Shown here: positions 1-64,000 of the stretch, one piece after another | Position numbering within the stretch: the first letter of the stretch is position 1 | Layout of the letters: each line of letters starts with the position of its first letter | Source of the DNA: Escherichia phage ESCO5 | Sequence record: NC_047776.2 | Length of the DNA stretch: 64,000 bases | Reading direction: 5' to 3' (one strand) | Translations under genes and position numbers: made by a program | Notes under the pieces: model-generated | What the model saw: only the letters and a program-made list of their open reading frames with translations | Database searches by the model: none | What the model was told of the DNA's origin: nothing

Positions 1-1
1 A

Positions 2-529
2 TGGTCAGAAGTGTACGCATCTACAGGAACCATTAATACTTCAGATGGAACATTAAAAACTAAACCTACAGAGATTGAAGATATTTTACTGAAAGCGTGG
101 GAAGATATTCATGTAATCTCTTATCAATGGCTGAGTGCTATCGCGGAGAAAGGAGATTCTGCGCGTATTCATTTTGGTGTTATAGCTCAAGATGTAAGAG
201 ATATTCTGATTAATTATGGTTTAATGGATGAAAATAGCACTGATTGTAAGTATGCTTTTCTGTGTTATGATGAATACCCTGCTATGTACGATAGTGTTGT
301 TACGGGACAAAAAGAAATCCCTTTATTTGATGATGAAGGGAATGTTGTAATTGATGAAGAAGGTAATCCAGTAACAATCGTAGAAGATGTTGTAGAAACT
401 ATCGAAATAATTCCAGCAGGATCGCGATGGGGTATCCGCGCTGACCAAATGTTTTTTATTGAGATGGCTTATCAACGTAAAAAGTTAAAAGCTCTTGAAG
501 AAAGACTTGCAACCCTGGAAAGTAAATAA
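2..529 (+). CDS. C-terminal fragment of a tail fibre/tailspike with intramolecular chaperone (peptidase S74-like) domain; 5' end lies outside the window
   Basis: Frame is open to window start. Motifs SDGTLK, HFGVIAQDV and a C-terminal coiled coil (KKLKALEERLATLES) match the self-cleaving chaperone domain of endosialidases and phage fibres. Confidence 0.6.
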   Translation, partial: WSEVYASTGTINTSDGTLKTKPTEIEDILLKAWEDIHVISYQWLSAIAEKGDSARIHFGVIAQDVRDILINYGLMDENSTDCKYAFLCYDEYPAMYDSVVTGQKEIPLFDDEGNVVIDEEGNPVTIVEDVVETIEIIPAGSRWGIRADQMFFIEMAYQRKKLKALEERLATLESK

Positions 530-556
530 TACCGCTTAGGCGGTATTTCAATCTTT
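529..556 (+). terminator. intrinsic terminator-like hairpin
   Basis: taccgcttaggcggta hairpin followed by a T-rich run just after the stop at 529. Confidence 0.4.
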
Positions 557-577
557 ATATCTCACTTAGAGGTACTC

Positions 578-841
578 ATGGTTAAAGAGAAAAACGGTTT
601 TAAAAAATTTATTCGCGGAATGTTCTGCACTTACCCCGGCAACGGGGTAAGCTCTACGAAAGTCTGGAACGCTGTAGGCATGTCGGTTATGACAGGCATG
701 TTTATCTTTTTAGGAATAGAAAAAGAAATTCCTGAATGGATGGGTTGGGCTTTTGTTTTCATGATAACCCCTTCTCGCCTCATGAAAAATCTTATTGATT
801 TACGTTGGGGCAGATCACAATCTACCAAAGAGGATGACTAA
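578..841 (+). CDS. hypothetical small protein, hydrophobic core
   Basis: 87-aa ORF with AGAGG upstream of the ATG; stop overlaps the next start. Confidence 0.4.
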   Translation: MVKEKNGFKKFIRGMFCTYPGNGVSSTKVWNAVGMSVMTGMFIFLGIEKEIPEWMGWAFVFMITPSRLMKNLIDLRWGRSQSTKEDD

Positions 842-2328
842 TGGACGAATATGGTTTGACAGATGCGGGATTTGTAATCCCGACTTTTGACGATGTTTTA
901 AACAACTACATGACAGCAGTAAAAAACACATTTGGTGCAGATGCAGCCACTTCGGAAGATACTGTGATCGGACAACTGTTTAGAATAATTGCATACACAG
1001 ATTACACATTGTGGGAAGGTATGCAAGGGGTTTATAATACTCAAACACTGGATGGTGCAGAAGGTATTTATCTTGACGAAATCTTTTCTAAACGTGGTTT
1101 CTATCGAGCAGGGGCAGCAGCAAGTACAGGTTATGCATATGTTAAAAGTAATAACAAAGCAGCTTGGACTTACGAGTTAGGCACAGATATTTACTTCAAC
1201 TCTGATAGCGATATGAACTACTATGTTAGCACACCAACTATGTTGAATGCTAAGATTGCAGCTTATCAAATTTCTCGTGCTAATGCCACTGCTACAGGTG
1301 TTCCAAATATTACTTTTTATGCACAAAGTGCGATAGATGGAGGACTAAACAGTAAAACACTTGCACCTGGTTCTTCTACATTTATAGCCGATCTTGAAAC
1401 TTTTATCAAGGCAAACTTAACAGAGGCTGATCGTAGTCTTGTATTTTCTGATTCTGGTAACTTGTCAATTGGTTTTACTTCTTTAACCAGTGATACTCCA
1501 GTGGGACTAGTAACTCCTATCAAATTTTATGCTAGTGTTCCAGTTGGAACCAAATGGAGTGAAATTCCGGTAGTTGCAGCAGAGAAAGGATACAATCCGG
1601 TGGGTGTGGAGTCTATTACAGGGATATCTTCTACCTTTACAGGTTATCTTGATAGTGGTAACTTCTATTCGTTTTCTCCTGGTCGAGATGTTGAGACAGA
1701 TGCAGAATTCCGCTCTCGTTTCAATGACAACGTTGACGAAGCTAACGCAGGGACACGAGCAGCTATTGTGAAAGCTCTGTTACTTACAGATGGTGTTACT
1801 AAGGTGAAGATTTATGATAACCCTACGTTACATGATCAAGAACATGCTCCAGCTATGACTTTCCAGACTATAGTCTATGGAGGGAGTGCTGAAGAAGTTG
1901 CTGAAGTTATTTACAAAACTAAACCAATCAACAGTTTGACACATGGAACAACTAACATAACTGTTACAACGGAAGACGGAGGACAAGAAATTATTCGTTT
2001 TTCTCCTGGTGCTTCTGCTACGTATTCCGTAAAACTTGTTTATCAAACTGTCAACGGAACAACTTTAAGTGGAACAGAAAAACAAAACATTGTAGAAGCT
2101 TTACAAAACCTGCAAGCTTACTTTGAATTAGGTTCTTCAGTAACGAACGATCAAATCAAAGGTGTTATTTATGCAGCACTTGCTTTTGGACGCTTGACTT
2201 CTCTTCGTGTTTATGTTAAACTTAATACTGAGGATGACAGTAAATATACAGAGAATAATATAGTTCCTGCTTATAATGTTGTCCCTTCTTTTGACCTTGA
2301 TAACATTTCTTACGAGTATGGAGTGTAA
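841..2328 (+). CDS. baseplate protein (gpJ-like, tentative)
   Basis: 495-aa ORF heading a J-I-H-G-like order of baseplate and fibre genes; call rests on size and context only. Confidence 0.45.
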   Translation: MDEYGLTDAGFVIPTFDDVLNNYMTAVKNTFGADAATSEDTVIGQLFRIIAYTDYTLWEGMQGVYNTQTLDGAEGIYLDEIFSKRGFYRAGAAASTGYAYVKSNNKAAWTYELGTDIYFNSDSDMNYYVSTPTMLNAKIAAYQISRANATATGVPNITFYAQSAIDGGLNSKTLAPGSSTFIADLETFIKANLTEADRSLVFSDSGNLSIGFTSLTSDTPVGLVTPIKFYASVPVGTKWSEIPVVAAEKGYNPVGVESITGISSTFTGYLDSGNFYSFSPGRDVETDAEFRSRFNDNVDEANAGTRAAIVKALLLTDGVTKVKIYDNPTLHDQEHAPAMTFQTIVYGGSAEEVAEVIYKTKPINSLTHGTTNITVTTEDGGQEIIRFSPGASATYSVKLVYQTVNGTTLSGTEKQNIVEALQNLQAYFELGSSVTNDQIKGVIYAALAFGRLTSLRVYVKLNTEDDSKYTENNIVPAYNVVPSFDLDNISYEYGV

Positions 2329-2330
2329 AA

Positions 2331-2960
2331 ATGGCAGTGAGTGTTGACCATGTAACAACTTGGGCCAGTATCAATGAAGATGTTAAAAACCTTCTGATTG
2401 AAGATTTTAAATCTTCTCCTAACATTGTCAAGCTCCTCTACATCGTATCCAGTGAAAAGCAAAAGATAGATCAGGCAATGATCTATCTTGCTAAACACCG
2501 CTTGATCTCCACAGCCACAGGCAAATACCTAGATATCTTAGGAGAAGAAATGGGGATCGAACGTAATGGCTCTGATGATGAAGAGTATAGAACAATATTA
2601 AAAATCAGGGCTTACCGCGTAGCCTCATCGGGGACTCGTGGTGACATAATTGATATCTTCGCCCGTTTCACAGGAACAGAGCGTGAAACGCTTAATACTT
2701 ACGTAGGTTTGAATAAAACCTTTGATGTGTTTTTCTACAACCTGTGTCTTCAATCTGATCAAGCTTTAGAGCAGTTGCTAAGTGTTTTCCCTATTATTAG
2801 TAGCTACCGTCTTGGAGCAAAAGCAGGATCAGCTTTTGGTTTTAGTTCTTATTATGCTGCCAAACCGCCTCATGGTATTGGTGGTTTAGGTTCCCTGTAC
2901 ATGGAATCTACTGGGGATGAAACAGGACGCATGTGTACGCTTCTCAAGCAAATAGATTAA
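2331..2960 (+). CDS. baseplate/tail protein (gpI-like, tentative)
   Basis: 209-aa ORF directly after the gpJ-like gene; context-based call. Confidence 0.4.
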   Translation: MAVSVDHVTTWASINEDVKNLLIEDFKSSPNIVKLLYIVSSEKQKIDQAMIYLAKHRLISTATGKYLDILGEEMGIERNGSDDEEYRTILKIRAYRVASSGTRGDIIDIFARFTGTERETLNTYVGLNKTFDVFFYNLCLQSDQALEQLLSVFPIISSYRLGAKAGSAFGFSSYYAAKPPHGIGGLGSLYMESTGDETGRMCTLLKQID

Positions 2961-2969
2961 GGAGTTTAA

Positions 2970-4031
2970 ATGGCGAAGCCAATATATTATCCTGACTGGG
3001 CTACACAAACTGTAACGCTCCCAGGAACTTTAAACACAAACAAAATTAGACCTAAAGAAACCATCCGCACAATTGGTATGGATTATGGTCAAATCATGAC
3101 TTGCGAAGAAATGAACTGGATTCTTAATAATATCGGTTTATGGATTCGCTATTTGGTGGATGACTTTCTTCCAACTTTACCTGATACTTACTTGCCTTTA
3201 ATTGGAACTAAGATTACAATGGCAGGTGATGCTACTGGTGAGGCTACTTGGAATGGTAATAAAGAAGTTACTTTATCTATCCAAGTTCAAGATAATAGTC
3301 ATAATCACTTGTCGGCAAACATTACAGATGCCACTAGTTCAACAGTAACACCAAACGTGTTGGTAAAACGTGATGCAGGTGGTGCTATTTACGGTGGTGA
3401 TATTTATGTTAATGGCACTTCCACAACAGATCCTGCAACACTGTTCTTCAAAAACTTTGCAGGACAAACGAATGGTGAGATTTCTGCCGAGTATCAAAGC
3501 GGAGGTCAGCTTTACATCTATCGTAGAAATCCTAGCACAGGTAGTGTATCGGCAGGTGTTCGTTTATATGATGCAGGTTATGTTCTAATAGATAATCCAA
3601 GATCAAACAGTGGACAAGACACTTCTAACGGAAATGCTTTAGTTCGTTTAGATTATCTGAACTCTCGTTTGACTTCCCTTCAGAATACATTGCAGACGAA
3701 TATTAACACTGTTCAAAACAACTTGAATAATGTTAACAACAACCTCTCTTCTCGTATAAACAATGTAGAAAGTAATCATCAAAGTCAGATTACAAATAAC
3801 TACAACTATGCTAACGGAACCTTTGTAAGAGATATTCGTTATACTAGCCAAGGTGTGTATTATCCACCAGGGAACGAGGTTTCTTGGACTTATATCTGTT
3901 CTTCTGGTTATGTTCTTTCTGGTATTATCGTACAGGAAACAGGACGTAGCTCTGCGGATAACATCGGTGGGGTTTACTTCAAACGCCTCCAGCGCAACGT
4001 TAACGGAAACTGGTACGATATTGGAGGCTAA
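2970..4031 (+). CDS. tail fibre protein
   Basis: 353 aa with N/Q-rich heptad-like segment (NTVQNNLNNVNNNLSSRINNVESN) and Gly/Ser/Thr-rich C-terminal part; sits in the fibre gene block. Confidence 0.5.
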   Translation: MAKPIYYPDWATQTVTLPGTLNTNKIRPKETIRTIGMDYGQIMTCEEMNWILNNIGLWIRYLVDDFLPTLPDTYLPLIGTKITMAGDATGEATWNGNKEVTLSIQVQDNSHNHLSANITDATSSTVTPNVLVKRDAGGAIYGGDIYVNGTSTTDPATLFFKNFAGQTNGEISAEYQSGGQLYIYRRNPSTGSVSAGVRLYDAGYVLIDNPRSNSGQDTSNGNALVRLDYLNSRLTSLQNTLQTNINTVQNNLNNVNNNLSSRINNVESNHQSQITNNYNYANGTFVRDIRYTSQGVYYPPGNEVSWTYICSSGYVLSGIIVQETGRSSADNIGGVYFKRLQRNVNGNWYDIGG

Positions 4032-4577
4032 ATGATATTTACAAACTTTAAAAAATATATTCCTGAAGACCCTGAACTAAAAGAATTGGTAGAAGCAGAG
4101 AACATTCTTTTTCTTCGTTGCGATCAAGGTTACGATTGGTATGATTTACGTAGCACAGAATTCAATAACGATAAAATGAAAGTCGTTTTTGATGATCAAA
4201 ATCGTATTGTGTTTTGGAATACTGATCCTACACTACTTTGCCCTGAAGATCTTTCTATAGCACAAGTAGACTTTAACATAGATACTTTTGAGGATATTAG
4301 GAACAAGGTTCTGGATTTAGAAACCTTAACTCTTAAGAATAAAGAGTATTCCCGTGAAGAGTTGATGACACAAGCTAGTGCAAAAATTCGCTCTTTACAA
4401 GAAACAGCGGTAGCACTTATAACACCTTTACAGTATGCTAAAGATTTAGAAATGGCTACTGAAGACGAATTAGCTTATCTTAAAAATCTTCAAGTTTATG
4501 TAGTTAAACTAAATCGTGTTCCGCTTCAAAAAGACTATCCTTACGCTATAGATTGGCCTACATTACCGACAGAATAA
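4032..4577 (+). CDS. hypothetical protein, possible tail fibre assembly factor
   Basis: 181-aa ORF immediately after the fibre gene with overlapping stop/start (TAAATG); context only. Confidence 0.35.
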   Translation: MIFTNFKKYIPEDPELKELVEAENILFLRCDQGYDWYDLRSTEFNNDKMKVVFDDQNRIVFWNTDPTLLCPEDLSIAQVDFNIDTFEDIRNKVLDLETLTLKNKEYSREELMTQASAKIRSLQETAVALITPLQYAKDLEMATEDELAYLKNLQVYVVKLNRVPLQKDYPYAIDWPTLPTE

Positions 4578-4586
4578 GGGATCACT

Positions 4587-4922
4587 ATGGAATTTCAAGA
4601 AGCATGGGGACTTGCAAAGGATGCAATAATCCCTTTAATCGGAGTCATCTGGTTCTTTTTCAAACAAAAAATGGATAAATTCGGCTCTGATCTTGAGGAA
4701 ATGGAGGAGAAAAGTCGAGAGCTAGAGAAGAAGTTGGTCTTTGTTGAATCAACTTATGCAACTAAAGCCGAACTTACCCAGATGCTAAATCAAATTAACT
4801 CTACATTAATGGCAAATAATAACACTCTTGAGCAAAAAATTGAAAAGATTATGGACCTCAAGAATGCGACTATCCAAATGATGCTAGATGACATAGTTAA
4901 ACGTACACAGAATAAGGGGTAA
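4587..4922 (+). CDS. hypothetical membrane-anchored coiled-coil protein
   Basis: 111 aa; N-terminal hydrophobic helix (IIPLIGVIWFFF) followed by a predicted coiled coil. Confidence 0.45.
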   Translation: MEFQEAWGLAKDAIIPLIGVIWFFFKQKMDKFGSDLEEMEEKSRELEKKLVFVESTYATKAELTQMLNQINSTLMANNNTLEQKIEKIMDLKNATIQMMLDDIVKRTQNKG

Positions 4923-4925
4923 TTA

Positions 4926-7900
4926 ATGGCAACATTCCCAACATATCCAGCAACGTCTCTCGAACAGGGCGTAGACCTGGTTATTTTCTCATCTAACCAA
5001 CTCCATGATGTTATTAATGGAAGTGCTACAGAGAGTATTGAAACAGAATCAGGGTTGATACCAACCCTGAGAAAATCCCTTGTTGACAACTTTTTCTTTA
5101 AAAGCCCATTGGATTGGGCGCAAGGCACAAACGAAACAGTTTTTAACCAACTACGTTATTTTCAGAATGGGGTATTGAGCGGTTATTATTATGCTCCTAA
5201 TGCTACATTGGTAAACCCAATTCCTATGCAAGGGACTCCAGTAGGAGATAACAACTGGGTATTGTGGGGACTGAAGACAGAACAACTAGCAACAGAAGTC
5301 ACCCCTTGGGTATATTCTGGTGCAACTGGTTATGAAACAGTAATCAGTCCTCCCTACATCTTTGATAGTGCTATTGTTACAATCAATGGTGTTATTCAGG
5401 TTCTGGGAGAAGCTTTCCGCATAGAAGATAGTAAAATCATTTTATCTGAACCTTTGGGACATGATCCTGCAACAGGACTGCCAAACAAGCTTTTTGCCTA
5501 TATTGGTAAAATCGTAGCTTCCGCAGATACAGATCCTAACTTAGAAAACCGTCTTGTCAGTTTAGAAACAAAAACTGAAGAACTGACAGAAAACATGGAT
5601 AAAGTACCTTTACAAACTATTGCTCGTAAATACGGTTTGTTGGATGACGAAGTAGCTTACGCAACAGCGGGTCAATCATTAACAGGGATTAAAGCTCTGT
5701 ATGATCCGGTAGCACAATCTTCCTACACATTGCCTCCTAACATCACAGGGACTTTAACATCTTTGTCTGTTTCTGGAGTAATGACTTATTCTGGCGGATC
5801 TGTAGATCTTTCTGCATTAGCTGTTGAACGTGGACAGTTTGTTCATTTGCCTACAAGCTTTGGTAATAATGTAACTCTGACAGCTAAAAATCAGACGATT
5901 GGGCGTGGCGCTGGTCGCTATCGTTGGGCGGGAAGTTTACCAAAAAGTATTTTAGCTTCTGATACATTGGAAACAAGTGGTGGATTAGGTCCAAATGCAT
6001 GGGTTCTAACTAATACAGAAGGACTGTTAACCCCTCGTGGTGGAACATACAACGATTTATTCGATGTTGTCCGCTTATCAGAATTTGCTAACAATACAAC
6101 TACCTATACCACACCAGAAGCAGCTTTCCAGGCGGCACTGTTAGCAGCAAAAGCTTCGAAAAGTAAGATTCTCGACGCTTACGGTTGTGATATGACTTTC
6201 ACGACAAGCTCTTTTGATATTCAAGATATCACTTTGCGTGGGGGTGTGTTCCGTGGTCAACGCGATTATCGTGTGCAAAATGCTACAGTAGAAGGCACAA
6301 CTTTCCGTAACTCTCGTGTTATGTATTGGGGTGGTGCTGTGCGCATGTTCGATTGTTTGTGGGACGGTGCTCCTCGCGCAGGTCAAGTTGGTAGCTTGGT
6401 ATTCCAAGGAAACCCAATATCAGGTACTTTTGAAATTGATAATTGTACTTTTAAAAACGGGTTATATGGCATCCTTCAACAAGGAACAGGGGAACCAGTA
6501 ACACGCGGTGTCTTCCGTAACCTTACCTTCATGGACATGCAAGGTGATGCAATAGAACTGAACGTCATCAATAAACATTATGATGATGGTTGTGTGATTG
6601 AGAATATTTACCTGTCTAATATTGATGGGACTAACGCTCCTATTCCTCTGTCCAACTGGGGTATCGGTATTGGTGTGGCTGGTAAAGGACCATATGGTTA
6701 CGGAATTCCTGATGATCAATATTGCAAGAATATTACAATTCGTAACGTTTTTGCAAAACGTTGTCGTCAGATTGTCCACGTAGAAGTTGGTCGTAATATT
6801 TCTATCGAAAACATTCATGGCGATCCAGATCAAACTGTATCTGTTGGGACAGGTTTGGCAACTGGCGCAGTTGTAATGTATGGAAGTAAAGATTTTACGA
6901 TTGATGGTGTTTACGGAGAGCCTAAAACAGACGGTAGCACACTTGCAAGTAATATCCGTATGATTTATTTGGAGTGGGGAACTAACGCAGTTCTGGATGA
7001 AGAGGGCAATCCGGTAGTTCCGGCACAGGGCAGACCTTCAAACCCATGCTTTAACTATTCTGTTCGTAACATTCACACCAAAACTGGGCGTGTTTTTGCA
7101 GGAGTTTCCGCTGGGCCAGGTTATGAAAACAGAGTCAGCTTTGAGAATATCCATTGTGCTGCGTTGCAGTTGTTCGGTGTAGCTTCTTGGCTTTCAATGT
7201 CTAACATCACCTGTAATATCTTTGATTGTGTTGGTCAACCTGAATCTGGTCCAGGGACATTTTATGATGGATTCTTCCGTAGAGAAAAATCTGTTCTTGA
7301 GATGGTTAACGTAAACTGTTACCCAGATGGCAAGACTATGGTTACTGGTCGCCCACAGTGGAGCCGTTGCCGTTACTCTGATATTCATCGTGTCAACTGT
7401 AATGTTGAAGCTAATATGTATACCAATATCGCAGGTGGTATTGGAGCTATTGTAGGGACAACTGGCAAAGTTTATTACTTAGAGCCTAACCCTAGCCGAA
7501 ACATTGATGGGATGCATTTCCCAACAGGGAAGGAGTTTGACAAAGGGGATATGATAGTCAAAGCGGATAATACGTTCTTCCTTGTAACAACAAGTGGGGC
7601 ATACATTCCAGATATCCCAGCTTTCGGTATTCGAGCTACACAAGCAGGAGATACCTTCCTGACACAGAACTTGACTCCTAATGGGACAGCAACAAACGCT
7701 TCTTGGTTGTATCACTATCCTCTGTCAGCAGGAACACGTATCCGTATTCCTGGTGCTGGTGTAGGTGGAGCAGATTTGGACACAGTTATTACTCGTGCAC
7801 CTTATCAAGATAATGATACGTGGACTAACCCAGTTAAAATAGACATTGCAGATCCAATTGTAACGCCTACGAGTGCTGGAGTTAGAATCAAAACCATACC

Positions 7901-7979
7901 TAACGATTCTAGTAATGTTTCTGTAGGTAATACTGCGGTTATTCGCCCAACACCAGTGGTAGATGTGCCAACAACCTAA
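4926..7979 (+). CDS. tailspike / tail fibre with parallel beta-helix (possible depolymerase)
   Basis: 1017 aa; recurring rung-like motifs (IENIHGD, VRNIHTK, FENIHCA, NITIRNV) typical of pectate-lyase-fold tailspikes. Confidence 0.6.
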   Translation: MATFPTYPATSLEQGVDLVIFSSNQLHDVINGSATESIETESGLIPTLRKSLVDNFFFKSPLDWAQGTNETVFNQLRYFQNGVLSGYYYAPNATLVNPIPMQGTPVGDNNWVLWGLKTEQLATEVTPWVYSGATGYETVISPPYIFDSAIVTINGVIQVLGEAFRIEDSKIILSEPLGHDPATGLPNKLFAYIGKIVASADTDPNLENRLVSLETKTEELTENMDKVPLQTIARKYGLLDDEVAYATAGQSLTGIKALYDPVAQSSYTLPPNITGTLTSLSVSGVMTYSGGSVDLSALAVERGQFVHLPTSFGNNVTLTAKNQTIGRGAGRYRWAGSLPKSILASDTLETSGGLGPNAWVLTNTEGLLTPRGGTYNDLFDVVRLSEFANNTTTYTTPEAAFQAALLAAKASKSKILDAYGCDMTFTTSSFDIQDITLRGGVFRGQRDYRVQNATVEGTTFRNSRVMYWGGAVRMFDCLWDGAPRAGQVGSLVFQGNPISGTFEIDNCTFKNGLYGILQQGTGEPVTRGVFRNLTFMDMQGDAIELNVINKHYDDGCVIENIYLSNIDGTNAPIPLSNWGIGIGVAGKGPYGYGIPDDQYCKNITIRNVFAKRCRQIVHVEVGRNISIENIHGDPDQTVSVGTGLATGAVVMYGSKDFTIDGVYGEPKTDGSTLASNIRMIYLEWGTNAVLDEEGNPVVPAQGRPSNPCFNYSVRNIHTKTGRVFAGVSAGPGYENRVSFENIHCAALQLFGVASWLSMSNITCNIFDCVGQPESGPGTFYDGFFRREKSVLEMVNVNCYPDGKTMVTGRPQWSRCRYSDIHRVNCNVEANMYTNIAGGIGAIVGTTGKVYYLEPNPSRNIDGMHFPTGKEFDKGDMIVKADNTFFLVTTSGAYIPDIPAFGIRATQAGDTFLTQNLTPNGTATNASWLYHYPLSAGTRIRIPGAGVGGADLDTVITRAPYQDNDTWTNPVKIDIADPIVTPTSAGVRIKTIPNDSSNVSVGNTAVIRPTPVVDVPTT

Positions 7980-8043
7980 TGGAAATAGAGAGGGGGATTC
8001 CCCCTCTTCTTCCAATAGAATGGTCTAATAATAGGAGAGATAA

Positions 8044-10068
8044 ATGAATTTAACAAGACCTAATAGTGCGATAGCCGATCTAGTAGAAGCTACTTATCGA
8101 AAACGTCGCAGTTTTGAGGCAGGTTTTACATTACGTAATTCCCGTGAAGTTTTGCTGTTAGCGGCAGAAGGGAATTATTACCAATGGAAAGGAACTTTTC
8201 CTAAAGTAGTTCCAGCAAACTCTACGCCAGCCACCACAGGTGGTATTTCTTCCCTTGCATGGCAAAGTGTTGGGACCGCTGATGATATAGCAATTATCAA
8301 TGCCAAGTTTACGGCAATGCAGCAACAGATTGATGATCTGTCGGAAACAATACCTGAAGCTGGTAAATCGGCTTATCAGATCGCACTTGATAATGGTTTT
8401 GTTGGAACAGAAGCACAATGGCTTGCTTCTTTGAAAGGGGATACTGGTGCTCAACTTAATATTAAAGGATCATTAGCAAGCACTAGTGAACTACCATCTA
8501 CAGGTAACGTAGCAGGTGATGGTTATATTGTAGGAGATGTAATCTACGCTTGGGATGGGGCTGTTTGGAAACTTATCTCTTCTCTTGGGCCAGAAGGGAA
8601 ATCAGCTTACGAGGTATGGTTAGCAGATGGTAATACAGGATCTGTTTATGACTTTCTTGCCTCTATAAAAGGTGATAAAGGAGACGTTGGTCCTACAGGT
8701 CCACAGGGTGCACCTGGTGTCAACGCTAATGGTTTTGATTACCGTGGAGATTTGCCTTCTACAAGTAACTTACCACAACCTAACTCTGAAAACGTAAGCC
8801 AAGCTTATTCTATTAATGGTAATCTTTATGTCTCTAATGGGACAGCTTGGGTCAACATGGGTAATATTGTTGGTCCTCAAGGTCCACAAGGTGAGGCAGG
8901 TAAAGACGGTCTAGATGGAACAGATGGAGACGAAGGGAAATCTGCATATCAAAGTTGGCTGGATGCTGGTAATGAAGGGACAGAAGTAGATTTTATTGCC
9001 TCACTTAAAGGTCCAAAAGGAGACAAGGGTGATCAAGGAGAGCGAGGTCCACAAGGTGAACTAGGTCCACAAGGACCAGTGGGTGCAACAGGATCAGGTT
9101 TAGAGATTATCGGGGTTCTGAACAGCGAAGCTGAACTTCCTCCTACTGGAGAAGTAGGTGATGCATATAAAATTAATAATGATTTGTATGTTTGGGTTCA
9201 AGATGCTACAGAATGGATGAATGTAGGCAGTCTTGGAGGAACATCAATTACAGCTAAAGGTCATGTTCCGAACAGTGAAGCTCTCCCTGTTTATAATAAC
9301 TACGGTGATGCCTATTTAACTGAAGACACTAGTAATCTTTACATCTATACCTACGATCAAGACACCAATTCCGCATCTTTTGTTGACATGGGAAGTATTA
9401 AAGGCGACAAAGGTGAAAAAGGGGATAAAGGAGATAAGGGTGATCCTGGAACAAACGGAACCAACGGTACTGATGGGACCAACGGTAAGGACGGCGCACA
9501 GTGGTTTGTAGCAACAACTAATCCAGTCACAGGAGACGGTGTTATCAATGATTACGCCTTCAATACTACCACTGGAGCAGTATTTAAGAAAACAGATTCT
9601 TCTACGTGGACACTTATAGGAACTCTTCCTAGTATACCAGAAGCCCCTCAAGACGGCTTGACGTATGGTCGTTCTGATGGAAACTGGATCGAAATATCAG
9701 GATCAGATCCTACGGAAGCTATAACACCAACTAGAGTTACAGCAGGTTTCATGGAACTTGAAACAACTACTGCCAACTCTGGAGCATCTTGGACTCCTTC
9801 TGGAACTTCCAATATGTATGTTGTTACAGTAACTGACGCTCTGACAGTTGGAGCATGGCCTGGTGTCACTGGCTCTACAAAACCTAAAGCGTTTTCAGCA
9901 ATGATTTATTTGATTCAAGATACAACGGGACACACGGTTACACTAGATGCGTCTTATGGAGCACTAAATGATACAGAAATAGCAACTACTGCTAACGCAG
10001 TAACAATTTTGCAATTAACGTATCCTGGTGTGGGTGATATCGTGGACATGGTTGTTGTAACACGATAA
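8044..10068 (+). CDS. tail fibre with collagen-like Gly-X-Y segments
   Basis: 674 aa; several G-X-Y runs (GPTGPQGAPG; GPQGPQGEAGKDGLDGTDGDEGK; GDKGEKGDKGDKGDPGTNGTNGTDGTNGKDG) and three GKSAY(Q/E)-W/A-L-D/A-GN modules. Confidence 0.7.
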   Translation: MNLTRPNSAIADLVEATYRKRRSFEAGFTLRNSREVLLLAAEGNYYQWKGTFPKVVPANSTPATTGGISSLAWQSVGTADDIAIINAKFTAMQQQIDDLSETIPEAGKSAYQIALDNGFVGTEAQWLASLKGDTGAQLNIKGSLASTSELPSTGNVAGDGYIVGDVIYAWDGAVWKLISSLGPEGKSAYEVWLADGNTGSVYDFLASIKGDKGDVGPTGPQGAPGVNANGFDYRGDLPSTSNLPQPNSENVSQAYSINGNLYVSNGTAWVNMGNIVGPQGPQGEAGKDGLDGTDGDEGKSAYQSWLDAGNEGTEVDFIASLKGPKGDKGDQGERGPQGELGPQGPVGATGSGLEIIGVLNSEAELPPTGEVGDAYKINNDLYVWVQDATEWMNVGSLGGTSITAKGHVPNSEALPVYNNYGDAYLTEDTSNLYIYTYDQDTNSASFVDMGSIKGDKGEKGDKGDKGDPGTNGTNGTDGTNGKDGAQWFVATTNPVTGDGVINDYAFNTTTGAVFKKTDSSTWTLIGTLPSIPEAPQDGLTYGRSDGNWIEISGSDPTEAITPTRVTAGFMELETTTANSGASWTPSGTSNMYVVTVTDALTVGAWPGVTGSTKPKAFSAMIYLIQDTTGHTVTLDASYGALNDTEIATTANAVTILQLTYPGVGDIVDMVVVTR

Positions 10069-10070
10069 CA

Positions 10071-10096
10071 GAAGCCCCGAAAGGGGCTTTCTTTTT
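10071..10096 (+). terminator. rho-independent terminator
   Basis: agccccgaaaggggct hairpin followed by ttcttttt. Confidence 0.6.
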
Positions 10097-10109
10097 ATGG
10101 AGGGTTTAA

Positions 10110-12782
10110 ATGTTTCCAATTCCAATATTTACTATTATGACCAGCACTGGTGTCGTTCCTCTGCCAGCAGGTATTGTTAAAAAAGTAATCACTCTAGATT
10201 ACCCAGATAATGCTGGCAATTCTAATAGCAGTTTAGCAATTTTGCTTAATGATGGTAGATTGTTTACTCAAGGCGCAAACCTTTTTGGTGAGATTGCAGA
10301 TGGAACTCGTAGTGCACGATTCAATAATTTCCACTTAGCTTCTACTGTAGTAGCGGATGTGTTTACCGCAGATCGTTGTTTTGTTATTAAAACTAACAGT
10401 GGGGGATGGCAATATTCAGGATTGACAGCAGGGTTGGTAGGATCTATAGCAGCAGGTGGTACGGATGCATGTGTAACTACTTGGACCAGCTTTCCATCTG
10501 TAATAACAGGGACTATCTCTTTAGCCAATCTTAAAGAGGTTAAGGGAGGATATAACAACACTCTCTGGTTGATGAATAGTGGTGTTCTTTATGGATCAGG
10601 TCAAAACACAGTAGGCAGTTTAGGTGCAAGTACTACTAACGAAGTTTCTACTCCTCGTCAGATAACAAGTGCAGCAGTTGCTTTTGATGCAGGTTACAAC
10701 CAATGCTCTTATGTCAACAATGTGGGAACCTTGCGTGTTTGTGGGGCTAGTAAAGGTTTAGCAGGTAATAATAACACAACAACAGCTTTTGTCAATGCCA
10801 AGATATCCGCTACTGAAACAGTGTATGTCAAAGATTACATCAATACAGTTTCCCAGACAATAGTTGTAGGAGATACCTCCGGTGGCACGGGTACAGTAAA
10901 CTACTTATATGTTAGATCTAATACAGAAACAACCTACACTAAACTGGACACCTTTGCAGCAGGTTTCTCAACATGGAAATTTCCACCAAGCCGCCACTCT
11001 TTTTTCGTTGGGATCAATAATTCCTTGTGGGCTATTGGTAAGAACTACACTGCAAACTTAGGTTTGGGGTATGATTCTGCGAGCGGAGATCCACTCCAAG
11101 TGGGAAAACCAGTTAAACCTGAAGGAGTGGGTTCCTGGGATATAAACAAGCTCACAAGCGTTCATACACTGAATATGGATGTTACTAACCAATTAGGTTA
11201 TCAAGGAACCTTTTTCGTTTATAATGGAGATATGTATTATTCAGGTATTTGGAAAGATGGGAAAGCCTCGTATCTGTTCAATAGTGGTCTAAACTATAAT
11301 AAATTCACACCAATAGCAAGCTCCGTGATTACAGGGGATGTTCTGGCAACTGGCTTAACTACAGATTCTTTAGGAATTTGTATTGTAGGTGGAACTAAAC
11401 AGTTGACACATTCTGTTAGCCCAGAAGGAGGTAAACTTTTCAATATTAAATACACTTCTTCTGCCCCTGCAAACATGACAATATCATCTACTGGTTTAAT
11501 GACTTTCCATGCAGAAGGTGGTTTTGATGCAGGTATGACAGCCTTAAACGCTGAAGGAACAATTTTATCAGATACCTCTGGAGGATATGCTTCAACATTG
11601 AGTGTTTACACCCCTAGCTTATCTGCGATGGATGTAGGAACAACACAAACAATGGTAGCAGAAATAACACCAACAGGAGCAGCAAGCTTACCTGATATGG
11701 TTGTTGAGTATACAACTACAGATCCTAATGTTGCTACAGTAGATCCTACAACTGGTGTAATAACTGGTGTTGGTGATGGTGGTTGTAGGATTGGTTGCAC
11801 AGCTACGTATCAAGGTGTTGTTACCGCTTCTGATAGTTCTTATTTAACGGTGAATGCTGTTGCGGGAAAGGAGTTAGCTCCATCTCCGAGTAGTAGTTTA
11901 ACGGTTCTAAACGGATATTTCAACCACTCGGCAGATGGGGCAATTACGTTCCCAACTTTATCGGGTACTGTTACACCAGCTAACTTTGTAGTTAAGGTGG
12001 ATGACGTTGTAGTTCCTTCAAGTAAAGTAATATTTAGAAACAAAGCTTTCTCTACAGTGGATAGTTATCCAGCAGGAGAATATAGACTGGCTATTGAATT
12101 TGCAAGTGCTTCAGTAGTTAATAGTGTGGAAGTGTCTATGGAAGCAAACCCAAGTCTTTTAGAACTTTGGGGCGGTAATAGAATCAGTTATTCTACAAGC
12201 CCAGCCTCACAATTCTTAAAAGGTTGTGCTAACTTAAGACGAATAACTTCTGATTGTTTTAGTAACACATCTTACACCGGAACATCTATAAGCGGTATCT
12301 TCTCTGGCTGCACAAGTTTGACAGCTATCCCTGAAGGATTATTCAGTGATGCTTTATTTCCTTCAATGACAACAATGTCAAGCACGTTTGAAGGTTGTAC
12401 ATCTTTAACATCTATTCCTTCAGATTTATTTAAGAATCTGTCAAAAGTTACAAGATATTCTTACACCTTTAAAGATTGCACCTCTCTTGCAGAAGTTCCA
12501 GCAGGAATGTTTGATAATATTCCAACGAAAGTGACCTCTTTAACAGCTACATTCCAAGGTTGTTTAGGACTTACAGATTTTAATAAGATCTTTAATGACA
12601 ACCCAGGGTTAACTGTTTGTGGTAAACGTGGAGCATTATCTTCTTTCTTTAGTGGATGCACAAATCTTACAGGAACAGGAACAACATTAACAAATACATT
12701 AGGCGGAGTAGCTAATAGTTACCTATTCAGGTATTGCACAAAACTTTCTGATTATAACAACATTCCTTCCGGTTATAAATAA
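10110..12782 (+). CDS. tail fibre with Ig-like segment and C-terminal leucine-rich repeats
   Basis: 890 aa; Big2-like stretch (TTDPNVATVDPTTGVITGV) and six repeats of F-x-G-C-T-S-L-T-x-I-P-x-x-L-F near the C-terminus. Confidence 0.6.
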   Translation: MFPIPIFTIMTSTGVVPLPAGIVKKVITLDYPDNAGNSNSSLAILLNDGRLFTQGANLFGEIADGTRSARFNNFHLASTVVADVFTADRCFVIKTNSGGWQYSGLTAGLVGSIAAGGTDACVTTWTSFPSVITGTISLANLKEVKGGYNNTLWLMNSGVLYGSGQNTVGSLGASTTNEVSTPRQITSAAVAFDAGYNQCSYVNNVGTLRVCGASKGLAGNNNTTTAFVNAKISATETVYVKDYINTVSQTIVVGDTSGGTGTVNYLYVRSNTETTYTKLDTFAAGFSTWKFPPSRHSFFVGINNSLWAIGKNYTANLGLGYDSASGDPLQVGKPVKPEGVGSWDINKLTSVHTLNMDVTNQLGYQGTFFVYNGDMYYSGIWKDGKASYLFNSGLNYNKFTPIASSVITGDVLATGLTTDSLGICIVGGTKQLTHSVSPEGGKLFNIKYTSSAPANMTISSTGLMTFHAEGGFDAGMTALNAEGTILSDTSGGYASTLSVYTPSLSAMDVGTTQTMVAEITPTGAASLPDMVVEYTTTDPNVATVDPTTGVITGVGDGGCRIGCTATYQGVVTASDSSYLTVNAVAGKELAPSPSSSLTVLNGYFNHSADGAITFPTLSGTVTPANFVVKVDDVVVPSSKVIFRNKAFSTVDSYPAGEYRLAIEFASASVVNSVEVSMEANPSLLELWGGNRISYSTSPASQFLKGCANLRRITSDCFSNTSYTGTSISGIFSGCTSLTAIPEGLFSDALFPSMTTMSSTFEGCTSLTSIPSDLFKNLSKVTRYSYTFKDCTSLAEVPAGMFDNIPTKVTSLTATFQGCLGLTDFNKIFNDNPGLTVCGKRGALSSFFSGCTNLTGTGTTLTNTLGGVANSYLFRYCTKLSDYNNIPSGYK

Positions 12783-12813
12783 GAAAAGGAGCCATTTGGC
12801 TCCTTTCTTTTAT
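12781..12813. terminator. bidirectional rho-independent terminator between convergent gene blocks
   Basis: aggagcc-attt-ggctcct hairpin flanked by an A-run upstream and a T-run downstream, between the + fibre genes and the - replication block. Confidence 0.6.
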
Positions 12814-12838
12814 AAAAACTCTTTATAAATCAATAAGA

Positions 12839-13726
12839 TCAGAACGGAATATCATCATCGAAGTCCATCGGAGGTTCTTCTTGATTACTTGGAGTTGGTT
12901 CTGGTTGTGGTTCAGGCTTTTTAACTTCTTTCTTCTCTTCTTTCTTAGGTTGTTCTGCGGAACCACGAATGGCAGCAGCAACTTTATCAGACAGAGCCAG
13001 AACTTTACGAGCAGAATCAATCAGATCTTCTACAGATACAGTCTTAATGGTATGGTCTTTACAAGCATTAAGGATAGCGTGACCAACAGATGCCCCAAGA
13101 TCATAATCATTAATATCAACGCCACGAGATTCAGCAATTTCAGATTTCAGCGTGACAGTTGCAGATTGAACAACCCCAGCGATATCGAAAGCATCGCCTT
13201 TAACACCATTACGAATCAGTTCCAGTGCACCATTTACTGCGTGACCAGTTTCCAGACCTACAGTATCACGTTTTTTATAGGACTGTTTAGGAGCAGCATC
13301 GTTGGAACCTTTATTGCCAGAAGATTTGTTAGACTTCTGAACACCATCGGTAGACAATACTGTAATACGAGATTTTTTAGTATTGTAGTAAGTTTTACCG
13401 CCTTTATTATCAACGCGATCAATATCAATACTTACTTCTACACCTTTTTCAATAGTGATCCAGTTATCACCTTCTTTGACTTGCAGGTTTTCATAACCTT
13501 CTTTCAGTTCAATGTCACCAAGAGAAATCCAAACACCTTTCTCCTCTGGTTTAGCACCTTTCTCTTTCAGAACAAGAGAAGCTCGGTGAGTTGAAACAAT
13601 CGTTTTTCCTTCCCAATGAAAAGTTTTAGGTTCAGCGAATTTATCCAGTTTAACGTAGTCTACGATACCAGTTGCATAAGTTACGGTTTTGCCTTTACGA
13701 TCAGTTTCAGTATTAATTACGGACAT
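12839..13726 (-). CDS. putative ssDNA-binding protein with E. coli SSB-like acidic C-terminal tail
   Basis: 295 aa; Pro/Glu/Lys-rich linker and C-terminus ...MDFDDDIPF, identical in its last six residues to the E. coli SSB tail; sits at the start of the replication block. Confidence 0.55.
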   Translation of the reverse strand: MSVINTETDRKGKTVTYATGIVDYVKLDKFAEPKTFHWEGKTIVSTHRASLVLKEKGAKPEEKGVWISLGDIELKEGYENLQVKEGDNWITIEKGVEVSIDIDRVDNKGGKTYYNTKKSRITVLSTDGVQKSNKSSGNKGSNDAAPKQSYKKRDTVGLETGHAVNGALELIRNGVKGDAFDIAGVVQSATVTLKSEIAESRGVDINDYDLGASVGHAILNACKDHTIKTVSVEDLIDSARKVLALSDKVAAAIRGSAEQPKKEEKKEVKKPEPQPEPTPSNQEEPPMDFDDDIPF

Positions 13727-13742
13727 TATTATCTCCTCTATA

Positions 13743-14135
13743 TTACATTAATTTTGCACAGAAAGAGCGGAGTCTTTCCATATCATCTTGCTCTAACAGG
13801 TATTTACCTTTACCTATTCCAACTCCAATTTCACCGTTAGGGAAATGAACTATTTGCACTGGAAAACCTCCGAGTTTAATTGTGGCAGCTTTGCCTTCTT
13901 CGTCTATAACGTTTCGGATTGTATCTTGCAGTGAAATGAATTCTTTGTTTGTAACAGTGGCTTCAATTATTTCAGAGGTTTCAACACGAGCCGTTAGCTT
14001 CTTGTCTCCACCTTGAATAATCAAAATTTGAAAATAAAAAGAGTTGTCAAGACCTACAACATTTTTCTCAACTAGTGTCAAACTGGTATAATTTCCATAA
14101 ACAGTTTCAACAGCTATTTTAGAACGTTCAGTCAT
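13743..14135 (-). CDS. hypothetical protein
   Basis: 130-aa ORF, same strand and tight spacing with neighbours. Confidence 0.5.
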   Translation of the reverse strand: MTERSKIAVETVYGNYTSLTLVEKNVVGLDNSFYFQILIIQGGDKKLTARVETSEIIEATVTNKEFISLQDTIRNVIDEEGKAATIKLGGFPVQIVHFPNGEIGVGIGKGKYLLEQDDMERLRSFCAKLM

Positions 14136-14180
14136 TGAATGCTATCCTATCATAAAATGTTTAATATTGTCAAGCTTTAA

Positions 14181-14774
14181 TTACCAAGGAATATCTTCTT
14201 CTTCCAATTTGGTATCTACTTGAGGTGGACGTGGAACCTTAACCTCTTTAACAAAACGAAGATATGGAAAACGTGTAGCGATTTTAATAACATGTTTGGC
14301 ATCTTCTCTAACATCTTTGTGCAAGAAGCAGATCCCTGTTTCCAAAGTTGTTTCAAAATCTTTAGAGTAATAACAATCCTTTCCATCAAATGCAGCCTGG
14401 CAGATGGACAGATCAAACTCATTCAGAAAGGTTGTCATTACATTTGGGTCCATAATCATAAGGTTGCAAAGCTGACCGTCACGTTCAAATTCAAAAACGT
14501 GTTTAAGACCAGTAACACCCTCGTAGTTATCAGAAGCCTCTTTGTTTCCTAGCTTACGAACATTAGTTCCCATTAAAGCAGATGCAATTAGTTCTTGTAT
14601 TTGCTCTTCTGATCGATGTGCAGGAAGTGACGTATAGAAATCCAGATCACGTCCAGCAATATCAAGAATACGCCAATCACGAACAGCACCGCCAGCCAAG
14701 ACAGAATTAGGATCAGCGATCTTTAAGACAGTAAGAATTTCTTTGGCAATGTTGATTTGTTTTGATTTAGTCAT
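14181..14774 (-). CDS. nucleotidyltransferase (CCA-adding-enzyme-like head domain) with SSB-tail-like C-terminus
   Basis: 197 aa; GGAVRD...RDLDF matches the pol-beta-type nucleotidyltransferase hG[GS]...DxD signature of CCA/poly(A) enzymes; C-terminus EEEDIPW resembles the SSB tail. Confidence 0.5.
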   Translation of the reverse strand: MTKSKQINIAKEILTVLKIADPNSVLAGGAVRDWRILDIAGRDLDFYTSLPAHRSEEQIQELIASALMGTNVRKLGNKEASDNYEGVTGLKHVFEFERDGQLCNLMIMDPNVMTTFLNEFDLSICQAAFDGKDCYYSKDFETTLETGICFLHKDVREDAKHVIKIATRFPYLRFVKEVKVPRPPQVDTKLEEEDIPW

Positions 14775-14985
14775 TGATACGCTCCACAGTTACTTTAACA
14801 ATATCGTCCATATTAATCTCATCTCCCAAGACTTCAATAACACCTTCCTCATAAAGTCGAGCACATTCTTCCCATACTTCTGCTTCCGTCATTCCACCTT
14901 CAATCTTATTTGCAAGACCTTTAATAACATCTTCATTTTGTTCATCAATAAGAATTGAAACATTAAAGCTCACTAGTTTACGCAT
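14767..14985 (-). CDS. hypothetical acidic protein
   Basis: 72-aa ORF; start overlaps the upstream stop. Confidence 0.45.
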   Translation of the reverse strand: MRKLVSFNVSILIDEQNEDVIKGLANKIEGGMTEAEVWEECARLYEEGVIEVLGDEINMDDIVKVTVERIND

Positions 14986-14995
14986 TGTTTTCTCC

Positions 14996-15163
14996 TTATA
15001 CCTCTAAACGGAAAGTTTCTTTAGATACAAAATCGTATCCACCTTTTTCAAGCCAGTCATTGTAAACCTCATCAGCTTGAGACTCTATCATAAAATACCG
15101 AGTGGTAATTTCGTCTCCGACAATACGCACAATTTTATAGCAAATCATGATACCATTTCCCAT
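14996..15163 (-). CDS. hypothetical small protein (below the ORF-track cutoff)
   Basis: 55 codons; GGAGG 7 nt upstream of the ATG; TAATG overlap with the upstream gene stop. Confidence 0.3.
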   Translation of the reverse strand: MGNGIMICYKIVRIVGDEITTRYFMIESQADEVYNDWLEKGGYDFVSKETFRLEV

Positions 15164-15354
15164 TAATCTTCCTCCAGATCAATTTCATTATAGCAATGTA
15201 TGCAGTAGCCATCGTTGTGCATATGTTGTTCATAAGACATATCTTTACCACAAGACCAACAACGAATATCGCCATCGTCCCATTCACGTTCTTCTTCGCC
15301 TTCAAATGCATCTGGTAGGTAAGGCATACCAAGACAATCTAAATCGTAATGCAT
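15163..15354 (-). CDS. small zinc-ribbon protein
   Basis: 63 aa from the ATG preceded by AGGAGG (track ORF starts further upstream inside the polymerase gene); CxxC...CxxC pairs (CWSCG, CIHC). Confidence 0.45.
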   Translation of the reverse strand: MHYDLDCLGMPYLPDAFEGEEEREWDDGDIRCWSCGKDMSYEQHMHNDGYCIHCYNEIDLEED

Positions 15355-15367
15355 ATCTCCTCCTATA

Positions 15368-15385
15368 AAGGGGCAGAAGCCCCTT
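15368..15385 (-). terminator. intergenic GC hairpin after the polymerase gene (weak terminator or processing site)
   Basis: aaggggcttctgcccctt hairpin on the - strand followed by ttataggagg, then the next RBS. Confidence 0.3.
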
Positions 15386-15403
15386 ATAAAACAATATGTT
15401 AGA

Positions 15404-18400
15404 TCAATGACAGGATGCCCAGGAATTACCCACGTCATATCCGGCAGTAAGCTGAACGTTAAGATTGTAAAATTCTCCAGCCTTAGTAACAGCTAAAGCA
15501 GCAAGTTCACCTGCCCGACTATAAGCTGTAAACCATCCACCTTTGGGAGATTCATGAATGTTAGCCCAAATTTGCCCTGTCTCTTTTTCCTTATTATGCT
15601 TCCATTCTTCAACTTTAGCAAGGCATTCTTTATCAATTTTCTTTTGTTCTTCAGGATCGTCTACTTTCTTCCAACCTAATGATTCAGGTGAAAACCATTT
15701 GAATTCTACAAGGTTACGAGAAACTTCAAGCTGGGCTTCATCGTGGTATGCAATCATTTGTTGCACGAAGTCTTTATTCTTCCAGTCATCTTTAAAGAAG
15801 TCAACACTTAGTCCTTCTTCTTCGATCATATCGTCATAAATAACCATTGCACGTTTAGCACAGATAACCCCACCACTTTGGAACAGAGAGTTAAGAATCG
15901 CGTGAGCAGAACGAGTAGGAACCTTACGACCGTCAATACCCAAAACATACTGTTTACCAGTCTTAACCCAGAAATCGTTTAAACGTTCTTTAAGACGCGC
16001 CAGTGGGAATGCAGCTTCCCAGAAAGCATCGAACACCAGTTGCCCTGTAAACTTATCGCTACCAATTGTTTTAGCAACCTTGTCGGCTTGTGCACCATAG
16101 GTAATACCATACTTAACAGATTTAGCAGGACTACGTTCAAATTTACGTCCAATAGTTTCAGTGATACGTTTTGCCATCATGGTATGAACATCGTTAGGCT
16201 TCTCTAACAAGAGAGCGTTACAGTATTCATGAGGCTCCGGTTCGTAGCGCCAACAGTTTCCTGTGATGGTAATGCAGTCTTTCTGACGCATGACCCACGT
16301 ACCAAGTTCTGTTTGTGGACACCAAACATCCTCTACACCCCACTCTTCAATAGTCAAACTTTGAACAGGAATGTGAGAGCGGTTAGCCAATGTTACCACT
16401 TTTACTTTCTGCTCTTTTGTATTGAAAGCTACAGAGATATTGCCTCCATGCACCAGGTACGAGGCAGTTAAAGCTGCTTCAAAAAGTTCACCTGGGTTCT
16501 GCGCCCAACGCCAAACAGGTTTTTGTTTATGTTCATGCCAGTAACCATCTGCAATCAAGAAACCTTCCAAGAAAGCTACACGCTCGGCATGAGACATATT
16601 AACTACACGCTCTACCCACGGAACATCCCATTTACCTTGTTGAACAGAAGTTAAACTATTTACCTGATCTTGTTCCATGTTAAATGGAGCATTACAAATA
16701 ATATTATCTCCTGTGCAAAGCTCGGCAGTTGTTCTGACTTTAGGCACATAAGTATTCCCTTTACTACGGGTATTAACATACCAACGGTGATCTGCTGTTG
16801 CACGGTAAGTGTGTGATTTCCCTTTAATCTCAAACGTCTTACTATTTTTATAGAAGACCTTACCTTTTACTTTAGTCCATTCTTTCAGACCTGTTTCAGC
16901 ATTGTACCCTAAAATCTCATCCCCTTCCTTCAGGTCGTGATATCCTACCCAACCTTTACGAGTCAAAGCTTGAGCATCCATCGGCACACAGTAATGCGAC
17001 TCAATCTTTGCTTCCAAAGAGTCGAAGTCATAACCGATCTGGAAATATTTAGGAACTTCTACACCAAACAAGTTACGCATCTCCCATCCAAACAAAGATG
17101 TGACACGAGGGATATTGGCTACAGACCTATGCTTCATACGAGAGGTTGCAGCATCACATGTAGCGGCTGGGGTAGGAATACGCCCATCTGCCCTTACTGC
17201 GGCTAAGAAACCTTTATCGTATTCTTGATCTTCTTCATCTTCTTCCCAATCAGCACCGCCACCTAAAATAGAGTTCCTACGATGCTTATACGTTAAGTAT
17301 TCTACAATCTGAGTAGCATAAGGAAATTTCTCACCCAAAGCTTGCAGGTTAGGACAGATTTCTTTTTCCTGACCTTTGGTAAAACATGGGTTAGTCAATA
17401 CTTTAAGACCGCGACCTTTACCTTTTGCTATACGCTCTTGAATCTTCCTTTCCAAGGTTTCCGGTGCGCACTCCAGATGATCACAACGGTCCTGACAAAA
17501 ATTAGAAGATAAAGTTTGCTCAACGTAAGCTCGAATACCTTTCTGAAGTTCTTCCTCACTCTTTTTAATCTTGGTGCCAGATTTAAGAGTCAAATCTTTA
17601 TCTTTATATTCCGATGGTACCCAACCTAATCCTACAAGCCAGTTTTTAATATGGGTTGTATCGTTCAATGTCGCAGGGATGTTAGGATCACACAGAGGCT
17701 CATCTGCTGCAACTGGCAGTTTCCACTCTTTCCCCAACATAACTAACCACCAATCGCCATCCCTCTCTTCCAAATGACCATCATGTTTTTTAGCAAAATT
17801 GATCATATGGTTAGTTGGTTCGAGGTTCTTTTTAATTTGCAATTTAGGCGGAATAAAAGCTTTAAGATAACCTTTTGTTGCTGGTTTAGGTGGCAAAATA
17901 GGCTCAACGAGTAAACGAAGACGCTCCATTTCTGCATCCAAAAAAGCAAGGTTCTCTTCTGCTTGCTTCATATTAAAAGCAAACCCACGGTGTTCCTGGC
18001 GCGTGATAATGTCTGCTACACGTTGTTCAAGTTCAAATGGACCTTCCCATTTATCATAATCACCCCATTCTTCCATAAGGTAGTTATATACGCTCGTATT
18101 GGCTTTGTTGTCATAGATACAGTAATAAAGCATATCCGCAGCAAAAGTCTTAAATCGATCTTCTTCTGGAATCTCTTTACGGAAATCTATTTTTACATCA
18201 CCACCTGCTTTTCGAGAAAGTGCTGCCAAGCTATGTCCTGATTTGCCCTCAATCTTTCGATCTGGGTTTAACACTTTACTCAAAATCAAGGAGTCAATAA
18301 GTTTTACCTTATTTTTGCCCCACGTATTATATTTAACACTGTAATCTAATCCATAAAACAGTTTTGTAGCCAACCAGTCGTAGTTGATACCGTTGTGAGC

Positions 18401-18736
18401 CACAGCCATTTCAACCAGATATTCAGGCTTGTCTTTAAAATAACCTTCATGATTAATAAAGTCTGGGAAATCTTTTAGTTGAAAATGCGTGTAATCTTGC
18501 GCCACATACTCTTTAAGAACATATGTATATTTACCATCTGACTCTTCATAAGGACGCCCATCAAAGATGTATTTAGGGCCATCGTGGAAAGCTACTATTT
18601 CTCCTGTTTCATGGTTCTCTAAGACAATACAGTGCATTTGAAATGTGTCTTTGAGACGATAAGGACTAGCTAAATAATCAATAGTGTCATTATTCAACAA
18701 TCCGTTTGCTTCAATATCCCATGTAAACTTACTCAC
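15404..18736 (-). CDS. DNA polymerase, family A, with 3'-5' exonuclease domain and an intein-like insertion
   Basis: 1110 aa; GTG start after AGGAGG. Exo I motif DIEANG; motif A DFDSLEAKIESHY; motif B AKSVKYGITYGAQ; motif C YHDEAQLEV; about 245 extra residues between motifs A and B. Confidence 0.85.
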   Translation of the reverse strand: MSKFTWDIEANGLLNNDTIDYLASPYRLKDTFQMHCIVLENHETGEIVAFHDGPKYIFDGRPYEESDGKYTYVLKEYVAQDYTHFQLKDFPDFINHEGYFKDKPEYLVEMAVAHNGINYDWLATKLFYGLDYSVKYNTWGKNKVKLIDSLILSKVLNPDRKIEGKSGHSLAALSRKAGGDVKIDFRKEIPEEDRFKTFAADMLYYCIYDNKANTSVYNYLMEEWGDYDKWEGPFELEQRVADIITRQEHRGFAFNMKQAEENLAFLDAEMERLRLLVEPILPPKPATKGYLKAFIPPKLQIKKNLEPTNHMINFAKKHDGHLEERDGDWWLVMLGKEWKLPVAADEPLCDPNIPATLNDTTHIKNWLVGLGWVPSEYKDKDLTLKSGTKIKKSEEELQKGIRAYVEQTLSSNFCQDRCDHLECAPETLERKIQERIAKGKGRGLKVLTNPCFTKGQEKEICPNLQALGEKFPYATQIVEYLTYKHRRNSILGGGADWEEDEEDQEYDKGFLAAVRADGRIPTPAATCDAATSRMKHRSVANIPRVTSLFGWEMRNLFGVEVPKYFQIGYDFDSLEAKIESHYCVPMDAQALTRKGWVGYHDLKEGDEILGYNAETGLKEWTKVKGKVFYKNSKTFEIKGKSHTYRATADHRWYVNTRSKGNTYVPKVRTTAELCTGDNIICNAPFNMEQDQVNSLTSVQQGKWDVPWVERVVNMSHAERVAFLEGFLIADGYWHEHKQKPVWRWAQNPGELFEAALTASYLVHGGNISVAFNTKEQKVKVVTLANRSHIPVQSLTIEEWGVEDVWCPQTELGTWVMRQKDCITITGNCWRYEPEPHEYCNALLLEKPNDVHTMMAKRITETIGRKFERSPAKSVKYGITYGAQADKVAKTIGSDKFTGQLVFDAFWEAAFPLARLKERLNDFWVKTGKQYVLGIDGRKVPTRSAHAILNSLFQSGGVICAKRAMVIYDDMIEEEGLSVDFFKDDWKNKDFVQQMIAYHDEAQLEVSRNLVEFKWFSPESLGWKKVDDPEEQKKIDKECLAKVEEWKHNKEKETGQIWANIHESPKGGWFTAYSRAGELAALAVTKAGEFYNLNVQLTAGYDVGNSWASCH
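16256..16990 (-). mobile_element. putative intein (Hint domain with LAGLIDADG-like remnant) inside the DNA polymerase
   Basis: Insertion starts with Cys right after motif A (SHY|CVPMD) and ends ...ITGN|CWRY (Asn then +1 Cys); contains a TxxH block (RATADH) and a LAGLIDADG-like motif (FLEGFLIADGYW). Flanks rejoin as a normal family A motif A-to-B spacing. Confidence 0.45.
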
Positions 18737-19530
18737 TATTCCTCCTTTCTAATGTTCTCCAGAACCCACTGAAGTTCTTTTAAACTTAAACTTCTTACTC
18801 CCGCAGTTTTACTAGCTTCAGCTTTAAGTAACGGGTAAGCCTCAATGATACGCGTTTTAAGATCAGAAGTCAAGGCTTTTAAAAAATAGGTAGATGCTTC
18901 AGATAAAGAATCTTCTTCTGATAACACTTTACCTGCACTTGCTCCCGCTCTCCTAACGGCTATATCGTAGTCTTTACTGTTACCTAATACGAATAGTCGA
19001 TTCTCTCCTAAAACAACGGGAGAACGCTTCTCGTTGCGTTTAATCCATATCTGGAATACACAAGGAACATCCCAAGGTTCTCCATGAAGAATAAAAGATC
19101 CTTTTGGACATTCTTCTTCGTAAAGAAGATGCATGTGGGGATTTAGTTTGTGTGCAAAAAAGATTTTTTGAAATGTGCGAGGCAAGATAAAACAAATACC
19201 ACCTTCGTTATCCAACATTTCAGCACAATGGTTAAAGAACTTAATGGCAAGACTAGCATTTTTTCCAAACGGAGGATTACCGACAAAAGCAGTTACACTA
19301 CCAACAGACTCAACAGATTGAGCTAAAAAATCTGCCTCAATACAATCTTCAAACTTAGGGTCAATATCAAAAGAAGTTATGTTTTTAAAACAAGAAGAGA
19401 AAGCTCCTTCTCCCGCAGATGGTTCTACGTAGTTAGCTTCCTCTCCAAAAATTTCTTTGATCTTATCACATAAGAACCCCGCATAAGCGGGGTTAGTGTA
19501 ATATTGATCAAGTGTGTTCAACTTGCTCAA
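18736..19530 (-). CDS. DNA N6-adenine methyltransferase
   Basis: 264 aa; TTG start after AAGGAGG. AdoMet motif EPSAGEGAF and catalytic NPPF motif. Confidence 0.7.
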   Translation of the reverse strand: MSKLNTLDQYYTNPAYAGFLCDKIKEIFGEEANYVEPSAGEGAFSSCFKNITSFDIDPKFEDCIEADFLAQSVESVGSVTAFVGNPPFGKNASLAIKFFNHCAEMLDNEGGICFILPRTFQKIFFAHKLNPHMHLLYEEECPKGSFILHGEPWDVPCVFQIWIKRNEKRSPVVLGENRLFVLGNSKDYDIAVRRAGASAGKVLSEEDSLSEASTYFLKALTSDLKTRIIEAYPLLKAEASKTAGVRSLSLKELQWVLENIRKEE

Positions 19531-19539
19531 TAGTCCTCC

Positions 19540-19971
19540 TTAGTTGTTAGCGAACTCAATAGTGAGGTCAACTTTACCATCGTCAGAAATAACCATGTTT
19601 TTGGTATTTTTAAAGATGATATCTACTTTACCTTCACTTACACGACAGAATGCAACACCATCTGCAACTTTATCGATATAATATTTGTAAGAAAGAATAC
19701 CCACTTTACTACGACCAGCACCTTTTGTGAAAGAAGGGCTTACATCGAAACGGAAACCTTTAGAAGAAACAACACGGTAAGAACGTCCAGTTGGAAGATG
19801 TTCAATAACAGAGACATTGTTCTCAACAACTTTTACAGCAAACTCTTCAGGATGATCCTCAACAATCATATGTGGGATGGCAAATGCCAACGCTTGTTTG
19901 TGTTTAATAACACCAGCACCCAGAGCACCAGCAGCTTTAACTTTTGCATTCAGATCGATTGTCATACGCAT
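19540..19971 (-). CDS. hypothetical protein
   Basis: 143-aa ORF with its own promoter and RBS (GAGGAG) upstream. Confidence 0.5.
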   Translation of the reverse strand: MRMTIDLNAKVKAAGALGAGVIKHKQALAFAIPHMIVEDHPEEFAVKVVENNVSVIEHLPTGRSYRVVSSKGFRFDVSPSFTKGAGRSKVGILSYKYYIDKVADGVAFCRVSEGKVDIIFKNTKNMVISDDGKVDLTIEFANN

Positions 19972-20004
19972 TTTTACTTCTCCTCTTGTTTGGTTGATGA
20001 GACA

Positions 20005-20033
20005 AGTATAAGTCCCTTCCGTAAAGTTGTCAA
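20005..20033 (-). promoter_or_regulatory. sigma70-like promoter (TTGACA-N17-TATACT) for the 143-aa gene
   Basis: On the - strand: TTGACA at 20033-20028, TATACT at 20010-20005, then RBS and ATG at 19971. Confidence 0.45.
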
Positions 20034-20045
20034 CAGGTATTTTTA

Positions 20046-20066
20046 ATAAAAGGGCCGAAGCCCTTA
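20046..20066 (-). terminator. terminator-like hairpin after the primase-helicase gene
   Basis: aagggcttcggccctt followed by ttattaaaa on the - strand. Confidence 0.35.
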
Positions 20067-21842
20067 ATAATTGCTATCCGTAGGCAAATTAGCAGGATTG
20101 TTGAAATACTGCTCTTTGTCATGCAGAGTTGCAGTTCTAATGTCATAGTAAAACTGCCCTGCCGGACCAGTTTCCGAGAACTCACGGTTTTTTAGGATAA
20201 AGCAATGAGTCGTATTGCGTTCTACAGGGTCTTCAGCGGCTTTATCTCGTTCCAAAGCCAAGGTAATACCAGCACCTTTAGCCAAGAAACTACTACCCAT
20301 TGCATCGTCCTCTGTTAAGTGTTCATTGCCACCATTAGCCGATTTCTTAACGTGTGAGATGACGATAATAGTTATAGCATACTCTTTCATGATGCGCTTC
20401 AACCATGTTGCTAACTCTTCCTGGGCTTGAACATCCATACCAGAAAGCAAATCAGAATAAGGGTCGATAACAAGAATTGTTACTCCAAAATAGATGATCA
20501 TCTCCAAAACTTTTTCTTTGATAGACTCCACATCTGCTCCACGATCATCACACACATAAAAACGTGGTGATCCATCTTCTCTTTCGTAAAAATCCAGGAT
20601 TTTTTCTTTATTCTCTTCCAAGATTTGAAATTTCTCTTCCGGTGTTTTCCTGTGTAGAGGAATATGCAGGAACGAGGACAACAGGTTACGAGAATATTTC
20701 TTATAAGTTGCTTCCAAGGACAGAATACCTAGGGTATGTTCTGGGTGCGCAACAATAATATGTTTGGTGATCTCGTTCACCATCAAAGTTTTACCGATAC
20801 TGGTCTTTGCCAGGATGACTGTAATCTCTTCCTCTACTAAACCACCACCCAGCATATTTGCAGCAACACGCATAAAAGGAGGCAAGGTAATCATCTTGGA
20901 TTCCAAGCATTCTAATGCAGCTTCATACAAGACATTAGAAGCATAAACACCTGCTGGGGTGTATAGACGAGCACTCCAAAAAGCTTTTACGAAATCTTTT
21001 GCACGACCTTCTTCCAGATACTGATTGGCATCCTTAAGATCCATCTGCATACGATAGACTTTGTTACGAGGCAGCACCTTAACAATATTTTCAAATGCCT
21101 CATTACCTGCTTTGTCGTTATCCATGCAAACAATAATCTTCTTAAATTTTTCAAAGAAAGGATATTGTGCCTGAACTTGTTTATACATACTGGTTTCACC
21201 AGTTGTGCCACTTACTACGGCTGGAAGCTCATATTTACTGTCCAAGTTTTCAGATAGCATTTGATAAGCTGCCAGAGCATCGTGTTCACCACCTGTAATT
21301 ACAACAGTATGAGAACGGTCTGCAAAACGAATTTGTCCAAAAAGATCTACATCTTTACCTACTTGACCAATAGGTTTACTGAAATCTTTAGGATGAATAC
21401 GACGCTTAAAACCAACCAATTCTTTACCGATGGTAGTCGGATATAAACAACTTTCTACTACCATCTGATCTCCTTCCTGACGGTATTCATAACGAACACC
21501 ATAGAAAGATGAAACTTTTTCTTTAATGCCTCGATAACCACGTGGGTTGGTTGATGTTTCTTGAACAATTTTACGATGAATCTGTTTATTAAATTCCGAA
21601 CCCACAATCTCCTCCTCTTCTTCTAAAACTTCACCATTTTCTCGTAACCATTCTACGCTAGGAATAGTGTATTCACACGCAAAGCACTTAGCACCTTTAT
21701 GCTCTCCATTAGAATCTAATCCGTAAACCATCAGGTTATTACGAGAGCGATCCTTGCCATTTTTCATGCAGCGCGGACAACCTGTATGTCCTTCCTTGCT
21801 AAGATCAACATCAAATCCATATTTAGTTATAATGTGCGACAC
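20064..21842 (-). CDS. primase-helicase (T7 gp4-like)
   Basis: 592 aa; N-terminal zinc ribbon (CPRC...CFAC), Toprim-like GGEHDALAA, Walker A ILAKTSIGKT, Walker B-like VLVIDPYSD. Confidence 0.8.
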   Translation of the reverse strand: MSHIITKYGFDVDLSKEGHTGCPRCMKNGKDRSRNNLMVYGLDSNGEHKGAKCFACEYTIPSVEWLRENGEVLEEEEEIVGSEFNKQIHRKIVQETSTNPRGYRGIKEKVSSFYGVRYEYRQEGDQMVVESCLYPTTIGKELVGFKRRIHPKDFSKPIGQVGKDVDLFGQIRFADRSHTVVITGGEHDALAAYQMLSENLDSKYELPAVVSGTTGETSMYKQVQAQYPFFEKFKKIIVCMDNDKAGNEAFENIVKVLPRNKVYRMQMDLKDANQYLEEGRAKDFVKAFWSARLYTPAGVYASNVLYEAALECLESKMITLPPFMRVAANMLGGGLVEEEITVILAKTSIGKTLMVNEITKHIIVAHPEHTLGILSLEATYKKYSRNLLSSFLHIPLHRKTPEEKFQILEENKEKILDFYEREDGSPRFYVCDDRGADVESIKEKVLEMIIYFGVTILVIDPYSDLLSGMDVQAQEELATWLKRIMKEYAITIIVISHVKKSANGGNEHLTEDDAMGSSFLAKGAGITLALERDKAAEDPVERNTTHCFILKNREFSETGPAGQFYYDIRTATLHDKEQYFNNPANLPTDSNY

Positions 21843-21854
21843 TTTGTTCTCCTG

Positions 21855-22133
21855 TTAAAATGGTTCGTTAGTCTCCATCATATATTCTGCTTCTAGTTCT
21901 TCCATGTGCTTTCTAAATTGGAAAGCAATTTCTGCTACAGTTACATTTAAATCTTTTTCAAAAACTTCTGTAGATCCTTCATAAAAACGAATACCGTCAA
22001 TTAAAAGCCCTCCGTGGTAATCCCAATCGCTTTCACGAGAAAGTGGATTAGGTTCTTCATAATAGTAATCCACCTCCACAACCAAGGCTTTCCCGTTACG
22101 AGTGGTGTATTCAAAATCAAAAGTGTTAATCAT
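21855..22133 (-). CDS. hypothetical protein
   Basis: 92-aa ORF; stop overlaps the next start. Confidence 0.5.
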   Translation of the reverse strand: MINTFDFEYTTRNGKALVVEVDYYYEEPNPLSRESDWDYHGGLLIDGIRFYEGSTEVFEKDLNVTVAEIAFQFRKHMEELEAEYMMETNEPF

Positions 22134-23077
22134 TATAGCTCCTCAAATAAAAGTCTACGACGCTCATTCAACACATCAATGTGATAATGAGTCCTGACAT
22201 ACTTAGCTAATGCTAATCCTTTCTCCATGCAAACATCGGGAGCACTTAATAAGTATTCCGTAATATCTTTCCACTCGGAAGGTGTTTCAGCAAAGAATAA
22301 CAAATCTTTAAACTCTTGTGTATGATAATTCTCACGAGGAGAGCAGATTAAAGGTAAACCCTTAGCACCTGCCTCAAGAATTTTAAGATTGCTTTTTGCA
22401 TTATTAAACACGTTATCGATCAATGGTGCAAGACTGATTTGATGACCATCGTAAGATTCCATGTAGTAGGCATATGGTCTTACACCTTCATAAACACAAG
22501 TTGGTGCTACATTTTCCCTGATTAAAGACCATTCACGACTACTTAAAACTTCAGAATCCCTACGAAAACCACATATTGTAAGATCTTTACCAAAATCGGG
22601 CAAGATAGCCAAATCTTGTTTATGTGTTTCACTTCCAGCCCAGACTAATGGAGTTTTGGAGTAGCGATCACGGGTCAACACAAATTGACCTTCATCGTAA
22701 GGAAGTCCATTAGGGATTATGTGCACATTATCATTGTATTGTGAAAGTTCAACTTGCAAGGCAGGTGTCGTAGTTGTAACAAGATCACTGTGCTCTAAAA
22801 ACCATTTTAAATGTTCACGAATACCTGATTCAAAAATACCTTCTAACATGTGTCCTTTTGGAATAACTAAAGAGTCATCCAAATCCATAACCATTTTAAA
22901 GCCCAGGTTTTTAAGGGCTAAAAAGCCCTCTTTACCTTTTGTTGGCACTCCGTTAAAAACGAAAACGTTGTGTTTAGGTTGTGAAGAGAACTGCCTTGAG
23001 TAAGGCAGCACTACCCTATGGAAATCGCAGACACTATAATTGATTCCGTTACGATTGTCAAGAATTATTTGTCCCAT
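22133..23077 (-). CDS. glycosyltransferase (GT-B fold, group 1-like), paralog 1
   Basis: 314 aa; C-terminal KSNLKILEAGAKGLPLICS resembles the GT1 sugar-donor-binding motif; clear paralog of the next gene. Confidence 0.5.
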   Translation of the reverse strand: MGQIILDNRNGINYSVCDFHRVVLPYSRQFSSQPKHNVFVFNGVPTKGKEGFLALKNLGFKMVMDLDDSLVIPKGHMLEGIFESGIREHLKWFLEHSDLVTTTTPALQVELSQYNDNVHIIPNGLPYDEGQFVLTRDRYSKTPLVWAGSETHKQDLAILPDFGKDLTICGFRRDSEVLSSREWSLIRENVAPTCVYEGVRPYAYYMESYDGHQISLAPLIDNVFNNAKSNLKILEAGAKGLPLICSPRENYHTQEFKDLLFFAETPSEWKDITEYLLSAPDVCMEKGLALAKYVRTHYHIDVLNERRRLLFEEL

Positions 23078-23084
23078 ACTTCAC

Positions 23085-24032
23085 CTACAAACTTTCAATA
23101 ACCTGGCGTCGCAATTCGTTTGCATCTGCCAGATTATAATGTGTTCGAACATGTTCCGCTAAGAACAAGCCGCGATCTTCCCGATAGTTCGGATTGCGAA
23201 GAAGCTTAACAATTTCGTAATGCCATTCAGCTTTATTCTCTGCGTAAGCAACAGCGCGAGCATCTACAGGGTTAAAATAAGGTAATACCTTAGAACAAAC
23301 AATCGGAATACCTTTTGCCCCAGCTTCAAGGATTTTGAGATTACTTTTACAATTATTAAAATCATTGTCTACCAAAGGAGCTATAGCAATAGCATGACTT
23401 TCGTAAACACTCATGTAATTATCTAAATCTTTTACAGCAGCTTTATATTTGGCGTTTGGTAAATTTCTACGGATCTTAATCCACTCTTGCCCTGTGATAC
23501 TCTGCGATGCTTCATATCCTGCAATAGTAAGAAGTTCATCATCGAAAGTATTAGAGACTAGTCGTAAATCGGGTTCGTGACTAGCACCGCCAGCCCATAC
23601 AACAGGGGTACCGGATGAACGATCATTTGACAAAGTGAATTGTCCGCTATCAAAAGGAAGTGCATTTCGGATCACAACAACATTCCTATTTAAGTGACGG
23701 ATCTTATATGCCAAATATTCCGTAGTCACAATGACCACATCGGCAAGCTTAACCATAGCTACAATAGCATGAGTGTTTGACTCATATAAACTTGCTAAAT
23801 AATGTTCTGGATTAAGTTGGTAGAAATCATCTAAATCTACAACAATCTTAACACCTTGACGTTTCAGTGACAGAACATATTCTGCCCCTTTAGAATGAAT
23901 ACGGTTAAACACGACAACATCTTTCTTAGGCTGAAAATTATTGTTGTTAAATGGTATAACAATACGATGATAATCACAACCACTGTGAGGTTTTGCATCA
24001 ATTTTCAGTTTAGTCCATTTTTTATTTGACAT
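23085..24032 (-). CDS. glycosyltransferase (GT-B fold, group 1-like), paralog 2
   Basis: Shares VVWAG, APLVDN and KSNLKILEAGAKGIPIVCS with paralog 1. Start placed at the ATG 9 nt after AGGAGG (track ORF extends to 24071). Confidence 0.5.
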   Translation of the reverse strand: MSNKKWTKLKIDAKPHSGCDYHRIVIPFNNNNFQPKKDVVVFNRIHSKGAEYVLSLKRQGVKIVVDLDDFYQLNPEHYLASLYESNTHAIVAMVKLADVVIVTTEYLAYKIRHLNRNVVVIRNALPFDSGQFTLSNDRSSGTPVVWAGGASHEPDLRLVSNTFDDELLTIAGYEASQSITGQEWIKIRRNLPNAKYKAAVKDLDNYMSVYESHAIAIAPLVDNDFNNCKSNLKILEAGAKGIPIVCSKVLPYFNPVDARAVAYAENKAEWHYEIVKLLRNPNYREDRGLFLAEHVRTHYNLADANELRRQVIESL

Positions 24033-24705
24033 GTGCCAGTGCCTCCTCATAAGAAATTCGGATTTTCCCATTTTTAATATCTTCTAAAGACGCTTTATAT
24101 TCTTCCCAGTTAATGCCAATAGCAACTTCTTTCTCTTCTTTTGTCAGATTAGCAAAAGGCATAGGATTGTTTCCAAAAACATCGTCTGGGTGGATATAAG
24201 CCATGATACGAAGTGGACAAGGTATTGCCTGAATGCCCTGATTCAAACCAGCAGCTTTCAAACGGTGTACCCATTCAGCATCTTCAAAACCATAGCCGTG
24301 AGTGTAAGGGCGGAAATAACCCATCTTCTCAACAACGGCACGAGAATACATTGCAAATTGACACATTGCAAGTTCCCAGAGAATAACTTCTCCTTTACTC
24401 CCAACAACTTTATCTTTGAAATACTCCGGCATACCAAAGAAATCCCATCCTCCAGAGACAGCTTGATCTACAAAATATGTTTCCCATCCCTCCATGATTG
24501 GGTAGCAATCGTCGTCAAAAATAAACCAATAATCATAACCTTCTTCATAAAACTGGTGCATAAGTTCATTCCTGGCGTAAGCTACACCTTTACGATCTGG
24601 ATCGTTGAATACTCGAAAATCTGCATGTGGATCTGTTACAAGGTAGTCTTTAAGTGGACGGACACCTACAGTGATAACACCCACTCCGATTTTAATATTT
24701 TCCAT
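24022..24705 (-). CDS. glycosyltransferase-like protein (GT-A-like, DxD-type motif)
   Basis: 227 aa; FIFDDDCYP acidic motif after a beta-strand, typical of GT-A nucleotide-sugar transferases. Confidence 0.45.
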   Translation of the reverse strand: MENIKIGVGVITVGVRPLKDYLVTDPHADFRVFNDPDRKGVAYARNELMHQFYEEGYDYWFIFDDDCYPIMEGWETYFVDQAVSGGWDFFGMPEYFKDKVVGSKGEVILWELAMCQFAMYSRAVVEKMGYFRPYTHGYGFEDAEWVHRLKAAGLNQGIQAIPCPLRIMAYIHPDDVFGNNPMPFANLTKEEKEVAIGINWEEYKASLEDIKNGKIRISYEEALAHVK

Positions 24706-24713
24706 TTTCTCTC

Positions 24714-25277
24714 CTAAATAGTTTTACTGTGATCGTGACAGTGTAATAAATGATGTATAGACCGTTGAGGATTTGTTTGACCTAATCTGTAAATGTGAAA
24801 CAGATACATTCCCCGCATCAATCCTAACCTCTTTCCTTTTTCATGTAAAGTGCGAGAGAAAATTAAGTCGAATTGGATAGATTTTTCTTCGAAAGGAATT
24901 TCATTCCACAATGATTTTCTAAAAAGCAAAAAGAAACCTGCCAGAGGTGTTCCGAAAGGAACTTCTTCAACACTCACTTTATGATATTCTCTTGCAATCT
25001 TAGCATATTCTATATGGTTTAGAATATCTGGATCATCGTTAATTTGGTTAGAGAAAAGCTGATAACCACTACCTAACCTGTTACAAGTTGCACCTATTAC
25101 ATCAAAAGGCGGGTTTGACATAACAAGCTCTTCAAGCATAGATGGTTGATCAGGCAGGAGGAACATTGTATCGGTATCTCTTAAGCACACCCAACTATCA
25201 TCTGGAAGAACGGCAATAGCTTCATTGATAGCCTTGCCGATATTTCCTGTCAGATAGGGAGTAATATAATAAATCAT
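24714..25277 (-). CDS. glycosyltransferase-like protein (GT-A-like)
   Basis: 187 aa; N-terminal Rossmann-like IYYITPY... and LRDTDTMF motif. Confidence 0.4.
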   Translation of the reverse strand: MIYYITPYLTGNIGKAINEAIAVLPDDSWVCLRDTDTMFLLPDQPSMLEELVMSNPPFDVIGATCNRLGSGYQLFSNQINDDPDILNHIEYAKIAREYHKVSVEEVPFGTPLAGFFLLFRKSLWNEIPFEEKSIQFDLIFSRTLHEKGKRLGLMRGMYLFHIYRLGQTNPQRSIHHLLHCHDHSKTI

Positions 25278-25293
25278 TCTCCCCTCCGTTATA

Positions 25294-25485
25294 TTAACTG
25301 TCAGCTACAATCCCACGTTTAATCATTTCTTGTTGGATTTGGATGACACGATCTCGTGCTTCCATATATTCTTTAAAAGATTCTTGGAGATGGTCACGAG
25401 CTACATCCCGTAGTTTAATCAGCTTGTCGTTTGTCACTTCTTGAAGAGAGATCTCGCCAGTTTCATTGGTCCCAAGCGTTTTCAT
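25294..25485 (-). CDS. hypothetical protein
   Basis: 63-aa ORF, predicted helical. Confidence 0.4.
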   Translation of the reverse strand: MKTLGTNETGEISLQEVTNDKLIKLRDVARDHLQESFKEYMEARDRVIQIQQEMIKRGIVADS

Positions 25486-25693
25486 TTACAACCTCCTTAA
25501 TAGCTACTGCACAGTTCTTACAAATACATTGACCTTTGTTCTTAGAAATTTCAATGTAAGGTTCATTTTCGTTTTCTCCGCGTCGTGAATCGTATATTAC
25601 AGTATTGAAGCAGACAACGCAAATGTTTTTAATAACAACATATTTTTGCACTTTTTGTTTAGTGCGAAAATTTACTTCAATGACTTCTCCCAT
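25463..25693 (-). CDS. small zinc-ribbon protein
   Basis: Start placed at the internal ATG that overlaps the upstream stop (TAATG), giving 76 aa; CVVC...CKNC pairs. Confidence 0.4.
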   Translation of the reverse strand: MGEVIEVNFRTKQKVQKYVVIKNICVVCFNTVIYDSRRGENENEPYIEISKNKGQCICKNCAVAIKEVVNENAWDQ

Positions 25694-25977
25694 CAGTGAA
25701 TCTCCCCTAAAATGTTGTTTTGAGACATTACTGCGGAGCATTCTACAGCATCATGAGTCCTTGCAAAACGCTCCCACAGCACAGCATCTACTTTAAGAAC
25801 CACACAAGGATAAATACTGTCGTTGATCATATCAATGCTATATTTATCTACATCCTTTTCATCTTCCATAAACAAAGTAGCGTATGCTTCCAAATGTTTA
25901 CGGGTGTAGTATACGTCCTCTTCGGTAAGACCGACAACCAGGTAACTTGCTACAACAACAGTATTATCTTCTTGCAT
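25693..25977 (-). CDS. hypothetical protein
   Basis: Start placed at the ATG after AAGGGGAG (MQEDNTV...), 94 aa; track ORF extends upstream into the hydrolase gene. Confidence 0.4.
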   Translation of the reverse strand: MQEDNTVVVASYLVVGLTEEDVYYTRKHLEAYATLFMEDEKDVDKYSIDMINDSIYPCVVLKVDAVLWERFARTHDAVECSAVMSQNNILGEIH

Positions 25978-25978
25978 T

Positions 25979-26500
25979 TTAACTCCCCTTTGGTAGATAG
26001 AAACCATGCACTTTATCTCGATAAACAAGACGCATATCACGCTCCCAGTGTGTCCTTATATTCCGTTTCTTGAAGTATAGAGCACCTTTAGTAACATCTA
26101 AAACAGACCGCAATTCAGGAAAATGTTTCTCTAAATAAAGTAAACGCTCCGCTATTGCTTTTGCTTCCTGCCATTTATCTTTCTCTGTCACGTTAAAAGT
26201 TTTCGCATATGAGAATTGCCCTTTCTGGAACAAGACTCCCTTGACTGTGTTAGGGAAGTAGGCATCATTTCTTCTGTTGATTACCACATTCCCAACGGCA
26301 TTCATTCCTTTTTTACCCAGACCGCGACCTTCTGCGTAAATTGCACAAGCTAATAGAATTTTATCATTATATTGCTTTGTACATTTGTGAACTACTTTAG
26401 CGGTTTTTACGTTTGCAGCTTCGGCTTTCGCCACAACAGGTGTAAATGTAAAAGCAGTTAAGGATAGTAACGCAACTGTTACAAAGTTTTTTATCAGCAA
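25979..26500 (-). CDS. secreted cell-wall hydrolase (SleB/Hydrolase_2-like); candidate endolysin or peptidoglycan-remodelling enzyme
   Basis: 173 aa; TTG start 7 nt after AAGGAGG; N-terminal signal-like segment (VALLSLTAFTFTPVVAKA); AIYAEGRG motif typical of SleB-type hydrolases. Confidence 0.55.
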   Translation of the reverse strand: MLIKNFVTVALLSLTAFTFTPVVAKAEAANVKTAKVVHKCTKQYNDKILLACAIYAEGRGLGKKGMNAVGNVVINRRNDAYFPNTVKGVLFQKGQFSYAKTFNVTEKDKWQEAKAIAERLLYLEKHFPELRSVLDVTKGALYFKKRNIRTHWERDMRLVYRDKVHGFYLPKGS

Positions 26501-26532
26501 ATTTTGCCTCCTTTTTAAGTTAACGAATTTCT

Positions 26533-26561
26533 AGTATAACACGATAGAGGCTTTATTGCAA
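26533..26561 (-). promoter_or_regulatory. sigma70-like promoter (TTGCAA-N17-TATACT) upstream of the hydrolase gene
   Basis: Read on the - strand; preceded by a GC hairpin (gagggggagaaatccccctc) downstream of the TerD stop. Confidence 0.4.
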
Positions 26562-26596
26562 GAGGGGGATTTCTCCCCCTCAAAATCATTTGTTAA

Positions 26597-27199
26597 TTAT
26601 GGACATTCATACCATTCTTTTTTACCACCGAAGGCCATTACCACATCGCAAATATCCAGACCAGCTTTACCTACACCATATGCTTTCAGCTTCCATTCTC
26701 CATCTTCACGAACCAGGGAAGCCACGTGGCAGATTGTGTTGCCAGCTACTTCAGGAGCCAGGAAGTCAAAATCCAGAATTTCCACATTACGCTCGGAGTC
26801 GAAGATTTTAAGCATACCTTCAGAAGCATGACCAAAACGTTTCAGACCTGTATCATCATCAATAGTCAGAACAAAGGCAATCTCTTGTGCATCAGGAGAG
26901 ATTTTAGCCAGAGTAATATCAATCTGCTCCATGCTGCCAGTTCCATCACGAACATCGTCACCAGCAAAGGTAGAACGTTCAGGATCAAACTTATTAGCAT
27001 AGCAAACCAGATGACGTGCAGACAGCATTTCAGGATTGCCAGCGGCATTGTGACGACAAACCAGTGCACTTACATCCAGATCCAGTTTAGAATCAGATTT
27101 CCAAGAGAACTCCAGGCGTAGTTCTTTCAGAGCCGGAGCAACTTTCTTCAGGGAAATTTTTTCGCTAGAGCCTTTTTTCAGGGAAATTTTATCAGTCAT
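26597..27199 (-). CDS. terD: TerD-family protein
   Basis: 200 aa; duplicated N-terminal ISLKK motif, LDLDVSALV, FAGDDVRDGTG, IAFVLTIDD and GEWKLKAYG closely parallel E. coli TerD. Confidence 0.8.
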   Translation of the reverse strand: MTDKISLKKGSSEKISLKKVAPALKELRLEFSWKSDSKLDLDVSALVCRHNAAGNPEMLSARHLVCYANKFDPERSTFAGDDVRDGTGSMEQIDITLAKISPDAQEIAFVLTIDDDTGLKRFGHASEGMLKIFDSERNVEILDFDFLAPEVAGNTICHVASLVREDGEWKLKAYGVGKAGLDICDVVMAFGGKKEWYECP

Positions 27200-27214
27200 C
27201 TTTTGTCTCCTCTA

Positions 27215-27484
27215 TTATTTAAGTGTAATACCAGTTACAGTCAATTCTACTTCCAAAAGCTTAGATGTGTTTTGGATTGATACTAATTGTGCATGATGGT
27301 TTAGTTCTACAGCAGAATAATCATTTTCCCCATCATCTACTTTTAAATAAACAATGATTTCACTAAGGTCTAAACCATTTTCGTCAAATGCATTTTCATA
27401 GACGAAAGTATCTCCTACATCCAAATCTTTAATGGTAAGGCATCGTTTATTTACTTTTTGCTCATCAATTTCGAAGTTTAACAC
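27215..27484 (-). CDS. small protein, paralog of 28506-28784, sits directly upstream of terD
   Basis: 89 aa; shares DLDVGDTF(V/M)Y, DENGLD and (T/N)ITLK with its paralog. Confidence 0.5.
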   Translation of the reverse strand: MLNFEIDEQKVNKRCLTIKDLDVGDTFVYENAFDENGLDLSEIIVYLKVDDGENDYSAVELNHHAQLVSIQNTSKLLEVELTVTGITLK

Positions 27485-27713
27485 TTCTTCCTCCTAATAT
27501 TATCTCCGGTTTATATATACGAAGAATTATAGCATTTTCATTTTCTTTGTCAACCCATTCTTCATAATCAGGCCATACATGAATCTCTACTCTACTTACA
27601 ATATCTTCCATTCGCACAGTCCCAATGAAATACTCTTTGAGACTGCACATAATGAAAGCTTCTCTCTCGCGCCAATAATTTTCTATGACTTGAGAGGCAA
27701 GCTCGTCGATCAT
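27465..27713 (-). CDS. hypothetical protein
   Basis: 82-aa ORF with overlaps at both ends. Confidence 0.4.
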   Translation of the reverse strand: MIDELASQVIENYWREREAFIMCSLKEYFIGTVRMEDIVSRVEIHVWPDYEEWVDKENENAIILRIYKPEIILGGRSVKLRN

Positions 27714-28504
27714 TTTTTAGCACCTACTTTAACAACCCACTCTCCGAACTCTTCAGATAAGAGTTTGTCATAAAGCTCTGAATCTGTCAAGTCTAAATCT
27801 TTAATGCCAATAAAACCAACATTATCATAAGCATTTGCCAGTTCTTTCAGGAAGCCAAACTTCTCATTACCAACGCCAACCATGAACCAATAAATAGGTT
27901 TATTCTTATTCTCTTCAATAAGACGACGAACAGCACTAGGATCACCATTCTCACCATCCGTCTGGAAGAATACAACACCAGGGGTAACGTCAGCACCTGG
28001 TTCAGACACAGCTACAACCTTTTCACGCTCTACAGATACTGTTTCAGTTTTACCAAGCAGACGATTAAAGAAGCCTTTCTTTGGAGCCTCTTCTTGTACC
28101 ACTTGTTTAGTGGTAATATATTTGGTAACAGTGCCAAAATACTCATCGTAGATATCTGCCATTACAGGGGCGTAATTTGTTCCACCTCCGATACGAACAT
28201 TACGCATACATTTACCAACATAGTCATCGTAAACGTCTGCTGTTGCTGGAGTAAGCTCTTGGGAACTCGTATTGAAGGCCCACATATCAATTTGTTGATT
28301 ATCGTCGAACAGCATACCAAAAGGAAGCAGTTTACCTACAAAATCACTCACTACCCCACTAGAATATAGACCATGCATACTACCAGAAATATCTAGAGCA
28401 CATGCTACACGAAGAACAATCTTACCTTCATTCAGGTTCTTATTCTTTTTCAGAGAGAAAGCAAGGTTTTCTTGACGTTTTTTCAGGCTGATTTTATCGG
28501 ACAT
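27710..28504 (-). CDS. TerD-N-terminal motif plus von Willebrand factor A domain protein (TerY/TerF-like)
   Basis: 264 aa; N-terminus MSDKISLKK as in TerD; vWA MIDAS motif LDISGSM, then GGGTNY and FFQTDGENGD. Confidence 0.7.
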   Translation of the reverse strand: MSDKISLKKRQENLAFSLKKNKNLNEGKIVLRVACALDISGSMHGLYSSGVVSDFVGKLLPFGMLFDDNQQIDMWAFNTSSQELTPATADVYDDYVGKCMRNVRIGGGTNYAPVMADIYDEYFGTVTKYITTKQVVQEEAPKKGFFNRLLGKTETVSVEREKVVAVSEPGADVTPGVVFFQTDGENGDPSAVRRLIEENKNKPIYWFMVGVGNEKFGFLKELANAYDNVGFIGIKDLDLTDSELYDKLLSEEFGEWVVKVGAKK

Positions 28505-28505
28505 A

Positions 28506-28784
28506 TTATTTCTCCTTCTTAAGTGTAATGTTGGTAACTTCTAAATCTACTTCCACCATATTTGTATCTGGCGGGATGCAATGAGTATAGCCTCGTTGTG
28601 CTAGTGATCCATTAATACAAATCGCACTGTTTGTGGAATTTTTAATGAACACCAAGTTACGGTAGGTATCCAACCCTGCGTCTTCATAGGCATCATAATA
28701 CATGAATGTGTCCCCTACGTCAAGATCTTCGAAAGCAATAGGTAAATCCTGACCTTTTTCTTCTTGAATATTGAATCTAAACAC
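28506..28784 (-). CDS. small protein, paralog of 27215-27484, sits directly upstream of the TerD-vWA gene
   Basis: Start placed at the GTG 5 nt after GAGGAGG so that the product aligns with the paralog (VFRFNIQEE vs MLNFEIDEQ); track ORF extends to 28850. Confidence 0.45.
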   Translation of the reverse strand: MFRFNIQEEKGQDLPIAFEDLDVGDTFMYYDAYEDAGLDTYRNLVFIKNSTNSAICINGSLAQRGYTHCIPPDTNMVEVDLEVTNITLKKEK

Positions 28785-29340
28785 GCATACCTCCTCTACC
28801 AATTTTGAAGCCCAAATCGTAAGCTTCCTTAGTAATCTTTTGTAACTCACTTATAGGAAGTGTTACAAGAGGATCATCTTCTTCAATTTCCATCTTGTCA
28901 TCTTCTGTTTCAATGAGAGTATTATGCACTTTGTGATAAGGGTTGTCAACACGTTTAAACTTATTCTTTTCTGTGCTGAAAAAACAATCTGGATCTTCTT
29001 CACCATCACCCCAACCTTGATTAGGATCTCCGTCAGATTGTTCTGTAGGGATTTCACCTGTAAAGTACTCTTCCAGCACCATAGCAATACCGTCCCTTGG
29101 ATTTGAGGAATGCATTAAATCACAAACCTTACCCCAATCCATAGCCCATTCGAACCGTTCACGAACGCCATTTTCATCCTCTTTTCCAGAGAAAACACAA
29201 CCATAACTATCATAGTTGCCATACATCTCTTCAATAACAACACCGTCTTTCAAAAGAAAGAGGTAGCAAGGTGATCCGTCGAAAGAAGTAGAAAGGGCAG
29301 CTTTGCCCGATTCTTTGCACAAAAAACTAAAACAACCCAT
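28777..29340 (-). CDS. hypothetical acidic protein
   Basis: 187-aa ORF, Asp/Glu-rich centre. Confidence 0.5.
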   Translation of the reverse strand: MGCFSFLCKESGKAALSTSFDGSPCYLFLLKDGVVIEEMYGNYDSYGCVFSGKEDENGVRERFEWAMDWGKVCDLMHSSNPRDGIAMVLEEYFTGEIPTEQSDGDPNQGWGDGEEDPDCFFSTEKNKFKRVDNPYHKVHNTLIETEDDKMEIEEDDPLVTLPISELQKITKEAYDLGFKIGRGGMRV

Positions 29341-29543
29341 TACAAACCCTCCTTCAGATTATCAAGAGCTACAGTGGTTTCACAAAATTCTCCATAAGCT
29401 TTATGATGTTCCAGAAAAGCTTCGGGTCCACCCCAGTCATTATCTTGTGTATTCCAACCATCAATAAAAGCATCTTCAATGATTGTGATCAGTTCTTGTC
29501 GGGTTAACTGGATAATATTAGGATCGTTATCGTAGTTAAACAT
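29340..29543 (-). CDS. hypothetical protein
   Basis: 67-aa ORF; stop overlaps the next start. Confidence 0.45.
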   Translation of the reverse strand: MFNYDNDPNIIQLTRQELITIIEDAFIDGWNTQDNDWGGPEAFLEHHKAYGEFCETTVALDNLKEGL

Positions 29544-29709
29544 CTTCTTCCTCCTCTAAAATATGAAACCCGTAATTACAATAGTCCTGAAAGGTTTCGT
29601 GCGCAAGATCTTCTATATCCTCTTGAGACATATCATCTTCAATTTCGATATCCACAACCTCATTGCATCCACACCAAGCAGTTTCAATATTCACTCGTAA
29701 TATTTTCAT
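29536..29709 (-). CDS. hypothetical small Cys-containing protein (below the ORF-track cutoff)
   Basis: 57 codons (MKILRVNIETAWCGCNEVVD...); TAATG overlap with the upstream stop. Confidence 0.3.
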   Translation of the reverse strand: MKILRVNIETAWCGCNEVVDIEIEDDMSQEDIEDLAHETFQDYCNYGFHILEEEEDV

Positions 29710-29906
29710 TACTCCTCCTCCTCATTGAAGTCAATATCTGCAAGGAGTTCGAATTTACGGAAGTTACGACAACCTTCATAAATATAACAATCACGACAAA
29801 CTGCTAGAACACTTGGGGGATATATGCCTCCCATCGGTGCGAATCGTTTTTCGTCATCATAACGGACACCAATGTCTTCATCAATTATATAGATACGGAT
29901 TCTCAT
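29709..29906 (-). CDS. hypothetical protein
   Basis: 65-aa ORF, Cys-rich. Confidence 0.45.
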   Translation of the reverse strand: MRIRIYIIDEDIGVRYDDEKRFAPMGGIYPPSVLAVCRDCYIYEGCRNFRKFELLADIDFNEEEE

Positions 29907-31015
29907 TTACCAAGCCCTCGTTTCACAGCAGCTACCATCCCGTCTTCCAGAGATTGAACTTCATTAATATAATCAACACGAGCAGCACGGGCTTCCGTAT
30001 TGATGCGGTTAGTTTCTTCCAACATCTTAACCAAGTTTTCCTGATCGTGACGCAGAGTTTCAATATCCAACACTTGACGGTTAGCCAGTGCTGCTGCTTC
30101 GATCTGATTCTGTGTGGCAAGATCGCTACCTAGTTTAATTGCCAGGTTAAATTCATCAAGAACGTTATTCTGCGTCTCTGCTGCTTTCATTTGACGTAAG
30201 CTCTCGATATACATTGAGAAGTTAGCAGAGTAAGCAGGAATAACATTATTTACTATGTTACGCGCAGATCGCATTAAGCTTGCAGAAACTTTTTGCATAC
30301 CTTGTACACGCGGTCCCATTTGGACACACAGTAGGCGCAACGCCTTTAAATCTGCAATACGAATCTCCAGGAGATCCAAAGTATCTCGGATCACTTGTCG
30401 CTGTTCTACGGCATCTTCTGGAAGAGCAGCCAAAGCTTGTTCTTCTTTTTCATAGGTTGCTGTTAGAAGCTGCATATCTCGGTTCAAACTTGCAGCATAT
30501 TGTCCAATAGCTTGGTGTAGCTTTTCAAGATATACCAAGGAATCTTCTTCTTTGCGAATATCCATTTGAAGGTTCTTTACCAACTCTTCAATACGGTTAT
30601 TAACATTATCAAACTCCCCAAACAGGTCTTCTTTCATACCCATAACTTTTTTAATGAGTTTAGTAATACCCTTGCTTTGTTTAATAGAGTTTGGATCAAG
30701 TTGTTTTGCCTGTTTAATCAAGGCTGTGAGTCGTTCACTCATCTGATCGCCTTGATTACTACGTTGATGTTTTAACACCTCGGCATTCAAGGAACGCAAG
30801 GTTGTTCCTGCCTCTGCCCCAATCTCTTCGATCTCTTGTCGGGTCATAGAAGGTAAAACTGGAACTTCTTGCGGTGCTGCTGGTGCATAAACAGGACTGG
30901 CATCTAACACACTTGGAGCAAATACAGATTTACTTGCATCTGTTGTTGCAGCGAATACACTCATTTCAGACTTCTTCTGACCACCAGTAGCTGCTTTTAA
31001 AAATGGACTTGTCAT
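29903..31015 (-). CDS. TelA-like (toxic anion resistance family) helical protein, tentative
   Basis: 370 aa, predicted long helical/coiled-coil protein with Pro/Ala-rich N-terminus; size, architecture and Ter-gene context suggest TelA/KlaA; PspA-like is an alternative. Confidence 0.4.
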   Translation of the reverse strand: MTSPFLKAATGGQKKSEMSVFAATTDASKSVFAPSVLDASPVYAPAAPQEVPVLPSMTRQEIEEIGAEAGTTLRSLNAEVLKHQRSNQGDQMSERLTALIKQAKQLDPNSIKQSKGITKLIKKVMGMKEDLFGEFDNVNNRIEELVKNLQMDIRKEEDSLVYLEKLHQAIGQYAASLNRDMQLLTATYEKEEQALAALPEDAVEQRQVIRDTLDLLEIRIADLKALRLLCVQMGPRVQGMQKVSASLMRSARNIVNNVIPAYSANFSMYIESLRQMKAAETQNNVLDEFNLAIKLGSDLATQNQIEAAALANRQVLDIETLRHDQENLVKMLEETNRINTEARAARVDYINEVQSLEDGMVAAVKRGLGK

Positions 31016-31602
31016 TCTTCATTCTCCTCTTCTGCATCTCTTATATATGGTGAAACACCGTACTCTTTAGCTACTTTAACCCAATCATCCCATTTATACA
31101 ACCATAATTTTCCTTCAGTTCCTTCTTTATCTGATTTCAACCACATGTTAGGTTGCTTGCCTGGGTACATGCGATTAGGTTTACGATTATAACCTCTAAC
31201 ACATCTTGTCGCAAACCTATCTACCAGAACAAGAACATATTTATATTCGTGGTTCAACGGCTCTTTGGAAGTGGCTTTAGGATTAGCTCCTAATTCTGCT
31301 GCCAGTTTTTGCCAATGAGCACCGTGTCTACTAAACTTACCCATACAACCATCAATAGCATGAGCAATTTCGTGCTTCATTGTATCCACGATCATATCTC
31401 TTGTAGAGTTCTTATGCAAGTGCCAATTTACAACAACAATTTTATCTCGGTAGTTGCACCAACCGAAAGAGTTATTAACTTTGTTTCTAACACAAGCTTT
31501 ATATCCTGCTTCACGTAACATGTTGTAGTAAACAGGAAAATCTTCTTTTATTTCCTGCATCACTTCCCACCACAAGAGTTGCAAGTCTCTCTCGGTATGC
31601 AT
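31012..31602 (-). CDS. SprT-like zinc metallopeptidase domain protein
   Basis: 196 aa; HEIAHAI (HExxH) followed by a further His. Confidence 0.45.
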   Translation of the reverse strand: MHTERDLQLLWWEVMQEIKEDFPVYYNMLREAGYKACVRNKVNNSFGWCNYRDKIVVVNWHLHKNSTRDMIVDTMKHEIAHAIDGCMGKFSRHGAHWQKLAAELGANPKATSKEPLNHEYKYVLVLVDRFATRCVRGYNRKPNRMYPGKQPNMWLKSDKEGTEGKLWLYKWDDWVKVAKEYGVSPYIRDAEEENEE

Positions 31603-31605
31603 AAC

Positions 31606-32199
31606 TTACACCTTAAAAGCGAAATGCGTGGTCGTGGCTTCAAAATCAGGGCCAGATAAACTTGCACTGAAATCTGAAATATTTGTAATTAAAAAGCTTT
31701 TATGCATACCTAACACAGCCACGCTTTCAATATCTTCTACTAACATTTCAATCATGTTAGAAACATGGCTGAACGTAGAGTTTTGTTTTTTGATGGTGTA
31801 GAAAGAAAGATTCCCACCTGCTATATAAGACACCTCTTCAAAATCTTTAATCGTATATTGTGTGCCATCAGTAAAGAAAATGGTAGCTTTATTAGTAGCA
31901 CGTTTCTTGTTTTTTGGTCCTTTTTTACGTTTACTGCGAGTAGGCAAACCGTTTGGAAATACCGTAGCTACAAATTCTTCAGGAGAAACCTCCTTACCGA
32001 AATCATAACCGTAAGAAACAGCGTCTATAAACTCGTCGTCTTCATTTTTAAAATAATGAAAATAGGGCCAATTTGAGAGATTATCGAGCATCTTATGCTC
32101 ATCCACAGCAGAGAACGTATCCCTCAAAGCACGTGTGATTTGCAAAGCATTAGGCAAACTTTTAACACCTGTAATGGAAGTACGAATAGAAATTGTCAT
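31606..32199 (-). CDS. hypothetical protein
   Basis: 197-aa ORF. Confidence 0.5.
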   Translation of the reverse strand: MTISIRTSITGVKSLPNALQITRALRDTFSAVDEHKMLDNLSNWPYFHYFKNEDDEFIDAVSYGYDFGKEVSPEEFVATVFPNGLPTRSKRKKGPKNKKRATNKATIFFTDGTQYTIKDFEEVSYIAGGNLSFYTIKKQNSTFSHVSNMIEMLVEDIESVAVLGMHKSFLITNISDFSASLSGPDFEATTTHFAFKV

Positions 32200-32213
32200 T
32201 GTTTTTCTCCTTA

Positions 32214-32651
32214 TTAACGTCGCTTGCTACGAGATGAACTCTTTTTACTTAAAGGACTATTGTAAGATTTACGAGTTGTATAGCTACTATTTGTTTTAAA
32301 AGTTTGTCTCGGCTTTTCATAAGTTTTTATCTCTTGTTTAGGCTTACTATAAAAATTAGTTTTCGGTTTAGGTGTATTATAATGCTTATTAATAATCGTT
32401 CTGTTATCGTTATAATCCCCACTGCTACGATTACTACCGCCACTCATCATATGCCCTAACAACATACCTGTAGCAAACTCACCAACACCGCTACTACTAG
32501 AACCGCCACCATTGTTGATAATAGTTGTATCTCCGTCAGATCCTTGTTGAGCGTATTGTTGAGGAGGTTGTTGGTATTGTGCAGGATTTGTTTCATCCTC
32601 GCAAGCTGTTAAAAAGATACAACCAATTAAAATCAGGGCTAGTTTTTTCAT
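32214..32651 (-). CDS. putative lipoprotein, Gln/Gly/Ser-rich with basic C-terminus
   Basis: Start placed at MKKLALILIGCIFLTAC (signal peptide with lipobox LTAC); track ORF extends to 32726. Confidence 0.5.
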   Translation of the reverse strand: MKKLALILIGCIFLTACEDETNPAQYQQPPQQYAQQGSDGDTTIINNGGGSSSSGVGEFATGMLLGHMMSGGSNRSSGDYNDNRTIINKHYNTPKPKTNFYSKPKQEIKTYEKPRQTFKTNSSYTTRKSYNSPLSKKSSSRSKRR

Positions 32652-32838
32652 ATTTGCTTTCCTCGTTTTGGCTATTAATACATCTGTGTTTGAAATCTCC
32701 AGAGAAGCAATAAAGTTGCTCTCCATCTCGGTATAAACTCACTTTACTGCCGTTGATTACGCTTGTCAATACAAAAATTACAACAAACAACCCTATTGCA
32801 AAACAAATATTTTCAAACACAACCAACAAGTATTTCAT
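32593..32838 (-). CDS. hypothetical small membrane protein
   Basis: 81-aa ORF with a hydrophobic N-terminal segment; overlaps the lipoprotein start by about 58 nt, so uncertain. Confidence 0.3.
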   Translation of the reverse strand: MKYLLVVFENICFAIGLFVVIFVLTSVINGSKVSLYRDGEQLYCFSGDFKHRCINSQNEESKYEKTSPDFNWLYLFNSLRG

Positions 32839-33185
32839 TTTAAAAATACCTCATCATCAGTTTCATTATCCCAGAAGAACAAGTCCCAACCATTCGGATC
32901 ATTCCATTTAGCTGCTGGAGAAGTCCATATTTGCTCGATATCAATATTCAAAACTTCACCGTTTCGTTTTGAAACAGCTTTAGTTAATTCCCAACGGGAT
33001 ACAGGCTCCACTTCCCCTGAACCACTCCCACAACAAGCTACCACATTAGGAGGCAAATTAATTGGATCTTTGGTCACAATCATAACGCTTACCCCAGGGT
33101 AAACTTTTGAAAGATAATCTAAAACGTAATCCACATCACCAGATAAATCCCAAACAAGTTCTTGAATTTCATCAAAATTATTCAT
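32835..33185 (-). CDS. hypothetical acidic protein
   Basis: 116-aa ORF with RBS AGGAGAG. Confidence 0.5.
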   Translation of the reverse strand: MNNFDEIQELVWDLSGDVDYVLDYLSKVYPGVSVMIVTKDPINLPPNVVACCGSGSGEVEPVSRWELTKAVSKRNGEVLNIDIEQIWTSPAAKWNDPNGWDLFFWDNETDDEVFLK

Positions 33186-33191
33186 AAGTCT

Positions 33192-33222
33192 CTCCTATAA
33201 AATAGCCTCCCGAAGGAGGCTC
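33192..33222 (-). terminator. terminator-like hairpin after terC
   Basis: gcctccttcgggaggc followed by tattttata on the - strand. Confidence 0.4.
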
Positions 33223-33227
33223 ATCTA

Positions 33228-34202
33228 TTAAACAGCAGCTTCTTCTTTTTCAGGGAAGATAAAGCTTGCAATAACACCAAGAGATAATGTGCCTAGAACA
33301 ATCATCAGACTTACGTTAGGGGAAATATCATGCGGGAGGAATGACCACTTGGCATGAAGTGTTTCACCGAACGGGTGATACATAAGTTTAGCACCAACAA
33401 ACACCAGAACCACAGCAACAGCTTTCTCTAAGTGAACCAGATATTTCACAGCTACACTTAACACAAAGAAAAGTGCACGTAAACCAAGAACAGCCATCAG
33501 CATTGCAGAATAAACTAGCAGAGGTTCTTGTGTCACACCGATTACAGCCGGAACTGAATCAAAAGAGAAGACAATATCTGTAAGCTCAATAACAAACACA
33601 CAAAGAAGAGCAGGAGTTGCATATTTAATACCATTCTTAATGGTAATGAACTTTTCACCATCTAGTGCATTGTGCACAGGCAGAACTTTACCTACTAAAC
33701 GAACAGCCCAATGCTTAGAGTAATCAATATCCTCTTCTTCGTCACCACCTTTGATGATAGCCACGGCAGACCAAGCTACAATCAAACCGAACAACACTTG
33801 GACCGACCAATGAAGGTTAAACAAAGCGGTCCCTGCTGCAACAAAAATACCTCGGAAGACAATGGCTCCTGCAATCCCCCAAAGTAAAATCTTATGTTGA
33901 AGATGTGTGCTCTTAATTCCAAAGCTTGCAAAAATTGCCATGAATACCATCAGGTTATCTACAGAAAGACTCTTTTCCAACACATAGCCACTTAGGAAAA
34001 GCGCGGCAAACTCTTTACCATGTTCTACCCAAATGAATGCGTAATATCCTAAAGCTAAAGCAATCCAAAAAACAGACCAAAGCAAAGCAGATTTAATTCC
34101 AATTTCTTTATTCTCTTTATGACCAAAGAAATCGATACCAATAGACAATGCCAAAATACCAACTAAAACAACTACATCAATAATTGGGAAACCGAGTTGC
34201 AT
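33228..34202 (-). CDS. terC: TerC-family integral membrane protein
   Basis: 324 aa, multi-pass hydrophobic; twin signatures EKSLSVDNLMVF and DIVFSFDSVPAV typical of the TerC family. Confidence 0.75.
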   Translation of the reverse strand: MQLGFPIIDVVVLVGILALSIGIDFFGHKENKEIGIKSALLWSVFWIALALGYYAFIWVEHGKEFAALFLSGYVLEKSLSVDNLMVFMAIFASFGIKSTHLQHKILLWGIAGAIVFRGIFVAAGTALFNLHWSVQVLFGLIVAWSAVAIIKGGDEEEDIDYSKHWAVRLVGKVLPVHNALDGEKFITIKNGIKYATPALLCVFVIELTDIVFSFDSVPAVIGVTQEPLLVYSAMLMAVLGLRALFFVLSVAVKYLVHLEKAVAVVLVFVGAKLMYHPFGETLHAKWSFLPHDISPNVSLMIVLGTLSLGVIASFIFPEKEEAAV

Positions 34203-34220
34203 TCTTTTCTCCTCTCTTTG

Positions 34221-34280
34221 CGGGGAACTATTCCCCGCTTCATTTGATATATATCTTACTCTTTTTAAGAACTATGTCAA
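34221..34280 (-). promoter_or_regulatory. promoter plus 5' stem-loop cassette upstream of terC
   Basis: On the - strand: TTGACA (34280-34275), -10-like TAAGAT/TATATA, then hairpin gcggggaa-cta-ttccccgc, RBS and ATG at 34202. Confidence 0.45.
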
Positions 34281-34283
34281 CAC

Positions 34284-34505
34284 TTATTTTGTTGAATGAG
34301 AGGAAAAGATTCCTCGTAATACCGCCAGAATAAACGAAACACAAACCACGGTCCAGAAGGTTACTGGGACAGTGATATCTGCATGACCCATAACTTCAGC
34401 AACATAGTTGTAAGCCAGCAACAGTAACCAAGCTGGAATCAAACTAAGCATAAAAGCAATAACAAAAAAGCTTACCACCGCAATAATACCTGCAAAAACA
34501 CCCAT
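34284..34505 (-). CDS. small membrane protein
   Basis: 73 aa with two or three hydrophobic helices. Confidence 0.5.
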   Translation of the reverse strand: MGVFAGIIAVVSFFVIAFMLSLIPAWLLLLAYNYVAEVMGHADITVPVTFWTVVCVSFILAVLRGIFSSHSTK

Positions 34506-34517
34506 ACTAATCTCCTC

Positions 34518-34991
34518 TTAAAGTTTATAAATAGTCACATCGTGACCTGTTTTTACTAAAGTTTCTTCAATCATCACTTGGATGATAGCCCAATTACCTC
34601 CAGCATATCCAGCGCCAATCATAGGTAAGCCGATCTTACATTTTTGGTCACGGAGAAGCACATCATTAGCCATAGCTATTAGTGCATCGTAAAGTGCATC
34701 ATAGTCCAACTGACGACCTTTAGCATTGTATCCGTAACGGTATTGCCCGTATAGATTATATACCAAAGGGTCTGATTGTTCGTCTGGCACCCCTAAACTA
34801 AAAGAACCTAACTTACTTTGATCACCAGCCATTGTGTCTAAATCTGCCGCATATGCATAAGGGAATGCTCGTTTAATTTGCGGAGCAATTCCTGCCCCCA
34901 TATTACACATACAATTGCAACAATGAGCAATAACAGTTACTTCACCTGCTTTAGCGGCATCAATAAGATTACCTGTTTTCATTTTAAGCAT
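34518..34991 (-). CDS. macro-domain-like protein (ADP-ribose binding/processing), tentative
   Basis: Start placed at the ATG after AAGGAG (track ORF extends to 35057); IAHCCNCMCNMGAGIA and GLPMIGAGYAGG resemble macro-domain signature segments. Confidence 0.4.
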   Translation of the reverse strand: MLKMKTGNLIDAAKAGEVTVIAHCCNCMCNMGAGIAPQIKRAFPYAYAADLDTMAGDQSKLGSFSLGVPDEQSDPLVYNLYGQYRYGYNAKGRQLDYDALYDALIAMANDVLLRDQKCKIGLPMIGAGYAGGNWAIIQVMIEETLVKTGHDVTIYKL

Positions 34992-35004
34992 TTTTAGCTC
35001 CTTA

Positions 35005-35832
35005 TTACAGAATGTGTTGTTTTGTGTAACGATCCAAGAATTCAAAGTTTTCAGCATACTTTGAAATTCGGTTGTAACCTTCTCCCAAACATCCGAAGAA
35101 AAGTTGCTCTACATAGTAGTGTGGCAATTGGCTAAGAATGATTTTGAAGTCTTCGTGATTTTGGCCCATAAGATACTTAATAGGACGAACAAGACACTGT
35201 GCATCACGTTCTTCATTAATCATTTTAACAAACGCTTCTGGTGTATTGATATAGTTAAAATTCAGTTTAGCTTCAGTATCTGCTTGATTACCTTCATATT
35301 TTGCAAAATACAAGAAGTAAACATCATTTTTAACTTGATTTTCATCAAGAATCTCAATCAGTTTGTCTTCATGAGTTCCGGTGATATTTACATCATCAAT
35401 GAACACAAGCTTCTTATCACCCCAGAATTCTTTGTTGCAGTAGAATGTATCCCCATCAATAAGTTTCTTACGACTAGCTTTATCCAAGAAACCATAATCG
35501 TTGATATAGCTAACTTTACGATGAATAATATCCAGTTCTGCTGAACGACCTTGATCATATTGTGCTTGCAACATATTAAAGTAATTAATAAAATGATCTG
35601 TCATCATTGTTGCAGCATTGTGCACATGGTTATAAGGAGAAGGGATGATAACAAATTGTTCCCCAATATGTTTCATTGCCACTTGAGCAAAAAACTGAAG
35701 TACCAATTCTTTACCCATACGACGCGCAGCTTGGTTACTACCAAATTTCAATTTTGAATAGTCTTTGATATCAAAAGTAGCAGTTTCCAGGTCATCAAAT
35801 TTATTTGCAAAAATTTGAGTTTGATTACGCAT
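35005..35832 (-). CDS. phosphoribosyltransferase-like protein (type I PRTase fold)
   Basis: 275 aa; KKLVFIDDVNITGTHEDKL matches the PRPP-binding motif (hydrophobic-hydrophobic-D-D-hydrophobic-x-T-G-T). Confidence 0.5.
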   Translation of the reverse strand: MRNQTQIFANKFDDLETATFDIKDYSKLKFGSNQAARRMGKELVLQFFAQVAMKHIGEQFVIIPSPYNHVHNAATMMTDHFINYFNMLQAQYDQGRSAELDIIHRKVSYINDYGFLDKASRKKLIDGDTFYCNKEFWGDKKLVFIDDVNITGTHEDKLIEILDENQVKNDVYFLYFAKYEGNQADTEAKLNFNYINTPEAFVKMINEERDAQCLVRPIKYLMGQNHEDFKIILSQLPHYYVEQLFFGCLGEGYNRISKYAENFEFLDRYTKQHIL

Positions 35833-36481
35833 TTACAATTTCTCCTCTTTTAAGTTTCTCTAGTAAGTCGTTAGGGTTCTTAATATGACAGAAGTTAATC
35901 CCTATGTCAACACATTTACCATCAAATTCTTCGCTGTCCCCAACATGTAAAATCTCTTCAGCCTTCAAAGGAATGCTTGAATATGTGGCGGTCCTAACAA
36001 AGAATCTAGGATCTGGTTTACATAACAGATGTTCGTCTGAAAAATGCATAAATTCAAAACAATTCCAACTGTCGAACATACAAGCACGACGCAAAATATC
36101 CCCAGATATAAAATTAGTATTGCTTTTAATACTAAGATCATATTTACCAGACAAGTATAGCAAACAAACTGGCAAATCTAAAGCGATATGTGGAGGAAAT
36201 TTAAGAAACCATTGCTCACAATCAAAACGCATTTGTGCAGATTCTACAGGGGTTAAACCTATCTTTCTTCCCAACATATTCCATGCATATGCTACACCTT
36301 CTGCACACCCATTTAGTGCAGCATTATCCATAATTTCTTTGGCATCTTTATATGCTTCTTTTGCCGCACGTTCAGACATTCTACCATATGTAGCAATAGT
36401 GTGCGTACGTGCATCTGCATAGTTTTGATTGGCAGAAATAAGAGTATTCCATACATCAAAAGAAATATGTTTTATTGTCAT
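35825..36481 (-). CDS. HAD-superfamily hydrolase-like protein
   Basis: Start placed at MTIKHISFDVWNTL; motif I-like FDVWNTL (second Asp replaced, as in haloacid dehalogenases) and motif IV-like LHVGDSEEFD. Confidence 0.4.
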   Translation of the reverse strand: MTIKHISFDVWNTLISANQNYADARTHTIATYGRMSERAAKEAYKDAKEIMDNAALNGCAEGVAYAWNMLGRKIGLTPVESAQMRFDCEQWFLKFPPHIALDLPVCLLYLSGKYDLSIKSNTNFISGDILRRACMFDSWNCFEFMHFSDEHLLCKPDPRFFVRTATYSSIPLKAEEILHVGDSEEFDGKCVDIGINFCHIKNPNDLLEKLKRGEIVNA

Positions 36482-36482
36482 A

Positions 36483-37088
36483 CTAGGCCCACCACGCATC
36501 AAGATTTAAGTTACTGTCTACCACAACTTGTTCTATGTGGTAGCCTTTTATCTGTATCCCACTGTTCAAGAGCATATCATATGCTTCATTGAAACGCAAC
36601 TTATCTTCTGCGGAATATAAGCGAGCATTGTAAAATCGGTAATCAAGTTCTTCAGCATTAGAAGAAATACGGAAGAAGTTTGTTTCTACTTCAGGATCAC
36701 TTGCTGAAGTTTTAATGTGAACTTCTCCGTAATTTTCTTTGCTTAGATCCATGAAAAGAACACAGGCAACATGTTTAAACATTCGTTCCAGTTTGTAACG
36801 AACAACATTGAAACCTGCGTTCTCAAGTTTTTCTACACATTGCAACATTAACGTAGTGTCGAGATCGCTTTGATACTTTGTTAACATACGATCACGTTGA
36901 GACTTTGTATCCCGATGTAAATCAATTGTTGTGCATTTGGCACCAATGATCTTAGCTGCTTTCATCAACTCTTCAGAACTAACGTTAGATAAAGTAAGAT
37001 GAAAATGGGCTTTCCACACTTTTTTAGCAGGGACACCAAAAGATTTATCCCCACTATTCGGCATGTTGACTACTACACTATGTTGCAT
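36483..37088 (-). CDS. hypothetical protein
   Basis: 201-aa ORF. Confidence 0.5.
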   Translation of the reverse strand: MQHSVVVNMPNSGDKSFGVPAKKVWKAHFHLTLSNVSSEELMKAAKIIGAKCTTIDLHRDTKSQRDRMLTKYQSDLDTTLMLQCVEKLENAGFNVVRYKLERMFKHVACVLFMDLSKENYGEVHIKTSASDPEVETNFFRISSNAEELDYRFYNARLYSAEDKLRFNEAYDMLLNSGIQIKGYHIEQVVVDSNLNLDAWWA

Positions 37089-37103
37089 TACTTATCTCCT
37101 CAC

Positions 37104-37295
37104 TTAAAATGGAAGTCTTTGAAGTTCATCTCCTCCGATATCAAGTAATTTAGCAACATCTCGATCAGAAAGCAACTCTTTTCTTTGTAAAATATCCACA
37201 AGGGTTGCAAGAATGTCCTTAACGTCCCGATCACTGTTCTTCAAAAGTTCTCCTGCCGTCCCTACCCTATCTCCTACAGCAAAATATGTAACCAT
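37104..37295 (-). CDS. hypothetical small protein
   Basis: Start placed at the ATG after AGGAGG (MVTYFAVGD...), 63 aa; track ORF extends into nrdG. Confidence 0.4.
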   Translation of the reverse strand: MVTYFAVGDRVGTAGELLKNSDRDVKDILATLVDILQRKELLSDRDVAKLLDIGGDELQRLPF

Positions 37296-37308
37296 AAAAC
37301 CTCCTACG

Positions 37309-37779
37309 CTAATCTGATTGCCAACCACTCGCCGTTTTGGTCCATAATCTTTGATTATCTGACCCTCTGAAAGGTTTTGTGGTTGGATTGTTTATTTCAT
37401 ACTTTCCGTCTACAATAATGTCAACAAGATTTTTAATATACAAAGGCACTTCCTCAAAAGTATATCCTGTATACACCATTATATCTTTGCTTGACCCATA
37501 AACGTCTCTAACCTTTTCTATAAGGTTTTTAACATTGTAAATATTCTGCGGATCTAATGGTTCTCCTCCTAAAATTGTTAAACCTTTTACAAACGGTCTT
37601 GACAAATCTTTTAAAACTTGCTCTACATTTTCGTTAGTGAACGGTTTCCCATAAGAATAAGACCAGGCTTTCTGGTTAAAACAGCCACGACAACCGTGGC
37701 TACAACCACTAACCCAGAGGGAGCACCTAACTCCCTCACCATTAATAAGATCTACAGGTTCATATCCTGCAAAATTCAA
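37309..37779 (-). CDS. nrdG: anaerobic ribonucleotide reductase activating protein (radical SAM)
   Basis: 156 aa; CSHGCRGC (CxxxCxxC) cluster near the N-terminus; immediately downstream of nrdD with overlapping stop/start. Confidence 0.8.
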   Translation of the reverse strand: MNFAGYEPVDLINGEGVRCSLWVSGCSHGCRGCFNQKAWSYSYGKPFTNENVEQVLKDLSRPFVKGLTILGGEPLDPQNIYNVKNLIEKVRDVYGSSKDIMVYTGYTFEEVPLYIKNLVDIIVDGKYEINNPTTKPFRGSDNQRLWTKTASGWQSD

Positions 37780-39590
37780 AGATGTTTCTCCCTTTGCAAA
37801 ACTTCCTGCATTTTACCTTTGTTATAAGGCCGTGAATTAGGGGCAGAAAGATACCCTGATACACGTCTAACTACAGAAATAGTTTCTTCTTCATGGTTGC
37901 CACAATTAGGACACTCAAACCCTTTAGCCGTTGCCTTAAATTCTCCATGAAAACCACACTTAAAGCATTGATCCACGGGCTGATTAATACCAAAATAGTG
38001 AATATGTTCATAAGCGTAGTCTACTAAAGTCTCCAAAGCTTCTAAGTTATTCTTTAAGTTTGGTGTTTCGACATAACTTATGTTACCACCATTGCTAATC
38101 TGTGCAAAACCTGCTTCATAATCCCATTTTTCAAAAGGATTTGTTACCAACCATACAGGTTGATGAAAAGAATTAGTAAGATAGTCTCTTTCTACCAGAC
38201 CTGGATATTTTTCATTTAAAGCTGTTGCAAATTTATAGCACAAGGATTCTGCTGGAGTTCCATAAAGACTAAATGCCAACTTAGATCGTTCTTTAAACAC
38301 AGCACACACATCTTTCATATGTTGCAGAATGTTTTTACCTAGTTCCTTTTTATCTTTTTCCTCTGGATAAAGGATTTCCAAAGCTTCGGCAAGACCTACA
38401 TAACCAATACTAATAGAAGCATAACCACCTTCAAACAAAGCACCAATTTCATCGTTGGCATTTAAACGCGCTAAAGCCCCTTCCATGAAAAGAATAGGGT
38501 TTTCAGATGCTTTGGTATGTCTGATACGGTTTACACGTAGCATGTGAGCATCGTAGGCTATCTCCATATGTTTATTAAGAAGATCGGTGAAAGATTCTCC
38601 TTTACTTCTCGCTTCCGCAGCAATCAGAGGCAAGTTGATAGAAACTACTCCAAGGTTGAATCGTCCATCATATTTTTCTCCTTGTTCGGTGGCATAGTAC
38701 GACAAAAAGGAACGACAACCCATACTCGTAACGGTACCATCTGCTGATCCCGTAACTTCTTTGTTCAAAGGAACAGAAATAAAATCTGGATAAATACGAT
38801 CAGCACAACATGCCAAAGCTTGTTGCTTAAGGTCGTAGTTAGGATCACTAGGTTTCATGTTAACACCTTCTTGTAAAAAGAAAATAACTTTAGGGAATAC
38901 AGGCGTTACATGATCTTTACCTAGACCGTTACTATGCACTTTAAGATAGTTAGCTGTGATCATTCTGCCAAAAACAGAGGTATCCAGACCCATACTGATT
39001 GTAATAAAAGGAGATTGTCCATTAACACTCATTAAAGTGTTAACCTGATACAAAAGAGTTTGCATAGCGTCATATACATCTTGTTCGGTCATTTCTAGGG
39101 CTTCTTTCCTTGCATAACAACCGTAGCGACGTTTGGTTATCTCCATGTTTTTAAGGAAACTGGCTTCAACATAAGGACTAAGACCTTTATCAATGTGCGC
39201 ACACGTCTGACCTCCATACTGACTGGAGGCAACAGCTTGGATGATTTGAGTTAGCACTGTAGTAGCTACTCCAATAGATTTTGGTTTTTCTATCTGTGCA
39301 GCACCGATCTTAAAACCATTCTCTAACATATCTTGATAATTAACAAGACAACAGTTTGTAAGAGGAGAGAGCAGATAATCCAAGTCGTGAATATGTCCAA
39401 AACCTTCTGTATGCCATTCTGACAAGTTTTTTGGCAGTATCTGTGTCATTGCCATATGTTTGCTTAAAATCCCCGCCAAGAGATCCCTGTGCGTGTTAAC
39501 AAGGTGGGAAGGTTTGTTTGCATTCTCTCTAGTGTATGTTTCTGAAGTGCGATCTAAAAAAGAAAAAACATCTTGGTACAAATCTTTCAT
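37776..39590 (-). CDS. nrdD: anaerobic ribonucleoside-triphosphate reductase
   Basis: 604 aa; C-terminal zinc ribbon (CFKCG...CPNCG) and glycyl-radical motif RRVSGYL. Confidence 0.85.
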   Translation of the reverse strand: MKDLYQDVFSFLDRTSETYTRENANKPSHLVNTHRDLLAGILSKHMAMTQILPKNLSEWHTEGFGHIHDLDYLLSPLTNCCLVNYQDMLENGFKIGAAQIEKPKSIGVATTVLTQIIQAVASSQYGGQTCAHIDKGLSPYVEASFLKNMEITKRRYGCYARKEALEMTEQDVYDAMQTLLYQVNTLMSVNGQSPFITISMGLDTSVFGRMITANYLKVHSNGLGKDHVTPVFPKVIFFLQEGVNMKPSDPNYDLKQQALACCADRIYPDFISVPLNKEVTGSADGTVTSMGCRSFLSYYATEQGEKYDGRFNLGVVSINLPLIAAEARSKGESFTDLLNKHMEIAYDAHMLRVNRIRHTKASENPILFMEGALARLNANDEIGALFEGGYASISIGYVGLAEALEILYPEEKDKKELGKNILQHMKDVCAVFKERSKLAFSLYGTPAESLCYKFATALNEKYPGLVERDYLTNSFHQPVWLVTNPFEKWDYEAGFAQISNGGNISYVETPNLKNNLEALETLVDYAYEHIHYFGINQPVDQCFKCGFHGEFKATAKGFECPNCGNHEEETISVVRRVSGYLSAPNSRPYNKGKMQEVLQREKHL

Positions 39591-39693
39591 TATTAATCCT
39601 TATTTTGTGAGTAGAACTATTATTCTACCTCTTTCAACCGAAAAAAGCTTTGAGGGAAATCAAAAAAGGCGCAAAGTGCGCCTTTAAGTTTTA

Positions 39694-41079
39694 TCATTTG
39701 GAGAGGAATTGTCTTCCCATGATCTTACCGTTCTTCACAGCGGTCCCATCGTGTCCATTGTAATCCCAGGTTCCATCGATATTACGCAAGAAGCTATCAC
39801 GAACAGTATAGGCTTTACCGTTCTCTACTTTACTTTCTTCCACAATGATTGCCATAACAAGCTTATTTTCAATTTCGGTAGTAACCGATTCTTTGATACC
39901 CTCTGTAACTTCACGATCATATTGGATATAAACTCGCTCCTCGGTTACTTGCACGTCTACCACATTTTTAAATGTGTAGGTCTGTTGCGTAGTGTAGAGG
40001 ACACGAACGACACTCTTCTTACCTACCGGAGGCTTCTTACGAGGCTTACGGTAACGTGGTTTAGGGTTGTTAGTTGGAAGCCAACCAACAATATCCCGAT
40101 CATATCCAACATGACCCCAAGTGAAATGCGTAGCCGATCCACTATCCGTAGTTCCGTCACGAAAGAGAACTTCTACGTGACCACCACAAGGGCGGTGTCC
40201 ACCATTATTATAGTTGTATTTTGCCGTGCGCGGGAGAATGAAGTATTCTTTAATCGCCCACTCTTCCAGATTGTCGATATTCCAAGTGAATACTGTTCCC
40301 TTAGCAACATCTGTTTGACCATTGTTGAAGCGAACCTGCACGAAATCTTCCGAAGGCATAACACCTGTGTTCGGCAGATATTCAAATGCAGTATCTTCCG
40401 CTACAAACTGTTCTTCCTCTTGCTCCTCAATACTTGGCACAGGCGCAGCTTCATCGTATTTCGCAGCAAACATATTTTTAAATTCTTGAGCCGTGACTTC
40501 TACAAGGCCGCGATCACCAGTAGCAGCAGAGTGTGGGCGTGGTAAATCCCCAACTTCAATATGCATTGCATCTAAGCCTGCTTGACGATCAAAGAAGATA
40601 ACCTTGCGGAATTGTTTATCTTTATATTGTGGCAGTTCATACATACTTGGATCGATTGTCTTCAAACGTTCAGCATCTTCTGGCTTCCAGAAGCTTTTAC
40701 CTGTTGCAAATCTAAAGTCTACCAGTAGTTTAACAACATCTCCTAATGATAAACTATCTGCATCTACGAAAACGTCTTCGATTCCCAATAACCCTGATTT
40801 CTTAAGAATCAAATCTAACATGTAACCTCCTGTGGTTTGTTCTGCGTCTGGATAACGATCAACACTGGTGCTGGTTACACCGTTTATTTCACCAGTGGAG
40901 GCATTGTAGGAAATATATGGGAAGGTCATATCGTTCATTGCAAAATCACCTGAACAGGTTGGATCATCTTCTCCCTCCCAGCCATACACCTTCACAATAC
41001 CTTCACACAATTTGTCATACACACCAGCGCGACGTGCTGCTTCAGCAACTTCCTGTTTACGGGCAAATTTATTAATCAT
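39694..41079 (-). CDS. hypothetical protein
   Basis: Start placed at the ATG after AGGAGG (MINKF...), 461 aa; no recognised motif. Confidence 0.55.
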   Translation of the reverse strand: MINKFARKQEVAEAARRAGVYDKLCEGIVKVYGWEGEDDPTCSGDFAMNDMTFPYISYNASTGEINGVTSTSVDRYPDAEQTTGGYMLDLILKKSGLLGIEDVFVDADSLSLGDVVKLLVDFRFATGKSFWKPEDAERLKTIDPSMYELPQYKDKQFRKVIFFDRQAGLDAMHIEVGDLPRPHSAATGDRGLVEVTAQEFKNMFAAKYDEAAPVPSIEEQEEEQFVAEDTAFEYLPNTGVMPSEDFVQVRFNNGQTDVAKGTVFTWNIDNLEEWAIKEYFILPRTAKYNYNNGGHRPCGGHVEVLFRDGTTDSGSATHFTWGHVGYDRDIVGWLPTNNPKPRYRKPRKKPPVGKKSVVRVLYTTQQTYTFKNVVDVQVTEERVYIQYDREVTEGIKESVTTEIENKLVMAIIVEESKVENGKAYTVRDSFLRNIDGTWDYNGHDGTAVKNGKIMGRQFLSK

Positions 41080-41629
41080 GATTCCTCCTGTTAATTGCCA
41101 TAGATGCACGAGGTTCGGCTATGGCTGTTGCATAAATATATGGATGACCTTGTGGGGACAATCTTGTTCCGAATGACCCTAATTCTAAACCATTCATGTC
41201 TTCCACGTCAAGCCCTATTTCTGTTTCTACAATTCTTGTTTGGACTTTGTAGTAGGTCCAGAAGAAGTATCGCATTTCTTCGGCATACTCTTTCACTTCA
41301 CCAAAGCTGGGATAGAACTCAATCAACTCCAGCTTCAAGAAGATGTTGAAGTGAGAATCATCCAACACTTCCTCTGTGCGGTAACATGGTGTCAGGGCCA
41401 TGTAGGGATGACCAGCGATAAACTCGTAGCCATCCTTTTCCATTTGCAAGAATGATTGCTCGGCACTGGCAACATAAAACTTCCCATTAGGATGCCCCAA
41501 AGGAGCATCTTCTTTGCCAGGTGGCAGTGTGAATGCCAAAATATCTGCATCCACTAAATAAGGAACATCTAACATTTCAGCAAAGCGTCCATAACTCTGG
41601 ATGGCTTCGGCAATCACACCTGTGTTCAT
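41072..41629 (-). CDS. hypothetical protein
   Basis: 185-aa ORF. Confidence 0.5.
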   Translation of the reverse strand: MNTGVIAEAIQSYGRFAEMLDVPYLVDADILAFTLPPGKEDAPLGHPNGKFYVASAEQSFLQMEKDGYEFIAGHPYMALTPCYRTEEVLDDSHFNIFLKLELIEFYPSFGEVKEYAEEMRYFFWTYYKVQTRIVETEIGLDVEDMNGLELGSFGTRLSPQGHPYIYATAIAEPRASMAINRRNHD

Positions 41630-41877
41630 GACCTTCCTCCTGTGCGGAAAGCGCGTTTAGTAATGTTGGACATAATGATTAAATCTTGTAAAGTCATATC
41701 TGGGAACTGTTGTTCTAAAACTCCCTCGACAGCCCCTATAATATCTGACAATTCAACAAGTTGCATTATTTTGCAATCCTGCTCAACAGCATCAAAAAGT
41801 TCTTCTACTTCCTCTTTAATCTTTTCTATGCTGCCATAAGGTTGTTTCTTAATGTCTGTTATGTGATACCCTGCCAT
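41626..41877 (-). CDS. small all-alpha protein, possibly MazG-like nucleotide pyrophosphohydrolase
   Basis: 83 aa; EEVEELFDAVE and ELSDIIGAVEGV resemble the MazG/HisE-type EExxE...D motifs; weak. Confidence 0.35.
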   Translation of the reverse strand: MAGYHITDIKKQPYGSIEKIKEEVEELFDAVEQDCKIMQLVELSDIIGAVEGVLEQQFPDMTLQDLIIMSNITKRAFRTGGRS

Positions 41878-43470
41878 TTAACGATCCTCTCTGATTTGAT
41901 TAATCTTACGAGCAAGGGCAGCTATAAGCTTATCTTCTTCAGATACAGGAGCCGTGCTCTTACCTAAACGATGCATGTCTAAAATCTCTTGAACAGTTCG
42001 GTTCCATTGCAGACATTTAATACAACGTGTATGTGCAACATACAGAAGATTTCGTTCTGATTCTTCAAGACCTACCCACTCACCCTTCTTATCGTAATTA
42101 GAAGGGAAGTCATTTGCAACAATAACCTGATCCCATTCCAAACCTTTTGATTTGTGGGCTGTAGTTAAAGTAACTTTAGCCGTTGGAGAGTTACGGTGCA
42201 TACGTAAAGTGTATGCAATATTATTAGCTTTACCAGAAACAACAATGTTTAAAAGTCGTTTTGCATCAGGATCTGATTCTGCACACTCTACAAATTCTTC
42301 CCAAGAAGTGTAAGGTAGAACTGTCTCATGCTTAACTTTGTCCAAATCACCTCTACGTAAAGCATTAACACTATCAACCATAGAAATGAAATCTTTGGTA
42401 TCTACGTTAATAATAATCTCTTCTCCGTTAGCGATTCGGTCCATAGCTTCGAGCAACAGGGTCAAATTCTTACGGAAAATAATGGTGTAAGGTTTACTAT
42501 AATCTACCACATCAGAATGAAAACTTCCAGTGACAGTATCATAACCTTTCCCTACCAGCGGATGCTTCAGAGGTGAGCGATCAGAAAGGATCGCATTAGC
42601 AATGTCCGCAACTTTAGGACCAAAGCGAAAACAAGCTGTCAGAGGCAACTCAACCCCATATGTAGCCGTTTGCTTCATCATGTTCTGGCTTCCACGGAAC
42701 TGATAAATACTCTGAAACTCATCACCCACAACAACAATACGTTTAGCCGATTTAGCATTGCGAAGGATAGACAGGAATGCAGGGTTAACATCCTGGAATT
42801 CATCTCCAAAAATAATATCGTATCCTAAATCTTCTTTACTCAATTCAAAGAGTTTCACATAGGTGTCATGAGTCATAATGGTTTCTGATTTAGGATCAAT
42901 ACGCTCACGCCAAAGTTGCTTCGCATATTTAACAACTTCGTTAATAAGTTTTTGTTCGTTGATGTTCTTACGTTTAAGATCTGACATATGCACTTTAGGA
43001 AAATGTTTATGTCCAATATATTCATCGTCAGAAAACTCGTATTTAGCTAAAGTTTGTTTTACCATTAACCCGATCATTGCACGAGTCAGTAGCACTTTAC
43101 CATTCTTATCAATCAAGTTCTGAATCTTGAATTTTTTGGCAATCTCACTACCAGTTCCAGCTACGTTAACATATTGACCTTCTGGACGAGACAATTTGTG
43201 TCGAAGGTTTTGTGGAAGACGCTGGTAACAGATTGAATGTAGCGTTCGGCACATAACATTAGGCGGCATTTTACGTCGAGCTTCCTCTGCCATACTTTTG
43301 TTAAACGCCAAGTATAGAATACTATCATTTGTGCCATTAGCCAACATATACAGCGTTGACGTTTTACCTGATCCAGATTTAGCTTGAATTGTAACGAAAC
43401 GATTTTCTTGATACCCACTTTCAATAGCGTATTGTTCGTCGGTAGGTGTAAAACTCAATTGTGTAGACAC
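41878..43470 (-). CDS. SF1 (UvrD/Dda-like) DNA helicase
   Basis: 530 aa; Walker A AKSGSGKTS, motif II FGDEFQD, VVVGDEFQSIY and TAHKSKGLEWD. Confidence 0.7.
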   Translation of the reverse strand: MSTQLSFTPTDEQYAIESGYQENRFVTIQAKSGSGKTSTLYMLANGTNDSILYLAFNKSMAEEARRKMPPNVMCRTLHSICYQRLPQNLRHKLSRPEGQYVNVAGTGSEIAKKFKIQNLIDKNGKVLLTRAMIGLMVKQTLAKYEFSDDEYIGHKHFPKVHMSDLKRKNINEQKLINEVVKYAKQLWRERIDPKSETIMTHDTYVKLFELSKEDLGYDIIFGDEFQDVNPAFLSILRNAKSAKRIVVVGDEFQSIYQFRGSQNMMKQTATYGVELPLTACFRFGPKVADIANAILSDRSPLKHPLVGKGYDTVTGSFHSDVVDYSKPYTIIFRKNLTLLLEAMDRIANGEEIIINVDTKDFISMVDSVNALRRGDLDKVKHETVLPYTSWEEFVECAESDPDAKRLLNIVVSGKANNIAYTLRMHRNSPTAKVTLTTAHKSKGLEWDQVIVANDFPSNYDKKGEWVGLEESERNLLYVAHTRCIKCLQWNRTVQEILDMHRLGKSTAPVSEEDKLIAALARKINQIREDR

Positions 43471-43484
43471 GTATTTCTCCTCTC

Positions 43485-43994
43485 TTAATAAAAACTCTTG
43501 ACAATCCTCATCATTTCCTTAGCTCTGCTGGCATAAGGTTCTTTTAGATTAGGTGGCAAATGTGCATTAATGTATCCCATTTGTTTTTCCCATGTCCACT
43601 TATCTTTAAATCTTGGCATGGTATCTCCTGCTAAACTGTTTTCTTTTCGTGTTTGAATAATCCAATTACATGGAAAATGCACACCACCTTTACGGAAGGG
43701 AATATAATGTCCCAATGTGAATGCCTTATTGTTCTTTAAACGTCCAGCTAAATTAAGATTAACAATAAGACTACGAAACACATAGTATTGATAAAGATTG
43801 TCAACAGTATATACAGAGTAGTATGCTCTAAGTGCATTATCTCTACTAAGATTACCAACATCCAAACTGCACCAGTTTAAATTACTTGGATCATAGTTGT
43901 GATTATCAATCCATTCTTCTCTTTCCTCAAATTCTGCATTAACAGCAGATTGCCCTGCTGTAGATACAAAAAGAGAATTTGCATCAAAGAACAT
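43485..43994 (-). CDS. hypothetical protein
   Basis: 169-aa ORF. Confidence 0.5.
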   Translation of the reverse strand: MFFDANSLFVSTAGQSAVNAEFEEREEWIDNHNYDPSNLNWCSLDVGNLSRDNALRAYYSVYTVDNLYQYYVFRSLIVNLNLAGRLKNNKAFTLGHYIPFRKGGVHFPCNWIIQTRKENSLAGDTMPRFKDKWTWEKQMGYINAHLPPNLKEPYASRAKEMMRIVKSFY

Positions 43995-44004
43995 ACTCCC
44001 TCCT

Positions 44005-44415
44005 TTAGTTTACATCGTTTAGAGCATTACCAATCTTTAAGATAATAACATCGTTAAGGGCTTCTTCTCCATTAAGGCCAGAGAAAGCAGGAGTAACGAA
44101 AGTTACCATATAATAATGGTCTTCTTGTAGGATTGCGATAACGCCGTCTAGTTTAACATCTCCTGTGAAACGAAAAACTTTCAACTTTTGTTCTAAAGGA
44201 AGATCTCCTTCAACATTTAAAACCATATCTCCAACACCAAACTTTTCTGCCCCGATGTAGATGTAAGCTTGGTCCTCTTTTTTATGATAATACAGTGTTG
44301 CTTGTTTGTCTTGTAGTGTTGTGATACCAAACACATCTACATCAATAATATTTTTCAAAAATTCTCCTCCCAAATCCAATAATTGTCTACATAAGTAGGA
44401 TGCCTTTTGTCCCAC
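44005..44415 (-). CDS. hypothetical protein
   Basis: 136-aa track ORF; an internal TTG 6 nt after GGAGG (about 44358) is an alternative start that avoids a 61-nt overlap. Confidence 0.45.
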   Translation of the reverse strand: MGQKASYLCRQLLDLGGEFLKNIIDVDVFGITTLQDKQATLYYHKKEDQAYIYIGAEKFGVGDMVLNVEGDLPLEQKLKVFRFTGDVKLDGVIAILQEDHYYMVTFVTPAFSGLNGEEALNDVIILKIGNALNDVN

Positions 44416-44723
44416 TCTTTTCTAGCCCAAGCCACGGCTGCTATCAATACATCTCCATGACAAGGTTGAGGGGAGCAGAAGCAAACTAAATCTTTCCCTT
44501 CTAGCTCTAATAAATCTTCAAGAGTGATCTTACCACAACGAATTTGCTCCCACAACCACTCTTTATACCTTTGTATAGTTGATCCTCGTGGTTCATCATC
44601 TTTTAACTTAAAAGGGTTTGCAAACTTGGAGGCTTTTAGTCCCATGTGTGGCATTGCTCTACCAATATAAACAGCACCTTCTGGGATTGTTTTGCCTAAA
44701 TGGTAAAAGTTTAATACCTTCAT
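44355..44723 (-). CDS. DUF4326-like protein
   Basis: 122 aa; NPF...GS...Y..W...CFC.P.PCHGDVL pattern recalled from that family. Confidence 0.45.
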   Translation of the reverse strand: MKVLNFYHLGKTIPEGAVYIGRAMPHMGLKASKFANPFKLKDDEPRGSTIQRYKEWLWEQIRCGKITLEDLLELEGKDLVCFCSPQPCHGDVLIAAVAWARKEWDKRHPTYVDNYWIWEENF

Positions 44724-44724
44724 A

Positions 44725-45087
44725 TTAACCTAAACACATACGTGCGATCAGACCTTGAATTAGTTTATCTGCTTCTTCTCGATCATAGTCGGTATCTTCT
44801 ATACCACCATCTTCGTCACGATAAACTTTACCTTCCAGGTACCCAGCATCGATCAAACCAATAATCAAATCGAACTGCCAACAAGAATTACCGAAAGGAC
44901 GTTTTCCACTGAAACTGTCTTCTTCTTCCCAAAGTGTAGAGAGCAGTCGTCTGAAATATTCACGCACAGTAACAGTGCCAAGATCATCGTCTTCAAAAAC
45001 AACATCTAAAGCATCTGGTTCAGCTTTATCTACAACAGGCACATAACGTTGACCATTAATAACAACATCTACAATCGTTTCTCTCAT
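44725..45087 (-). CDS. hypothetical acidic protein
   Basis: 120-aa ORF. Confidence 0.5.
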   Translation of the reverse strand: MRETIVDVVINGQRYVPVVDKAEPDALDVVFEDDDLGTVTVREYFRRLLSTLWEEEDSFSGKRPFGNSCWQFDLIIGLIDAGYLEGKVYRDEDGGIEDTDYDREEADKLIQGLIARMCLG

Positions 45088-45446
45088 TTTTCCTCCTTCT
45101 TGTATTCTAAGAACATGTCAACTTCATAAGCTGCCCGTTCATTAAATTTACTAGGATCTACTAAAATAAAAAGTTGTTTATTTATATCTTGAAACTCTTT
45201 TACTACAATGTAAAGGTGTTTCTTACAAGAGAAGCCTGTTGCTTGATAAGCATCGCCCCAATCATCCACACCTTTTAATGTTTCTACATACTTACATTTT
45301 ATTTTATCTTTACCGTCTTGGTAAAGTGCTTCACCTCCGAACCATGTGAAGAATTTAGTGCGATCTGCCCCAACCTTAAAGCCGTCACGAGCAAAAACAC
45401 CAGTAGAGGCTAATAACAGCAAGGCAAACAGCACTTTTCTCATCAC
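45084..45446 (-). CDS. hypothetical secreted protein
   Basis: 120 aa; N-terminal signal-like segment (MMRKVLFALLLLASTGVFA). Confidence 0.5.
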   Translation of the reverse strand: MMRKVLFALLLLASTGVFARDGFKVGADRTKFFTWFGGEALYQDGKDKIKCKYVETLKGVDDWGDAYQATGFSCKKHLYIVVKEFQDINKQLFILVDPSKFNERAAYEVDMFLEYKKEEK

Positions 45447-45751
45447 ATCTCCTCGTCGGACTTCAAGGCTTTAGAGAATACTACATTAAACATTTCACCG
45501 CAACCATTATTAACATAATACATGATGTAATTATCATCTTCGTCTACAGGCGCACGATACTCCAATTCATAACTATACAGATTAGAATTACTTGTGCAAC
45601 CTTGTGGATACCAAAAGTAAAGTTCACCACAAGATTCTACCCATTTAAGACCAGTCCGATCTTCAAACACCAATGTAGAAGGGTTTTCTGAATCTTTCAC
45701 AGCTTCTTCATACTGTTGATGTACCATAACTGCTAATGATAATGTACTCAT
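45443..45751 (-). CDS. hypothetical protein
   Basis: Start placed at the ATG after GGAGG (track begins at a GTG one codon upstream). Confidence 0.5.
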   Translation of the reverse strand: MSTLSLAVMVHQQYEEAVKDSENPSTLVFEDRTGLKWVESCGELYFWYPQGCTSNSNLYSYELEYRAPVDEDDNYIMYYVNNGCGEMFNVVFSKALKSDEEM

Positions 45752-45924
45752 CACGCCTCCAAATAGTGTTTACAAATGACAAAACGCCATGTTTGTTTAT
45801 AATAGTTTCTTTTTTCAAGAGCCTCTTTGTAAGAGGGTATACGTTGCGACAGAAGCATCCATTCACAATCTGCACCCATTCTTCCATAAAGCGCGTAACG
45901 GATGTTACTTTGTTTATCTCCCAT
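45751..45924 (-). CDS. hypothetical small protein (below the ORF-track cutoff)
   Basis: 57 codons; AAGGAGG upstream of the ATG; stop overlaps the next ATG. Confidence 0.3.
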   Translation of the reverse strand: MGDKQSNIRYALYGRMGADCEWMLLSQRIPSYKEALEKRNYYKQTWRFVICKHYLEA

Positions 45925-45967
45925 AAATGCCTCCTTAATCTTGTTTACAAGTATACCCTCTAATTAG

Positions 45968-46165
45968 TTACACTTTTTCCCAAGTACCAAAAGCACAGGA
46001 AGGGTAGATTCCAACTTGAGGGTTTCCGTTATCATCTTTGAAAGTAAAACTGTTGTTGTCTTTATCAAGAACTGTAGAATAAATCTTACCAACAGTAACG
46101 CAGTTGGAAGCTTGACCCAGTTCAGTAAGAGTAAGACATTTCATTTTCTGTTTCTTTGTAGCCAT
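45968..46165 (-). CDS. hypothetical protein
   Basis: 65-aa ORF. Confidence 0.45.
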   Translation of the reverse strand: MATKKQKMKCLTLTELGQASNCVTVGKIYSTVLDKDNNSFTFKDDNGNPQVGIYPSCAFGTWEKV

Positions 46166-46247
46166 TTATAAAGTCTCCTTAGTAAGTGAATCTTTATTCT
46201 ACACAAAGAGCTTTGCACATGTCAAGTAACTCTTTGTGAGATTAATC

Positions 46248-46517
46248 TTAATGATTGATGATGTTGATGACGATCTTAGTTTCAACCTTAGCCCAACAGG
46301 AATCTGCTTCATTAAAACGACTATTTGCAATGTATTCTCCTGCACGAGAACCTGTTAAGCAAACTGCACCTGTATCTGTAGCTAAGTAGTAGTCCCGTTC
46401 TTGTTCATTTACTTCTGAGTTGTAGTAATAGAAAACAGACATAGGTTCAATTTCAGATAAACGGTATAACTTTGGAACAGGGGATTTCTCGATAAACTCA
46501 ACAGAAGTTTTACTCAT
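46248..46517 (-). CDS. hypothetical protein
   Basis: 89-aa ORF. Confidence 0.5.
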   Translation of the reverse strand: MSKTSVEFIEKSPVPKLYRLSEIEPMSVFYYYNSEVNEQERDYYLATDTGAVCLTGSRAGEYIANSRFNEADSCWAKVETKIVINIINH

Positions 46518-46750
46518 TTGTTTTCTCCTAGATCTAAACTAATTAAGAAGTCACGAAGGATGATCATTTGTTCTGTAGACAATGATAATACACCTTCTCC
46601 ATAAATATCACCAGACCATTCAGCAGTTAGATCTAGTGTACCAGTACCAGGAAACCAATCAATAGTGATCTGATTACCATTAGAGTCAGGTAGTATTTCA
46701 CTGACTAACATAACACACTCTCCTATTATTGTTCTTGATCTTACGATCAT
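46514..46750 (-). CDS. hypothetical protein
   Basis: 78-aa ORF; stop overlaps the next start. Confidence 0.5.
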   Translation of the reverse strand: MIVRSRTIIGECVMLVSEILPDSNGNQITIDWFPGTGTLDLTAEWSGDIYGEGVLSLSTEQMIILRDFLISLDLGENK

Positions 46751-46880
46751 CTACCGATAAGAACAAGTACTTAAATCTCTGTTCTTCGAACATCTAACGA
46801 TAGAGATTAATCTATTACATAATCTATACTCGCTATCGCTCGACCCTTCGGGGTTAGGGTAGCATATTTTTTGAAAAAAG

Positions 46881-47204
46881 TCAACACTTATTTTTGGTAA
46901 GTAGATAAATCAATTGTTCACCTGCTTCTGGTGCATATAGTGCTTTAGTATCGAAGTCAAAGAAGTGAGTGACTCCTGTTACTTTGGATGCCTGAATAGA
47001 TAATCGTGCAAGCTTAAGCAGATTATCCATTTCTGCAATCTTTGCACGAAACACTGCACGTGTAGCGTCAAAAGCTGCATGTGGCATGTATTTACGATTT
47101 AGACTACTACGTTTAAATTTACGATAATCTGCAATGATCTTGTTACGTTCTTTGTTCAAGTGCTTTACCAGTGCAGTGTATACATGTGGTTCTTTGTTAG
47201 CCAT
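46881..47204 (-). CDS. hypothetical basic protein
   Basis: Start placed at the ATG after GAGGAG (MANKEPHVY...); track ORF extends to 47237. Confidence 0.5.
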   Translation of the reverse strand: MANKEPHVYTALVKHLNKERNKIIADYRKFKRSSLNRKYMPHAAFDATRAVFRAKIAEMDNLLKLARLSIQASKVTGVTHFFDFDTKALYAPEAGEQLIYLLTKNKC

Positions 47205-47409
47205 TGTTAATCTCCTCTTCATATGTTGGTAGTGCATGGTATGCGATCACAGGTGCCAAGTCAAAATAAAAATGACCATTGATAACAGCTATCGTGCCAT
47301 TGCGTGTTTTGTTAACTTCACAGAATCCCTTCTTGCCGTTTGCCATGATTACAAGCCACTCTCCGATAGGAACATCCTCGGTACCAGATACTTTAATCCA
47401 TCCACTCAC
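47197..47409 (-). CDS. hypothetical protein
   Basis: 70-aa ORF. Confidence 0.45.
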   Translation of the reverse strand: MSGWIKVSGTEDVPIGEWLVIMANGKKGFCEVNKTRNGTIAVINGHFYFDLAPVIAYHALPTYEEEINNG

Positions 47410-47663
47410 TTTACTTCCCCTTTGTAATCGGACACTATACCAGGTCTTACTTTTGCCTTAAGATGTTTCAACTCTACCATAGGAGTTGCCACTTGTATAG
47501 GGCTAACTTCAACCTTGTAGATAGTATATTCATAAGTCGCATATTTACCGATGGAATGCAAATACTTAATTGCGTGTTCAGGGGAATCTGCTTCAACATA
47601 CCCTAAATCTTTCGTAGTGCGGCCTTCACAGTCGCCTTCTGTAGTTACGTGATAAAGTGTCAT
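47406..47663 (-). CDS. hypothetical protein
   Basis: 85-aa ORF. Confidence 0.5.
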   Translation of the reverse strand: MTLYHVTTEGDCEGRTTKDLGYVEADSPEHAIKYLHSIGKYATYEYTIYKVEVSPIQVATPMVELKHLKAKVRPGIVSDYKGEVK

Positions 47664-47983
47664 AAAACCTCCTTCTTGTTGGCTGCTTCAATCATAGCGT
47701 TAAGAGTCTCCATACCGCTTTCAACTGCTTGAGCAATCTCTTGGAACACAGACTTCTTAAAGATGTATAAAGACCCTGCCTGTAAGCGTTGCACACAGCA
47801 TAAGATCGCTTGGTGATCCATCAGGAAGTCGCCGTAGGCTGAATCAATCTTACCTGTAATTGGGTTGTCTCGTGAGCGAGGATCGTATTCTAATGTGATA
47901 TGCGTTACACCAGGTAAAGTAACAAACTGACAACGGATGTTGACACGTGGTGCAATTGACACGCTAAACAGACTGTTTGACAT
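47660..47983 (-). CDS. hypothetical protein
   Basis: 107-aa ORF with RBS GAGGAGG. Confidence 0.5.
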   Translation of the reverse strand: MSNSLFSVSIAPRVNIRCQFVTLPGVTHITLEYDPRSRDNPITGKIDSAYGDFLMDHQAILCCVQRLQAGSLYIFKKSVFQEIAQAVESGMETLNAMIEAANKKEVL

Positions 47984-48130
47984 TTAAACCTCCTCATAGT
48001 AAGGCAAAGCTTTAATCAACTGTTCTGAAATGCCATTCTCTGTCCATGTAACCCCGTTGTCAAGAGAAACATACCCTTTCTTATCGATAAATTTACGGAG
48101 ACAACCAGTGAACTTGTTTTTGTAGATCAT
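47984..48130 (-). CDS. hypothetical small protein (below the ORF-track cutoff)
   Basis: 48 codons; ATGA overlap with the upstream stop; AAGGAAAG upstream. Confidence 0.3.
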   Translation of the reverse strand: MIYKNKFTGCLRKFIDKKGYVSLDNGVTWTENGISEQLIKALPYYEEV

Positions 48131-48570
48131 TTCTTCTTTCCTTTCTTTAATTTGTTGTGACCTTTACCCTTGTAAAGCTTGTGATTACGAGCAGACGGGT
48201 TATTTTGGTTCTCCAGTCGGCTAACAGGTGTCTTCCAAAGATTCCCTGCTACAAAAGAGGCTGCCACAAGTTCTTCCAGGCATACAAAATCCAAAGCAGG
48301 CATCTTTGTTTCCCTCATCTCGCGTTCTACATTAGACAACACTCCTTCTTCCTTACTGTCTTCTTTTTCAATTACAGACCAACCCTGTTCCTGCCAAGCT
48401 TCCCCTCTGAACCAAGTTTCCATGTTATAACCGTGTTCGTCGAGAATAACACCATCTCGCATCTCAAACCATTCGCCACCACAAAAATGGCGGTGCTCAA
48501 CACGTCTACCTTCCTTCATTGCTTCTTTAGCTTCGGGCCAAGTCAGTTTGATGTTTTGGATGTTTTGCAT
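48127..48570 (-). CDS. hypothetical protein with Lys-rich C-terminus
   Basis: 147-aa ORF, first gene of the - strand block; divergent promoter region upstream. Confidence 0.5.
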   Translation of the reverse strand: MQNIQNIKLTWPEAKEAMKEGRRVEHRHFCGGEWFEMRDGVILDEHGYNMETWFRGEAWQEQGWSVIEKEDSKEEGVLSNVEREMRETKMPALDFVCLEELVAASFVAGNLWKTPVSRLENQNNPSARNHKLYKGKGHNKLKKGKKK

Positions 48571-48600
48571 TTGTTTTCTCCTTTTGTTTGGTAGGAGTTG

Positions 48601-48628
48601 ATCTTAACAAGATTAAAAAGTATGTCAA
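48601..48628 (-). promoter_or_regulatory. sigma70-like promoter (TTGACA-N16-TAAGAT) for the - strand block
   Basis: On the - strand: TTGACA at 48628-48623, TAAGAT at 48606-48601, upstream of the ATG at 48570. Confidence 0.45.
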
Positions 48629-48631
48629 TAC

Positions 48632-48659
48632 TTGATCTGAAATTATTTTCAGGTATCAT
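48632..48659 (+). promoter_or_regulatory. sigma70-like promoter (TTGATC-N16-TATCAT) for the + strand block
   Basis: Divergent from the - strand promoter; upstream of the ATG at 48685. Confidence 0.35.
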
Positions 48660-48684
48660 GTATGAACATTAACAAGAGAGGTAG

Positions 48685-48978
48685 ATGATGAACATTACTT
48701 TAGCAACTAAGAATATTTCTGAAACAATTAACGGTTTTGGTGTGATTGTAGCCTTGCACGGTAACAATGAGAAATGGTTGGCTTCTTTTGAAGAGGATCG
48801 TCAACACAACATTATTTTAGATGCCCCTATAAAAGTTATGCATATCGTTGGTGAAAGCAAAGTGCTCACTTCCTCCCGTTCAAAAGAACAAATTACAAAT
48901 GAATTAGTAAAACTGCTTGACAATGTTCTTAACATGTTTGATAATGCACCCATCGATACAAAACGTGTCTTAATGTGA
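48685..48978 (+). CDS. hypothetical protein
   Basis: 97-aa ORF. Confidence 0.5.
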   Translation: MMNITLATKNISETINGFGVIVALHGNNEKWLASFEEDRQHNIILDAPIKVMHIVGESKVLTSSRSKEQITNELVKLLDNVLNMFDNAPIDTKRVLM

Positions 48979-48990
48979 GAGGAGAACAAA

Positions 48991-49278
48991 ATGTACTATT
49001 CACAAGACGAAGTAGCAAACATTAAACTGGCAGTGGGAGATCTTATTGTGTCACCTAACTACTATTGGGATAACACAGATTTGGTTGAAGTAGTAACCCA
49101 TGTTGGAGTTGAAGGTATTGTGCTCTACACACTAGGTGGAGGTGTTGTTGGGGAAATGGAACGTTATACGACAACGAAGAAACTGGTAAGCTCTTATCAC
49201 ATGTTTTTACACCAAGGTTCGGAAGAGTATACAGCTTTCTTGTTGAAATTAGATGCAGATCGGGAGAAGGCACGATGA
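48991..49278 (+). CDS. hypothetical protein
   Basis: 95-aa ORF with RBS GAGGAG. Confidence 0.5.
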   Translation: MYYSQDEVANIKLAVGDLIVSPNYYWDNTDLVEVVTHVGVEGIVLYTLGGGVVGEMERYTTTKKLVSSYHMFLHQGSEEYTAFLLKLDADREKAR

Positions 49279-49631
49279 AAATTGTACACGATGAAATTCA
49301 AATAGAAGAAAGTGACCTGATGGATTTGGATGCAGCTTTGGGGAAGGTAATCTATGCAGGAATTAAAGCCTTCCGTGAGAAGGCAAACAATAGCACGTTT
49401 GTCATGATCCCCACTAAACTGATGCGTGTTTTGTATCCAAATAGAAGTGCGCCGTATACAGATGAAGAAGAGGAGACAGGTAGAAGAGAGTGGTTAAATA
49501 TTTTAGAAAAGATGGAGAATGCTTTTATTGATAGTGGTAATCCAGAAATCGTGTATGCTGAAGATCAAAGGAAGGCACGGTTAGAGGGCCGTCTTTTATT
49601 CGCTAGTTATTTTGATAATCTTTGGAGCTAA
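49275..49631 (+). CDS. hypothetical protein
   Basis: 118-aa ORF; ATGA overlap with the upstream gene. Confidence 0.5.
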   Translation: MKIVHDEIQIEESDLMDLDAALGKVIYAGIKAFREKANNSTFVMIPTKLMRVLYPNRSAPYTDEEEETGRREWLNILEKMENAFIDSGNPEIVYAEDQRKARLEGRLLFASYFDNLWS

Positions 49632-49633
49632 AT

Positions 49634-49810
49634 ATGTCTGAATTCTTCACAATGGCTTTCTTAGGGATCTATCTGATTATTAGTGCTGTTGGCTTAATCA
49701 TGTCTCTAATAGAGGAAATGGGAATTAAGTGGAATTGTGCATTCGGTATAGCTCTTATGCTCACTCCAGTTTGGATCTACATTTGCAAATCGGTTGAACT
49801 AATTGGTTAA
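49634..49810 (+). CDS. small membrane protein
   Basis: Start placed at the ATG (MSEFFTMAFLG...), 58 aa, hydrophobic. Confidence 0.45.
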   Translation: MSEFFTMAFLGIYLIISAVGLIMSLIEEMGIKWNCAFGIALMLTPVWIYICKSVELIG

Positions 49811-49820
49811 TGGAGGTAAT

Positions 49821-50159
49821 ATGTTTAGTAAAGAAATGAGAGAGGTGATCGCTACTCTGGTAGTTGATCATGGTGTTGAAGTTGAGCGTCACGTTTGGAA
49901 AGACGAGCCTCCTTTCTTTGATTTGGCATCACGGGCTAAAAGTCACATGTATCTCCTTGAAGATGATAAGGATTTTATTCTGCGTATGCGTTATGATCGA
50001 GAGTTTAGAATTCCTCTTGACACAGATCCTGATGATGTAGTATTGTGGTTGGCAGAGCATTTCGCATTTAACGCTCTACATGGAAGAAGTTTTGGTAATG
50101 AACGTTGGGATACCATTTGTCGTAAACATAATATTGAACCAGAATACGGGAGTATGTAA
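49821..50159 (+). CDS. hypothetical protein
   Basis: Start placed at the ATG after GGAGG (MFSKEMREV...). Confidence 0.5.
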   Translation: MFSKEMREVIATLVVDHGVEVERHVWKDEPPFFDLASRAKSHMYLLEDDKDFILRMRYDREFRIPLDTDPDDVVLWLAEHFAFNALHGRSFGNERWDTICRKHNIEPEYGSM

Positions 50160-50410
50160 TGTTAAGTATCAAACCTAAAATGATTACTGAAGATCAAAAA
50201 GATTACATTTATAAATGTGGTCGGGTGTGGAAAGAATACACTAAAGGTAATGAAGTTATTGTAGTTACGGAACATGCTATTTCTTTATCAGATCTTTTTG
50301 GTGATTATTTGCAAGTCATTAAAATTGGTATTGACAGAGGTTTGGTGCAGGTGTTAACATTATCCCAAGTTGAAGCAGAACACTTAGACAAAATCATTGT
50401 CGAGTTCTAA
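50159..50410 (+). CDS. hypothetical protein
   Basis: 83-aa ORF. Confidence 0.5.
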   Translation: MLSIKPKMITEDQKDYIYKCGRVWKEYTKGNEVIVVTEHAISLSDLFGDYLQVIKIGIDRGLVQVLTLSQVEAEHLDKIIVEF

Positions 50411-50423
50411 GAGGAGAAAGAAT

Positions 50424-50588
50424 ATGATCTCTTTAGAATCAATAGCTTTTAAGAAAGGGTATACCGCAGGGTTCAAGTTTGGTATGTTTAATAAAGTAAA
50501 TCCATATTGTCCAATGACACACAAAAAGGAATTCGAAGAATGGGAAGATGGATTTTCTAAAGGCTATCAGGCAAAGGGTTGGTTGTAA
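50424..50588 (+). CDS. hypothetical small protein
   Basis: Start placed at the ATG after GAGGAG (MISLESIAFKKG...). Confidence 0.45.
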   Translation: MISLESIAFKKGYTAGFKFGMFNKVNPYCPMTHKKEFEEWEDGFSKGYQAKGWL

Positions 50589-50597
50589 GGAGAGAAT

Positions 50598-50762
50598 ATG
50601 ATTTTAAACTTCATCATCAACTTGTGTTTGACATTGGGACTACTTTGTGCAATAGTATCCCCTTTGGTTGGTGAATATTGTTCTGAATTGGCGATGTTTA
50701 TAGTTCTTGGTGCGGCTATTGCTAATATGTTTGTCGCTGCGATTTGTATGTTGTGGGAATAG
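50598..50762 (+). CDS. hypothetical small membrane protein (below the ORF-track cutoff)
   Basis: 54 aa, hydrophobic (MILNFIINLCLTLGLLCAIV...); AGGAGAGA upstream. Confidence 0.35.
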   Translation: MILNFIINLCLTLGLLCAIVSPLVGEYCSELAMFIVLGAAIANMFVAAICMLWE

Positions 50763-50773
50763 GAGGGAAGTTT

Positions 50774-51130
50774 ATGAAAAAATTAATCTTAGCCACATTG
50801 CTGGCTACCGTAAGCTTCACCACTTACGCTCAAAAATTTGTAGCAGTTAAAACGGATATTGGTAAAGATGTTGTGATCACAGGCAACAAGTTTTACTATA
50901 CACCTGGAAATGGTGTTCTAGAAGAGTGTAAAGATGTTGAGGCATATACAGGAAAAGAAGATAACACGGAACGTCCTTTTTATTCGATTATAGCTACTTG
51001 CAAAAATGAAATAGTAGCTATTAAACAATACAAAGATGCCCCTGGAGGAGAGTACTTATTAATCAAGAATATTAAGAGTGAAAAAACTGCAAAGTTTACA
51101 GTAATTATTTTAAAAGGAGAAACGTTCTAA
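50774..51130 (+). CDS. hypothetical secreted protein
   Basis: Start placed at MKKLILATLLATVSFTTYAQ (signal peptide) after GGAGGGAAG. Confidence 0.5.
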   Translation: MKKLILATLLATVSFTTYAQKFVAVKTDIGKDVVITGNKFYYTPGNGVLEECKDVEAYTGKEDNTERPFYSIIATCKNEIVAIKQYKDAPGGEYLLIKNIKSEKTAKFTVIILKGETF

Positions 51131-52269
51131 TGAAATACACTATTTTTGGAGATGTGGCTGTTGTAAATAAGGAATATGGCGTTGAAGCTAATAAACTTCC
51201 TGCTGGAGTTTGGGTTGTCAACTGCGATCCGCACGGTAACTACTCTTTAGTGCGTGGTGAAAGTTTCTCTCTTCCGAACACTCTTTATGGGGAAACTAAA
51301 GACCGCGCCGCACATGTTATTAAAACATTTGCTCGTCGTAGTAAAGAAGGTAAAAATACTGGGGTGTTACTGACAGGGACAAAGGGCAGTGGTAAGACGA
51401 TGTTAGCTAAACTGATTAGCATGTCCCTAATGTCCACAGAAGGTTTAGGTATTCCAACCATTTTGGTGACACAGCCTTACACAGATGCTGGATTCTTAGA
51501 ATTTATGAGCAAAATTACAGATCGTGCTGTTGTTTTATTTGACGAGTTTGATAAAGTGTACGCTAAGAAAGAAGATCAGGAAGCACTGTTGACCTTGTTG
51601 GATGGAACAGGAAGTGGAAATAAACTTTACATCCTCACTAAAAATAGTGGCTATATCTCGGAATATTTTGTAAACCGTCCTAGTCGTATCTATTACAGTT
51701 TCAATTACGATAAACTGTCTAGTGAAACTATGTTAGATTACTTGGATAAGAACTTGGTAAATAAAAAACACGTAGATAACTTCCAACGTTTATGGGATGT
51801 TAGCACAGAGTTGTCTTTCGATGTTATTCAAGGCATTGTAGAAGAATTGAATTTCTATCCAAAAATGACTTTTAAAGAATGTCTTGAAATGATGGGTATT
51901 TCTTTAGGGAACGATGCTAAATGGAATGTGGCTTCTATCGTAGCTAATGGCAAAACCTTGAAGGTGAATTGGATCAATAACTGGCACGACTTCACCCCTA
52001 CTAAGTTTTTGTCGGGTGCTTGTTCCCTGAACATCTATCTACAAAGTTTGAAAGATGATGAAGTGGAAGCAATGGAAACCAACAGTTATGTTATCCTGGA
52101 TGAAGATGGTGATCCACATATTGATCTATGTGCAACGGCTGATGGTCTAACTTGTGATCTGATTGAAGGTGGTAAGATTCTGGTTATGAGCACTACACCA
52201 GGAAACACTCTGCGAGTGGTGCTGGAGCCTGTAACACAACGTTCCACCACACTGGGTAGCGTGTTCTAA
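51130..52269 (+). CDS. AAA-family ATPase
   Basis: 379 aa; Walker A LLTGTKGSGKTMLAK and Walker B VVLFDEFDK. Confidence 0.65.
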   Translation: MKYTIFGDVAVVNKEYGVEANKLPAGVWVVNCDPHGNYSLVRGESFSLPNTLYGETKDRAAHVIKTFARRSKEGKNTGVLLTGTKGSGKTMLAKLISMSLMSTEGLGIPTILVTQPYTDAGFLEFMSKITDRAVVLFDEFDKVYAKKEDQEALLTLLDGTGSGNKLYILTKNSGYISEYFVNRPSRIYYSFNYDKLSSETMLDYLDKNLVNKKHVDNFQRLWDVSTELSFDVIQGIVEELNFYPKMTFKECLEMMGISLGNDAKWNVASIVANGKTLKVNWINNWHDFTPTKFLSGACSLNIYLQSLKDDEVEAMETNSYVILDEDGDPHIDLCATADGLTCDLIEGGKILVMSTTPGNTLRVVLEPVTQRSTTLGSVF

Positions 52270-52274
52270 TAAAG

Positions 52275-52300
52275 ATGCCCCGCAAGGGGCATTTCTTATA
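52275..52300 (+). terminator. terminator-like hairpin
   Basis: atgcccc-gcaa-ggggcat hairpin followed by ttcttata. Confidence 0.45.
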
Positions 52301-52310
52301 GGATGAAATC

Positions 52311-53519
52311 ATGAGTAAAGCTAAAAGTTGGGAAGAATATAAAGCAGAATGCGAGATCATAGCTCTCTCTAAAGGATATAAAATTTTAGGCCATAAAGAA
52401 TGGAAAGGGTGTGAGACTAAACTCCTGATAGAATGTCCTGTGCACGGTGTATGGGATACTTGTAAAATATCTAACTTTAAAAGTGGGAAGTCTTGCCCTT
52501 CTTGTGGTGAATTAACAAAAAGGGAGAAGAGAACGAAGAGCAGAGAGGACCAAGAGAAAGAGTGTGAAGAAGAAGCGTTAAAAAGAGGTTGGCGCTTCTT
52601 GGGTATCTACGGAGAATGGCTGAAAGCTAAAAAGACACGAGTAATCTTACGTTGTGATAGGGGTCACGAGTTTAACACATCTACCATAGACAACTTTAAG
52701 AATAATAAACAAGGTTGTCCAGTTTGTCGTTTAGAGGATATAGGTAAACACAATAAGCTTTCAGACGATCAGCACATACAAGATTTCATGAGTACGGGTG
52801 TGTTTCCCGAAGGCACTACCTTCACTAATACAGGGGAAAAAGCTGGGAGGAGCGAAATACTTTGGAGTGTATTTTGCCCTATCTGTGCTATAGATGAGTT
52901 TTCCAAAGCTGGGGTAGGAACGGGATATTTTATCGGTAGAGGTAGTTCATTAAAACAGGGTATGCGCCCTTGTCGTTGTTCTGCCAGTTACAAATATTCT
53001 GAAGAAGAGATGACATTTAGAGCAAAAAGTGACGTAGAACGTAGAGGGTACGTGTGGTTGGGGTGGATTGGGAAAGCTTCTATACTTGGGGATTTTGAAT
53101 ATGGTTGCAAGGATCATGGGAAACATGTGTGTAGTGCTAACAATTGGTTAAATAAGGGGTGTGGTTGCCCTGGTTGTGCAGGTATGAATCAACAACAAGC
53201 CTACATTAATTATATTTACGATGAGCAAGATATTATCTGTGCACTGAAGTTTGGTATTGCTAATAATAGTAATCGCCGTATGAAAGAACAAAATAGTCGT
53301 AATGTGTTTACTATGAAACAGAGCCAAGTGTGGCACTTCCCTACTGTGAAGCAATGCAAAGATGCAGAAAAGCGTTGTAAGCGTGTCCTTCACACGGAAG
53401 CAGTGAGCAAATATTCTATGCCAGATGGCTACACAGAGACAGTGGAGTTATCTTGCATGGCATCAATACAAAATATTTATAAACTTTATGGTGGAACATT
53501 ACAGGAGGAAACATGTTAG
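52311..53519 (+). CDS. multi-zinc-ribbon protein
   Basis: 402 aa; at least four C-x2-H/C ... C-P-x-C-G/R units (CPVHG...CPSCG; CDRGH...CPVCR; CPICA...; CKDHG...CPGCAG). Confidence 0.5.
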   Translation: MSKAKSWEEYKAECEIIALSKGYKILGHKEWKGCETKLLIECPVHGVWDTCKISNFKSGKSCPSCGELTKREKRTKSREDQEKECEEEALKRGWRFLGIYGEWLKAKKTRVILRCDRGHEFNTSTIDNFKNNKQGCPVCRLEDIGKHNKLSDDQHIQDFMSTGVFPEGTTFTNTGEKAGRSEILWSVFCPICAIDEFSKAGVGTGYFIGRGSSLKQGMRPCRCSASYKYSEEEMTFRAKSDVERRGYVWLGWIGKASILGDFEYGCKDHGKHVCSANNWLNKGCGCPGCAGMNQQQAYINYIYDEQDIICALKFGIANNSNRRMKEQNSRNVFTMKQSQVWHFPTVKQCKDAEKRCKRVLHTEAVSKYSMPDGYTETVELSCMASIQNIYKLYGGTLQEETC

Positions 53520-53878
53520 TTGACGTTCAAATTATGCGCAACGAAAGAATGGACTTCTTTGAAGCAGTAGAGAAACATCTGATCCGATGGGACTATGAAT
53601 TTGTTCCTGCTGGATGTGGACCAGTAGAGCATTTAGCGGAAGACGACGATGTATACATGATCATTCGTCAAGTGTACCAGACAGACCAGTGTGAAGAAAC
53701 TCCCGAACTGATTTTGTTTGAGTGTAAAGATCTTGCAAAATATTTTGACTATGGTGGAAAAGAGGGTCATAATCTCTCCAGATACAATAAACGTCTACTT
53801 ATCTTAGACTACATGCGGAACAACAAACACAAACTCATCGACGCAGACGCAGTTTATGGCTACTGGTGGATGGACTAA
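53513..53878 (+). CDS. hypothetical protein
   Basis: 121-aa ORF. Confidence 0.5.
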   Translation: MLVDVQIMRNERMDFFEAVEKHLIRWDYEFVPAGCGPVEHLAEDDDVYMIIRQVYQTDQCEETPELILFECKDLAKYFDYGGKEGHNLSRYNKRLLILDYMRNNKHKLIDADAVYGYWWMD

Positions 53879-53891
53879 CAAAGGAGAAACT

Positions 53892-54071
53892 ATGGCACGT
53901 TTAGCAGACCATGAAATCTTTAAACCTATTCTGAACCACTATGATGAACTTAAGGCAGTGTTGGATTGTTATAGAGAGGATGAAGAACGTTTGGAAGTGA
54001 ATCTTAAGATAGTTCTGATGAAAGCTTTTCAAGACGGGCAAGCTGAAGTCTTAGGAGGCATGAAAAAATGA
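53892..54071 (+). CDS. hypothetical small protein
   Basis: Start placed at the ATG after AAGGAGA (MARLADHEIF...). Confidence 0.45.
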   Translation: MARLADHEIFKPILNHYDELKAVLDCYREDEERLEVNLKIVLMKAFQDGQAEVLGGMKK

Positions 54072-54610
54072 GAATAACTGATGAATATGTATTCTTCTTT
54101 TCACATAAAGATGTGTTTAGTAATTGGTATATTGCACCCTTTACAGAAACCGAACCAGGTTACAATCAGACATTTAATTGTGTCGAACAATACATGATGT
54201 GGCGTAAAGCTTTGCTTTTTAATGACCACAACACGGCACAGGCTATTCTGACTCATAGTTTGATACGGAAAGATGAGAAGATCCAAGCTTATTACAAACG
54301 TATGGGTAGGGCAGTGTCAGATTTTGATAACAACGTATGGGAAGAGAACCGTGAGCGTATTGTTATGCGAGGTTTATGCTTGAAATATGTACAGAATCCA
54401 GATTTGTATGCAGACTTACACCTTTACCAATACAAAACGTTTGTTGAAGCAAGTCCTTACGATAAGGTTTACGGTATTGGAATGGGAATGTATGAACCAG
54501 GGGTGCTAAATCCGGTCAACTGGAAAGGGCAAAATCTTTTAGGTAAATATCATAACAAACTGATCGAAATACTTTTCCCAGACAAAATACCGCAAAGACG
54601 ATATTTGTGA
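54068..54610 (+). CDS. NADAR-domain (YbiA-like) protein
   Basis: 180 aa; FSNW, CVEQYMMWRKALLFND and WEENRERIVMRGL align with the YbiA/NADAR pattern (FSNF ... EHYFQAQKF). Confidence 0.6.
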   Translation: MRITDEYVFFFSHKDVFSNWYIAPFTETEPGYNQTFNCVEQYMMWRKALLFNDHNTAQAILTHSLIRKDEKIQAYYKRMGRAVSDFDNNVWEENRERIVMRGLCLKYVQNPDLYADLHLYQYKTFVEASPYDKVYGIGMGMYEPGVLNPVNWKGQNLLGKYHNKLIEILFPDKIPQRRYL

Positions 54611-54852
54611 TATTTTAACTTTTTTCATTTTTAGAACAAAGGCGTCACTTTGTAGCACAGAAATAAGGCTCCTACAGCACCGTAGAGAGCCTATTATTTT
54701 GTCCTATACAAACCCTTGTCTTTTTCAGTTTGCATCACTAGGATTCGATCTGAGTGGGTTCCTGAAGGTCTGCCAATAAGATTAAAGGTTATCTCAAATT
54801 CCCACTACCTATTATCTCAAAAATCCCTCAAATTATTTAAACTTTTTAAGAA

Positions 54853-55038
54853 TTTACAAAAGTGAAAGTTGAAAACCAAAATTTAAAGTTTAGGAAAATT
54901 ATCTTAAAATGTCAGATACAAAACAAAACTCAAAAGTCAAGGAAAATTTTAAAAATTTTGCGCGCCCACAGTATTTAAAGTTTTTTTGCTTTTACAAAAA
55001 TGAAAGTACAAAAGCAAAATTTAAAGTTTACAAAAATT
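54853..55038. repeat. iteron-like imperfect direct repeats in an AT-rich non-coding region
   Basis: About 48-bp units at 54853-54900 and 54991-55038 (roughly 42 of 48 identical), with a degenerate third copy between them. Confidence 0.5.
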
Positions 55039-55050
55039 TATGCAGATGGG

Positions 55051-55166
55051 AATGAGAAGAGTTCTCATATGGAAATGCAAATGATAATGATTCGCATTTA
55101 GGTTTATAAATGAGATTGATTCTTATTTGATAAGGTAAATGATAATCATTCTCATTTAGAGAATGA
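55051..55166. promoter_or_regulatory. array of four palindromic operator-like sites, two closely matching the Fur-box 7-1-7 pattern
   Basis: ATGAGAA-gag-TTCTCAT (55052-55068); TGATAATgATTCGCA (55082-55096); aaatgagattgattcttattt (55108-55128); TGATAATcATTCTCA (55140-55154) with TCATTCTC/GAGAATGA inverted repeat; spacing about 29 bp. Confidence 0.45.
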
Positions 55167-55415
55167 CGCGCAGGGGCGGTGTTTGTCTCGCGCTCCCGTG
55201 TCCCCTCGCCATGTAATAAGAATAACAGATCCAGCCAGGAAAGCAAGCGATTATTTTATCTTTACATTTCTTTACAAATATATAGCGCCCAGCCTACCGG
55301 CGATCAACCTTCCAACCAGCGCCCTGGTATGTTAGCCCCGCCTTTACGCCGTGGGGGTGGCGCTTCCTCTTCTGTATGTAAAACAGTATAAGCCCGATCC
55401 CTGGGCTTGTCAAGA

Positions 55416-55682
55416 TTATTTTTTGTTTTCTTGCCAGGATAGGACACCTAACCAAAAATGCATATCGCCCCGCGCCCCTGGTGGGATCTTGCTTTCCCCG
55501 CCGCCACTGCAAGCCCATAAATAACCATCAGCGAACGGATCAAAGTTTTCTATTTCTTCCACCTTATGATCGCCCAGGTTGAGAACTGTTTCAACCTTTA
55601 AGCCCGTTGCGCTTGCTACCTGGTGCACCGTGCCGCCTTGCCAGCCTAATGAGTGCATAAGGTGTAATGTAGTATTCGTCAT
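55416..55682 (-). CDS. hypothetical protein in a GC-richer segment
   Basis: 88-aa ORF on the - strand with codon composition visibly GC-richer than the rest of the window; weak RBS. Confidence 0.35.
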   Translation of the reverse strand: MTNTTLHLMHSLGWQGGTVHQVASATGLKVETVLNLGDHKVEEIENFDPFADGYLWACSGGGESKIPPGARGDMHFWLGVLSWQENKK

Positions 55683-55790
55683 GGTGTCGCCCTTTCTTTG
55701 TTGTGCGCCCTGGTTGGCGCGGTAGAAAGATGATAGCCCTTTCTTTTATATATAGCAAGCAAAAAGAAAATAAAAAGATTGAAAAAGTGA

Positions 55791-55849
55791 TTGACGTTCG
55801 CCAGGTGGCGGCATAATATTTACCACGTAGGGCGGCAATGGTGCCGCTC
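55791..55849 (+). promoter_or_regulatory. promoter plus 5' stem-loop cassette
   Basis: TTGACG-N17-TAATAT then ttaccacgtaGGGCGGCAatggTGCCGCtca hairpin just downstream of the -10. Confidence 0.55.
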
Positions 55850-55868
55850 ATTATTTGGAGTTAAAATC

Positions 55869-56066
55869 ATGGCAACATTGCACATTGTGGCGAAAGCTGG
55901 ACAAATAAACGTGGTAGTAAACGGTTTTACTGAGTTCAGTCATCCCCAGGATGATCATGAAACGGTTTTATCTTTCATTGATTCTCTGTTAGAAATGGGA
56001 GTCATTACAGAAGACCAGCACGCTACAAAATGCAAGCGCGTTAATCAAATTGCAGGGATAGAATAA
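55869..56066 (+). CDS. hypothetical small early-type protein
   Basis: 65 aa from the ATG after GGAG; the track start at 55791 lies inside the promoter. Confidence 0.5.
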   Translation: MATLHIVAKAGQINVVVNGFTEFSHPQDDHETVLSFIDSLLEMGVITEDQHATKCKRVNQIAGIE

Positions 56067-56073
56067 AAAGTAT

Positions 56074-56131
56074 TGACAACAAACAACAACCTGATAAGAT
56101 GTATCACATAGGGCGGCGGAATGGTCCACCG
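56074..56131 (+). promoter_or_regulatory. promoter plus 5' stem-loop cassette
   Basis: TTGACA, -10-like TAAGAT, then atagggcggcggaatggtccaccgc hairpin; the ctgataagatgtatcacatagggcggcgga segment recurs at 57531. Confidence 0.5.
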
Positions 56132-56157
56132 CTCACAACAGAAGAGAGATTATAATC

Positions 56158-56430
56158 ATGGCATCATATAGCGCAACAATGATCGTAGCTGGCACCACTG
56201 GTAAACCTATGAGCGGTGGCGGATCTTTCGCAAATATCAACATTGACGGGCGTTTATCCCTGGACGCAGCGATCACCGTGGCGCGGGAAACATTTAAGAA
56301 AGAATGTAAATTCAATAAACAAGATTATCTCGGTTTTGCTATTGAAAAAACCGCGCGCTTTGTTGATTATAAAAGCCCGAAGATGGTTGATACTACACTA
56401 AAAGCGCAAGATGTAGCGTTTTTGCTTTAA
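56158..56430 (+). CDS. hypothetical small early-type protein
   Basis: 90-aa ORF. Confidence 0.5.
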   Translation: MASYSATMIVAGTTGKPMSGGGSFANINIDGRLSLDAAITVARETFKKECKFNKQDYLGFAIEKTARFVDYKSPKMVDTTLKAQDVAFLL

Positions 56431-56434
56431 GGCT

Positions 56435-56489
56435 TGACATTAACGAATAATTTGTTAATATGTTACATAAAGCGGGAATAGTTCCCGCT
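56435..56489 (+). promoter_or_regulatory. promoter plus 5' stem-loop cassette
   Basis: TTGACA, TTAATAT, hairpin agcgggaa-tag-ttcccgct. Confidence 0.5.
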
Positions 56490-56506
56490 ATTTGTAAGGT
56501 GGTAGA

Positions 56507-56764
56507 ATGTTTTACATCAAATTAAAAGGTCACGTGATCGCGTTCAAAGATAACGCTTTTTACAGATTAGCAAAATATGCGTTAATACATCCCCACTATG
56601 TTTATATAAGGGGGCGTGATGAAATAAATATCTTTGATCAAACAACATGCGAGAACATCGAGATCCGCAAGGTTGGCGTACGTGATTATCGTACATCTTT
56701 CTACCCTTGCAAGGATTCAGCAAGTCTTTTTAAAGTATGCCAATTGTTGAAAAAAGGTGGTTAA
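56507..56764 (+). CDS. hypothetical small early-type protein
   Basis: 85-aa ORF. Confidence 0.5.
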   Translation: MFYIKLKGHVIAFKDNAFYRLAKYALIHPHYVYIRGRDEINIFDQTTCENIEIRKVGVRDYRTSFYPCKDSASLFKVCQLLKKGG

Positions 56765-56765
56765 T

Positions 56766-57323
56766 ATGGGCCGCGAATATGTGATCCAGTCTTGGGTAAA
56801 ACATGAAGCAGATGATCCGCGCATCATTCCCGATCATCTTATCGATGAATCCACGGGATATAGCGGTGAGCAAATAGGTAACAGATTAGCACGTAGTAAC
56901 GGCAACGTAAAAGCGCGTTATGTGCGCCCTGGCTGGCTGGCAAATGGTAACGCTGATTTATCCAGTGCGGAAGATGCGAGCGACGGCGCGAAAGATAATC
57001 CTTTGTACAAAGTTGATCCGGCTTTTCGTGTCCTGGATGAATACCCCAGCAAGATAGCGGCGCTCGATCAGGCCCTGGAAAGTCAGCGCATCACCTGGAC
57101 CGCTTACAACATGGCAAAAAACGTACTTGATGGTAAATTGATTCAAGCTGAAAGAAAATTAGCCAAAATTGCAGCCATAGCCCAGGAGGAAGACGAGGAG
57201 ACAACGGAAGAGGAAGAGTACGAAGAGATCCCGCCGTTGTTGTGTGTTGATGCTTTTCCTGATTATCAGCCGACAGAGGAAGAAAAAAGGATCGCACTAG
57301 AAAACTTTGAAAATAGTCTTTGA
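56766..57323 (+). CDS. hypothetical protein with strongly acidic C-terminal region
   Basis: Start placed at the ATG after GGTGG; C-terminal EEDEETTEEEEYEEIPP. Confidence 0.5.
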   Translation: MGREYVIQSWVKHEADDPRIIPDHLIDESTGYSGEQIGNRLARSNGNVKARYVRPGWLANGNADLSSAEDASDGAKDNPLYKVDPAFRVLDEYPSKIAALDQALESQRITWTAYNMAKNVLDGKLIQAERKLAKIAAIAQEEDEETTEEEEYEEIPPLLCVDAFPDYQPTEEEKRIALENFENSL

Positions 57324-57376
57324 CATATCGCCGCCACTGGCATAATATTTACCACGTAGGGCGGCAATGGTGCCGC
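57319..57376 (+). promoter_or_regulatory. promoter plus 5' stem-loop cassette
   Basis: TTGACA-N17-TAATAT plus the same ttaccacgtagggcggcaatggtgccgctca leader as at 55821 and 60166. Confidence 0.55.
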
Positions 57377-57404
57377 TCATAGTGAAATTATGCAAGAGGC
57401 TTAC

Positions 57405-57500
57405 AATGATTAATAAAGGAAATAGCTTGACGGTTGGAACGATTAACGCTATCATTCTCGCCGTTCCATTTTGGGTTGTAGTAGCGGCTATTATTTTCTA
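57405..57500 (+). CDS. hypothetical 31-aa hydrophobic peptide
   Basis: Only ORF available downstream of the cassette before the next promoter (MINKGNSLTVGTINAIILAVPFWVVVAAIIF). Confidence 0.3.
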
Positions 57501-57510
57501 AAAAATATTC

Positions 57511-57563
57511 TTGACAACGTTTTTTAATCTGATAAGATGTATCACATAGGGCGGCGGAATACT
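57511..57563 (+). promoter_or_regulatory. promoter plus 5' stem-loop cassette
   Basis: TTGACA, gataagat, hairpin gggcggcggaatacttccccgcc. Confidence 0.5.
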
Positions 57564-57592
57564 TCCCCGCCAAAACAAAAAAGGGTAACACA

Positions 57593-57955
57593 ATGAGCAA
57601 GCAAATCAATACTATCATGTTAAACCTGGTATCCTTCCGCGATGATATGAAAAATTTACCACGTGAAACGGTTGATATTCATGTTTCAGCTTATCGCGCC
57701 CTTATTGACATGTTACCGCTAAAACGTGATCAACATGCCGCTAATATGATGCTTAATGCTATGCTTAAAAAAATGATTCAAACGGATCTCACTCTGGCGT
57801 ATGAGTATCAAGGGCGCTTATATGCAACTTACAACAAGGCGGTACCTGGTCTGGGAAGTACCGAAGAGTTGCACGGCTTAAACCTGGATCAAAACACTTG
57901 GGATAGTATGCGCCGCGTTATGGTATGGGCCGAAAGCGGTAAAATTTACGAATAA
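57593..57955 (+). CDS. hypothetical early-type protein
   Basis: 120-aa ORF. Confidence 0.5.
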   Translation: MSKQINTIMLNLVSFRDDMKNLPRETVDIHVSAYRALIDMLPLKRDQHAANMMLNAMLKKMIQTDLTLAYEYQGRLYATYNKAVPGLGSTEELHGLNLDQNTWDSMRRVMVWAESGKIYE

Positions 57956-57961
57956 AAACGG

Positions 57962-58022
57962 TTGACACTGTTTAAAATTCTAGTATAGTTTACCACATAG
58001 GGCGGGAAGTGGTTTCCCGCCA
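57962..58022 (+). promoter_or_regulatory. promoter plus 5' stem-loop cassette
   Basis: TTGACA-N16-TATAGT, hairpin ggcgggaa-gtggt-ttcccgcc; leader nearly identical to the one at 58748. Confidence 0.55.
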
Positions 58023-58043
58023 ACAATGAAAAAGGTTATCATC

Positions 58044-58409
58044 ATGGCTATTAATATTAATGTTTCCTCTTATGCTACCCTGGCTAACACGGCTAAAATT
58101 GAATTATCCAGCATTGAGGCGGTGCATATTAGCGCCCGTCGCTGGTTTCAACAGTCCTACGGTAACACATATTTTTCTTTAATGGTTGACGTTGAGATCG
58201 GCGGCAAACTGATTGAAGTGGTAAACGTGCCGTTCCAATATGGATACGGGGATCACTTTGACACTGTAGCAATGGAAGAATTTAGCAAGGTTATTAATAT
58301 GGAAGGTAAAGAGTTTTCACGCGGCGAGTATCTTTCCCGTTTTTGCCGTGACAATGGGATCACTGTATACAGTCATGCAAGCGATGTTAAACGTAAAAAA
58401 GATCTATAA
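58044..58409 (+). CDS. hypothetical early-type protein
   Basis: Start placed at ATGGCT by analogy with the duplicated leader at 58830 (aaaggttatcatcATGgct). Confidence 0.5.
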   Translation: MAININVSSYATLANTAKIELSSIEAVHISARRWFQQSYGNTYFSLMVDVEIGGKLIEVVNVPFQYGYGDHFDTVAMEEFSKVINMEGKEFSRGEYLSRFCRDNGITVYSHASDVKRKKDL

Positions 58410-58415
58410 AAAGCA

Positions 58416-58476
58416 TTGACAGCACGAATAAAAAGAGTAAACTGTATTACATAGAGAGCGGGAACACTTCCCGCCT
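58416..58476 (+). promoter_or_regulatory. promoter plus 5' stem-loop cassette
   Basis: TTGACA, weak -10, hairpin agcgggaa-cac-ttcccgcc. Confidence 0.45.
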
Positions 58477-58498
58477 CACTGAAAAAGAGAGAAAAATC

Positions 58499-58738
58499 AT
58501 GGCTAAATCTAAAATTTACAACGGTCACAAAAACAAAACTCATTGGAATGTAAGCCTTTGGATCAACAACGATGAAGGTTTTTATAATCTTGCGCGTGAA
58601 TTTATTGCAGCTAACACCAATAAGAATGACGCAGCGCGTGATATGATGTTATTTCTTGAAAGTATGGATCAAGATAAAACGCCAGACGGTTACAAGTTCA
58701 GTAAAACTGCAATCCGTGCCGCTATGGTAGGAATGTAA
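58499..58738 (+). CDS. hypothetical small early-type protein
   Basis: 79-aa ORF. Confidence 0.5.
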   Translation: MAKSKIYNGHKNKTHWNVSLWINNDEGFYNLAREFIAANTNKNDAARDMMLFLESMDQDKTPDGYKFSKTAIRAAMVGM

Positions 58739-58747
58739 TAAAATAGC

Positions 58748-58807
58748 TTGACACTGATTTTTATTCTGGTATAGTTTATCACATAGGGCGGGAAGTGGTT
58801 TCCCGCC
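58748..58807 (+). promoter_or_regulatory. promoter plus 5' stem-loop cassette
   Basis: TTGACA-N16-TATAGT, hairpin ggcgggaa-gtggt-ttcccgcc. Confidence 0.55.
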
Positions 58808-58829
58808 AAATCAAAGAAAGGTTATCATT

Positions 58830-59057
58830 ATGGCTATCGTTATTGTTCGCGTATCCGGCACGGTTGGAATCTCCCAGGTAGTAGCAGTTATCACCGAGAA
58901 GAAAGGGGATGATCTTCACTCTTCCTTGAATAGCTGGGCGGTCGCTAACTTCGGGCAATGGTCGAGCGTCGAGTACATCGAATCCTACCAGGTGCCGACG
59001 ATTAGCCTAACCGATCTCAACGTTGATCGCTTGTTGTGCCTGGATGAATTAATCTGA
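58830..59057 (+). CDS. hypothetical small early-type protein
   Basis: 75-aa ORF. Confidence 0.5.
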   Translation: MAIVIVRVSGTVGISQVVAVITEKKGDDLHSSLNSWAVANFGQWSSVEYIESYQVPTISLTDLNVDRLLCLDELI

Positions 59058-59067
59058 AAAAAGATTA

Positions 59068-59124
59068 TTGACACCGGAAAGAAAAAGAGTAGAATATATT
59101 ACATAGGGCGGCAATGGTGCCGCT
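59068..59124 (+). promoter_or_regulatory. promoter plus 5' stem-loop cassette
   Basis: TTGACA-N16-TAGAAT, hairpin gggcggcaatggtgccgc. Confidence 0.55.
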
Positions 59125-59146
59125 CACAACTAAAAGAGAAATCATC

Positions 59147-59341
59147 ATGGCGCTTAAAAAACTAACAAGCAATACTCGTTGGGATGAAATTGACGGGGAA
59201 GTATACATTTTCGCCCGTAAACCAGGTGATCAAAAATGGTCAAAGGCTTTTACTTGCCACCCTGCAACAATAGACCTGATAAAAAGGGAAGGTTTACGTG
59301 AAGCGGTAGCAAGAAGTTTACTGATCCCTTATAAAAAATAG
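59147..59341 (+). CDS. hypothetical small early-type protein
   Basis: Start placed at the ATG (MALKKLTS...); the track start at 59114 lies inside the hairpin. Confidence 0.5.
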   Translation: MALKKLTSNTRWDEIDGEVYIFARKPGDQKWSKAFTCHPATIDLIKREGLREAVARSLLIPYKK

Positions 59342-59342
59342 T

Positions 59343-59405
59343 TTGACAATATGCTGTTATCTGGTAAAGTGTACGACATAGGGCGGGGCAATAAGGCAAC
59401 GCCCA
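59343..59405 (+). promoter_or_regulatory. promoter plus 5' stem-loop cassette
   Basis: TTGACA, TAAAGT, hairpin gggcg-gggcaataaggcaa-cgccc. Confidence 0.45.
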
Positions 59406-59422
59406 TTAATGAGGGTAGAATC

Positions 59423-59527
59423 ATGTTAGAGAAAATTTTCACGGTTGTAATAGTTGGCCTGGCGTTATCGGTTGGATTGGTTGCAACTATGGCTAACATG
59501 ATCCTATCTTCCCACGGTATTGGATAA
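59423..59527 (+). CDS. hypothetical 34-aa membrane peptide
   Basis: First ORF after the cassette (MLEKIFTVVIVGLALSVGLVATMANMILSSHGIG). Confidence 0.3.
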   Translation: MLEKIFTVVIVGLALSVGLVATMANMILSSHGIG

Positions 59528-59537
59528 GGTGAATCAA

Positions 59538-59753
59538 ATGATCACGAATAAGACAGGTAAAACAGAATTTTTACGCGGCTTGCAAATAGGTAAACCTGAG
59601 ATCTGGCATTGCACTAAATCCGCGCATAATGAAATGAAAGATTTTACCGCTACTTTACAACGTGTTAAAATATCTATCACACAGAAAAAAGCCTTGTTAG
59701 TAGTAGAAAACGAGATCCCGCAAACTATTATTATTGTCGAGCGTACAGCATGA
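59538..59753 (+). CDS. hypothetical small early-type protein
   Basis: Start placed at the ATG after AAGGTG (MITNKTGK...). Confidence 0.45.
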   Translation: MITNKTGKTEFLRGLQIGKPEIWHCTKSAHNEMKDFTATLQRVKISITQKKALLVVENEIPQTIIIVERTA

Positions 59754-60136
59754 AAACAGAAATCATTATTGAAATCATCAACGGCTATAAAGAAGCCTTT
59801 ATTTTTGCTGAATCAGCAAGGGATCATGAAGGTAATTTTATTGATAACTTAGACGATTATGATTTTTCTCCTAGCGCGGACGAACGGATCGCCCAAGATG
59901 TAACAGCCTTTATTAATGCTAATCTTGCCGCTATCTCTGAGGCAATGAGCGACGGCGCAACAGCCAACCAGATCGGGAATGATTTACATTTTACCCGTAA
60001 CGGTCACGGCGTAGGCTTTTGGGATCGCCCTGAAATATACACCACTAACACGGCGAACCGCCTAACCAATGCAGCTAAGTTTATGCCGAACGTGTCGGCT
60101 TACATTGGTGAAGATAATTTGATTTATATTGAATAA
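59750..60136 (+). CDS. hypothetical early-type protein
   Basis: 128-aa ORF; ATGA overlap with the upstream gene. Confidence 0.5.
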   Translation: MKTEIIIEIINGYKEAFIFAESARDHEGNFIDNLDDYDFSPSADERIAQDVTAFINANLAAISEAMSDGATANQIGNDLHFTRNGHGVGFWDRPEIYTTNTANRLTNAAKFMPNVSAYIGEDNLIYIE

Positions 60137-60142
60137 AAAGTA

Positions 60143-60254
60143 TTGACACAGATCGCCAGTGTGCTAATATTTACCACGTAGGGCGGCAATGGTGCCGCTG
60201 ACACAGATCGCCAGTGTGCTAATATTTACCACGTAGGGCGGCAATGGTGCCGCC
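60143..60254 (+). promoter_or_regulatory. tandemly duplicated promoter plus stem-loop cassette
   Basis: TTGACA at 60143-60148; the 55-bp unit gacacagatcgccagtgtgctaatatttaccacgtagggcggcaatggtgccgc(t/c) occurs twice head-to-tail (60145-60199, 60200-60254). Confidence 0.6.
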
Positions 60255-60272
60255 GATAATGAGGAAAGTAAA

Positions 60273-60572
60273 ATGGAAACTATCGCTATTGTTACCGTAG
60301 AAAAACTGGTTGTTGGTGATGTATTCGCGTTAATGGTGCCTAACAGCAGCAAGCTGGGCGCTTATGAAGTAATGGATCATAAAAATGAATCATTTGGCGA
60401 CGGTTGCACAATGGCGGTAAAATCTTTAAAGGATGGAATCATCCGCCAGGCTAACTGGCACAAAGGGAATCAAGTCGGTTTAATATCAGCTAATTTCTTG
60501 CCAGAAGAGCAAACGTTAGACCAACTATCAGGCGGTAAGACGTTAGCCGAACTACTGGAAACAGCGATCTAA
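60273..60572 (+). CDS. hypothetical early-type protein
   Basis: 99-aa ORF with RBS GAGGAAAG. Confidence 0.5.
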   Translation: METIAIVTVEKLVVGDVFALMVPNSSKLGAYEVMDHKNESFGDGCTMAVKSLKDGIIRQANWHKGNQVGLISANFLPEEQTLDQLSGGKTLAELLETAI

Positions 60573-60580
60573 TCAACAAA

Positions 60581-60596
60581 GGGGCGGCAACGCCCC
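60581..60596 (+). promoter_or_regulatory. intercistronic GC stem-loop (no -35/-10 recognised)
   Basis: ggggcg-gcaa-cgcccc between two genes, no U-tract; likely RNA stability or processing element. Confidence 0.4.
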
Positions 60597-60616
60597 ACAT
60601 CAGAAAGGAAAAGATT

Positions 60617-60853
60617 ATGAGTATTGCAACAGTATTAAACGCCGTTAAAACCGCTGAATCATCCGGCTTGCATGTTGAGCTTATAGATCAACCAGGTGGC
60701 GATCTCCTTGTCCAGGTTTACCCGCCGAAAGTAGGGGATGATTATTATTGGGCTTATTCTGATACGTTCGAACAAGTAGACACGAAAGCGATCACGGCTT
60801 TTATTTTAAAAACTATTGAAGAAAATAACTTTCATCATAACATCAATCAATAA
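60617..60853 (+). CDS. hypothetical small early-type protein
   Basis: 78-aa ORF. Confidence 0.5.
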   Translation: MSIATVLNAVKTAESSGLHVELIDQPGGDLLVQVYPPKVGDDYYWAYSDTFEQVDTKAITAFILKTIEENNFHHNINQ

Positions 60854-60863
60854 ACCATAAGCG

Positions 60864-60879
60864 GGGCGGTAACGCCCCA
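60864..60879 (+). promoter_or_regulatory. intercistronic GC stem-loop
   Basis: ggggcg-gtaa-cgcccc, same type as at 60581. Confidence 0.4.
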
Positions 60880-60907
60880 TTAAACGCAATAGGAAGAGGA
60901 TAGACGC

Positions 60908-61198
60908 ATGAAAAAGATGATCGCAGTAGTTGCCCTGGTTGTTGGTATTAACGCGCCTGTACTGGCTAATGAGTTGCCAGAATCCATCACGCTAACCGAT
61001 ATCAACGCAATAAACCGGATCGGCGTTAATTATCGCCTATGCCTTGCCGCTAAAACTTTCCAGGACGGCACGACAGAATACCACGGATTCGAGGGTATCC
61101 GCTGCGGTGAGCTTGCACGCGACCTTAAGGAAGATCCAGACCTTGAGGCCATACCGATGACCGTAAACGGTAAAGCTTACGTAAACCGCCAACAATGA
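60908..61198 (+). CDS. hypothetical secreted protein
   Basis: 96 aa; N-terminal signal-like MKKMIAVVALVVGINAPVLA. Confidence 0.5.
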   Translation: MKKMIAVVALVVGINAPVLANELPESITLTDINAINRIGVNYRLCLAAKTFQDGTTEYHGFEGIRCGELARDLKEDPDLEAIPMTVNGKAYVNRQQ

Positions 61199-61215
61199 GA
61201 AAGGTAATCATCACA

Positions 61216-61329
61216 ATGGGGATCGTAGTAGCAACGCTGGCGCTTATCCCCTTCATGGTTGAACATGTGCTGATCAGTGTTGTCCTTGTAGTCAGTGACC
61301 TATTGGAAACGGTTGGCACCTGGTTTTAA
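61216..61329 (+). CDS. hypothetical 37-aa membrane peptide
   Basis: RBS AAAGGTAA then ATG; hydrophobic product; followed by a terminator-like hairpin. Confidence 0.3.
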   Translation: MGIVVATLALIPFMVEHVLISVVLVVSDLLETVGTWF

Positions 61330-61334
61330 GATAA

Positions 61335-61366
61335 TAAATAGGGCTTGCAATAGTCCTATTTTTTGT
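61335..61366 (+). terminator. terminator-like hairpin with T-run
   Basis: Imperfect hairpin tagggc...gtccta followed by ttttttg. Confidence 0.35.
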
Positions 61367-61503
61367 TATACTTATTGAACGGGCGGCACCTGGGAGCAGG
61401 GGAAGATAATCACCGGAAGACCCCGCTATATATTGATAACTAACGCCTATCAAACAACAAAACATCAAAGGAACAAACTATCAAATCTTTACAATTCTAC
61501 CTA

Positions 61504-61562
61504 TTGACACCGGATCACGCTTACATTATTATTTATCACGTAGGGCGGGAATGTTTCCCGCC
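61504..61562 (+). promoter_or_regulatory. promoter plus 5' stem-loop cassette
   Basis: TTGACA-N17-TATTAT, hairpin ggcgggaa-tg-tttcccgcc. Confidence 0.55.
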
Positions 61563-61580
61563 TGATTTAGGAGTCATATC

Positions 61581-61814
61581 ATGATCGAACAAATTAAAAG
61601 CACTAAACCAAATGTTAACGGTAATGTTTCTCACTTTATCGGGGATAATGAAAGAGGTACACCGTACGCCGCCGTAACCGTTCAACCGAACGGGGATTAT
61701 TGGTTTACCGTGTACGGATCTTACTCTTTTGGACGTTCGGCACATGATAAGATCTTGCAAGTGGTTAAGCCTACTGGGAAGAATATCACAGCAGAAAAAT
61801 TTTATAAAAAATAG
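61581..61814 (+). CDS. hypothetical small early-type protein
   Basis: 77-aa ORF with RBS AGGAG. Confidence 0.5.
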   Translation: MIEQIKSTKPNVNGNVSHFIGDNERGTPYAAVTVQPNGDYWFTVYGSYSFGRSAHDKILQVVKPTGKNITAEKFYKK

Positions 61815-61815
61815 C

Positions 61816-61875
61816 TTGCTTTATAGCTCCTGTTAACTTATAGTTATTGCGTAGGGCGAGCAATACAGCAAGCCC
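61816..61875 (+). promoter_or_regulatory. promoter plus 5' stem-loop cassette (variant)
   Basis: TTGCTT-N17-TATAGT then gcgtagggcgagcaatacagcaagccc. Confidence 0.45.
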
Positions 61876-61892
61876 ACAAAGAGGAAAATAAA

Positions 61893-62261
61893 ATGAGCAA
61901 ATCAGCAATTAAAGCACTTGAAAAAGCACAAGAAGTGATCGCAACGTCAACCACTGGCGCAAAGGTTAATCTCGTTTGTTATCTGACAGATGAAACTATC
62001 CGTAAAAATTGGCGTAATGCTGATTTACTGGCTTGCTTATTGATTAATAGTGTCGCTAATGCTTTCCAGTGTGAAACAGCCGAGAGCCTGGAGGAAAACT
62101 TGTTTGATAATATGGATCAAGCCATTGAAACCTATATACAATCAAACCTGGATAGCTGGAACAGTAAAACATGGCCCGACAATTTACGCGATACAACTGA
62201 TCAACTGATCCGCCTTGCCCTGATGGTTGAACGCGATAACGTTCACAACCGCACAAAGTAA
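61893..62261 (+). CDS. hypothetical early-type protein
   Basis: 122-aa ORF with RBS AGAGGAAA. Confidence 0.5.
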   Translation: MSKSAIKALEKAQEVIATSTTGAKVNLVCYLTDETIRKNWRNADLLACLLINSVANAFQCETAESLEENLFDNMDQAIETYIQSNLDSWNSKTWPDNLRDTTDQLIRLALMVERDNVHNRTK

Positions 62262-62326
62262 GATTATACAAGGGCGCACTAAGCGCCCTTTAACGTAAAG
62301 AAATGTAAATAATGCGCTATCCCCTA

Positions 62327-62355
62327 TTGACAGGGGATCGGCGTTATATTATATT
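62327..62355 (+). promoter_or_regulatory. sigma70-like promoter (TTGACA-N17-TATATT)
   Basis: The -35 sits in a small palindrome cccctattgacagggg; preceded by hairpin agggcgcactaagcgccct at about 62270-62290. Confidence 0.5.
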
Positions 62356-62400
62356 TAACTCACTGGCAGCAAACAACGAAATGAAACAAAGGATAACAAC

Positions 62401-62820
62401 ATGAACATTAAATCAAATAATCCGGCTTACTCTTTCGATAATGCTTTTTGTCACGGGAGCGCCGCTAAAGGCTTCGAAATTGAGGGTAAGCTGGTTATTG
62501 TGAACGTTGACGGGGAAGAGGTTGCAGTATATCCGGCAAACGATGTTAAAAGCCGTCTACAATGCCGCATGGATGTTACCGCATATCAGCTTGATCCGAT
62601 CCGTGTAGTTGCCCTGGTCCTGGAGGAAGAGATCAAAGCAATGCATCATAGCAATAAGTTTATTGGTGACGCGCAGGACAATATGAAAGTATGCCGCAGT
62701 AAAGTTAACGAAGCATTGAAAGAATACGGTTTTAAGGATCTGATGATTAAACGTGATGAAAAATTCCGCTTTCGTAATGACCTGGCGAACCGGATCTACT
62801 CAATCTATGAAGCGTTATAA
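62401..62820 (+). CDS. hypothetical early-type protein
   Basis: 139-aa ORF, last gene before the terminator and the non-coding region. Confidence 0.5.
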   Translation: MNIKSNNPAYSFDNAFCHGSAAKGFEIEGKLVIVNVDGEEVAVYPANDVKSRLQCRMDVTAYQLDPIRVVALVLEEEIKAMHHSNKFIGDAQDNMKVCRSKVNEALKEYGFKDLMIKRDEKFRFRNDLANRIYSIYEAL

Positions 62821-62834
62821 TTGACAACAAAACA

Positions 62835-62862
62835 AGGGCGCACCAAGCGCCCTTTCTTTTTG
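62835..62862 (+). terminator. rho-independent terminator
   Basis: agggcg-caccaa-gcgccct hairpin followed by ttctttttg. Confidence 0.65.
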
Positions 62863-63069
62863 CCCGAACAATGTTGATAGATTCCGCCTATGAAAAACCG
62901 ACACAGAACAAAATTGCATAATTTGCGCTATCGAGCTAATCAACCAGCAAACGAATAACCATACACCCCAGGGTTACAGGCTGTTAGAGAGCTATTTAGA
63001 GCGGTTAAAATCGATCAACAACCAACAACAAACAACCGAAAAAGGCTGTTTTCTTCCTTTCCAGTGCAA

Positions 63070-63084
63070 TGATAACCATTATCA
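63070..63084. promoter_or_regulatory. Fur-box-like 7-1-7 palindrome
   Basis: TGATAAC-C-ATTATCA matches the Fur 7-1-7 consensus (tGATAATnATTATCa) at 14 of 15 positions. Confidence 0.4.
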
Positions 63085-63139
63085 TCTACCCTTGCGTATC
63101 TATACAATATAAGTGCATAACTATAATGTTGATAATAGT

Positions 63140-63330
63140 TCGCAACAACTAACCAACCAACAACCTAAAACAATAAGCAAACTAATCATAATCAAAGGAA
63201 TAATAGCAAGATGATTGATAACGACAAACAATCAAACCATGATGAATACTAAGCAAGATAACGATAACACGACAAAACAACCAACTAACGAACAATAACA
63301 AACGAAACCATTAAAATAATAACTATTAGC
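63140..63330 (+). repeat. A+C-rich strand-skewed low-complexity region (non-coding)
   Basis: About 190 bp made almost entirely of A and C with few G or T (caacaactaaccaaccaacaacctaaaacaataagcaaac...); no ORF. Confidence 0.5.
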
Positions 63331-63480
63331 AAAATAGTGCCTGAATGAAATCATTACAAAACGAATCATTCACAGAGTCATCATTAGCACGCTATGCCGG
63401 ACACATAGCGAGCTAATAATAAGCCAACTACACCCCAACAATCATAACCATCGGTGACGGTTATTTCTTGTTACTGCGTA

Positions 63481-63499
63481 GCTTGCAATAATTGCAAGC
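63481..63499. repeat. perfect 19-bp palindrome
   Basis: gcttgcaat-a-attgcaagc. Confidence 0.6.
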
Positions 63500-63823
63500 G
63501 TAATGACGCTTACACTTATTGCGCTGGCTTATTATTAGCATTATATGTAATTACCAAGATCATAACATTAGCGCAATAACAATAATCATTGTAATGATTA
63601 TGTAAGGAAACAATTAGCATGGCAATAATTATGGGGGCAATGGGAGGATGATTATCATCATTCCGATACATTGCACACTATGCACATAATAGAATAAAAG
63701 TCAATAATTTTGGGGGCGAAATGTTACCGCCACAGGCGGGAATGTTGAGCAAGTTCTCTTAAACGTAAATAAAATCAGAAAATTCTTGATTTATTTTGGC
63801 TTTTATGTTAATAAACGTTTAAA

Positions 63824-63838
63824 TAATAATCATTCTCA
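63824..63838. promoter_or_regulatory. Fur-box-like palindrome
   Basis: TAATAAT-C-ATTCTCA, same half-site (ATTCTCA) as at 55140-55154; related sites at 63581-63601 and 63648-63663. Confidence 0.35.
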
Positions 63839-64000
63839 TATAAATAATAGTCTGCTTGTCATGAGCGGGATTAGTTGACATTGTTCCGTCATATGATGAA
63901 GTTGCCAAACCATTGATAAATAAGTGTTTGTGTGATTTATAATCAAGTGGCCCACCTTGTCGCTATGTTGGCATGAGCCTTGCATAAGTCATTGAATACG

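Follow-up and report, generated by a model that had tools for sequence, protein, structure and literature searches.

What do the last two genes of the tail-fibre cluster of Escherichia phage ESCO5 contribute to adsorption, and are their products the two unusual fibres proposed in the initial annotation? In the window analyzed here, a 64,000-nucleotide stretch of sequence record NC_047776.2, positions 8044-12782 show 100% identity to phage vB_EcoM_REC (Phapecoctavirus; OM386667.1) and hold two forward-strand genes, ORF A and ORF B, which come at the end of the cluster after an endosialidase, a short fibre with a chaperone and a colanidase tailspike. A and B are the final two genes of a multi-fibre host-recognition locus in a known E. 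coli phage, and the initial proposal that this phage carries several distinct receptor-binding proteins agrees with its group, which is known for multiple co-expressed ones. A literature search returned no proteomic or structural data on A or B from any Phapecoctavirus; the "proteomics" reported in PMC10698182 is in silico. The features of the locus up to the A/B intergenic region are as follows.

4926..7979, + strand: upstream tailspike, 1017 aa, colanic-acid-degrading type, with an internal Tail_spike_N module
8044..10068, + strand: ORF A, 674 aa, segmented collagen-like lateral tail fibre (REC_00252, phrog_15437, "TfpM2" type)
8077..8274, + strand: Tail_spike_N module of A, aa 12-77 (PF18668, 71 bits vs gathering score 25)
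8353..8445, + strand: GKSAY module 1, aa 104-134; copy 2 at 8587-8679, copy 3 at 8926-9018
8446..8595, + strand: beta module 1, aa 135-184, motif LP..G.AY..LY.W..W..G
8719-8880, 9094-9243, 9241-9411 and 9496-9627, + strand: other copies of the beta module; the five copies were aligned with the foldon
8671..8718, + strand: collagen-like run 1, aa 210-225, 5 triplets
8872..8937, + strand: collagen-like run 2, aa 277-298, 7 triplets; 9-nt tandem array at 8872-8892
9010..9093, + strand: collagen-like run 3, aa 323-350, 9 triplets; 18-nt tandem array at 9034-9075
9403..9495, + strand: collagen-like run 4, aa 454-484, 10 triplets; 9-nt tandem arrays at 9399-9444 and 9448-9485
9628..9699, + strand: foldon-like motif of A, aa 529-552, SIPEAPQDGLTYGRSDGNWIEI
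9715..10065, + strand: C-terminal tip domain of A, aa 558-674 (phrog_4549, E 1e-39; 9cuy_g, E 5e-8)
10071..10090, + strand: terminator-like hairpin with T-run between A and B (pattern match only)

ORF A thus combines a Tail_spike_N module with three copies of GKSAY, four runs of Gly-X-Y and five beta modules (roughly 45-55 aa each); the protein is completed by a foldon-like clip and by a tip domain that is conserved. The Tail_spike_N module, the five beta modules, the foldon-like motif and the C-terminal tip domain were absent from the initial annotation. The four collagen-like runs that it did describe are real: all are uninterrupted, with 6, 8, 10 and 11 period-3 glycines, respectively, and the Pfam Collagen profile (PF01391) matches four stretches well above threshold (46.3 bits vs gathering score 27.2, E 3.6e-12), whereas none of 2000 shuffled versions of A contained a run of at least 8 period-3 glycines, that is, none matched the three longer runs. 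Likewise, the three GKSAY copies were recovered, starting at residues 107, 185 and 298; this module is also reiterated in P0113 and many other phage fibres. When the central part of A, with its GKSAY and beta modules, was searched by sequence against the PDB, only weak collagen matches came back, and no solved structure accounts for these modules.

The suggestion that such an architecture is prone to repeat expansion or contraction was borne out by comparison of orthologues, in which insertions and deletions occur only within the collagen runs and in multiples of three residues. Run 2 varies in length among the orthologues, and run 4 spans about 2 to about 12 triplets; in phage iGC_PHA_EC001, an 18-nt deletion in run 4 (9418-9435) corresponds to two 9-nt tandem units, and in phage EP57, an in-frame deletion shortens A by 162 aa. 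Since tandem arrays with units of 9 and 18 nt underlie the collagen segments, the length of the shaft can shift by slippage or recombination with the reading frame kept.

At the N-terminus, the Tail_spike_N module is preceded by a nearly invariant 15-aa peptide (columns L3-E15 are invariant in the orthologue alignment), and this is the probable docking end of A. The module resembles the N-proximal domains of CBA120 TSP1/3/4, Sf11 gp13 and the E1004 tailspike, with structure matches to 9vvr (E 1.8e-13), 9occ_G, 5w6h and 4oj5. An N-proximal Tail_spike_N is what A has in common with the branched complexes of CBA120 (TSP1-4), G7C and Sf11 gp13, which place several receptor-binding proteins on a particle, but those proteins run on into beta-helix depolymerases, whereas A runs on into a collagen-segmented fibre. 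The upstream tailspike possibly acts as a branching adaptor.

Toward the C-terminus, A carries the motif IPEAPxDGxxYxRxDGxW directly after the fibrous segment, as does the T4 fibritin foldon; in contrast to fibritin, in which the foldon ends the protein, a 115-aa domain follows in A. The motif matched foldon-containing chains (1v1h, E 0.0028; 8wtj/8wro, E 0.0069), but the Fibritin_C profile (PF07921, threshold 21 bits) gave only 13 bits (E 0.12) for the A fragment and 19.5 bits (E 0.0011), again under the gathering score, for the orthologue from phage EmilieFrey; by sequence, then, the motif resembles the foldon and is not a Fibritin_C family member by threshold. The tip is common to phiTE, rV5-like and Seunavirus fibres, showing 51-58% identity to the C-termini of fibres that are otherwise unrelated. 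Mass spectrometry showed proteins of phrog_3904 and phrog_4549 to be abundant in W70 virions.

The description of A as unusual did not survive these comparisons: its modules recur in 1500 phage records and in 78 PHROG families, and an orthologue has already been annotated, such that A, judged by its sequence, is an ordinary collagen-like tail fibre of a common kind. The closest described relative, BASEL EmilieFrey bas61_0034 ("lateral tail fiber protein with type I collagen domain"), is 60% identical to A over the full length and shares the order of Tail_spike_N, collagen runs, foldon-like motif and tip, as well as the position after a glycosidase tailspike, but differs in the triplet counts of runs 2-4. 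Its counterpart in phi92 is, by synteny, probably gp151. The phi92-like phages differ at the next gene, which encodes Big_2 and a glycosidase and neither propeller nor LRR. Collagen domains placed between flanking trimerisation domains also occur in the phage fibres EPclA and EPclB of E. coli O157 prophages, which provide an experimental precedent for trimeric collagen-like fibres and the alleles of which differ in collagen length by multiples of three (Ghosh et al. 2012, PMC3368898). These proteins have PfN, PCoil, PfC and Pf2 as flanking domains, and their collagen is concentrated in one or two long domains of about 111 residues; in A it is split into four short runs of 16-31 residues, with GKSAY and beta modules in between.

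ORF B is the less ordinary of the two and has a different construction, as shown by the features of the rest of the locus.

10110..12782, + strand: ORF B, 890 aa, multidomain adhesin-like tail protein (REC_00253, phrog_11922, "TfpM1" type)
10110..11309, + strand: RCC1-like 7-bladed beta-propeller of B, aa 1 to about 400 (phrog_4219, E 5.5e-34)
11322..11858, + strand: two Big_2 Ig-like domains of B, aa about 405-583
11856..11861, + strand: cassette junction of B, aa about 583/584, following ...SSYLTVNAV; point of attachment of alternative C-terminal modules
11901..12179, + strand: beta-sandwich domain of B, aa about 598-690, within the swappable cassette
12180..12779, + strand: predicted BspA/DUF285-type leucine-rich-repeat solenoid of B, 7 repeats, aa 691-890
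12785..12806, no strand assigned: bidirectional terminator-like hairpin where the locus and the convergent replication module meet (pattern match only)

The RCC1-like propeller, nearly half of B, was absent from the initial annotation. The RCC1 repeat profile passes the Pfam threshold (PF00415, 24.2 bits vs 21.7), whereas the whole-domain profile PF25390 remains under it (42 vs 150). A Foldseek search with the AF2 model of whole B (mean pLDDT 85.4) retrieved UVR8 (E 1e-13, target TM-score 0.69-0.71) as well as RCC1; the matches were almost exclusively RCC1-like propellers and left the fold of the tip uninformed. The propeller belongs to the same PHROG family, phrog_4219, as the RCC1-like proteins W70_237-239 of Vequintavirinae, which were detected in purified virions but are stand-alone propellers of 40-43 kDa encoded elsewhere in the genome. 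The "chromosome condensation" label on W70_237-239 is an annotation transfer. The text of the rV5 proteome study does not name the B homologue. The Ig-like segment noted initially resolved into two Big_2 domains (PF02368, 35.8 bits vs 22.8, two stretches), with 61-66% identity to the N-terminus of the phi92-like protein bas61_0035.

The designation of B as a fibre could not be upheld, since the protein is a string of globular parts (propeller, Ig-like domains, beta-sandwich and LRR) with no trimerisation element. Folds of the RCC1-like propeller, Ig-like, beta-sandwich and LRR kinds are, as a rule, monomeric. A trimeric fibre was considered for B and rejected: the AF2 monomer consists of globular domains, with no coiled coil, beta-helix or collagen segment.

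The C-terminal repeats are six in number as initially counted, with F-x-x-C-x-x-L at residues 731, 760, 787, 815, 847 and 873 (period 21-32 aa) and a degenerate seventh repeat at about 702, but the full motif F-x-G/D-C-T-S-L-x-x-[IV]-P is present in only three of them. Among 5000 shuffles of B, the F-x-x-C-x-x-L pattern occurred at most twice. The leucine-rich-repeat character of the tip was partly supported: tandem repeats of 20-30 residues in a beta-loop solenoid, the architecture that defines this fold, are predicted for B, and homologues pass the family thresholds, but B itself does not. Among the profile searches suggested at the outset, Collagen and Big_2 scored above their gathering scores and the LRR families did not, with LRR_5 (PF13306) at 17 bits vs 27.7 (E 0.0058) and DUF285 (PF03382) at 14.7 bits vs 25 (E 0.027). 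P0163, which is related to B (E 4.5e-29), clears the LRR_5 threshold with 38.4 bits; the C-termini of P0021 and P0025 match DUF285 (E 1e-42 and 1e-40) and are 30% identical to the REC cassette (BLAST E 2e-6 and 2e-7; hhalign E 2e-5). Going by the predicted model and this transitive homology, the tip of B would be a member of the LRR family. Compared with the BspA-type LRR_5/DUF285 surface proteins (BACOVA_04585, 4fs7; T. pallidum TpLRR, 6mlx), B falls below both Pfam thresholds and carries the LRR as a C-terminal cassette, with a phage propeller-Ig unit as scaffold. The closest parallels are Klebsiella P2-like gp35 and crAss-like P0170, which are 33-42% identical to the LRR of B, C-terminal cap included; both are encoded among tail genes and neither has a propeller, the former being Tail_P2_I + Big_2 + LRR_5, that is, fused to the baseplate protein gpI, and the latter a stand-alone protein of 269 aa. 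In the literature, LRR/DUF285 as a phage receptor-binding domain was found in annotation tables only.

The C-terminal part of B is exchanged as a unit. Alleles with a 99% identical propeller carry an unrelated C-terminus, and, conversely, the LRR cassette is 89-97% identical across scaffolds that are just 75-81% identical. An alternative cassette has matches in the gp17 appendage of Sf11 and the head-spike fibre of RcGTA. UP17/Ro121lw carry a lectin-type allele ("GWYRV"). A fragment model of the C-terminus was predicted with a pLDDT of 89.1, and the beta-sandwich shows a weak likeness to the N-terminal domains of CBA120 TSP4.

The explanation that we favor, and consider probable, is that the region encodes the last two parts of a multivalent adsorption apparatus of a phAPEC8-like myovirus, with A as a side fibre and B as an adhesin. 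A would be a homotrimeric, segmented side fibre attached to a branched tailspike/fibre complex via its conserved N-terminal peptide and Tail_spike_N; along its shaft, GKSAY modules would alternate with short collagen triple helices, four in all, and with foldon-like, beta-rich knots by which the three chains are held in register, and the foldon-like clip and the 115-aa conserved domain would form the distal end. B would be a tail protein of the adhesin-like type, probably monomeric rather than trimeric, in which the conserved N-terminal two thirds (RCC1-like propeller and two Big_2) may serve as scaffold or attachment part and the C-terminal 300 aa (beta-sandwich and BspA/DUF285-type LRR solenoid) as an exchangeable ligand-binding cassette. 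Its ligand would most likely be a surface glycan or protein bound at the concave LRR face.

A and B might also form a single two-part fibre, a tentative and rather unlikely arrangement in which the conserved C-terminal domain of A would not bind the receptor itself but would be the docking platform for the propeller of B, the swappable LRR/lectin-type cassette would be the true distal specificity element, and the role of B would be analogous to that of gp35, the monomer placed between trimeric segments in the long tail fibre of T4. The hint comes from gene adjacency kept in three genera: in Phapecoctavirus, Vequintavirus and Seunavirus, the B homologue is in every case directly preceded by a gene whose product has an A-type tip at its end (51-58% identity) and is otherwise unrelated to A, and the gene downstream of the tip always starts with a B-type propeller (38-44% identity). 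The phi92-like phages, which keep the tip and are missing the propeller, count against it.

It is improbable that B is a virion decoration adhesin off the baseplate (on the capsid, neck or tail tube), Hoc-like, binding environmental or mucosal substrates rather than a host receptor. B has no recognizable docking module, its Big_2 domains match phrog_215 ("structural protein with Ig domain") and are 42-48% identical to Ig-like domains in annotated major-tail-protein regions of Salmonella siphophages, and the relationship of an alternative cassette to the RcGTA head-spike fibre points the same way, as does an LRR cassette that is better conserved than its scaffold, unlike a fast-evolving host-range determinant. 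Yet the gene sits in the lateral tail-fibre locus, in the slot of the phi92-like/rV5-like lateral tail fibre gene, and receptor-binding proteins typically swap cassettes at a fixed junction.

Very unlikely, in our estimate, is that B is a non-structural, dispensable accessory gene closing the late operon, with "tail protein" labels that are annotation transfers. Single-G frameshifts split B in two deposited genomes (iGC_PHA_EC001 and SF1-1, around 11102 and 10403, respectively) and, together with the terminator-like hairpin that precedes the gene, suggest that B may be dispensable or of low abundance; B is also missing in the phi92-like phages (Justusliebigvirus). Both frameshifts, however, fall within runs of G and could stem from sequencing errors; of about 60 Phapecoctavirus records, most have an intact, conserved B; and RCC1-like phrog_4219 proteins are components of the W70 virion. 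Phage Ig-like domains, moreover, are reportedly found almost only on virion proteins. Similarly hard to credit is A as a whisker-like head or neck fibre rather than a baseplate side fibre, for although phi92 gp151 misfits the fibre II density in cryo-EM and resembles the Pa223 head spike gp52 (a result that counts against A as a side fibre), W70 encodes a related phrog_3904 protein among its head genes and the foldon-like motif is reminiscent of T4 fibritin, A shares Tail_spike_N with tailspikes located at the baseplate or tail tip (CBA120, Sf11 and E1004) and its tip with the phiTE baseplate fibre chain 9cuy_g, and its gene is flanked by a tailspike and the last tail-fibre gene.

Phapecoctavirus and related phages are therapeutic candidates with broad host range, in which even the phi92 cryo-EM work did not settle the assignment of genes to fibres; domain maps are now given for the two least characterized genes of the locus. 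The collagen shaft of A is a length-variable spacer. In B, LRR, lectin-like and DUF285 modules are exchanged in nature at the junction about residue 583, which thus offers a ready-made site for host-range engineering, and the recurrence of LRR-type modules in the tail loci of crAss-like and P2-like phages suggests that they may be an under-recognized class of phage binding domains.

The 4.7-kb region holding genes A and B forms the end of the tail-fibre gene cluster, with genes for an endosialidase, baseplate proteins, a short tail fibre and its chaperone, and a colanic-acid-type tailspike on its 5' side, and the oppositely oriented replication module 3' of B. It is 100% identical to the counterpart in vB_EcoM_REC (REC; OM386667.1; Phapecoctavirus, Stephanstirmvirinae), which arose in the laboratory by recombination of ESCO5 with ESCO37 and took its A/B part from ESCO5, and is 93–98% identical in ~60 other phAPEC8-like phages, a group known to express several lateral fibres together (the "nanosized Swiss army knife").

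Features of the A/B locus (window positions)
4926–7979: tailspike upstream of A, with an internal Tail_spike_N module (aa 302–361) behind a 300-aa N-terminal extension that could be a branching adaptor for A
8044–10068, + strand: A, 674 aa
10071–10090: terminator-like hairpin and T-run, directly between the A stop codon and the B ribosome-binding site
10110–12782, + strand: B, 890 aa
12785–12806: bidirectional hairpin 3' of B, where B and the replication module converge

Expression of B may be below that of A. GC skew switches sign near 12.8 kb, the site of the convergent gene junction after B, and near 47–48 kb; no tRNA genes were found in window positions 1–64000. In the A/B region, about 20 records labelled "Campylobacter phage" (MG065650.1 among them; e.g., A110a, A140, and B15 with 95.7% nucleotide identity) align with E. 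coli phages of the phAPEC8, phi92 or rV5 type, and Campylobacter looks doubtful as their host.

The collagen-like Gly-X-Y runs and three GKSAY modules that the initial annotation had read in A are all present. The four uninterrupted runs comprise 5, 7, 9 and 10 triplets, Pfam Collagen matches above threshold, and none of 2000 shuffles of A contained at least 8 period-3 glycines in one run.

Architecture of A, from the N-terminus
N-terminal peptide: 15 residues, almost invariant
Tail_spike_N module: 71 bits, common to the CBA120, Sf11 and E1004 tailspikes
Short probable helix
Shaft: three GKSAY modules (31 residues each) alternating with the four collagen runs and five beta modules (45–55 residues, motif LP..G.AY..LY.W..W..G)
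Foldon-like motif: SIPEAPQDGLTYGRSDGNWIEI, matched by foldon-containing PDB chains (E 0.003–0.007), below the Pfam Fibritin_C threshold
C-terminal domain (tip): 115 residues, homologous to the phiTE fibre-chain tip (9cuy_g) and phrog_4549

A had also been called unusual, a description that does not hold: matches to its modules number 3888 among database proteins and 1500 among 50,697 phage records, span 78 PHROG families, and extend to jumbo phages, baseplate proteins of Clostridioides and minor tail proteins of mycobacteriophages. The annotation "lateral tail fiber protein with type I collagen domain" already exists for a phi92-like orthologue with 60% identity. Trimeric phage-derived collagen-like fibres of E. 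coli O157 prophages have been characterised experimentally. A is a fibre of an ordinary, previously annotated kind, with demonstrable length plasticity.

That plasticity, predicted from the repeats, is supported. Tandem arrays of 9 or 18 nt underlie three of the four collagen runs (2, 3 and 4), and among 14 aligned orthologues all sizeable indels fall within these runs in multiples of 3 residues, the sole exception being P0050, whose fifth beta module is short of ~50 residues. Run 4 can be as short as about 2 or as long as about 12 triplets; in iGC_PHA_EC001 (97% identical), exactly two 9-nt units of its array (9418–9435, KGDKGD) are gone. The orthologue in vB_EcoM_EP57 (P0045; OR544956.1, a 130.7-kb record) carries a 162-residue in-frame deletion (REC residues about 319–480) that brings GKSAY module 3 up against the end of run 4; two beta modules and two collagen runs are lost with it. 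In tuntematon (L006) and WPEC1 (L007), a sharply divergent mosaic patch at about 8944–9390, covering GKSAY module 3, collagen run 3 and beta modules 3–4, reaches 67 mismatches per 150 nt, with mostly 0–16 in flanking windows, which suggests, from these alignments, recombination within the shaft and not at the tip.

B belongs to a known PHROG family (phrog_11922, "TfpM1"), and its AlphaFold2 model (pLDDT 85.4) is a string of globular domains.

Domains of B (residues)
1 to about 400: seven-bladed RCC1-like propeller (Foldseek UVR8, E 1e-13, TM-score about 0.7; Pfam RCC1 above threshold)
About 405–583: two Big_2 domains (Pfam), the Ig-like segment of the initial annotation
About 598–690: beta-sandwich (AlphaFold2 model)
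691–890: repeat region

The six C-terminal repeats reported earlier were recovered as F-x-x-C-x-x-L motifs spaced 21–32 residues apart, together with a seventh, degenerate copy; 5000 shuffles of B gave at most two each. The region scores below the LRR_5 and DUF285 thresholds but is clearly related to proteins above them, so "LRR-tipped" is valid by predicted fold and by transitive homology, not by sequence score. The label "fibre" fails for B, because a trimerising or fibrous element is absent.

The B family is restricted to myovirus genomes of ~150 kb, and its alleles part ways at a constant position close to residue 583. Beyond this junction lie the beta-sandwich and LRR; a 305-residue cassette unrelated to these, with homology to the head-spike fibre of RcGTA and, in Sf11, to the C-terminal appendage of the distal tail protein gp17; a canonical DUF285 domain (E 1e-42); or, in 4MG-like phages, nothing. 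Unrelated cassettes occur on propellers 99% identical to each other, and the LRR cassette is 89–97% identical across scaffolds only 75–81% identical. The phi92-like counterpart lacks the propeller and has a glycosidase region straight after the Big_2 pair. Neither the propeller-Ig-LRR composition nor cassette exchange in this family was found described in the literature searched.

LRR modules homologous to that of B (33–42% identity) occur in two further tail contexts: as a stand-alone protein (P0170) encoded within a crAss-like phage's tail module, and, in a P2-like Klebsiella phage, as part of a fusion with Big_2 and the baseplate protein gpI. Read with genetic code 11, the P0170 gene (L009 3410–4219; ENA ERZ16268206 scaffold_79, 97.9 kb) is interrupted by an in-frame stop, and the translated sequence differs from the catalogued protein; some crAss-like phages are known to reassign stop codons, which may be the case here. 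Klebsiella phage ST16-OXA48phi5.4 gp35 (L002 2523–5549; 1008 aa) combines P2-type gpI, Big_2 and an LRR_5/DUF285/LRR_8 region, and related Klebsiella phages have 7–8 LRR-like matches per genome. In the metagenomic protein P0113 (956 aa), which carries a lipoprotein-like signal sequence, ~20 GKSAYELAVDKGYTGTEEEWLASLVG modules alternate with short collagen runs and the C-terminus is an LRR_5 domain, so that a GKSAY-collagen shaft and an LRR tip share a single polypeptide.

No Phapecoctavirus virion proteome was found in the literature search. Mass spectrometry of purified virions of the related phage W70 detected members of phrog_4219, the RCC1-like family of the B propeller, and of phrog_3904 and phrog_4549, which match the A shaft and tip; by analogy, we infer that A and B are virion-associated. 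Against a structural or essential role of B count the terminator-like hairpin separating it from A and its splitting into two annotated CDS in two deposited genomes by single-G deletions in G-runs, at 11102 (iGC_PHA_EC001, L005) and 10403 (SF1-1, L008). These deletions may be homopolymer sequencing errors; alternatively, they may indicate that the phages can do without B.

An A-type tip domain (51–58% identity) closes the gene directly upstream of the B homologue in Phapecoctavirus, Vequintavirus (rV5_ev156) and Seunavirus (4MG, SalP219), the remainder of these tip-bearing proteins being unrelated to A, and the downstream gene begins with a B-type propeller (38–44% identity). The A tip shows no excess of variability over the remaining protein, unlike a typical receptor-binding end. 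This adjacency could be plain conserved synteny, or the tip could bind a putative conserved glycan; on another reading of the sequence comparison, the B propeller would dock on the tip of the A fibre.

Follow-up and report, generated by a model that had tools for sequence, protein, structure and literature searches.

The window analysed here, a stretch of 64,000 nucleotides from Escherichia phage ESCO5 (sequence record NC_047776.2), encodes a protein of 197 amino acids, hereafter the NTase, with the GGAVRD...RDLDF signature of CCA-adding enzymes. An earlier sequence-only reading described it as a CCA-adding-enzyme-like nucleotidyltransferase that could repair tRNA 3' ends damaged by host defences, or else might nucleotidylate another substrate. 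The locus raises the question of what a phage does with such a short nucleotidyltransferase and, in particular, whether its substrate is tRNA.

The NTase gene and its annotation

The NTase open reading frame (ORF) extends from an ATG to a TAA codon (Table 1), and the plus-strand frame over the same interval is riddled with stop codons. Its ATG (14772-14774) overlaps the stop codon of an upstream ORF of 72 amino acids as ATGA, so that both ORFs are translationally coupled within a string of genes in the same strand. The signature holds up in the translation, where LAGGAVRD and DLDF are both intact (residues 26-46, LAGGAVRDWRILDIAGRDLDF). Judged by its sequence, the NTase is a real gene. The sequence-only reading had stated no strand; the ORF lies in the minus strand.

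Positions 12800-16000 of the window are 100% identical to Escherichia phage vB_EcoM_REC (OM386667.1; Stephanstirmvirinae, Phapecoctavirus) and show 97-98% identity to around 60 phAPEC8-like phages, while the segment from 56.7 to 64 kb shows just 85-98% identity to the vB_EcoM_REC record, with indels, and wraps onto the start of this record. This phage, a very close relative of the window, is our reference genome for all statements about tRNA, RNA ligase and Cca genes. The NTase is 100% identical to its protein UPW40284.1, which, like the orthologs from phAPEC8 and other phages, is labelled in GenBank as "putative tRNA nucleotidyl transferase / poly(A) polymerase" or "nucleotidyltransferase". 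The reading as a CCA- or poly(A)-type enzyme is thus not new, the identical GenBank protein having been so labelled since phAPEC8.

Table 1. Features of the NTase locus, with positions in the window
Feature	Position	Strand	Basis
NTase gene, 197 aa, with TAA stop codon at 14181-14183	14181..14774	-	ORF list, translation, PHROG 10174, identity to UPW40284.1
GGAG Shine-Dalgarno/ribosome-binding site, 7 nt 5' of the NTase ATG	14782..14785	-	Direct sequence reading
Motif A, residues 26-47, LAGGAVRDWRILDIAGRDLDFY: triphosphate-binding GG/RD turn, metal carboxylates of DxD (D43, D45)	14634..14699	-	90-homolog alignment
E95, candidate third carboxylate, in central beta-strand (VFEFE)	14490..14492	-	E in 56/90, N in 13, D in 7
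Motif-B-like segment, F120-D-L-S-I-C125, at the place of class II RRDxTIN	14400..14417	-	Tentative pairing, family composition
Motif-D-like helix, residues 155-170, VREDAKHVIKIATRFP	14265..14312	-	Helix 160-168 in the model; tentative pairing
Flexible C-terminal tail, residues 179-197; tip E-E-E-D-I-P-W at 14184-14204	14184..14240	-	Model and translation
Family A (T7-type) DNA polymerase, same gene string, 5' of the NTase gene	15404..18736	-	Pfam DNA_pol_A, annotation, ORFs
Three small ORFs between polymerase and NTase	14767-14985, 14996-15163, 15163-15438	-	ORF list
Downstream gene of 130 aa, phrog_16560, no Pfam match	13743..14135	-	ORF list, annotation
Phage SSB, 295 aa, ends ...MDFDDDIPF	12839..13726	-	Annotation; PHROG SSB families match its C-terminal part
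Bidirectional terminator-like hairpin closing the polymerase-NTase-SSB string	12784..12807		10-bp stem, 5 GC pairs, T-run in both strands

A large family of small phage nucleotidyltransferases

Profiles for CCA and poly(A) enzymes barely recognize the NTase. Pfam PolyA_pol (PF01743) matched it with E=0.025 and 15.4 bits, below the gathering cut-off of 23 bits and over profile positions 3-51 of 126; the NCBIfam CCA equivalog TIGR02692 gave 12.2 bits, for a cut-off of 438.8, and the PF01743 match reached E<0.01 in just 11 of 90 family members. The precomputed Pfam tag PF26128 on one homolog (P0009) was not reproduced with our local Pfam copy and was disregarded. PHROG profiles, instead, gave strong matches to two families annotated as 'nucleotidyltransferase', phrog_10174 (E=4.2e-63; residues 1-128 against profile positions 13-137 of 137), and phrog_1614 (E=8.2e-12; residues 4-189), and on these sequence matches the NTase is a member of the phage small nucleotidyltransferase family PHROG 10174 / 1614.

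An exhaustive profile search yielded around 1047 cluster representatives at 50% identity, 332 of them at E<=1e-10, and nearly all the proteins of the family are stand-alone and 175-230 amino acids long. Among 185,579 genomes representing bacterial and archaeal species, we found just six loci of the NTase family, all of them on contigs of metagenome-assembled genomes (MAGs), indicating that the family is essentially restricted to phages.

We evaluated conservation in an alignment of 90 diverse homologs with a mean column identity of 23%. Residues G28, G29, W34, D43 and D45 are invariant (90/90), and Q6, A10, A27, A30, R32, D33, Y84 and K164 are kept in at least 90% of the homologs (R32 in 87/90). 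The invariant GG...DxD residues argue for retained catalysis. From the general architecture of Pol-beta nucleotidyltransferases, E95 is a candidate for the third carboxylate.

Predicted structure

An AF2 model built from the 90-sequence alignment (pLDDT 92.6, pTM 0.85) is folded up to around residue 176 and continues as a flexible tail; it replaced a poor model from 12 sequences (pLDDT 64). In Foldseek searches against the PDB, the top 17 chains were class II tRNA nucleotidyltransferases or poly(A) polymerases (CCA/PAP enzymes), with E values of 2e-5 to 2e-3 and TM scores of around 0.5-0.56 over some 195 columns. TdT, pol X and TUTases ranked after them (TM around 0.35), and all other Pol-beta nucleotidyltransferases scored 8.2 or less against the model. 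The matched class II chains are 342-517 amino acids long, as against 197 for the NTase. Around 150 of its residues can be superposed on CCA/PAP enzymes, covering their head and first neck helix, and there is neither a body nor a tail domain.

The NTase is thus predicted to have the head-domain fold of class II CCA/PAP enzymes. The sequence-only reading, which considered it to be only a head domain, was essentially right, and the profile and structure comparison that it proposed returned these enzymes as the closest folds and not a different one. The signature motif alone is weak evidence, its Pfam match being below threshold, and it is the invariance of its residues in 90/90 homologs, the around 1047 cluster representatives and a model with pLDDT 92.6 and the class II head fold that exclude a chance match. 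Taking these lines of evidence together, we consider it very likely that this is a real gene for a head-only nucleotidyltransferase of class II type, already annotated, and belonging to a large family found only in phages.

Specificity motifs of CCA-adding enzymes

Significant alignment to CCA/PAP enzymes is confined to the 24-40 residues of motif A. The family profile aligned with the CCA enzymes 6ibp, 1ou5 and 1miv in the PDB (E 0.011) and made CCA/PAP enzymes visible through motif A alone, whereas a search with the single NTase sequence retrieved only noise. In hhalign comparisons, the family gave a probability of 21% over 24 columns with E. coli Cca alone, which is not significant beyond motif A, and a non-significant 8% in a global alignment to seven Cca head and neck sequences. 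The E. coli Cca query is validated by its 90% identity to an annotated Cca from Salmonella. The pairing of residues in motifs B and D that follows is therefore tentative, as it derives from spacing and from the non-significant global alignment (8%) and not from a three-dimensional superposition.

In class II enzymes, the RRD of motif B contacts the ribose 2'-OH and the triphosphate and discriminates the ribose, and the EDxxR of motif D is the protein template that selects CTP or ATP; the body and tail domains, in turn, bind the acceptor and T-arm of tRNA. With this tentative pairing, the NTase shows N-E-F-D instead of RRD at the place of motif B. There is no conserved Arg-Arg-Asp among the 90 homologs, where position 118 is D (25), E (15) or P (11), position 119 is N (12), T (12) or S (11), and position 121 is S (23), D (22) or P (19); what the family conserves in this segment is F120 (73/90), S123 (68/90) and C125 (72/90). 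Likewise, at the tentatively paired place of motif D, whose helix reads FxEDxxRxLRxxRF, the NTase reads E-D-A-K-H for the E-D-x-x-R of class II enzymes, with His for Arg. Across the family the Glu and Asp are rare (E157 in 7/90 and D158 in 9/90), and position 161 is H in 56, Y in 31 and R in a single homolog, while K164 (88/90), F169 (80/90) and P170 (67/90) are well kept. The family has, then, its own motif, Y155-x5-[HY]161-x2-K164-x4-F-P.

Orthodox Cca proteins do exist in phages. We found their genes in around 460-550 phage records (463-552), with 36-59% identity to E. coli Cca over the head and neck. They encode proteins of 248-422 amino acids, and the NTase is not among them. Some tblastn matches covered only Cca residues 1-210 and seemed to define half-size phage Cca genes; the genes, once fetched, were also found to encode 248-422 amino acids. 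Isoelectric point and net charge did not discriminate between both groups, because the head and neck regions of Cca are as acidic as the NTase.

The loss of RRD and EDxxR argues for another nucleotide or acceptor specificity. Together with the conserved catalytic residues, the sequence comparisons indicate that the NTase is probably catalytically active and probably not an orthodox, self-sufficient CCA-adding enzyme. Its description as a CCA-adding-enzyme-like nucleotidyltransferase thus stands for the fold, of which it is a head-only version, and does not extend to RRD, EDxxR and the body and tail domains, which are absent or not conserved.

The family is associated with replisome genes

In the window, the genes follow the order primase-helicase, Dam methylase, family A DNA polymerase, three small ORFs, NTase, 130-amino-acid gene, SSB and hairpin. 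This order is also kept in Klebsiella phage FKP3 and in Justusliebigvirus PHB05, which belongs to a sister genus and whose NTase shows only 36% identity; in Stephanstirmvirinae, the phrog_16560 gene always separates the NTase and SSB genes (neighbour cluster c5, nine loci). Signs of an operon are the ATGA overlap upstream of the NTase gene and the appearance of a terminator-like hairpin only past the SSB gene. The hairpin is a consensus match, and overall terminator counts were not above those expected from shuffled sequences; indeed, promoter and terminator scans produced matches at background frequency.

We extended the survey to 80 diverse viral loci, whose NTases are 23-96% identical to the query, clustering 1485 neighbour proteins. 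The most frequent clusters were Toprim + DnaB_C primase-helicases (52 loci), family A DNA polymerases (42), HNH homing endonucleases (26), 5'-3' flap exonucleases (FEN; 12), SSBs (9) and a second type of DNA polymerase (7). At least seven distinct arrangements occur in which the NTase gene adjoins the helicase and polymerase genes or sits between them. A primase-helicase or polymerase gene occurs within 6 kb in 57 of 76 NTase loci, and in 25 of 36 lineages after collapsing them at >=50% identity; no replisome gene was found within this distance in the remaining 19 loci. A tRNA gene, on the other hand, lies within 6 kb of the NTase gene in just 3 of 60 loci. The family, therefore, travels with replisome genes, namely those of T7-type primase-helicases and DNA polymerases, and not with tRNA genes.

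This evidence is circumstantial, since replication modules gather many nucleic-acid enzymes and co-expression in the early or middle phase is no proof of a role in the replisome.

An SSB-like C-terminal tail

The model shows no secondary structure past residue 176, and the tail block has pLDDT values of 70 and 68. The protein ends in ...LEEEDIPW, an acidic run followed by I-P-aromatic that resembles the D-D-D-I-P-F tip of SSB proteins; indeed, the last residues of the phage's own SSB, whose gene lies two genes downstream, are DFDDDIPF. Such a tip is exclusive to the SSB and the NTase among the 595 ORFs of the genome with 40 or more amino acids. Acidic tails with a terminal aromatic residue appeared 26 times among the 1485 neighbourhood ORFs, concentrated in SSBs (6-7/10), primase-helicases (7-8/53), a cluster of gp2.5-like SSBs and two clusters of uncharacterised proteins.

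All homologs with 58-97% identity to the NTase carry an acidic C-terminal tail whose tip reads (D/E)DDIPW, whereas the NTase from Justusliebigvirus ends in ...NNEEFKI, without an SSB-like tip. Divergent members of the family (P0016, P0160, P0131, P0014 and P0025) independently bear similar tails, ending in PDDIPW, DDGIPF, SDDDF, WDEEF or DFSDEW. SSB-like tails are present in 3 of 76 viral loci and in 16 of the 160 NTase-family proteins collected, ten of which come from this same clade. Being clade-specific and present in a minority of members, the tail can refine the function of the NTase and cannot define or explain the core function of the family.

The acidic tails of SSB, T7 gp2.5 and T7 gp4 dock onto partners such as the polymerase. 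By analogy, we infer that in the clade of the NTase the tail may be the same address tag as those of SSBs and helicases.

A possible role in tRNA 3'-end repair

In the strongest of the rival explanations, the NTase would be a tRNA 3'-end (CCA) repair enzyme that rebuilds ends trimmed by host defences or toxins, with a partner perhaps lending the binding to tRNA. CCA-adding enzymes are its nearest structural relatives, and the E-D pair of motif D happens to be kept in the NTase. Orthodox CCA enzymes of jumbo phages have been discussed as RNA-repair factors (Iyer et al. 2021, PMC7824862), and the use of phage CCA enzymes in RNA repair is an accepted concept.

The genome of the phage offers arguments in both directions. 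ARAGORN found no tRNA gene in the 64-kb window, in agreement with the sequence-only reading; nevertheless, the contrast that this reading drew, of a CCA-type enzyme in a phage with no tRNA genes seen, is an artefact of where the window ends, as the reference genome contains ten tRNA genes around 27 kb before the window start. These genes, together with an RNA ligase and a metallophosphatase encoded in the reference genome around 49 kb from the NTase gene, and with the lack of an orthodox Cca in that genome (best E of 0.07 in a local tblastn search whose queries were the heads and necks of seven Cca proteins), would leave a repair role unfilled. No Cca was seen in the genome portions examined from Klebsiella phage FKP3 and from Vibrio phage 1.101.O. 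In the latter, the NTase homolog adjoins a calcineurin-like phosphoesterase gene, as does the orthodox tRNA nucleotidyltransferase of S-CBWM1, and this common neighbour also favours repair. However, all ten tRNA genes of the reference phage encode the 3' CCA in their DNA, and the maturation of phage tRNAs thus needs no CCA-adding enzyme.

Also against tRNA repair are the absence of body and tail domains and of RRD, the scarcity of E, D and R at the EDxxR positions across the family, the failed Pfam and NCBIfam thresholds, the rare linkage to tRNA genes and the distance to the RNA ligase gene, as well as the distinct nature and much greater length of orthodox phage Cca. Overall, we consider tRNA-end repair by the NTase unlikely. 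As put forward in the sequence-only reading, this role is unsupported, because the features for CCA specificity are missing, the linkage is to the replisome and not to tRNA genes, and the phage tRNAs encode their CCA; the evidence points, rather, towards the fallback of that reading, in which the protein may nucleotidylate another substrate. Given that the phage has no orthodox Cca, a tRNA-end role remains as a weaker rival to a function at the replisome. Should tRNA-end repair be the function of the NTase, no smaller enzyme of CCA type would be known, and the protein would show how little is needed for tRNA recognition.

Proposed function

The NTase is a phage-specific minimal offshoot of class II nucleotidyltransferases, with a catalytic head, one neck helix and a flexible acidic tail. 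The best reading that we can offer, which we hold tentatively and at somewhat less than even odds, is that of an active nucleotidyltransferase accessory to the replication module, which would act at the fork on a 3' end or on a protein and, in its clade, would be recruited through the SSB-like tip. The NTase would be a Mg2+-dependent enzyme adding one or more nucleotides to a 3'-OH, and it would be produced alongside the replication proteins and serve the phage replisome as an accessory. The substrate could be a replication protein or else the 3' end of a nucleic acid at the fork, for instance that of an RNA primer or of single-stranded DNA. The EEEDIPW tip might, in Phapecoctavirus-like phages, take the enzyme to the sites where the acidic tails of SSB or helicase dock, be it on the phage polymerase or on host proteins that interact with SSB. 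We know of no class II-type enzyme that acts on DNA or primers, which counts against this replisome reading.

A bolder version, which we regard as speculative and unlikely as it stands, is that the family constitutes a new branch of class II enzymes at the replication fork, dedicated to template-independent 3'-end extension of RNA primers or single-stranded DNA and, in Phapecoctavirus-like phages, held by an SSB-mimicking tether. If true, bacteriophages would possess in a fork-acting NTase their own equivalent of a terminal transferase associated with the replisome, built on the scaffold of CCA enzymes.

Three further explanations fare worse. The NTase could serve in host takeover or counter-defence by nucleotidylating a small molecule or a protein, or by producing or using up a nucleotide signal, and be simply co-expressed with the replication genes. 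This is quite improbable, as the NTase matched none of the PADLOC defence profiles, its closest folds are, by a clear margin, class II enzymes that extend RNA 3' ends, and the steady replisome neighbourhood would be left unexplained. There is little likelihood that it is an RNA tailing enzyme, similar to a poly(A) polymerase, that would mark small RNAs or the transcripts of host or phage for decay. Compared with bacterial poly(A) polymerase I (PcnB; 3aql, 3aqk), the NTase is devoid of the C-terminal RNA-binding region. Finally, a catalytically dead scaffold or decoy that uses the fold only for binding and competes with SSB for partners would fit the mimicry of the SSB tip and the conservation of the candidate third carboxylate E95 in just 56/90 homologs, and is very improbable because most family members have no such tail and the GG and both DxD aspartates are invariant (90/90) at 23% mean column identity, a sign of retained catalysis.

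As annotated, the NTase gene is ordinary, and tRNA repair by phage CCA enzymes is an accepted idea; the label of tRNA nucleotidyltransferase is, however, probably misleading for a phage-only family of about a thousand clusters at 50% identity. If the NTase acts at the replisome, it would represent an unrecognised enzymatic activity in a very well studied type of replication, as well as the reuse of a CCA-enzyme scaffold for DNA replication. Through peptide binding, the SSB-like tip provides a simple handle on the replisome hypothesis.

Comparison with known systems

Class II tRNA nucleotidyltransferases, including CCA-, CC- and A-adding enzymes (1miv, 3h37, 3wfr, 1vfg; E. coli Cca), are proteins of around 350-420 amino acids. 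The NTase has only 197 and differs from them by the lack of body, tail and HD domains, by its occurrence only in phages and by its replisome neighbourhood. A stand-alone 'CCA-adding enzyme head domain' of similar size is NP_344798.1 from Streptococcus pneumoniae (PDB 2la3, 191 amino acids), which is bacterial whereas the NTase is from phages; this protein was absent from the family-profile search of the PDB even at E values up to 10, and our literature search found no functional paper on it. The same applies to the NTase family, for none of whose members did we find a published assay of activity, substrate or interaction.

The minimal Pol-beta nucleotidyltransferases (MNT/HEPN antitoxins, MenT/AbiEii toxins, RlaP, and aminoglycoside and lincosamide nucleotidyltransferases) have in common with the NTase a small size, the Pol-beta core and GS/GG...DxD. 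Those of defence and toxin-antitoxin systems (MNT, MenT/AbiEii and CD-NTase) showed neither a profile match nor the closest structural similarity to the NTase.

In a library of viral structures, close members of the NTase family had TM scores of around 0.8, including ORF223 of ICP1. By fold, the NTase can also be likened to the 'PolyA_pol head domain' proteins of Autographiviridae (Pectobacterium phages PP47, Q19 and PP2, Dickeya phage Ninurta and Aeromonas phage phiAS7), of 165-230 amino acids, with TM scores of 0.57-0.63 and E values of 1e-6 to 1e-7 in BFVD at only 13-19% identity. The small putative tRNA nucleotidyltransferase of T7-like Pectobacterium phages was described as phage-only and situated between primase/helicase and DNA polymerase genes by Evseev et al. 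(2020; PMC7693777), who report no biochemistry and call its role an open question. Unlike the NTase, these small proteins have not been reported to carry an SSB-like tail.

As for the tail itself, the NTase shares with the tips of E. coli SSB (...DDDIPF), T7 gp2.5 and T7 gp4 an acidic run followed by I-P-aromatic at a flexible C-terminus. It differs from them in that its tip sits on an enzyme, and not on an OB-fold SSB or a helicase, and ends in Trp instead of Phe.

SSB, its neighbours and SSB-tip-like tails

No Pfam SSB or OB-fold match to the phage SSB was found at E ≤ 0.001. The protein ends in the eight residues DFDDDIPF, which match the tip of Escherichia coli SSB, and this likeness suggests that the phage protein engages host SSB-interacting proteins. 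In the SSB of Justusliebigvirus PHB05 (L005:6026-6973), DDDIPF does not form the C-terminus, since another 17 residues come after it.

The gene of the 130-aa phrog_16560 protein occupies the same position, between SSB and the head-only nucleotidyltransferase (NTase), in every one of the nine Stephanstirmvirinae loci. Its product, for which there was no Pfam match, could be a partner of either protein. Just upstream of this gene lies a sigma-70-like TTGACA-18-TAGGAT sequence with an extended TG (14144-14173), although promoter-like sites occur at background frequency in this region.

SSB-tip-like ends were also seen in the replication modules of other phages, in two function-unassigned protein families encoded near NTase homologs, c59 and c80, the latter with no PHROG match. 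These families may be unrecognised SSBs, or more enzymes with the same tag.

Features in the ESCO5 window and in loci of other phages (L-numbers)
Feature	Position	Strand	Description
890-aa protein gene	10110-12782	plus	Convergent neighbour; RCC1-like beta-propeller and Big_2 Ig-like domain
Phage SSB	12839-13726	minus	PHROG SSB families match over the C-terminal third only
130-aa protein	13743-14135	minus	phrog_16560; between NTase and SSB genes
245-aa insertion in DNA polymerase	16256-16990	minus	Inside gene 15404-18736; defined against the PHB05 ortholog
Cluster c59	L030:727-1416; L032:3134-3805; L044:7807-8544		phrog_862; tails ...DIPW/DVPW/DTPW
Cluster c80	L079:590-985; L080:774-1169		Tail ...FDDDIPF

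An intein-like insertion in the DNA polymerase

The family A DNA polymerase has 1110 aa, versus 859 aa in its PHB05 ortholog, which reads uninterrupted (...IESHYC|WRYE) over the insertion junction. Comparison of the two shows that the inserted segment is precise, running from Cys583 to Asn827 and followed by Cys828. Pfam identified no intein domain in it at E ≤ 0.001. The insertion looks like an intein carrying a homing endonuclease, because it has Cys at position 1, Asn-Cys at the end and an internal LAGLIDADG-like motif, LEGFLIADGYW.

A probable receptor-binding or surface protein, and the reference genome

The 890-aa protein, whose gene is adjoined by tail-spike genes, is likely to be a receptor-binding or host-surface protein; by eye, its C-terminus contains BspA-like leucine-rich repeats of the F.GCTSLTSIP type.

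Positions 56752-64000 show 85-98% identity to Escherichia phage vB_EcoM_REC (OM386667.1), with several kb of that record absent, and the final 179 bases correspond to the beginning of the REC record, whose arbitrary start point therefore falls inside the window. The window thus derives from a phage closely related to REC but differing in its set of small early genes. Outside the window, OM386667.1 encodes a complete dTDP-rhamnose pathway with rmlA-D-like genes (L002:32966-36244), a protein resembling Sir2 (L002:19991-20791) and a pair made up of an RNA ligase and a metallophosphatase (L003:2029-3514). This ligase-phosphatase pair points to a capacity for RNA repair that is physically apart from the NTase.

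NTase homologs in other phages

The homolog in Vibrio phage ICP1, ORF223 (L006:3956-4375), has only 139 aa; it keeps the head sheet with GGAPRDW...DLDFY and is devoid of the C-terminal H..K....FP helix. Genes for DNA ligase, PRPP synthetase and nicotinate phosphoribosyltransferase are near it, with no polymerase nearby.

A less favoured alternative to a role as replication-module accessory is that the NTase is a tRNA 3'-end (CCA) repair enzyme. A calcineurin-like phosphoesterase directly adjoins the homolog in Vibrio phage 1.101.O (L089:5615-7047), and a metallo-phosphoesterase lies beside an orthodox tRNA nucleotidyltransferase in Synechococcus phage S-CBWM1 (L094:1-1344). These pairings slightly favour the repair role, because they would resemble the combination of NTase and HD-phosphatase in bacterial Cca.

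Follow-up and report, generated by a model that had tools for sequence, protein, structure and literature searches.

A very probable mobile intein with a class 1/class 3 hybrid signature directly after motif A of the DNA polymerase of Escherichia phage ESCO5

Between motifs A and B, the DNA polymerase of Escherichia phage ESCO5 carries an insert of about 245 residues, which raises the questions of whether this insert is an intein, how it would be spliced out and how it moves among phages. A preliminary description, made from the stretch of DNA analysed here (the window; 64,000 nucleotides of record NC_047776.2), had interpreted the insert as intein-like. Our results support this interpretation and additionally place the same element in unrelated exteins. 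We conclude that positions 16256-16990 very likely constitute a bona fide mobile intein directly after motif A, an element that adds a member to a known kind, with a class 1/class 3 hybrid signature.

The precursor gene (15404..18736, minus strand, as are all features given below) begins with a GTG start codon and encodes a family A DNA polymerase with a 3'-5' exonuclease. In a protein comparison its 1110-aa product was identical to the DNA polymerase I of ESCO5, and from this identity the genus is Phapecoctavirus. The boundaries given in the preliminary description were exact to the base. The insert comprises 735 bp in frame (16256..16990), corresponding to a 245-aa intein (CVPMDAQ…CITITGN) at precursor residues 583-827. 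The N-extein (aa 1-582; 16991..18736) ends with polymerase motif A, DFDSLEAKIESHY (16991-17029), which directly precedes the intein, and the C-extein (aa 828-1110 and the stop codon; 15404..16255) includes motif B, AKSVKYGITYGAQ (16088-16126), 44 residues past the C-terminal junction. The junctions have the arrangement originally described, with a Cys right after motif A (Y582|Cys1) and an Asn followed by a Cys at the end (Asn245|Cys+1, CWRYEP…).

Removal of the insert in silico restored a continuous polymerase domain. The precursor matched Pfam DNA_pol_A with 43.8 bits and the spliced form with 51 bits (cut-off 34.3), and, unlike in the precursor, the match in the spliced form was one contiguous stretch across the junction. 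The spliced segment was also collinear with T7 DNA polymerase (gp5; E 1.5e-17) and gap-free at the junction, in agreement with the T7-like spacing that had been predicted. With a DNA_pol_A score above the gathering threshold and both motifs A and B present, the protein is a family A polymerase.

Comparison with related phages demonstrated that the insert is precisely present or absent. The 735 bp are missing exactly at Y582|C (…IESHY|CWRYEP…) in phAPEC8, ESCO13, ev052, Ro121lw, SKA64 and DIJ07P1, and the 865-aa polymerase of phAPEC8 differs from the in-silico spliced product at a single residue (864 of 865 identical). A full-length insert was found in 32 of 121 related polymerase records, and many records that are 97-98% identical were without it; about half of the closest relatives precisely lack the intein. 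Alignment with intein-less homologs, one of the checks suggested at the outset, thus indicates that the insert is not an integral domain of the polymerase. An apparent alternative insert of the same length in vB_EcoM_01 was ruled out, as it consists of a run of 514 N.

Silent substitutions beside both junctions, seen between the window and phAPEC8, could be taken to mark a co-conversion tract or an allele immune to the endonuclease. This idea was dropped because the haplotypes proved independent of the intein. When the flanks of eight intein-plus and six intein-minus genes were aligned, there were zero fixed differences, and each of the two flank haplotypes occurred both with and without the intein. 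Thus these genes held no flank marker linked to the intein, be it a co-conversion tract or an immunity allele. None of 5,426 complete E. coli genomes matched the intein DNA, which is therefore not prophage-borne there.

The insert has the fold expected of an intein. An AF2 model gave a pLDDT of about 90 in both lobes of a Hint splicing domain, the N-terminal lobe at intein residues 1-100 (16691..16990) and the C-terminal lobe at residues 211-245 (16256..16360), which contains block F, DVWCPQTELGTWVMRQ, and block G (CITITGN). The top 50 Foldseek matches in the PDB were all inteins or Hint domains, including TliVMA (3.7e-8), PI-SceI, MchDnaB-1 and AceL NrdHF. A search for Hint similarity had also been proposed, and the profile of the intein family found AceL NrdHF (6zgq; E 1.7e-5), NrdJ-1 (5.4e-5) and DnaX (1.5e-4) among PDB sequences. 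The match to Pfam Intein_splicing (PF14890) was 16.3 bits (E 0.009), under the curated cut-off of 35.8, and NCBIfam and PHROGs searches returned nothing for the insert.

The Hint fold also matches bacterial intein-like (BIL) and Hedgehog domains (Foldseek ranks 15 and 26-29), and the insert could in principle be such an autoprocessing domain, BIL or another Hint type, and cleave instead of splicing. We regard this as exceedingly improbable. BIL domains are without a +1 nucleophile (PMC7664689), whereas here the first C-extein residue is Cys+1 (16253..16255), the predicted acceptor nucleophile, and the +1 residue is Ser, Thr or Cys in 167/167 family members (94 S, 46 T, 27 C). Furthermore, cleavage between motifs A and B would inactivate the polymerase.

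The family itself is very large and essentially undescribed, with thousands of metagenomic representatives; the family profile search returned 6927 representatives at E<=1e-3. Related elements lie in the TerL, portal and tape measure proteins of Gordonia phages and in the Pseudomonas KIL polymerase. The junction contexts are many; some members interrupt motif B of T7-like polymerases or the motif A site used here (IEAHY|…|TYKYDN), and others lie in an SU10-type portal or a metallophosphoesterase.

Conservation across this family identified the residues likely to carry out splicing. Cys1, the start of block A (16988-16990), is present in 167/167 members, as are Thr65 and His68. The latter two belong to the block B core Thr65-Ala-Asp-His68-Arg69-Trp70 (B:7, B:10, B:11 and B:12; 16781..16798), whose TADH is the TxxH block recognised earlier and whose roles we assign from PMC7891396. 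Position 69 is Arg or Lys in 158/167 members and Trp70 occurs in 161/167. In the C-terminal lobe, Cys224 (16319..16321) stands 21 residues ahead of the terminal Asn and is Cys in all 162 aligned members; we assign it to F:4. The intein ends with Thr243-Gly244-Asn245 (G:5, G:6 and G:7; 16256..16264), of which Thr243 is essentially invariant, Gly244 is found in 161/162 and Asn245, the residue expected to cyclise, in 162/162 aligned members. The usual class 1 helpers (Asp at F:4, the F-block His and His at G:6) are thus replaced by Cys224, Thr231 and Gly244.

The penultimate Gly had been taken to make splicing doubtful. Many inteins have His at this position (G:6), although it is not obligatory. 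This concern is not borne out, since Gly is present in nearly every aligned member and is shared by inteins that splice experimentally; it is a family-invariant feature and not a sign of decay. For instance, the RDF intein of Bethlehem gp51, a mycobacteriophage class 1 intein, is likewise phage-borne and Cys1-initiated with a functional penultimate Gly (PMC5050341), and a Gly-to-His change in the mycobacteriophage RDF intein led to precursor accumulation (PMC5050341). Mycobacteriophage class 1 inteins of this kind, in which the penultimate residue is not His, differ from the window intein in that no WCT triad has been reported for them, they occupy other host proteins and they carry a two-motif endonuclease.

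The insert could alternatively be a permanent non-splicing domain or a dead intein that the phage tolerates, in which case the 1110-aa protein would be the mature enzyme. Neither the penultimate nor the F-block His is present and the insert scores under Pfam thresholds, as this reading would have it. Nevertheless, we consider it highly improbable, because the insert interrupts the active site just behind motif A, every splicing residue is invariant and subject to purifying selection, near-identical phages work without the insert and the same element is found in unrelated proteins. Moreover, the closest characterised relative has the same His-less constellation and splices within minutes. Phage growth also argues against it: ESCO5, which carries the intein, is a lytic phage with a latent period of 15 min and a burst size of 135 (PMC5374246). 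The polymerase of this phage is identical to that of the window, and with such rapid growth the interrupted enzyme must mature quickly.

For an intein that splices, we propose the following route. The gene would be translated as a 1110-aa precursor, from which the 245-aa intein would be released once the two Hint lobes (residues 1-100 and 211-245) have folded together. Tyr582 would be joined to Cys828, giving the 865-aa form of the polymerase for which phAPEC8 has an uninterrupted gene. A thioester would form at the N-terminal junction with Thr65 and His68 as activators, and the acyl group would then pass to Cys+1. Cyclisation of Asn245 would probably be helped by Arg69 instead of the missing penultimate His, as in AceL NrdHF, and the last step would be a spontaneous S-to-N shift.

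AceL NrdHF, a naturally split class 3 intein (PDB 6ZGQ; PMC7891396), scored best when PDB sequences were searched with the family profile. Its active constellation is S65/H68/R69/C124/T144/G145/N146, in which R69 assists (PMC7891396); it is fast-splicing, within minutes, and its G145H mutant is inactive (PMC7891396). AceL NrdHF and the window intein have in common the His68/Arg69 numbering, the Cys at F:4 and the Thr-Gly-Asn end, and the F-block and penultimate His are missing in both. In contrast, AceL NrdHF is split, has Ala1, Ser at B:7, Met at B:12 and Ser+1, contains no endonuclease and resides in a ribonucleotide reductase, whereas the window intein is contiguous, has Cys1, Thr65, Trp70 and Cys+1, and contains a LAGLIDADG domain. 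Should the window intein match the speed of AceL NrdHF, it could serve protein engineering as a tool.

Two cysteines are candidates for the initiating nucleophile. Cys1 could start the reaction as in class 1 inteins, with Cys224 replacing the usual Asp at F:4; Cys224 could start it as in class 3 inteins; or both could act in a relay. Class 3 inteins are defined by a missing position-1 nucleophile (PMC2807308, PMC7891396), and the invariant Cys1 of this family does not conform to that definition. We favour initiation by Cys1, because residue 1 is not conserved in canonical class 3 inteins.

In the class 3 route, Cys224 at F:4 would attack the N-terminal junction and the resulting block F branched intermediate would be passed to Cys+1; Cys1 would then be dispensable for the chemistry or have another use such as redox control. 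Several features point in this direction. The full WCT triad of class 3 inteins (Trp70, Cys224 and Thr243) is invariant in the family at the frequencies given above, and MP-Be DnaB, Msm DnaB-1 and Mle DnaB have the same 21-residue spacing from Cys to Asn (PMC5222942, PMC2807308). Class 3 splicing is proven for the best PDB sequence match, which likewise has a Thr-Gly-Asn end and Arg at B:11, and among the 37 WCT inteins of Tori et al. 2010, 3 have Ser1 or Cys1 and are listed as class 3 candidates. We nonetheless judge this route rather unlikely. Position 1 is variable in class 3 inteins, unlike the invariant Cys1 here, and the invariant Thr at B:7 is a class 1 trait that is not conserved in class 3 inteins. 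Additionally, the F:4 placement of Cys224 is tentative: a profile of blocks F and G matched no solved intein among PDB sequences, so the assignment rests on spacing, conservation and a predicted strand.

Comparison with the canonical class 3 inteins MP-Be DnaB, Msm DnaB-1 and MchDnaB1 reflects the same mixture. The window intein resembles them in its WCT triad, 21-residue spacing, phage association and Hint fold. The canonical proteins differ in that they are without a position-1 nucleophile, mostly retain a penultimate His, vary at B:7 and mostly interrupt the P-loops of helicases and terminases. As a small 245-aa intein with Cys1 and the class 3 triad and neither assisting His, the window intein is a natural test case for class 3 evolution.

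The interior of the intein contains the second functional element. The preliminary description had reported a LAGLIDADG remnant; the motif was confirmed (FLEGFLIADGYW, intein residues 140-151), and "remnant" proved incorrect. Residues ~120-205 (16376..16633) form one complete, conserved domain with the alpha-beta-beta-alpha-beta-beta LAGLIDADG fold, the only such domain in the intein chain, and this domain is under purifying selection. The motif FLEGFLIADG (16544..16573) includes the presumed catalytic Asp148 (16547-16549), and Gln164 (16499..16501) aligns with the active-site Gln42 of I-DmoI. Position 148 is acidic (Asp or Glu) in 152/157 and Gly149 is present in 155/157 family members, Gln164 is 99% conserved, and this conservation holds across mid-domains that are only ~20-45% identical to that of the window. 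The match to Pfam LAGLIDADG_3 was 12.9-14.5 bits, under the cut-off of 22.5, and 13 of 34 family mid-domains matched LAGLIDADG_3 at E<=1 (best 1.8e-4). With the Pfam curated thresholds alone, both the Hint and the LAGLIDADG domains are overlooked.

The intein has also moved between genera. The same intein was found at the same site in the polymerases of the Stephanstirmvirinae phages phi92 (gp159), SD2, vB_EcoM_REC, anhysbys, ZCKP1 and KP13-16, with 90.6-100% amino-acid identity over all 245 residues and no substantive difference. Between the window and SD2, which belongs to a different genus, the intein is 91.7% identical in nucleotides (dS 0.48), whereas the exteins are 72-80% identical (dS >1.5). 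Between genera the intein is therefore younger than its extein, demonstrating lateral transfer. In the SD2 comparison, from which all dN/dS figures derive because dS against KP13-16 was saturated, dN/dS was 0.02-0.04 for the whole intein and 0.04 for the mid-domain. Thus purifying selection acts on the whole intein, mid-domain included.

Together with the retention of Asp148 and Gln164, these results suggest that the LAGLIDADG domain most likely provides or contributes homing activity, which would keep the element polymorphic and move it between lineages. Across the family, inteins with a single LAGLIDADG domain interrupt many unrelated sites and are spread over 56 clusters at 50% Hint identity, and this breadth implies repeated invasion; the predominance of single domains in the top 150 matches is partly a ranking artefact, as the query profile itself contained that domain. 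Ordinary recombination between co-infecting phages could also cause the polymorphism in the absence of an active endonuclease. It is quite possible that the intein splices while its LAGLIDADG domain is inert, a structural or DNA-binding relic, so that the element would persist vertically and spread only by such general recombination. Against this stand the catalytic Asp/Glu, Gly149 and Gln164 kept in divergent members, the low dN/dS of the domain, the repeated invasion, and the younger age of the intein relative to its extein between genera. We therefore continue to prefer an active homing domain.

Active LAGLIDADG enzymes use two such domains, either in tandem within a chain or in a homodimer. 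A single domain gives only half an active site, so the LAGLIDADG domain presumably works as a dimer. PI-SceI, TliVMA, PI-PfuI and PI-PkoII, with 360-540 aa, each carry a pair of LAGLIDADG domains and often further regions for DNA recognition, in contrast to one domain within 245 aa in the window intein. We know of no dimeric arrangement for intein-encoded endonucleases. The homodimeric, single-motif enzymes I-CreI, I-MsoI, I-CeuI and I-CvuI are free-standing and intron-encoded, with ~160-210 aa and longer beta-hairpins. Enzymes of the I-CreI group have pseudo-palindromic targets, whereas the intein-less target of the window intein had no palindromic symmetry above shuffled controls (P 0.45-0.85).

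We tentatively suggest, as a somewhat doubtful proposal, that at least one of two properties holds for this intein and its family: that Cys1 is obligatory together with the Trp/Cys(F:4)/Thr triad, amounting to two-cysteine splicing, or that the LAGLIDADG domain is active as a dimer of two inteins. If both cysteines are obligatory, the family would represent a two-cysteine relay or a living intermediate that links class 1 with class 3 inteins. Two-cysteine splicing, if true, would bear on the disputed origin of class 3 inteins, by divergence from class 1 or by convergence.

The near-isogenic intein-plus (ESCO5, REC) and intein-minus (ESCO13, phAPEC8) phages grow on E. coli K-12-type hosts and provide a ready system for studying intein homing, cost and persistence in lytic phage. 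Inteins of coliphages were called unreported in a recent paper, we found no paper describing this one, and look-ups in the BASEL supplement gave nothing on inteins in these phages; the intein occurs commonly in both Phapecoctavirus and Justusliebigvirus. The SD2 record (PQ821640) is annotated as "intein-containing DNA polymerase precursor". Nearly all other records, ESCO5 included, give the protein no fuller name than "DNA polymerase I" or "hypothetical protein", and the polymerase carries such plain labels across dozens of therapeutic-candidate coliphage genomes. Finally, sister phages harbour a second, related intein at motif B of the same polymerase gene. The intein of the sister phage nepoznato comprises 324 aa and has two LAGLIDADG domains.

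The polymerase precursor is encoded on the minus strand of the window (15404-18736, GTG start, 1110 aa), and the insert corresponds exactly to its residues 583-827 (16256-16990, minus strand; CVPMDAQ…CITITGN, 245 aa). Motif A (DFDSLEAKIESHY) lies directly before the insert, a Cys (CWRYEP…) directly after it, and motif B (AKSVKYGITYGAQ) 44 residues beyond it; the placement between the two motifs, the initial Cys1 and the terminal Asn245 followed by Cys are all found in the translated ORF just as the preliminary description had them. Pfam DNA_pol_A (43.8 bits; cut-off 34.3) and PHROG 17 (E 3.9e-106) identify the host protein as a family A DNA polymerase, and the precursor shares 100% residue identity with the 'DNA polymerase I' of Escherichia phage ESCO5. 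At the DNA level, identity to many Phapecoctavirus genomes is 97-99%. Upon splicing in silico, the Pfam match becomes a single contiguous stretch spanning the junction, and T7 gp5 aligns to the spliced segment (E 1.5e-17) with the junction ungapped (LAHF|MARFDN versus ESHY|CWRYEP), bearing out the proposal that removal restores a T7 gp5-like polymerase. In an alignment to intein-less homologues, the phAPEC8 polymerase (865 aa) matches the spliced product at 864 of 865 positions, and phAPEC8 DNA reads …CACTAC|TGTTGG… at the site with precisely 735 bp absent.

The polymerase GTG start at 18736 overlaps by 1 nt the stop codon of an upstream ORF (18736-19530); annotations in relatives name this ORF a putative DNA N6-adenine methyltransferase, and a single record gives 'DarB-like anti-restriction'. 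The polymerase CDS of Ro121c4YLVW and Ro121lw is annotated with a shorter N-terminus than in sister genomes (3234 and 2562 nt, respectively), probably a difference in start-codon call.

Curated libraries by themselves were unconvincing. Pfam Intein_splicing matched the insert under its cut-off (E 0.009), LAGLIDADG_3 reached E 0.13, and searches of NCBIfam and PHROGs with the insert returned no match. Homology and structure settle the question. A protein search found relatives, 26-34% identical, inside unrelated proteins, one of them a mini-version that interrupts motif B in another family A polymerase. Run against PDB sequences, a profile built from the relatives matched intein chains (AceL NrdHF, 6zgq, 1.7e-5; NrdJ-1, 5.4e-5; DnaX, 1.5e-4), so that the proposed check by Hint/intein profile succeeds with the insert's own family and falls short with Pfam. 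The AlphaFold model of the insert has a pLDDT of about 90 for residues 1-100 and 211-245, and the best 50 Foldseek matches in the PDB are all inteins or Hint domains, headed by homing-endonuclease-containing VMA inteins and including class 3 MchDnaB-1, AceL NrdHF and Msm DnaB. Together with the precise absence in phAPEC8, the Hint fold and the relatives in unrelated proteins support the intein reading, and the alignments and the model make it highly probable that the insert is a splicing-competent intein.

Searched against 1.84 billion proteins, the same profile yielded 6927 representatives at E<=1e-3, including 478 with E below 1e-30. Junction contexts in this family include FDVYP|…|SAYANG, TFIYA|…|TLYGAG (T7-type polymerase motif B), IEAHY|…|TYKYDN (the same motif A site as the window intein), RxxH|…|SPNM, an SU10-type portal protein and a metallophosphoesterase. 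Relatives in phage genomes occur in TerL, portal and tape-measure genes of Gordonia phages and in Pseudomonas KIL polymerases. The commonest extein is an unannotated protein of 350-1600 aa that carries the junction FDVYP|…|SAYANG close to its N-terminus (metagenomic proteins P0002-P0006 and P0010-P0041); a Pfam scan of one spliced example gave no match.

Conservation was counted in 167 intein copies taken from the best 150 family matches. Cys1 (A:1), Thr65 (B:7) and His68 (B:10) are each present in 167/167, Arg/Lys69 (B:11) in 158/167 and Trp70 (B:12) in 161/167. Cys224 is found in all 162 aligned copies, Thr243 (G:5) and Gly244 (G:6) each in 161/162, and Asn245 (G:7) in 162/162; position +1 is Ser in 94, Thr in 46 and Cys in 27. 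Because Gly244 is near-invariant, the penultimate Gly is a family hallmark, and the earlier doubt about splicing competence on its account does not hold given the functional precedents. Of the solved relatives, the closest is the AceL NrdHF intein (S65, H68, R69, M70, C124, T144, G145, N146), which lacks both assisting histidines and still splices near-completely within minutes; its activity is abolished by G145H, and R69 contacts the C-terminal scissile carbonyl (PMC7891396). Class 1 inteins of mycobacteriophages often have Gly, Lys or Ser as their penultimate residue, and in the Bethlehem RDF intein a Gly-to-His change at this position led to precursor accumulation (PMC5050341). The window's interrupted polymerase is exactly that of ESCO5, for which a lytic life cycle, a latent period of 15 min and a burst size of 135 are reported (PMC5374246). 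As the insert divides the active site of the polymerase in such a phage, we infer that splicing would be efficient and rapid.

The splicing class is less straightforward. Trp B:12, Cys F:4 and Thr G:5 constitute the class 3 'WCT' triplet, and the 21-residue spacing from Cys224 to Asn245 is the same as in MP-Be DnaB (C320/N341), Msm DnaB-1 (C118/N139) and Mle DnaB (C124/N145). Cys224 was assigned to F:4 by spacing, conservation and its predicted strand; a profile of blocks F/G gave no sequence match to solved inteins. Class 3 is defined by a position 1 without a nucleophile (PMC2807308, PMC7891396). In contrast, Cys1 is invariant in the window intein family, which therefore departs from class 3 in its defining feature. 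The invariant Thr at B:7 is a class 1 trait; the fit to class 1 is a formal one, as neither the usual Asp at F:4 nor either assisting His is present. Tori et al. (2010) found Ser1 or Cys1 in 3 of 37 WCT inteins and left the mechanism open. Our best guess, loosely held, is that Cys1 initiates splicing; alternatively, Cys224 could initiate in its place, or a relay could run from Cys1 through Cys224 to Cys+1. With Cys1 as initiator, Cys224, His68 and Thr243 would assist.

The middle domain had been described as a LAGLIDADG remnant. A LAGLIDADG domain is there, and by conservation and modelling it is one intact, conserved domain and not a decaying stump. Residues 96-214, modelled with 34 homologs, show an alpha-beta-beta-alpha-beta-beta topology (pLDDT 89), and Foldseek and sequence-profile matches, each weak (E 0.03-0.2), also point to the LAGLIDADG fold. 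The motif closes with an acidic residue, Asp148, a position held by Asp or Glu in 152/157 members; Gly149 is conserved in 155/157, and Gln164, aligned to active-site Gln42 of I-DmoI, is 99% conserved. Between the window and SD2, dN/dS is 0.037 for the middle domain, similar to the 0.02 of the Hint lobes and the 0.06 of the polymerase. Of the 167 copies, 127 have the one-domain architecture, a share inflated by a ranking profile that itself contained the domain, and they are spread across 56 clusters at 50% Hint identity and many insertion sites. Because a single domain provides half an active site, activity would need dimerisation, and a dimer of single-domain inteins would complete the putative endonuclease active site. 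Palindromy at the target site was not above chance. Endonuclease activity is plausible, and we put it at about an even chance.

Among 121 matching phage records, the polymerase gene is fully covered in 32, while many records that are 97-98% identical cover 78% of it as two pieces. By tblastn the insert is present in 33 records at 90.6-100% identity, from Phapecoctavirus, Justusliebigvirus (phi92, SD2) and Klebsiella phage KP13-16; its DNA had no match among 5,426 complete E. coli genomes. An apparent alternative insertion in vB_EcoM_01 (PP129558) was ruled out as an assembly gap, with a 514-N run in the polymerase gene followed by frameshifted sequence. Between the window and SD2, which belong to different genera, the intein is 91.7% identical in DNA (dS 0.48), whereas identity falls to 72-80% in the exteins on either side (dS 1.5 to saturated). 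The intein is therefore younger than its host gene, pointing to lateral transfer. When 8 intein-plus and 6 intein-minus genes are aligned, two synonymous flank haplotypes each occur both with and without the intein, and there are no fixed flank differences between the two sets and no direct mark of homing. This pattern is compatible with recurrent gain and loss or with intense recombination. The haplotypes (window about 16180-16255 and 16991-17010, compared with L001, L003 and L007-L017, polymerase loci of related phages) differ at about 11 silent sites +9 to +75 nt downstream of the junction, against only about 2.5% overall genome divergence; the phAPEC8-like states are shared with phi92-like SD2, and the window-like haplotype is derived. 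SD2 (PQ821640) has an HNH endonuclease gene (nt 4115-4711) directly downstream of its intein-containing polymerase, with no counterpart downstream of the polymerase in the window.

The element is of a known kind, an intein, and the same intein has been deposited in dozens of genomes. The SD2 record alone labels the host protein an 'intein-containing DNA polymerase precursor'; all other names seen are generic. Our literature search found no paper mentioning this polymerase intein, and a 2024 paper describes inteins as unreported in E. coli or coliphages. The features worth attention are family-wide: combined class 1 and class 3 signatures, an active site without either assisting His, and a single LAGLIDADG domain. 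The window intein is ordinary in kind; as a coliphage system it is convenient and undescribed, and its catalytic signature is unusual.

Sister phages carry a 324-aa relative, 33% identical to the window intein, at another site of the same polymerase, inside motif B (…AKSVKYG|CVPVDN…ITLTGN|CTYGAQ). It lies at nt 2501-3472 of the nepoznato locus (MN850571) and also occurs in ukendt, nieznany, phiWec187 and AV126. This relative has two LAGLIDADG motifs; the window intein, about 80 residues shorter, aligns with the second only. Phages with the motif B intein have no intein at motif A, where their sequence is SHY|TWRY, with Thr in place of Cys. Four records labelled as Campylobacter jejuni phages (MG065639, MG065645, MG065656 and MG065689; 'Campylobacter phage' A150, A145, C3 and A110a) contain a phAPEC8-type polymerase with the nepoznato-type intein at identity values equal to those of coliphages; their host label looks doubtful, and contamination or mislabelling is possible.
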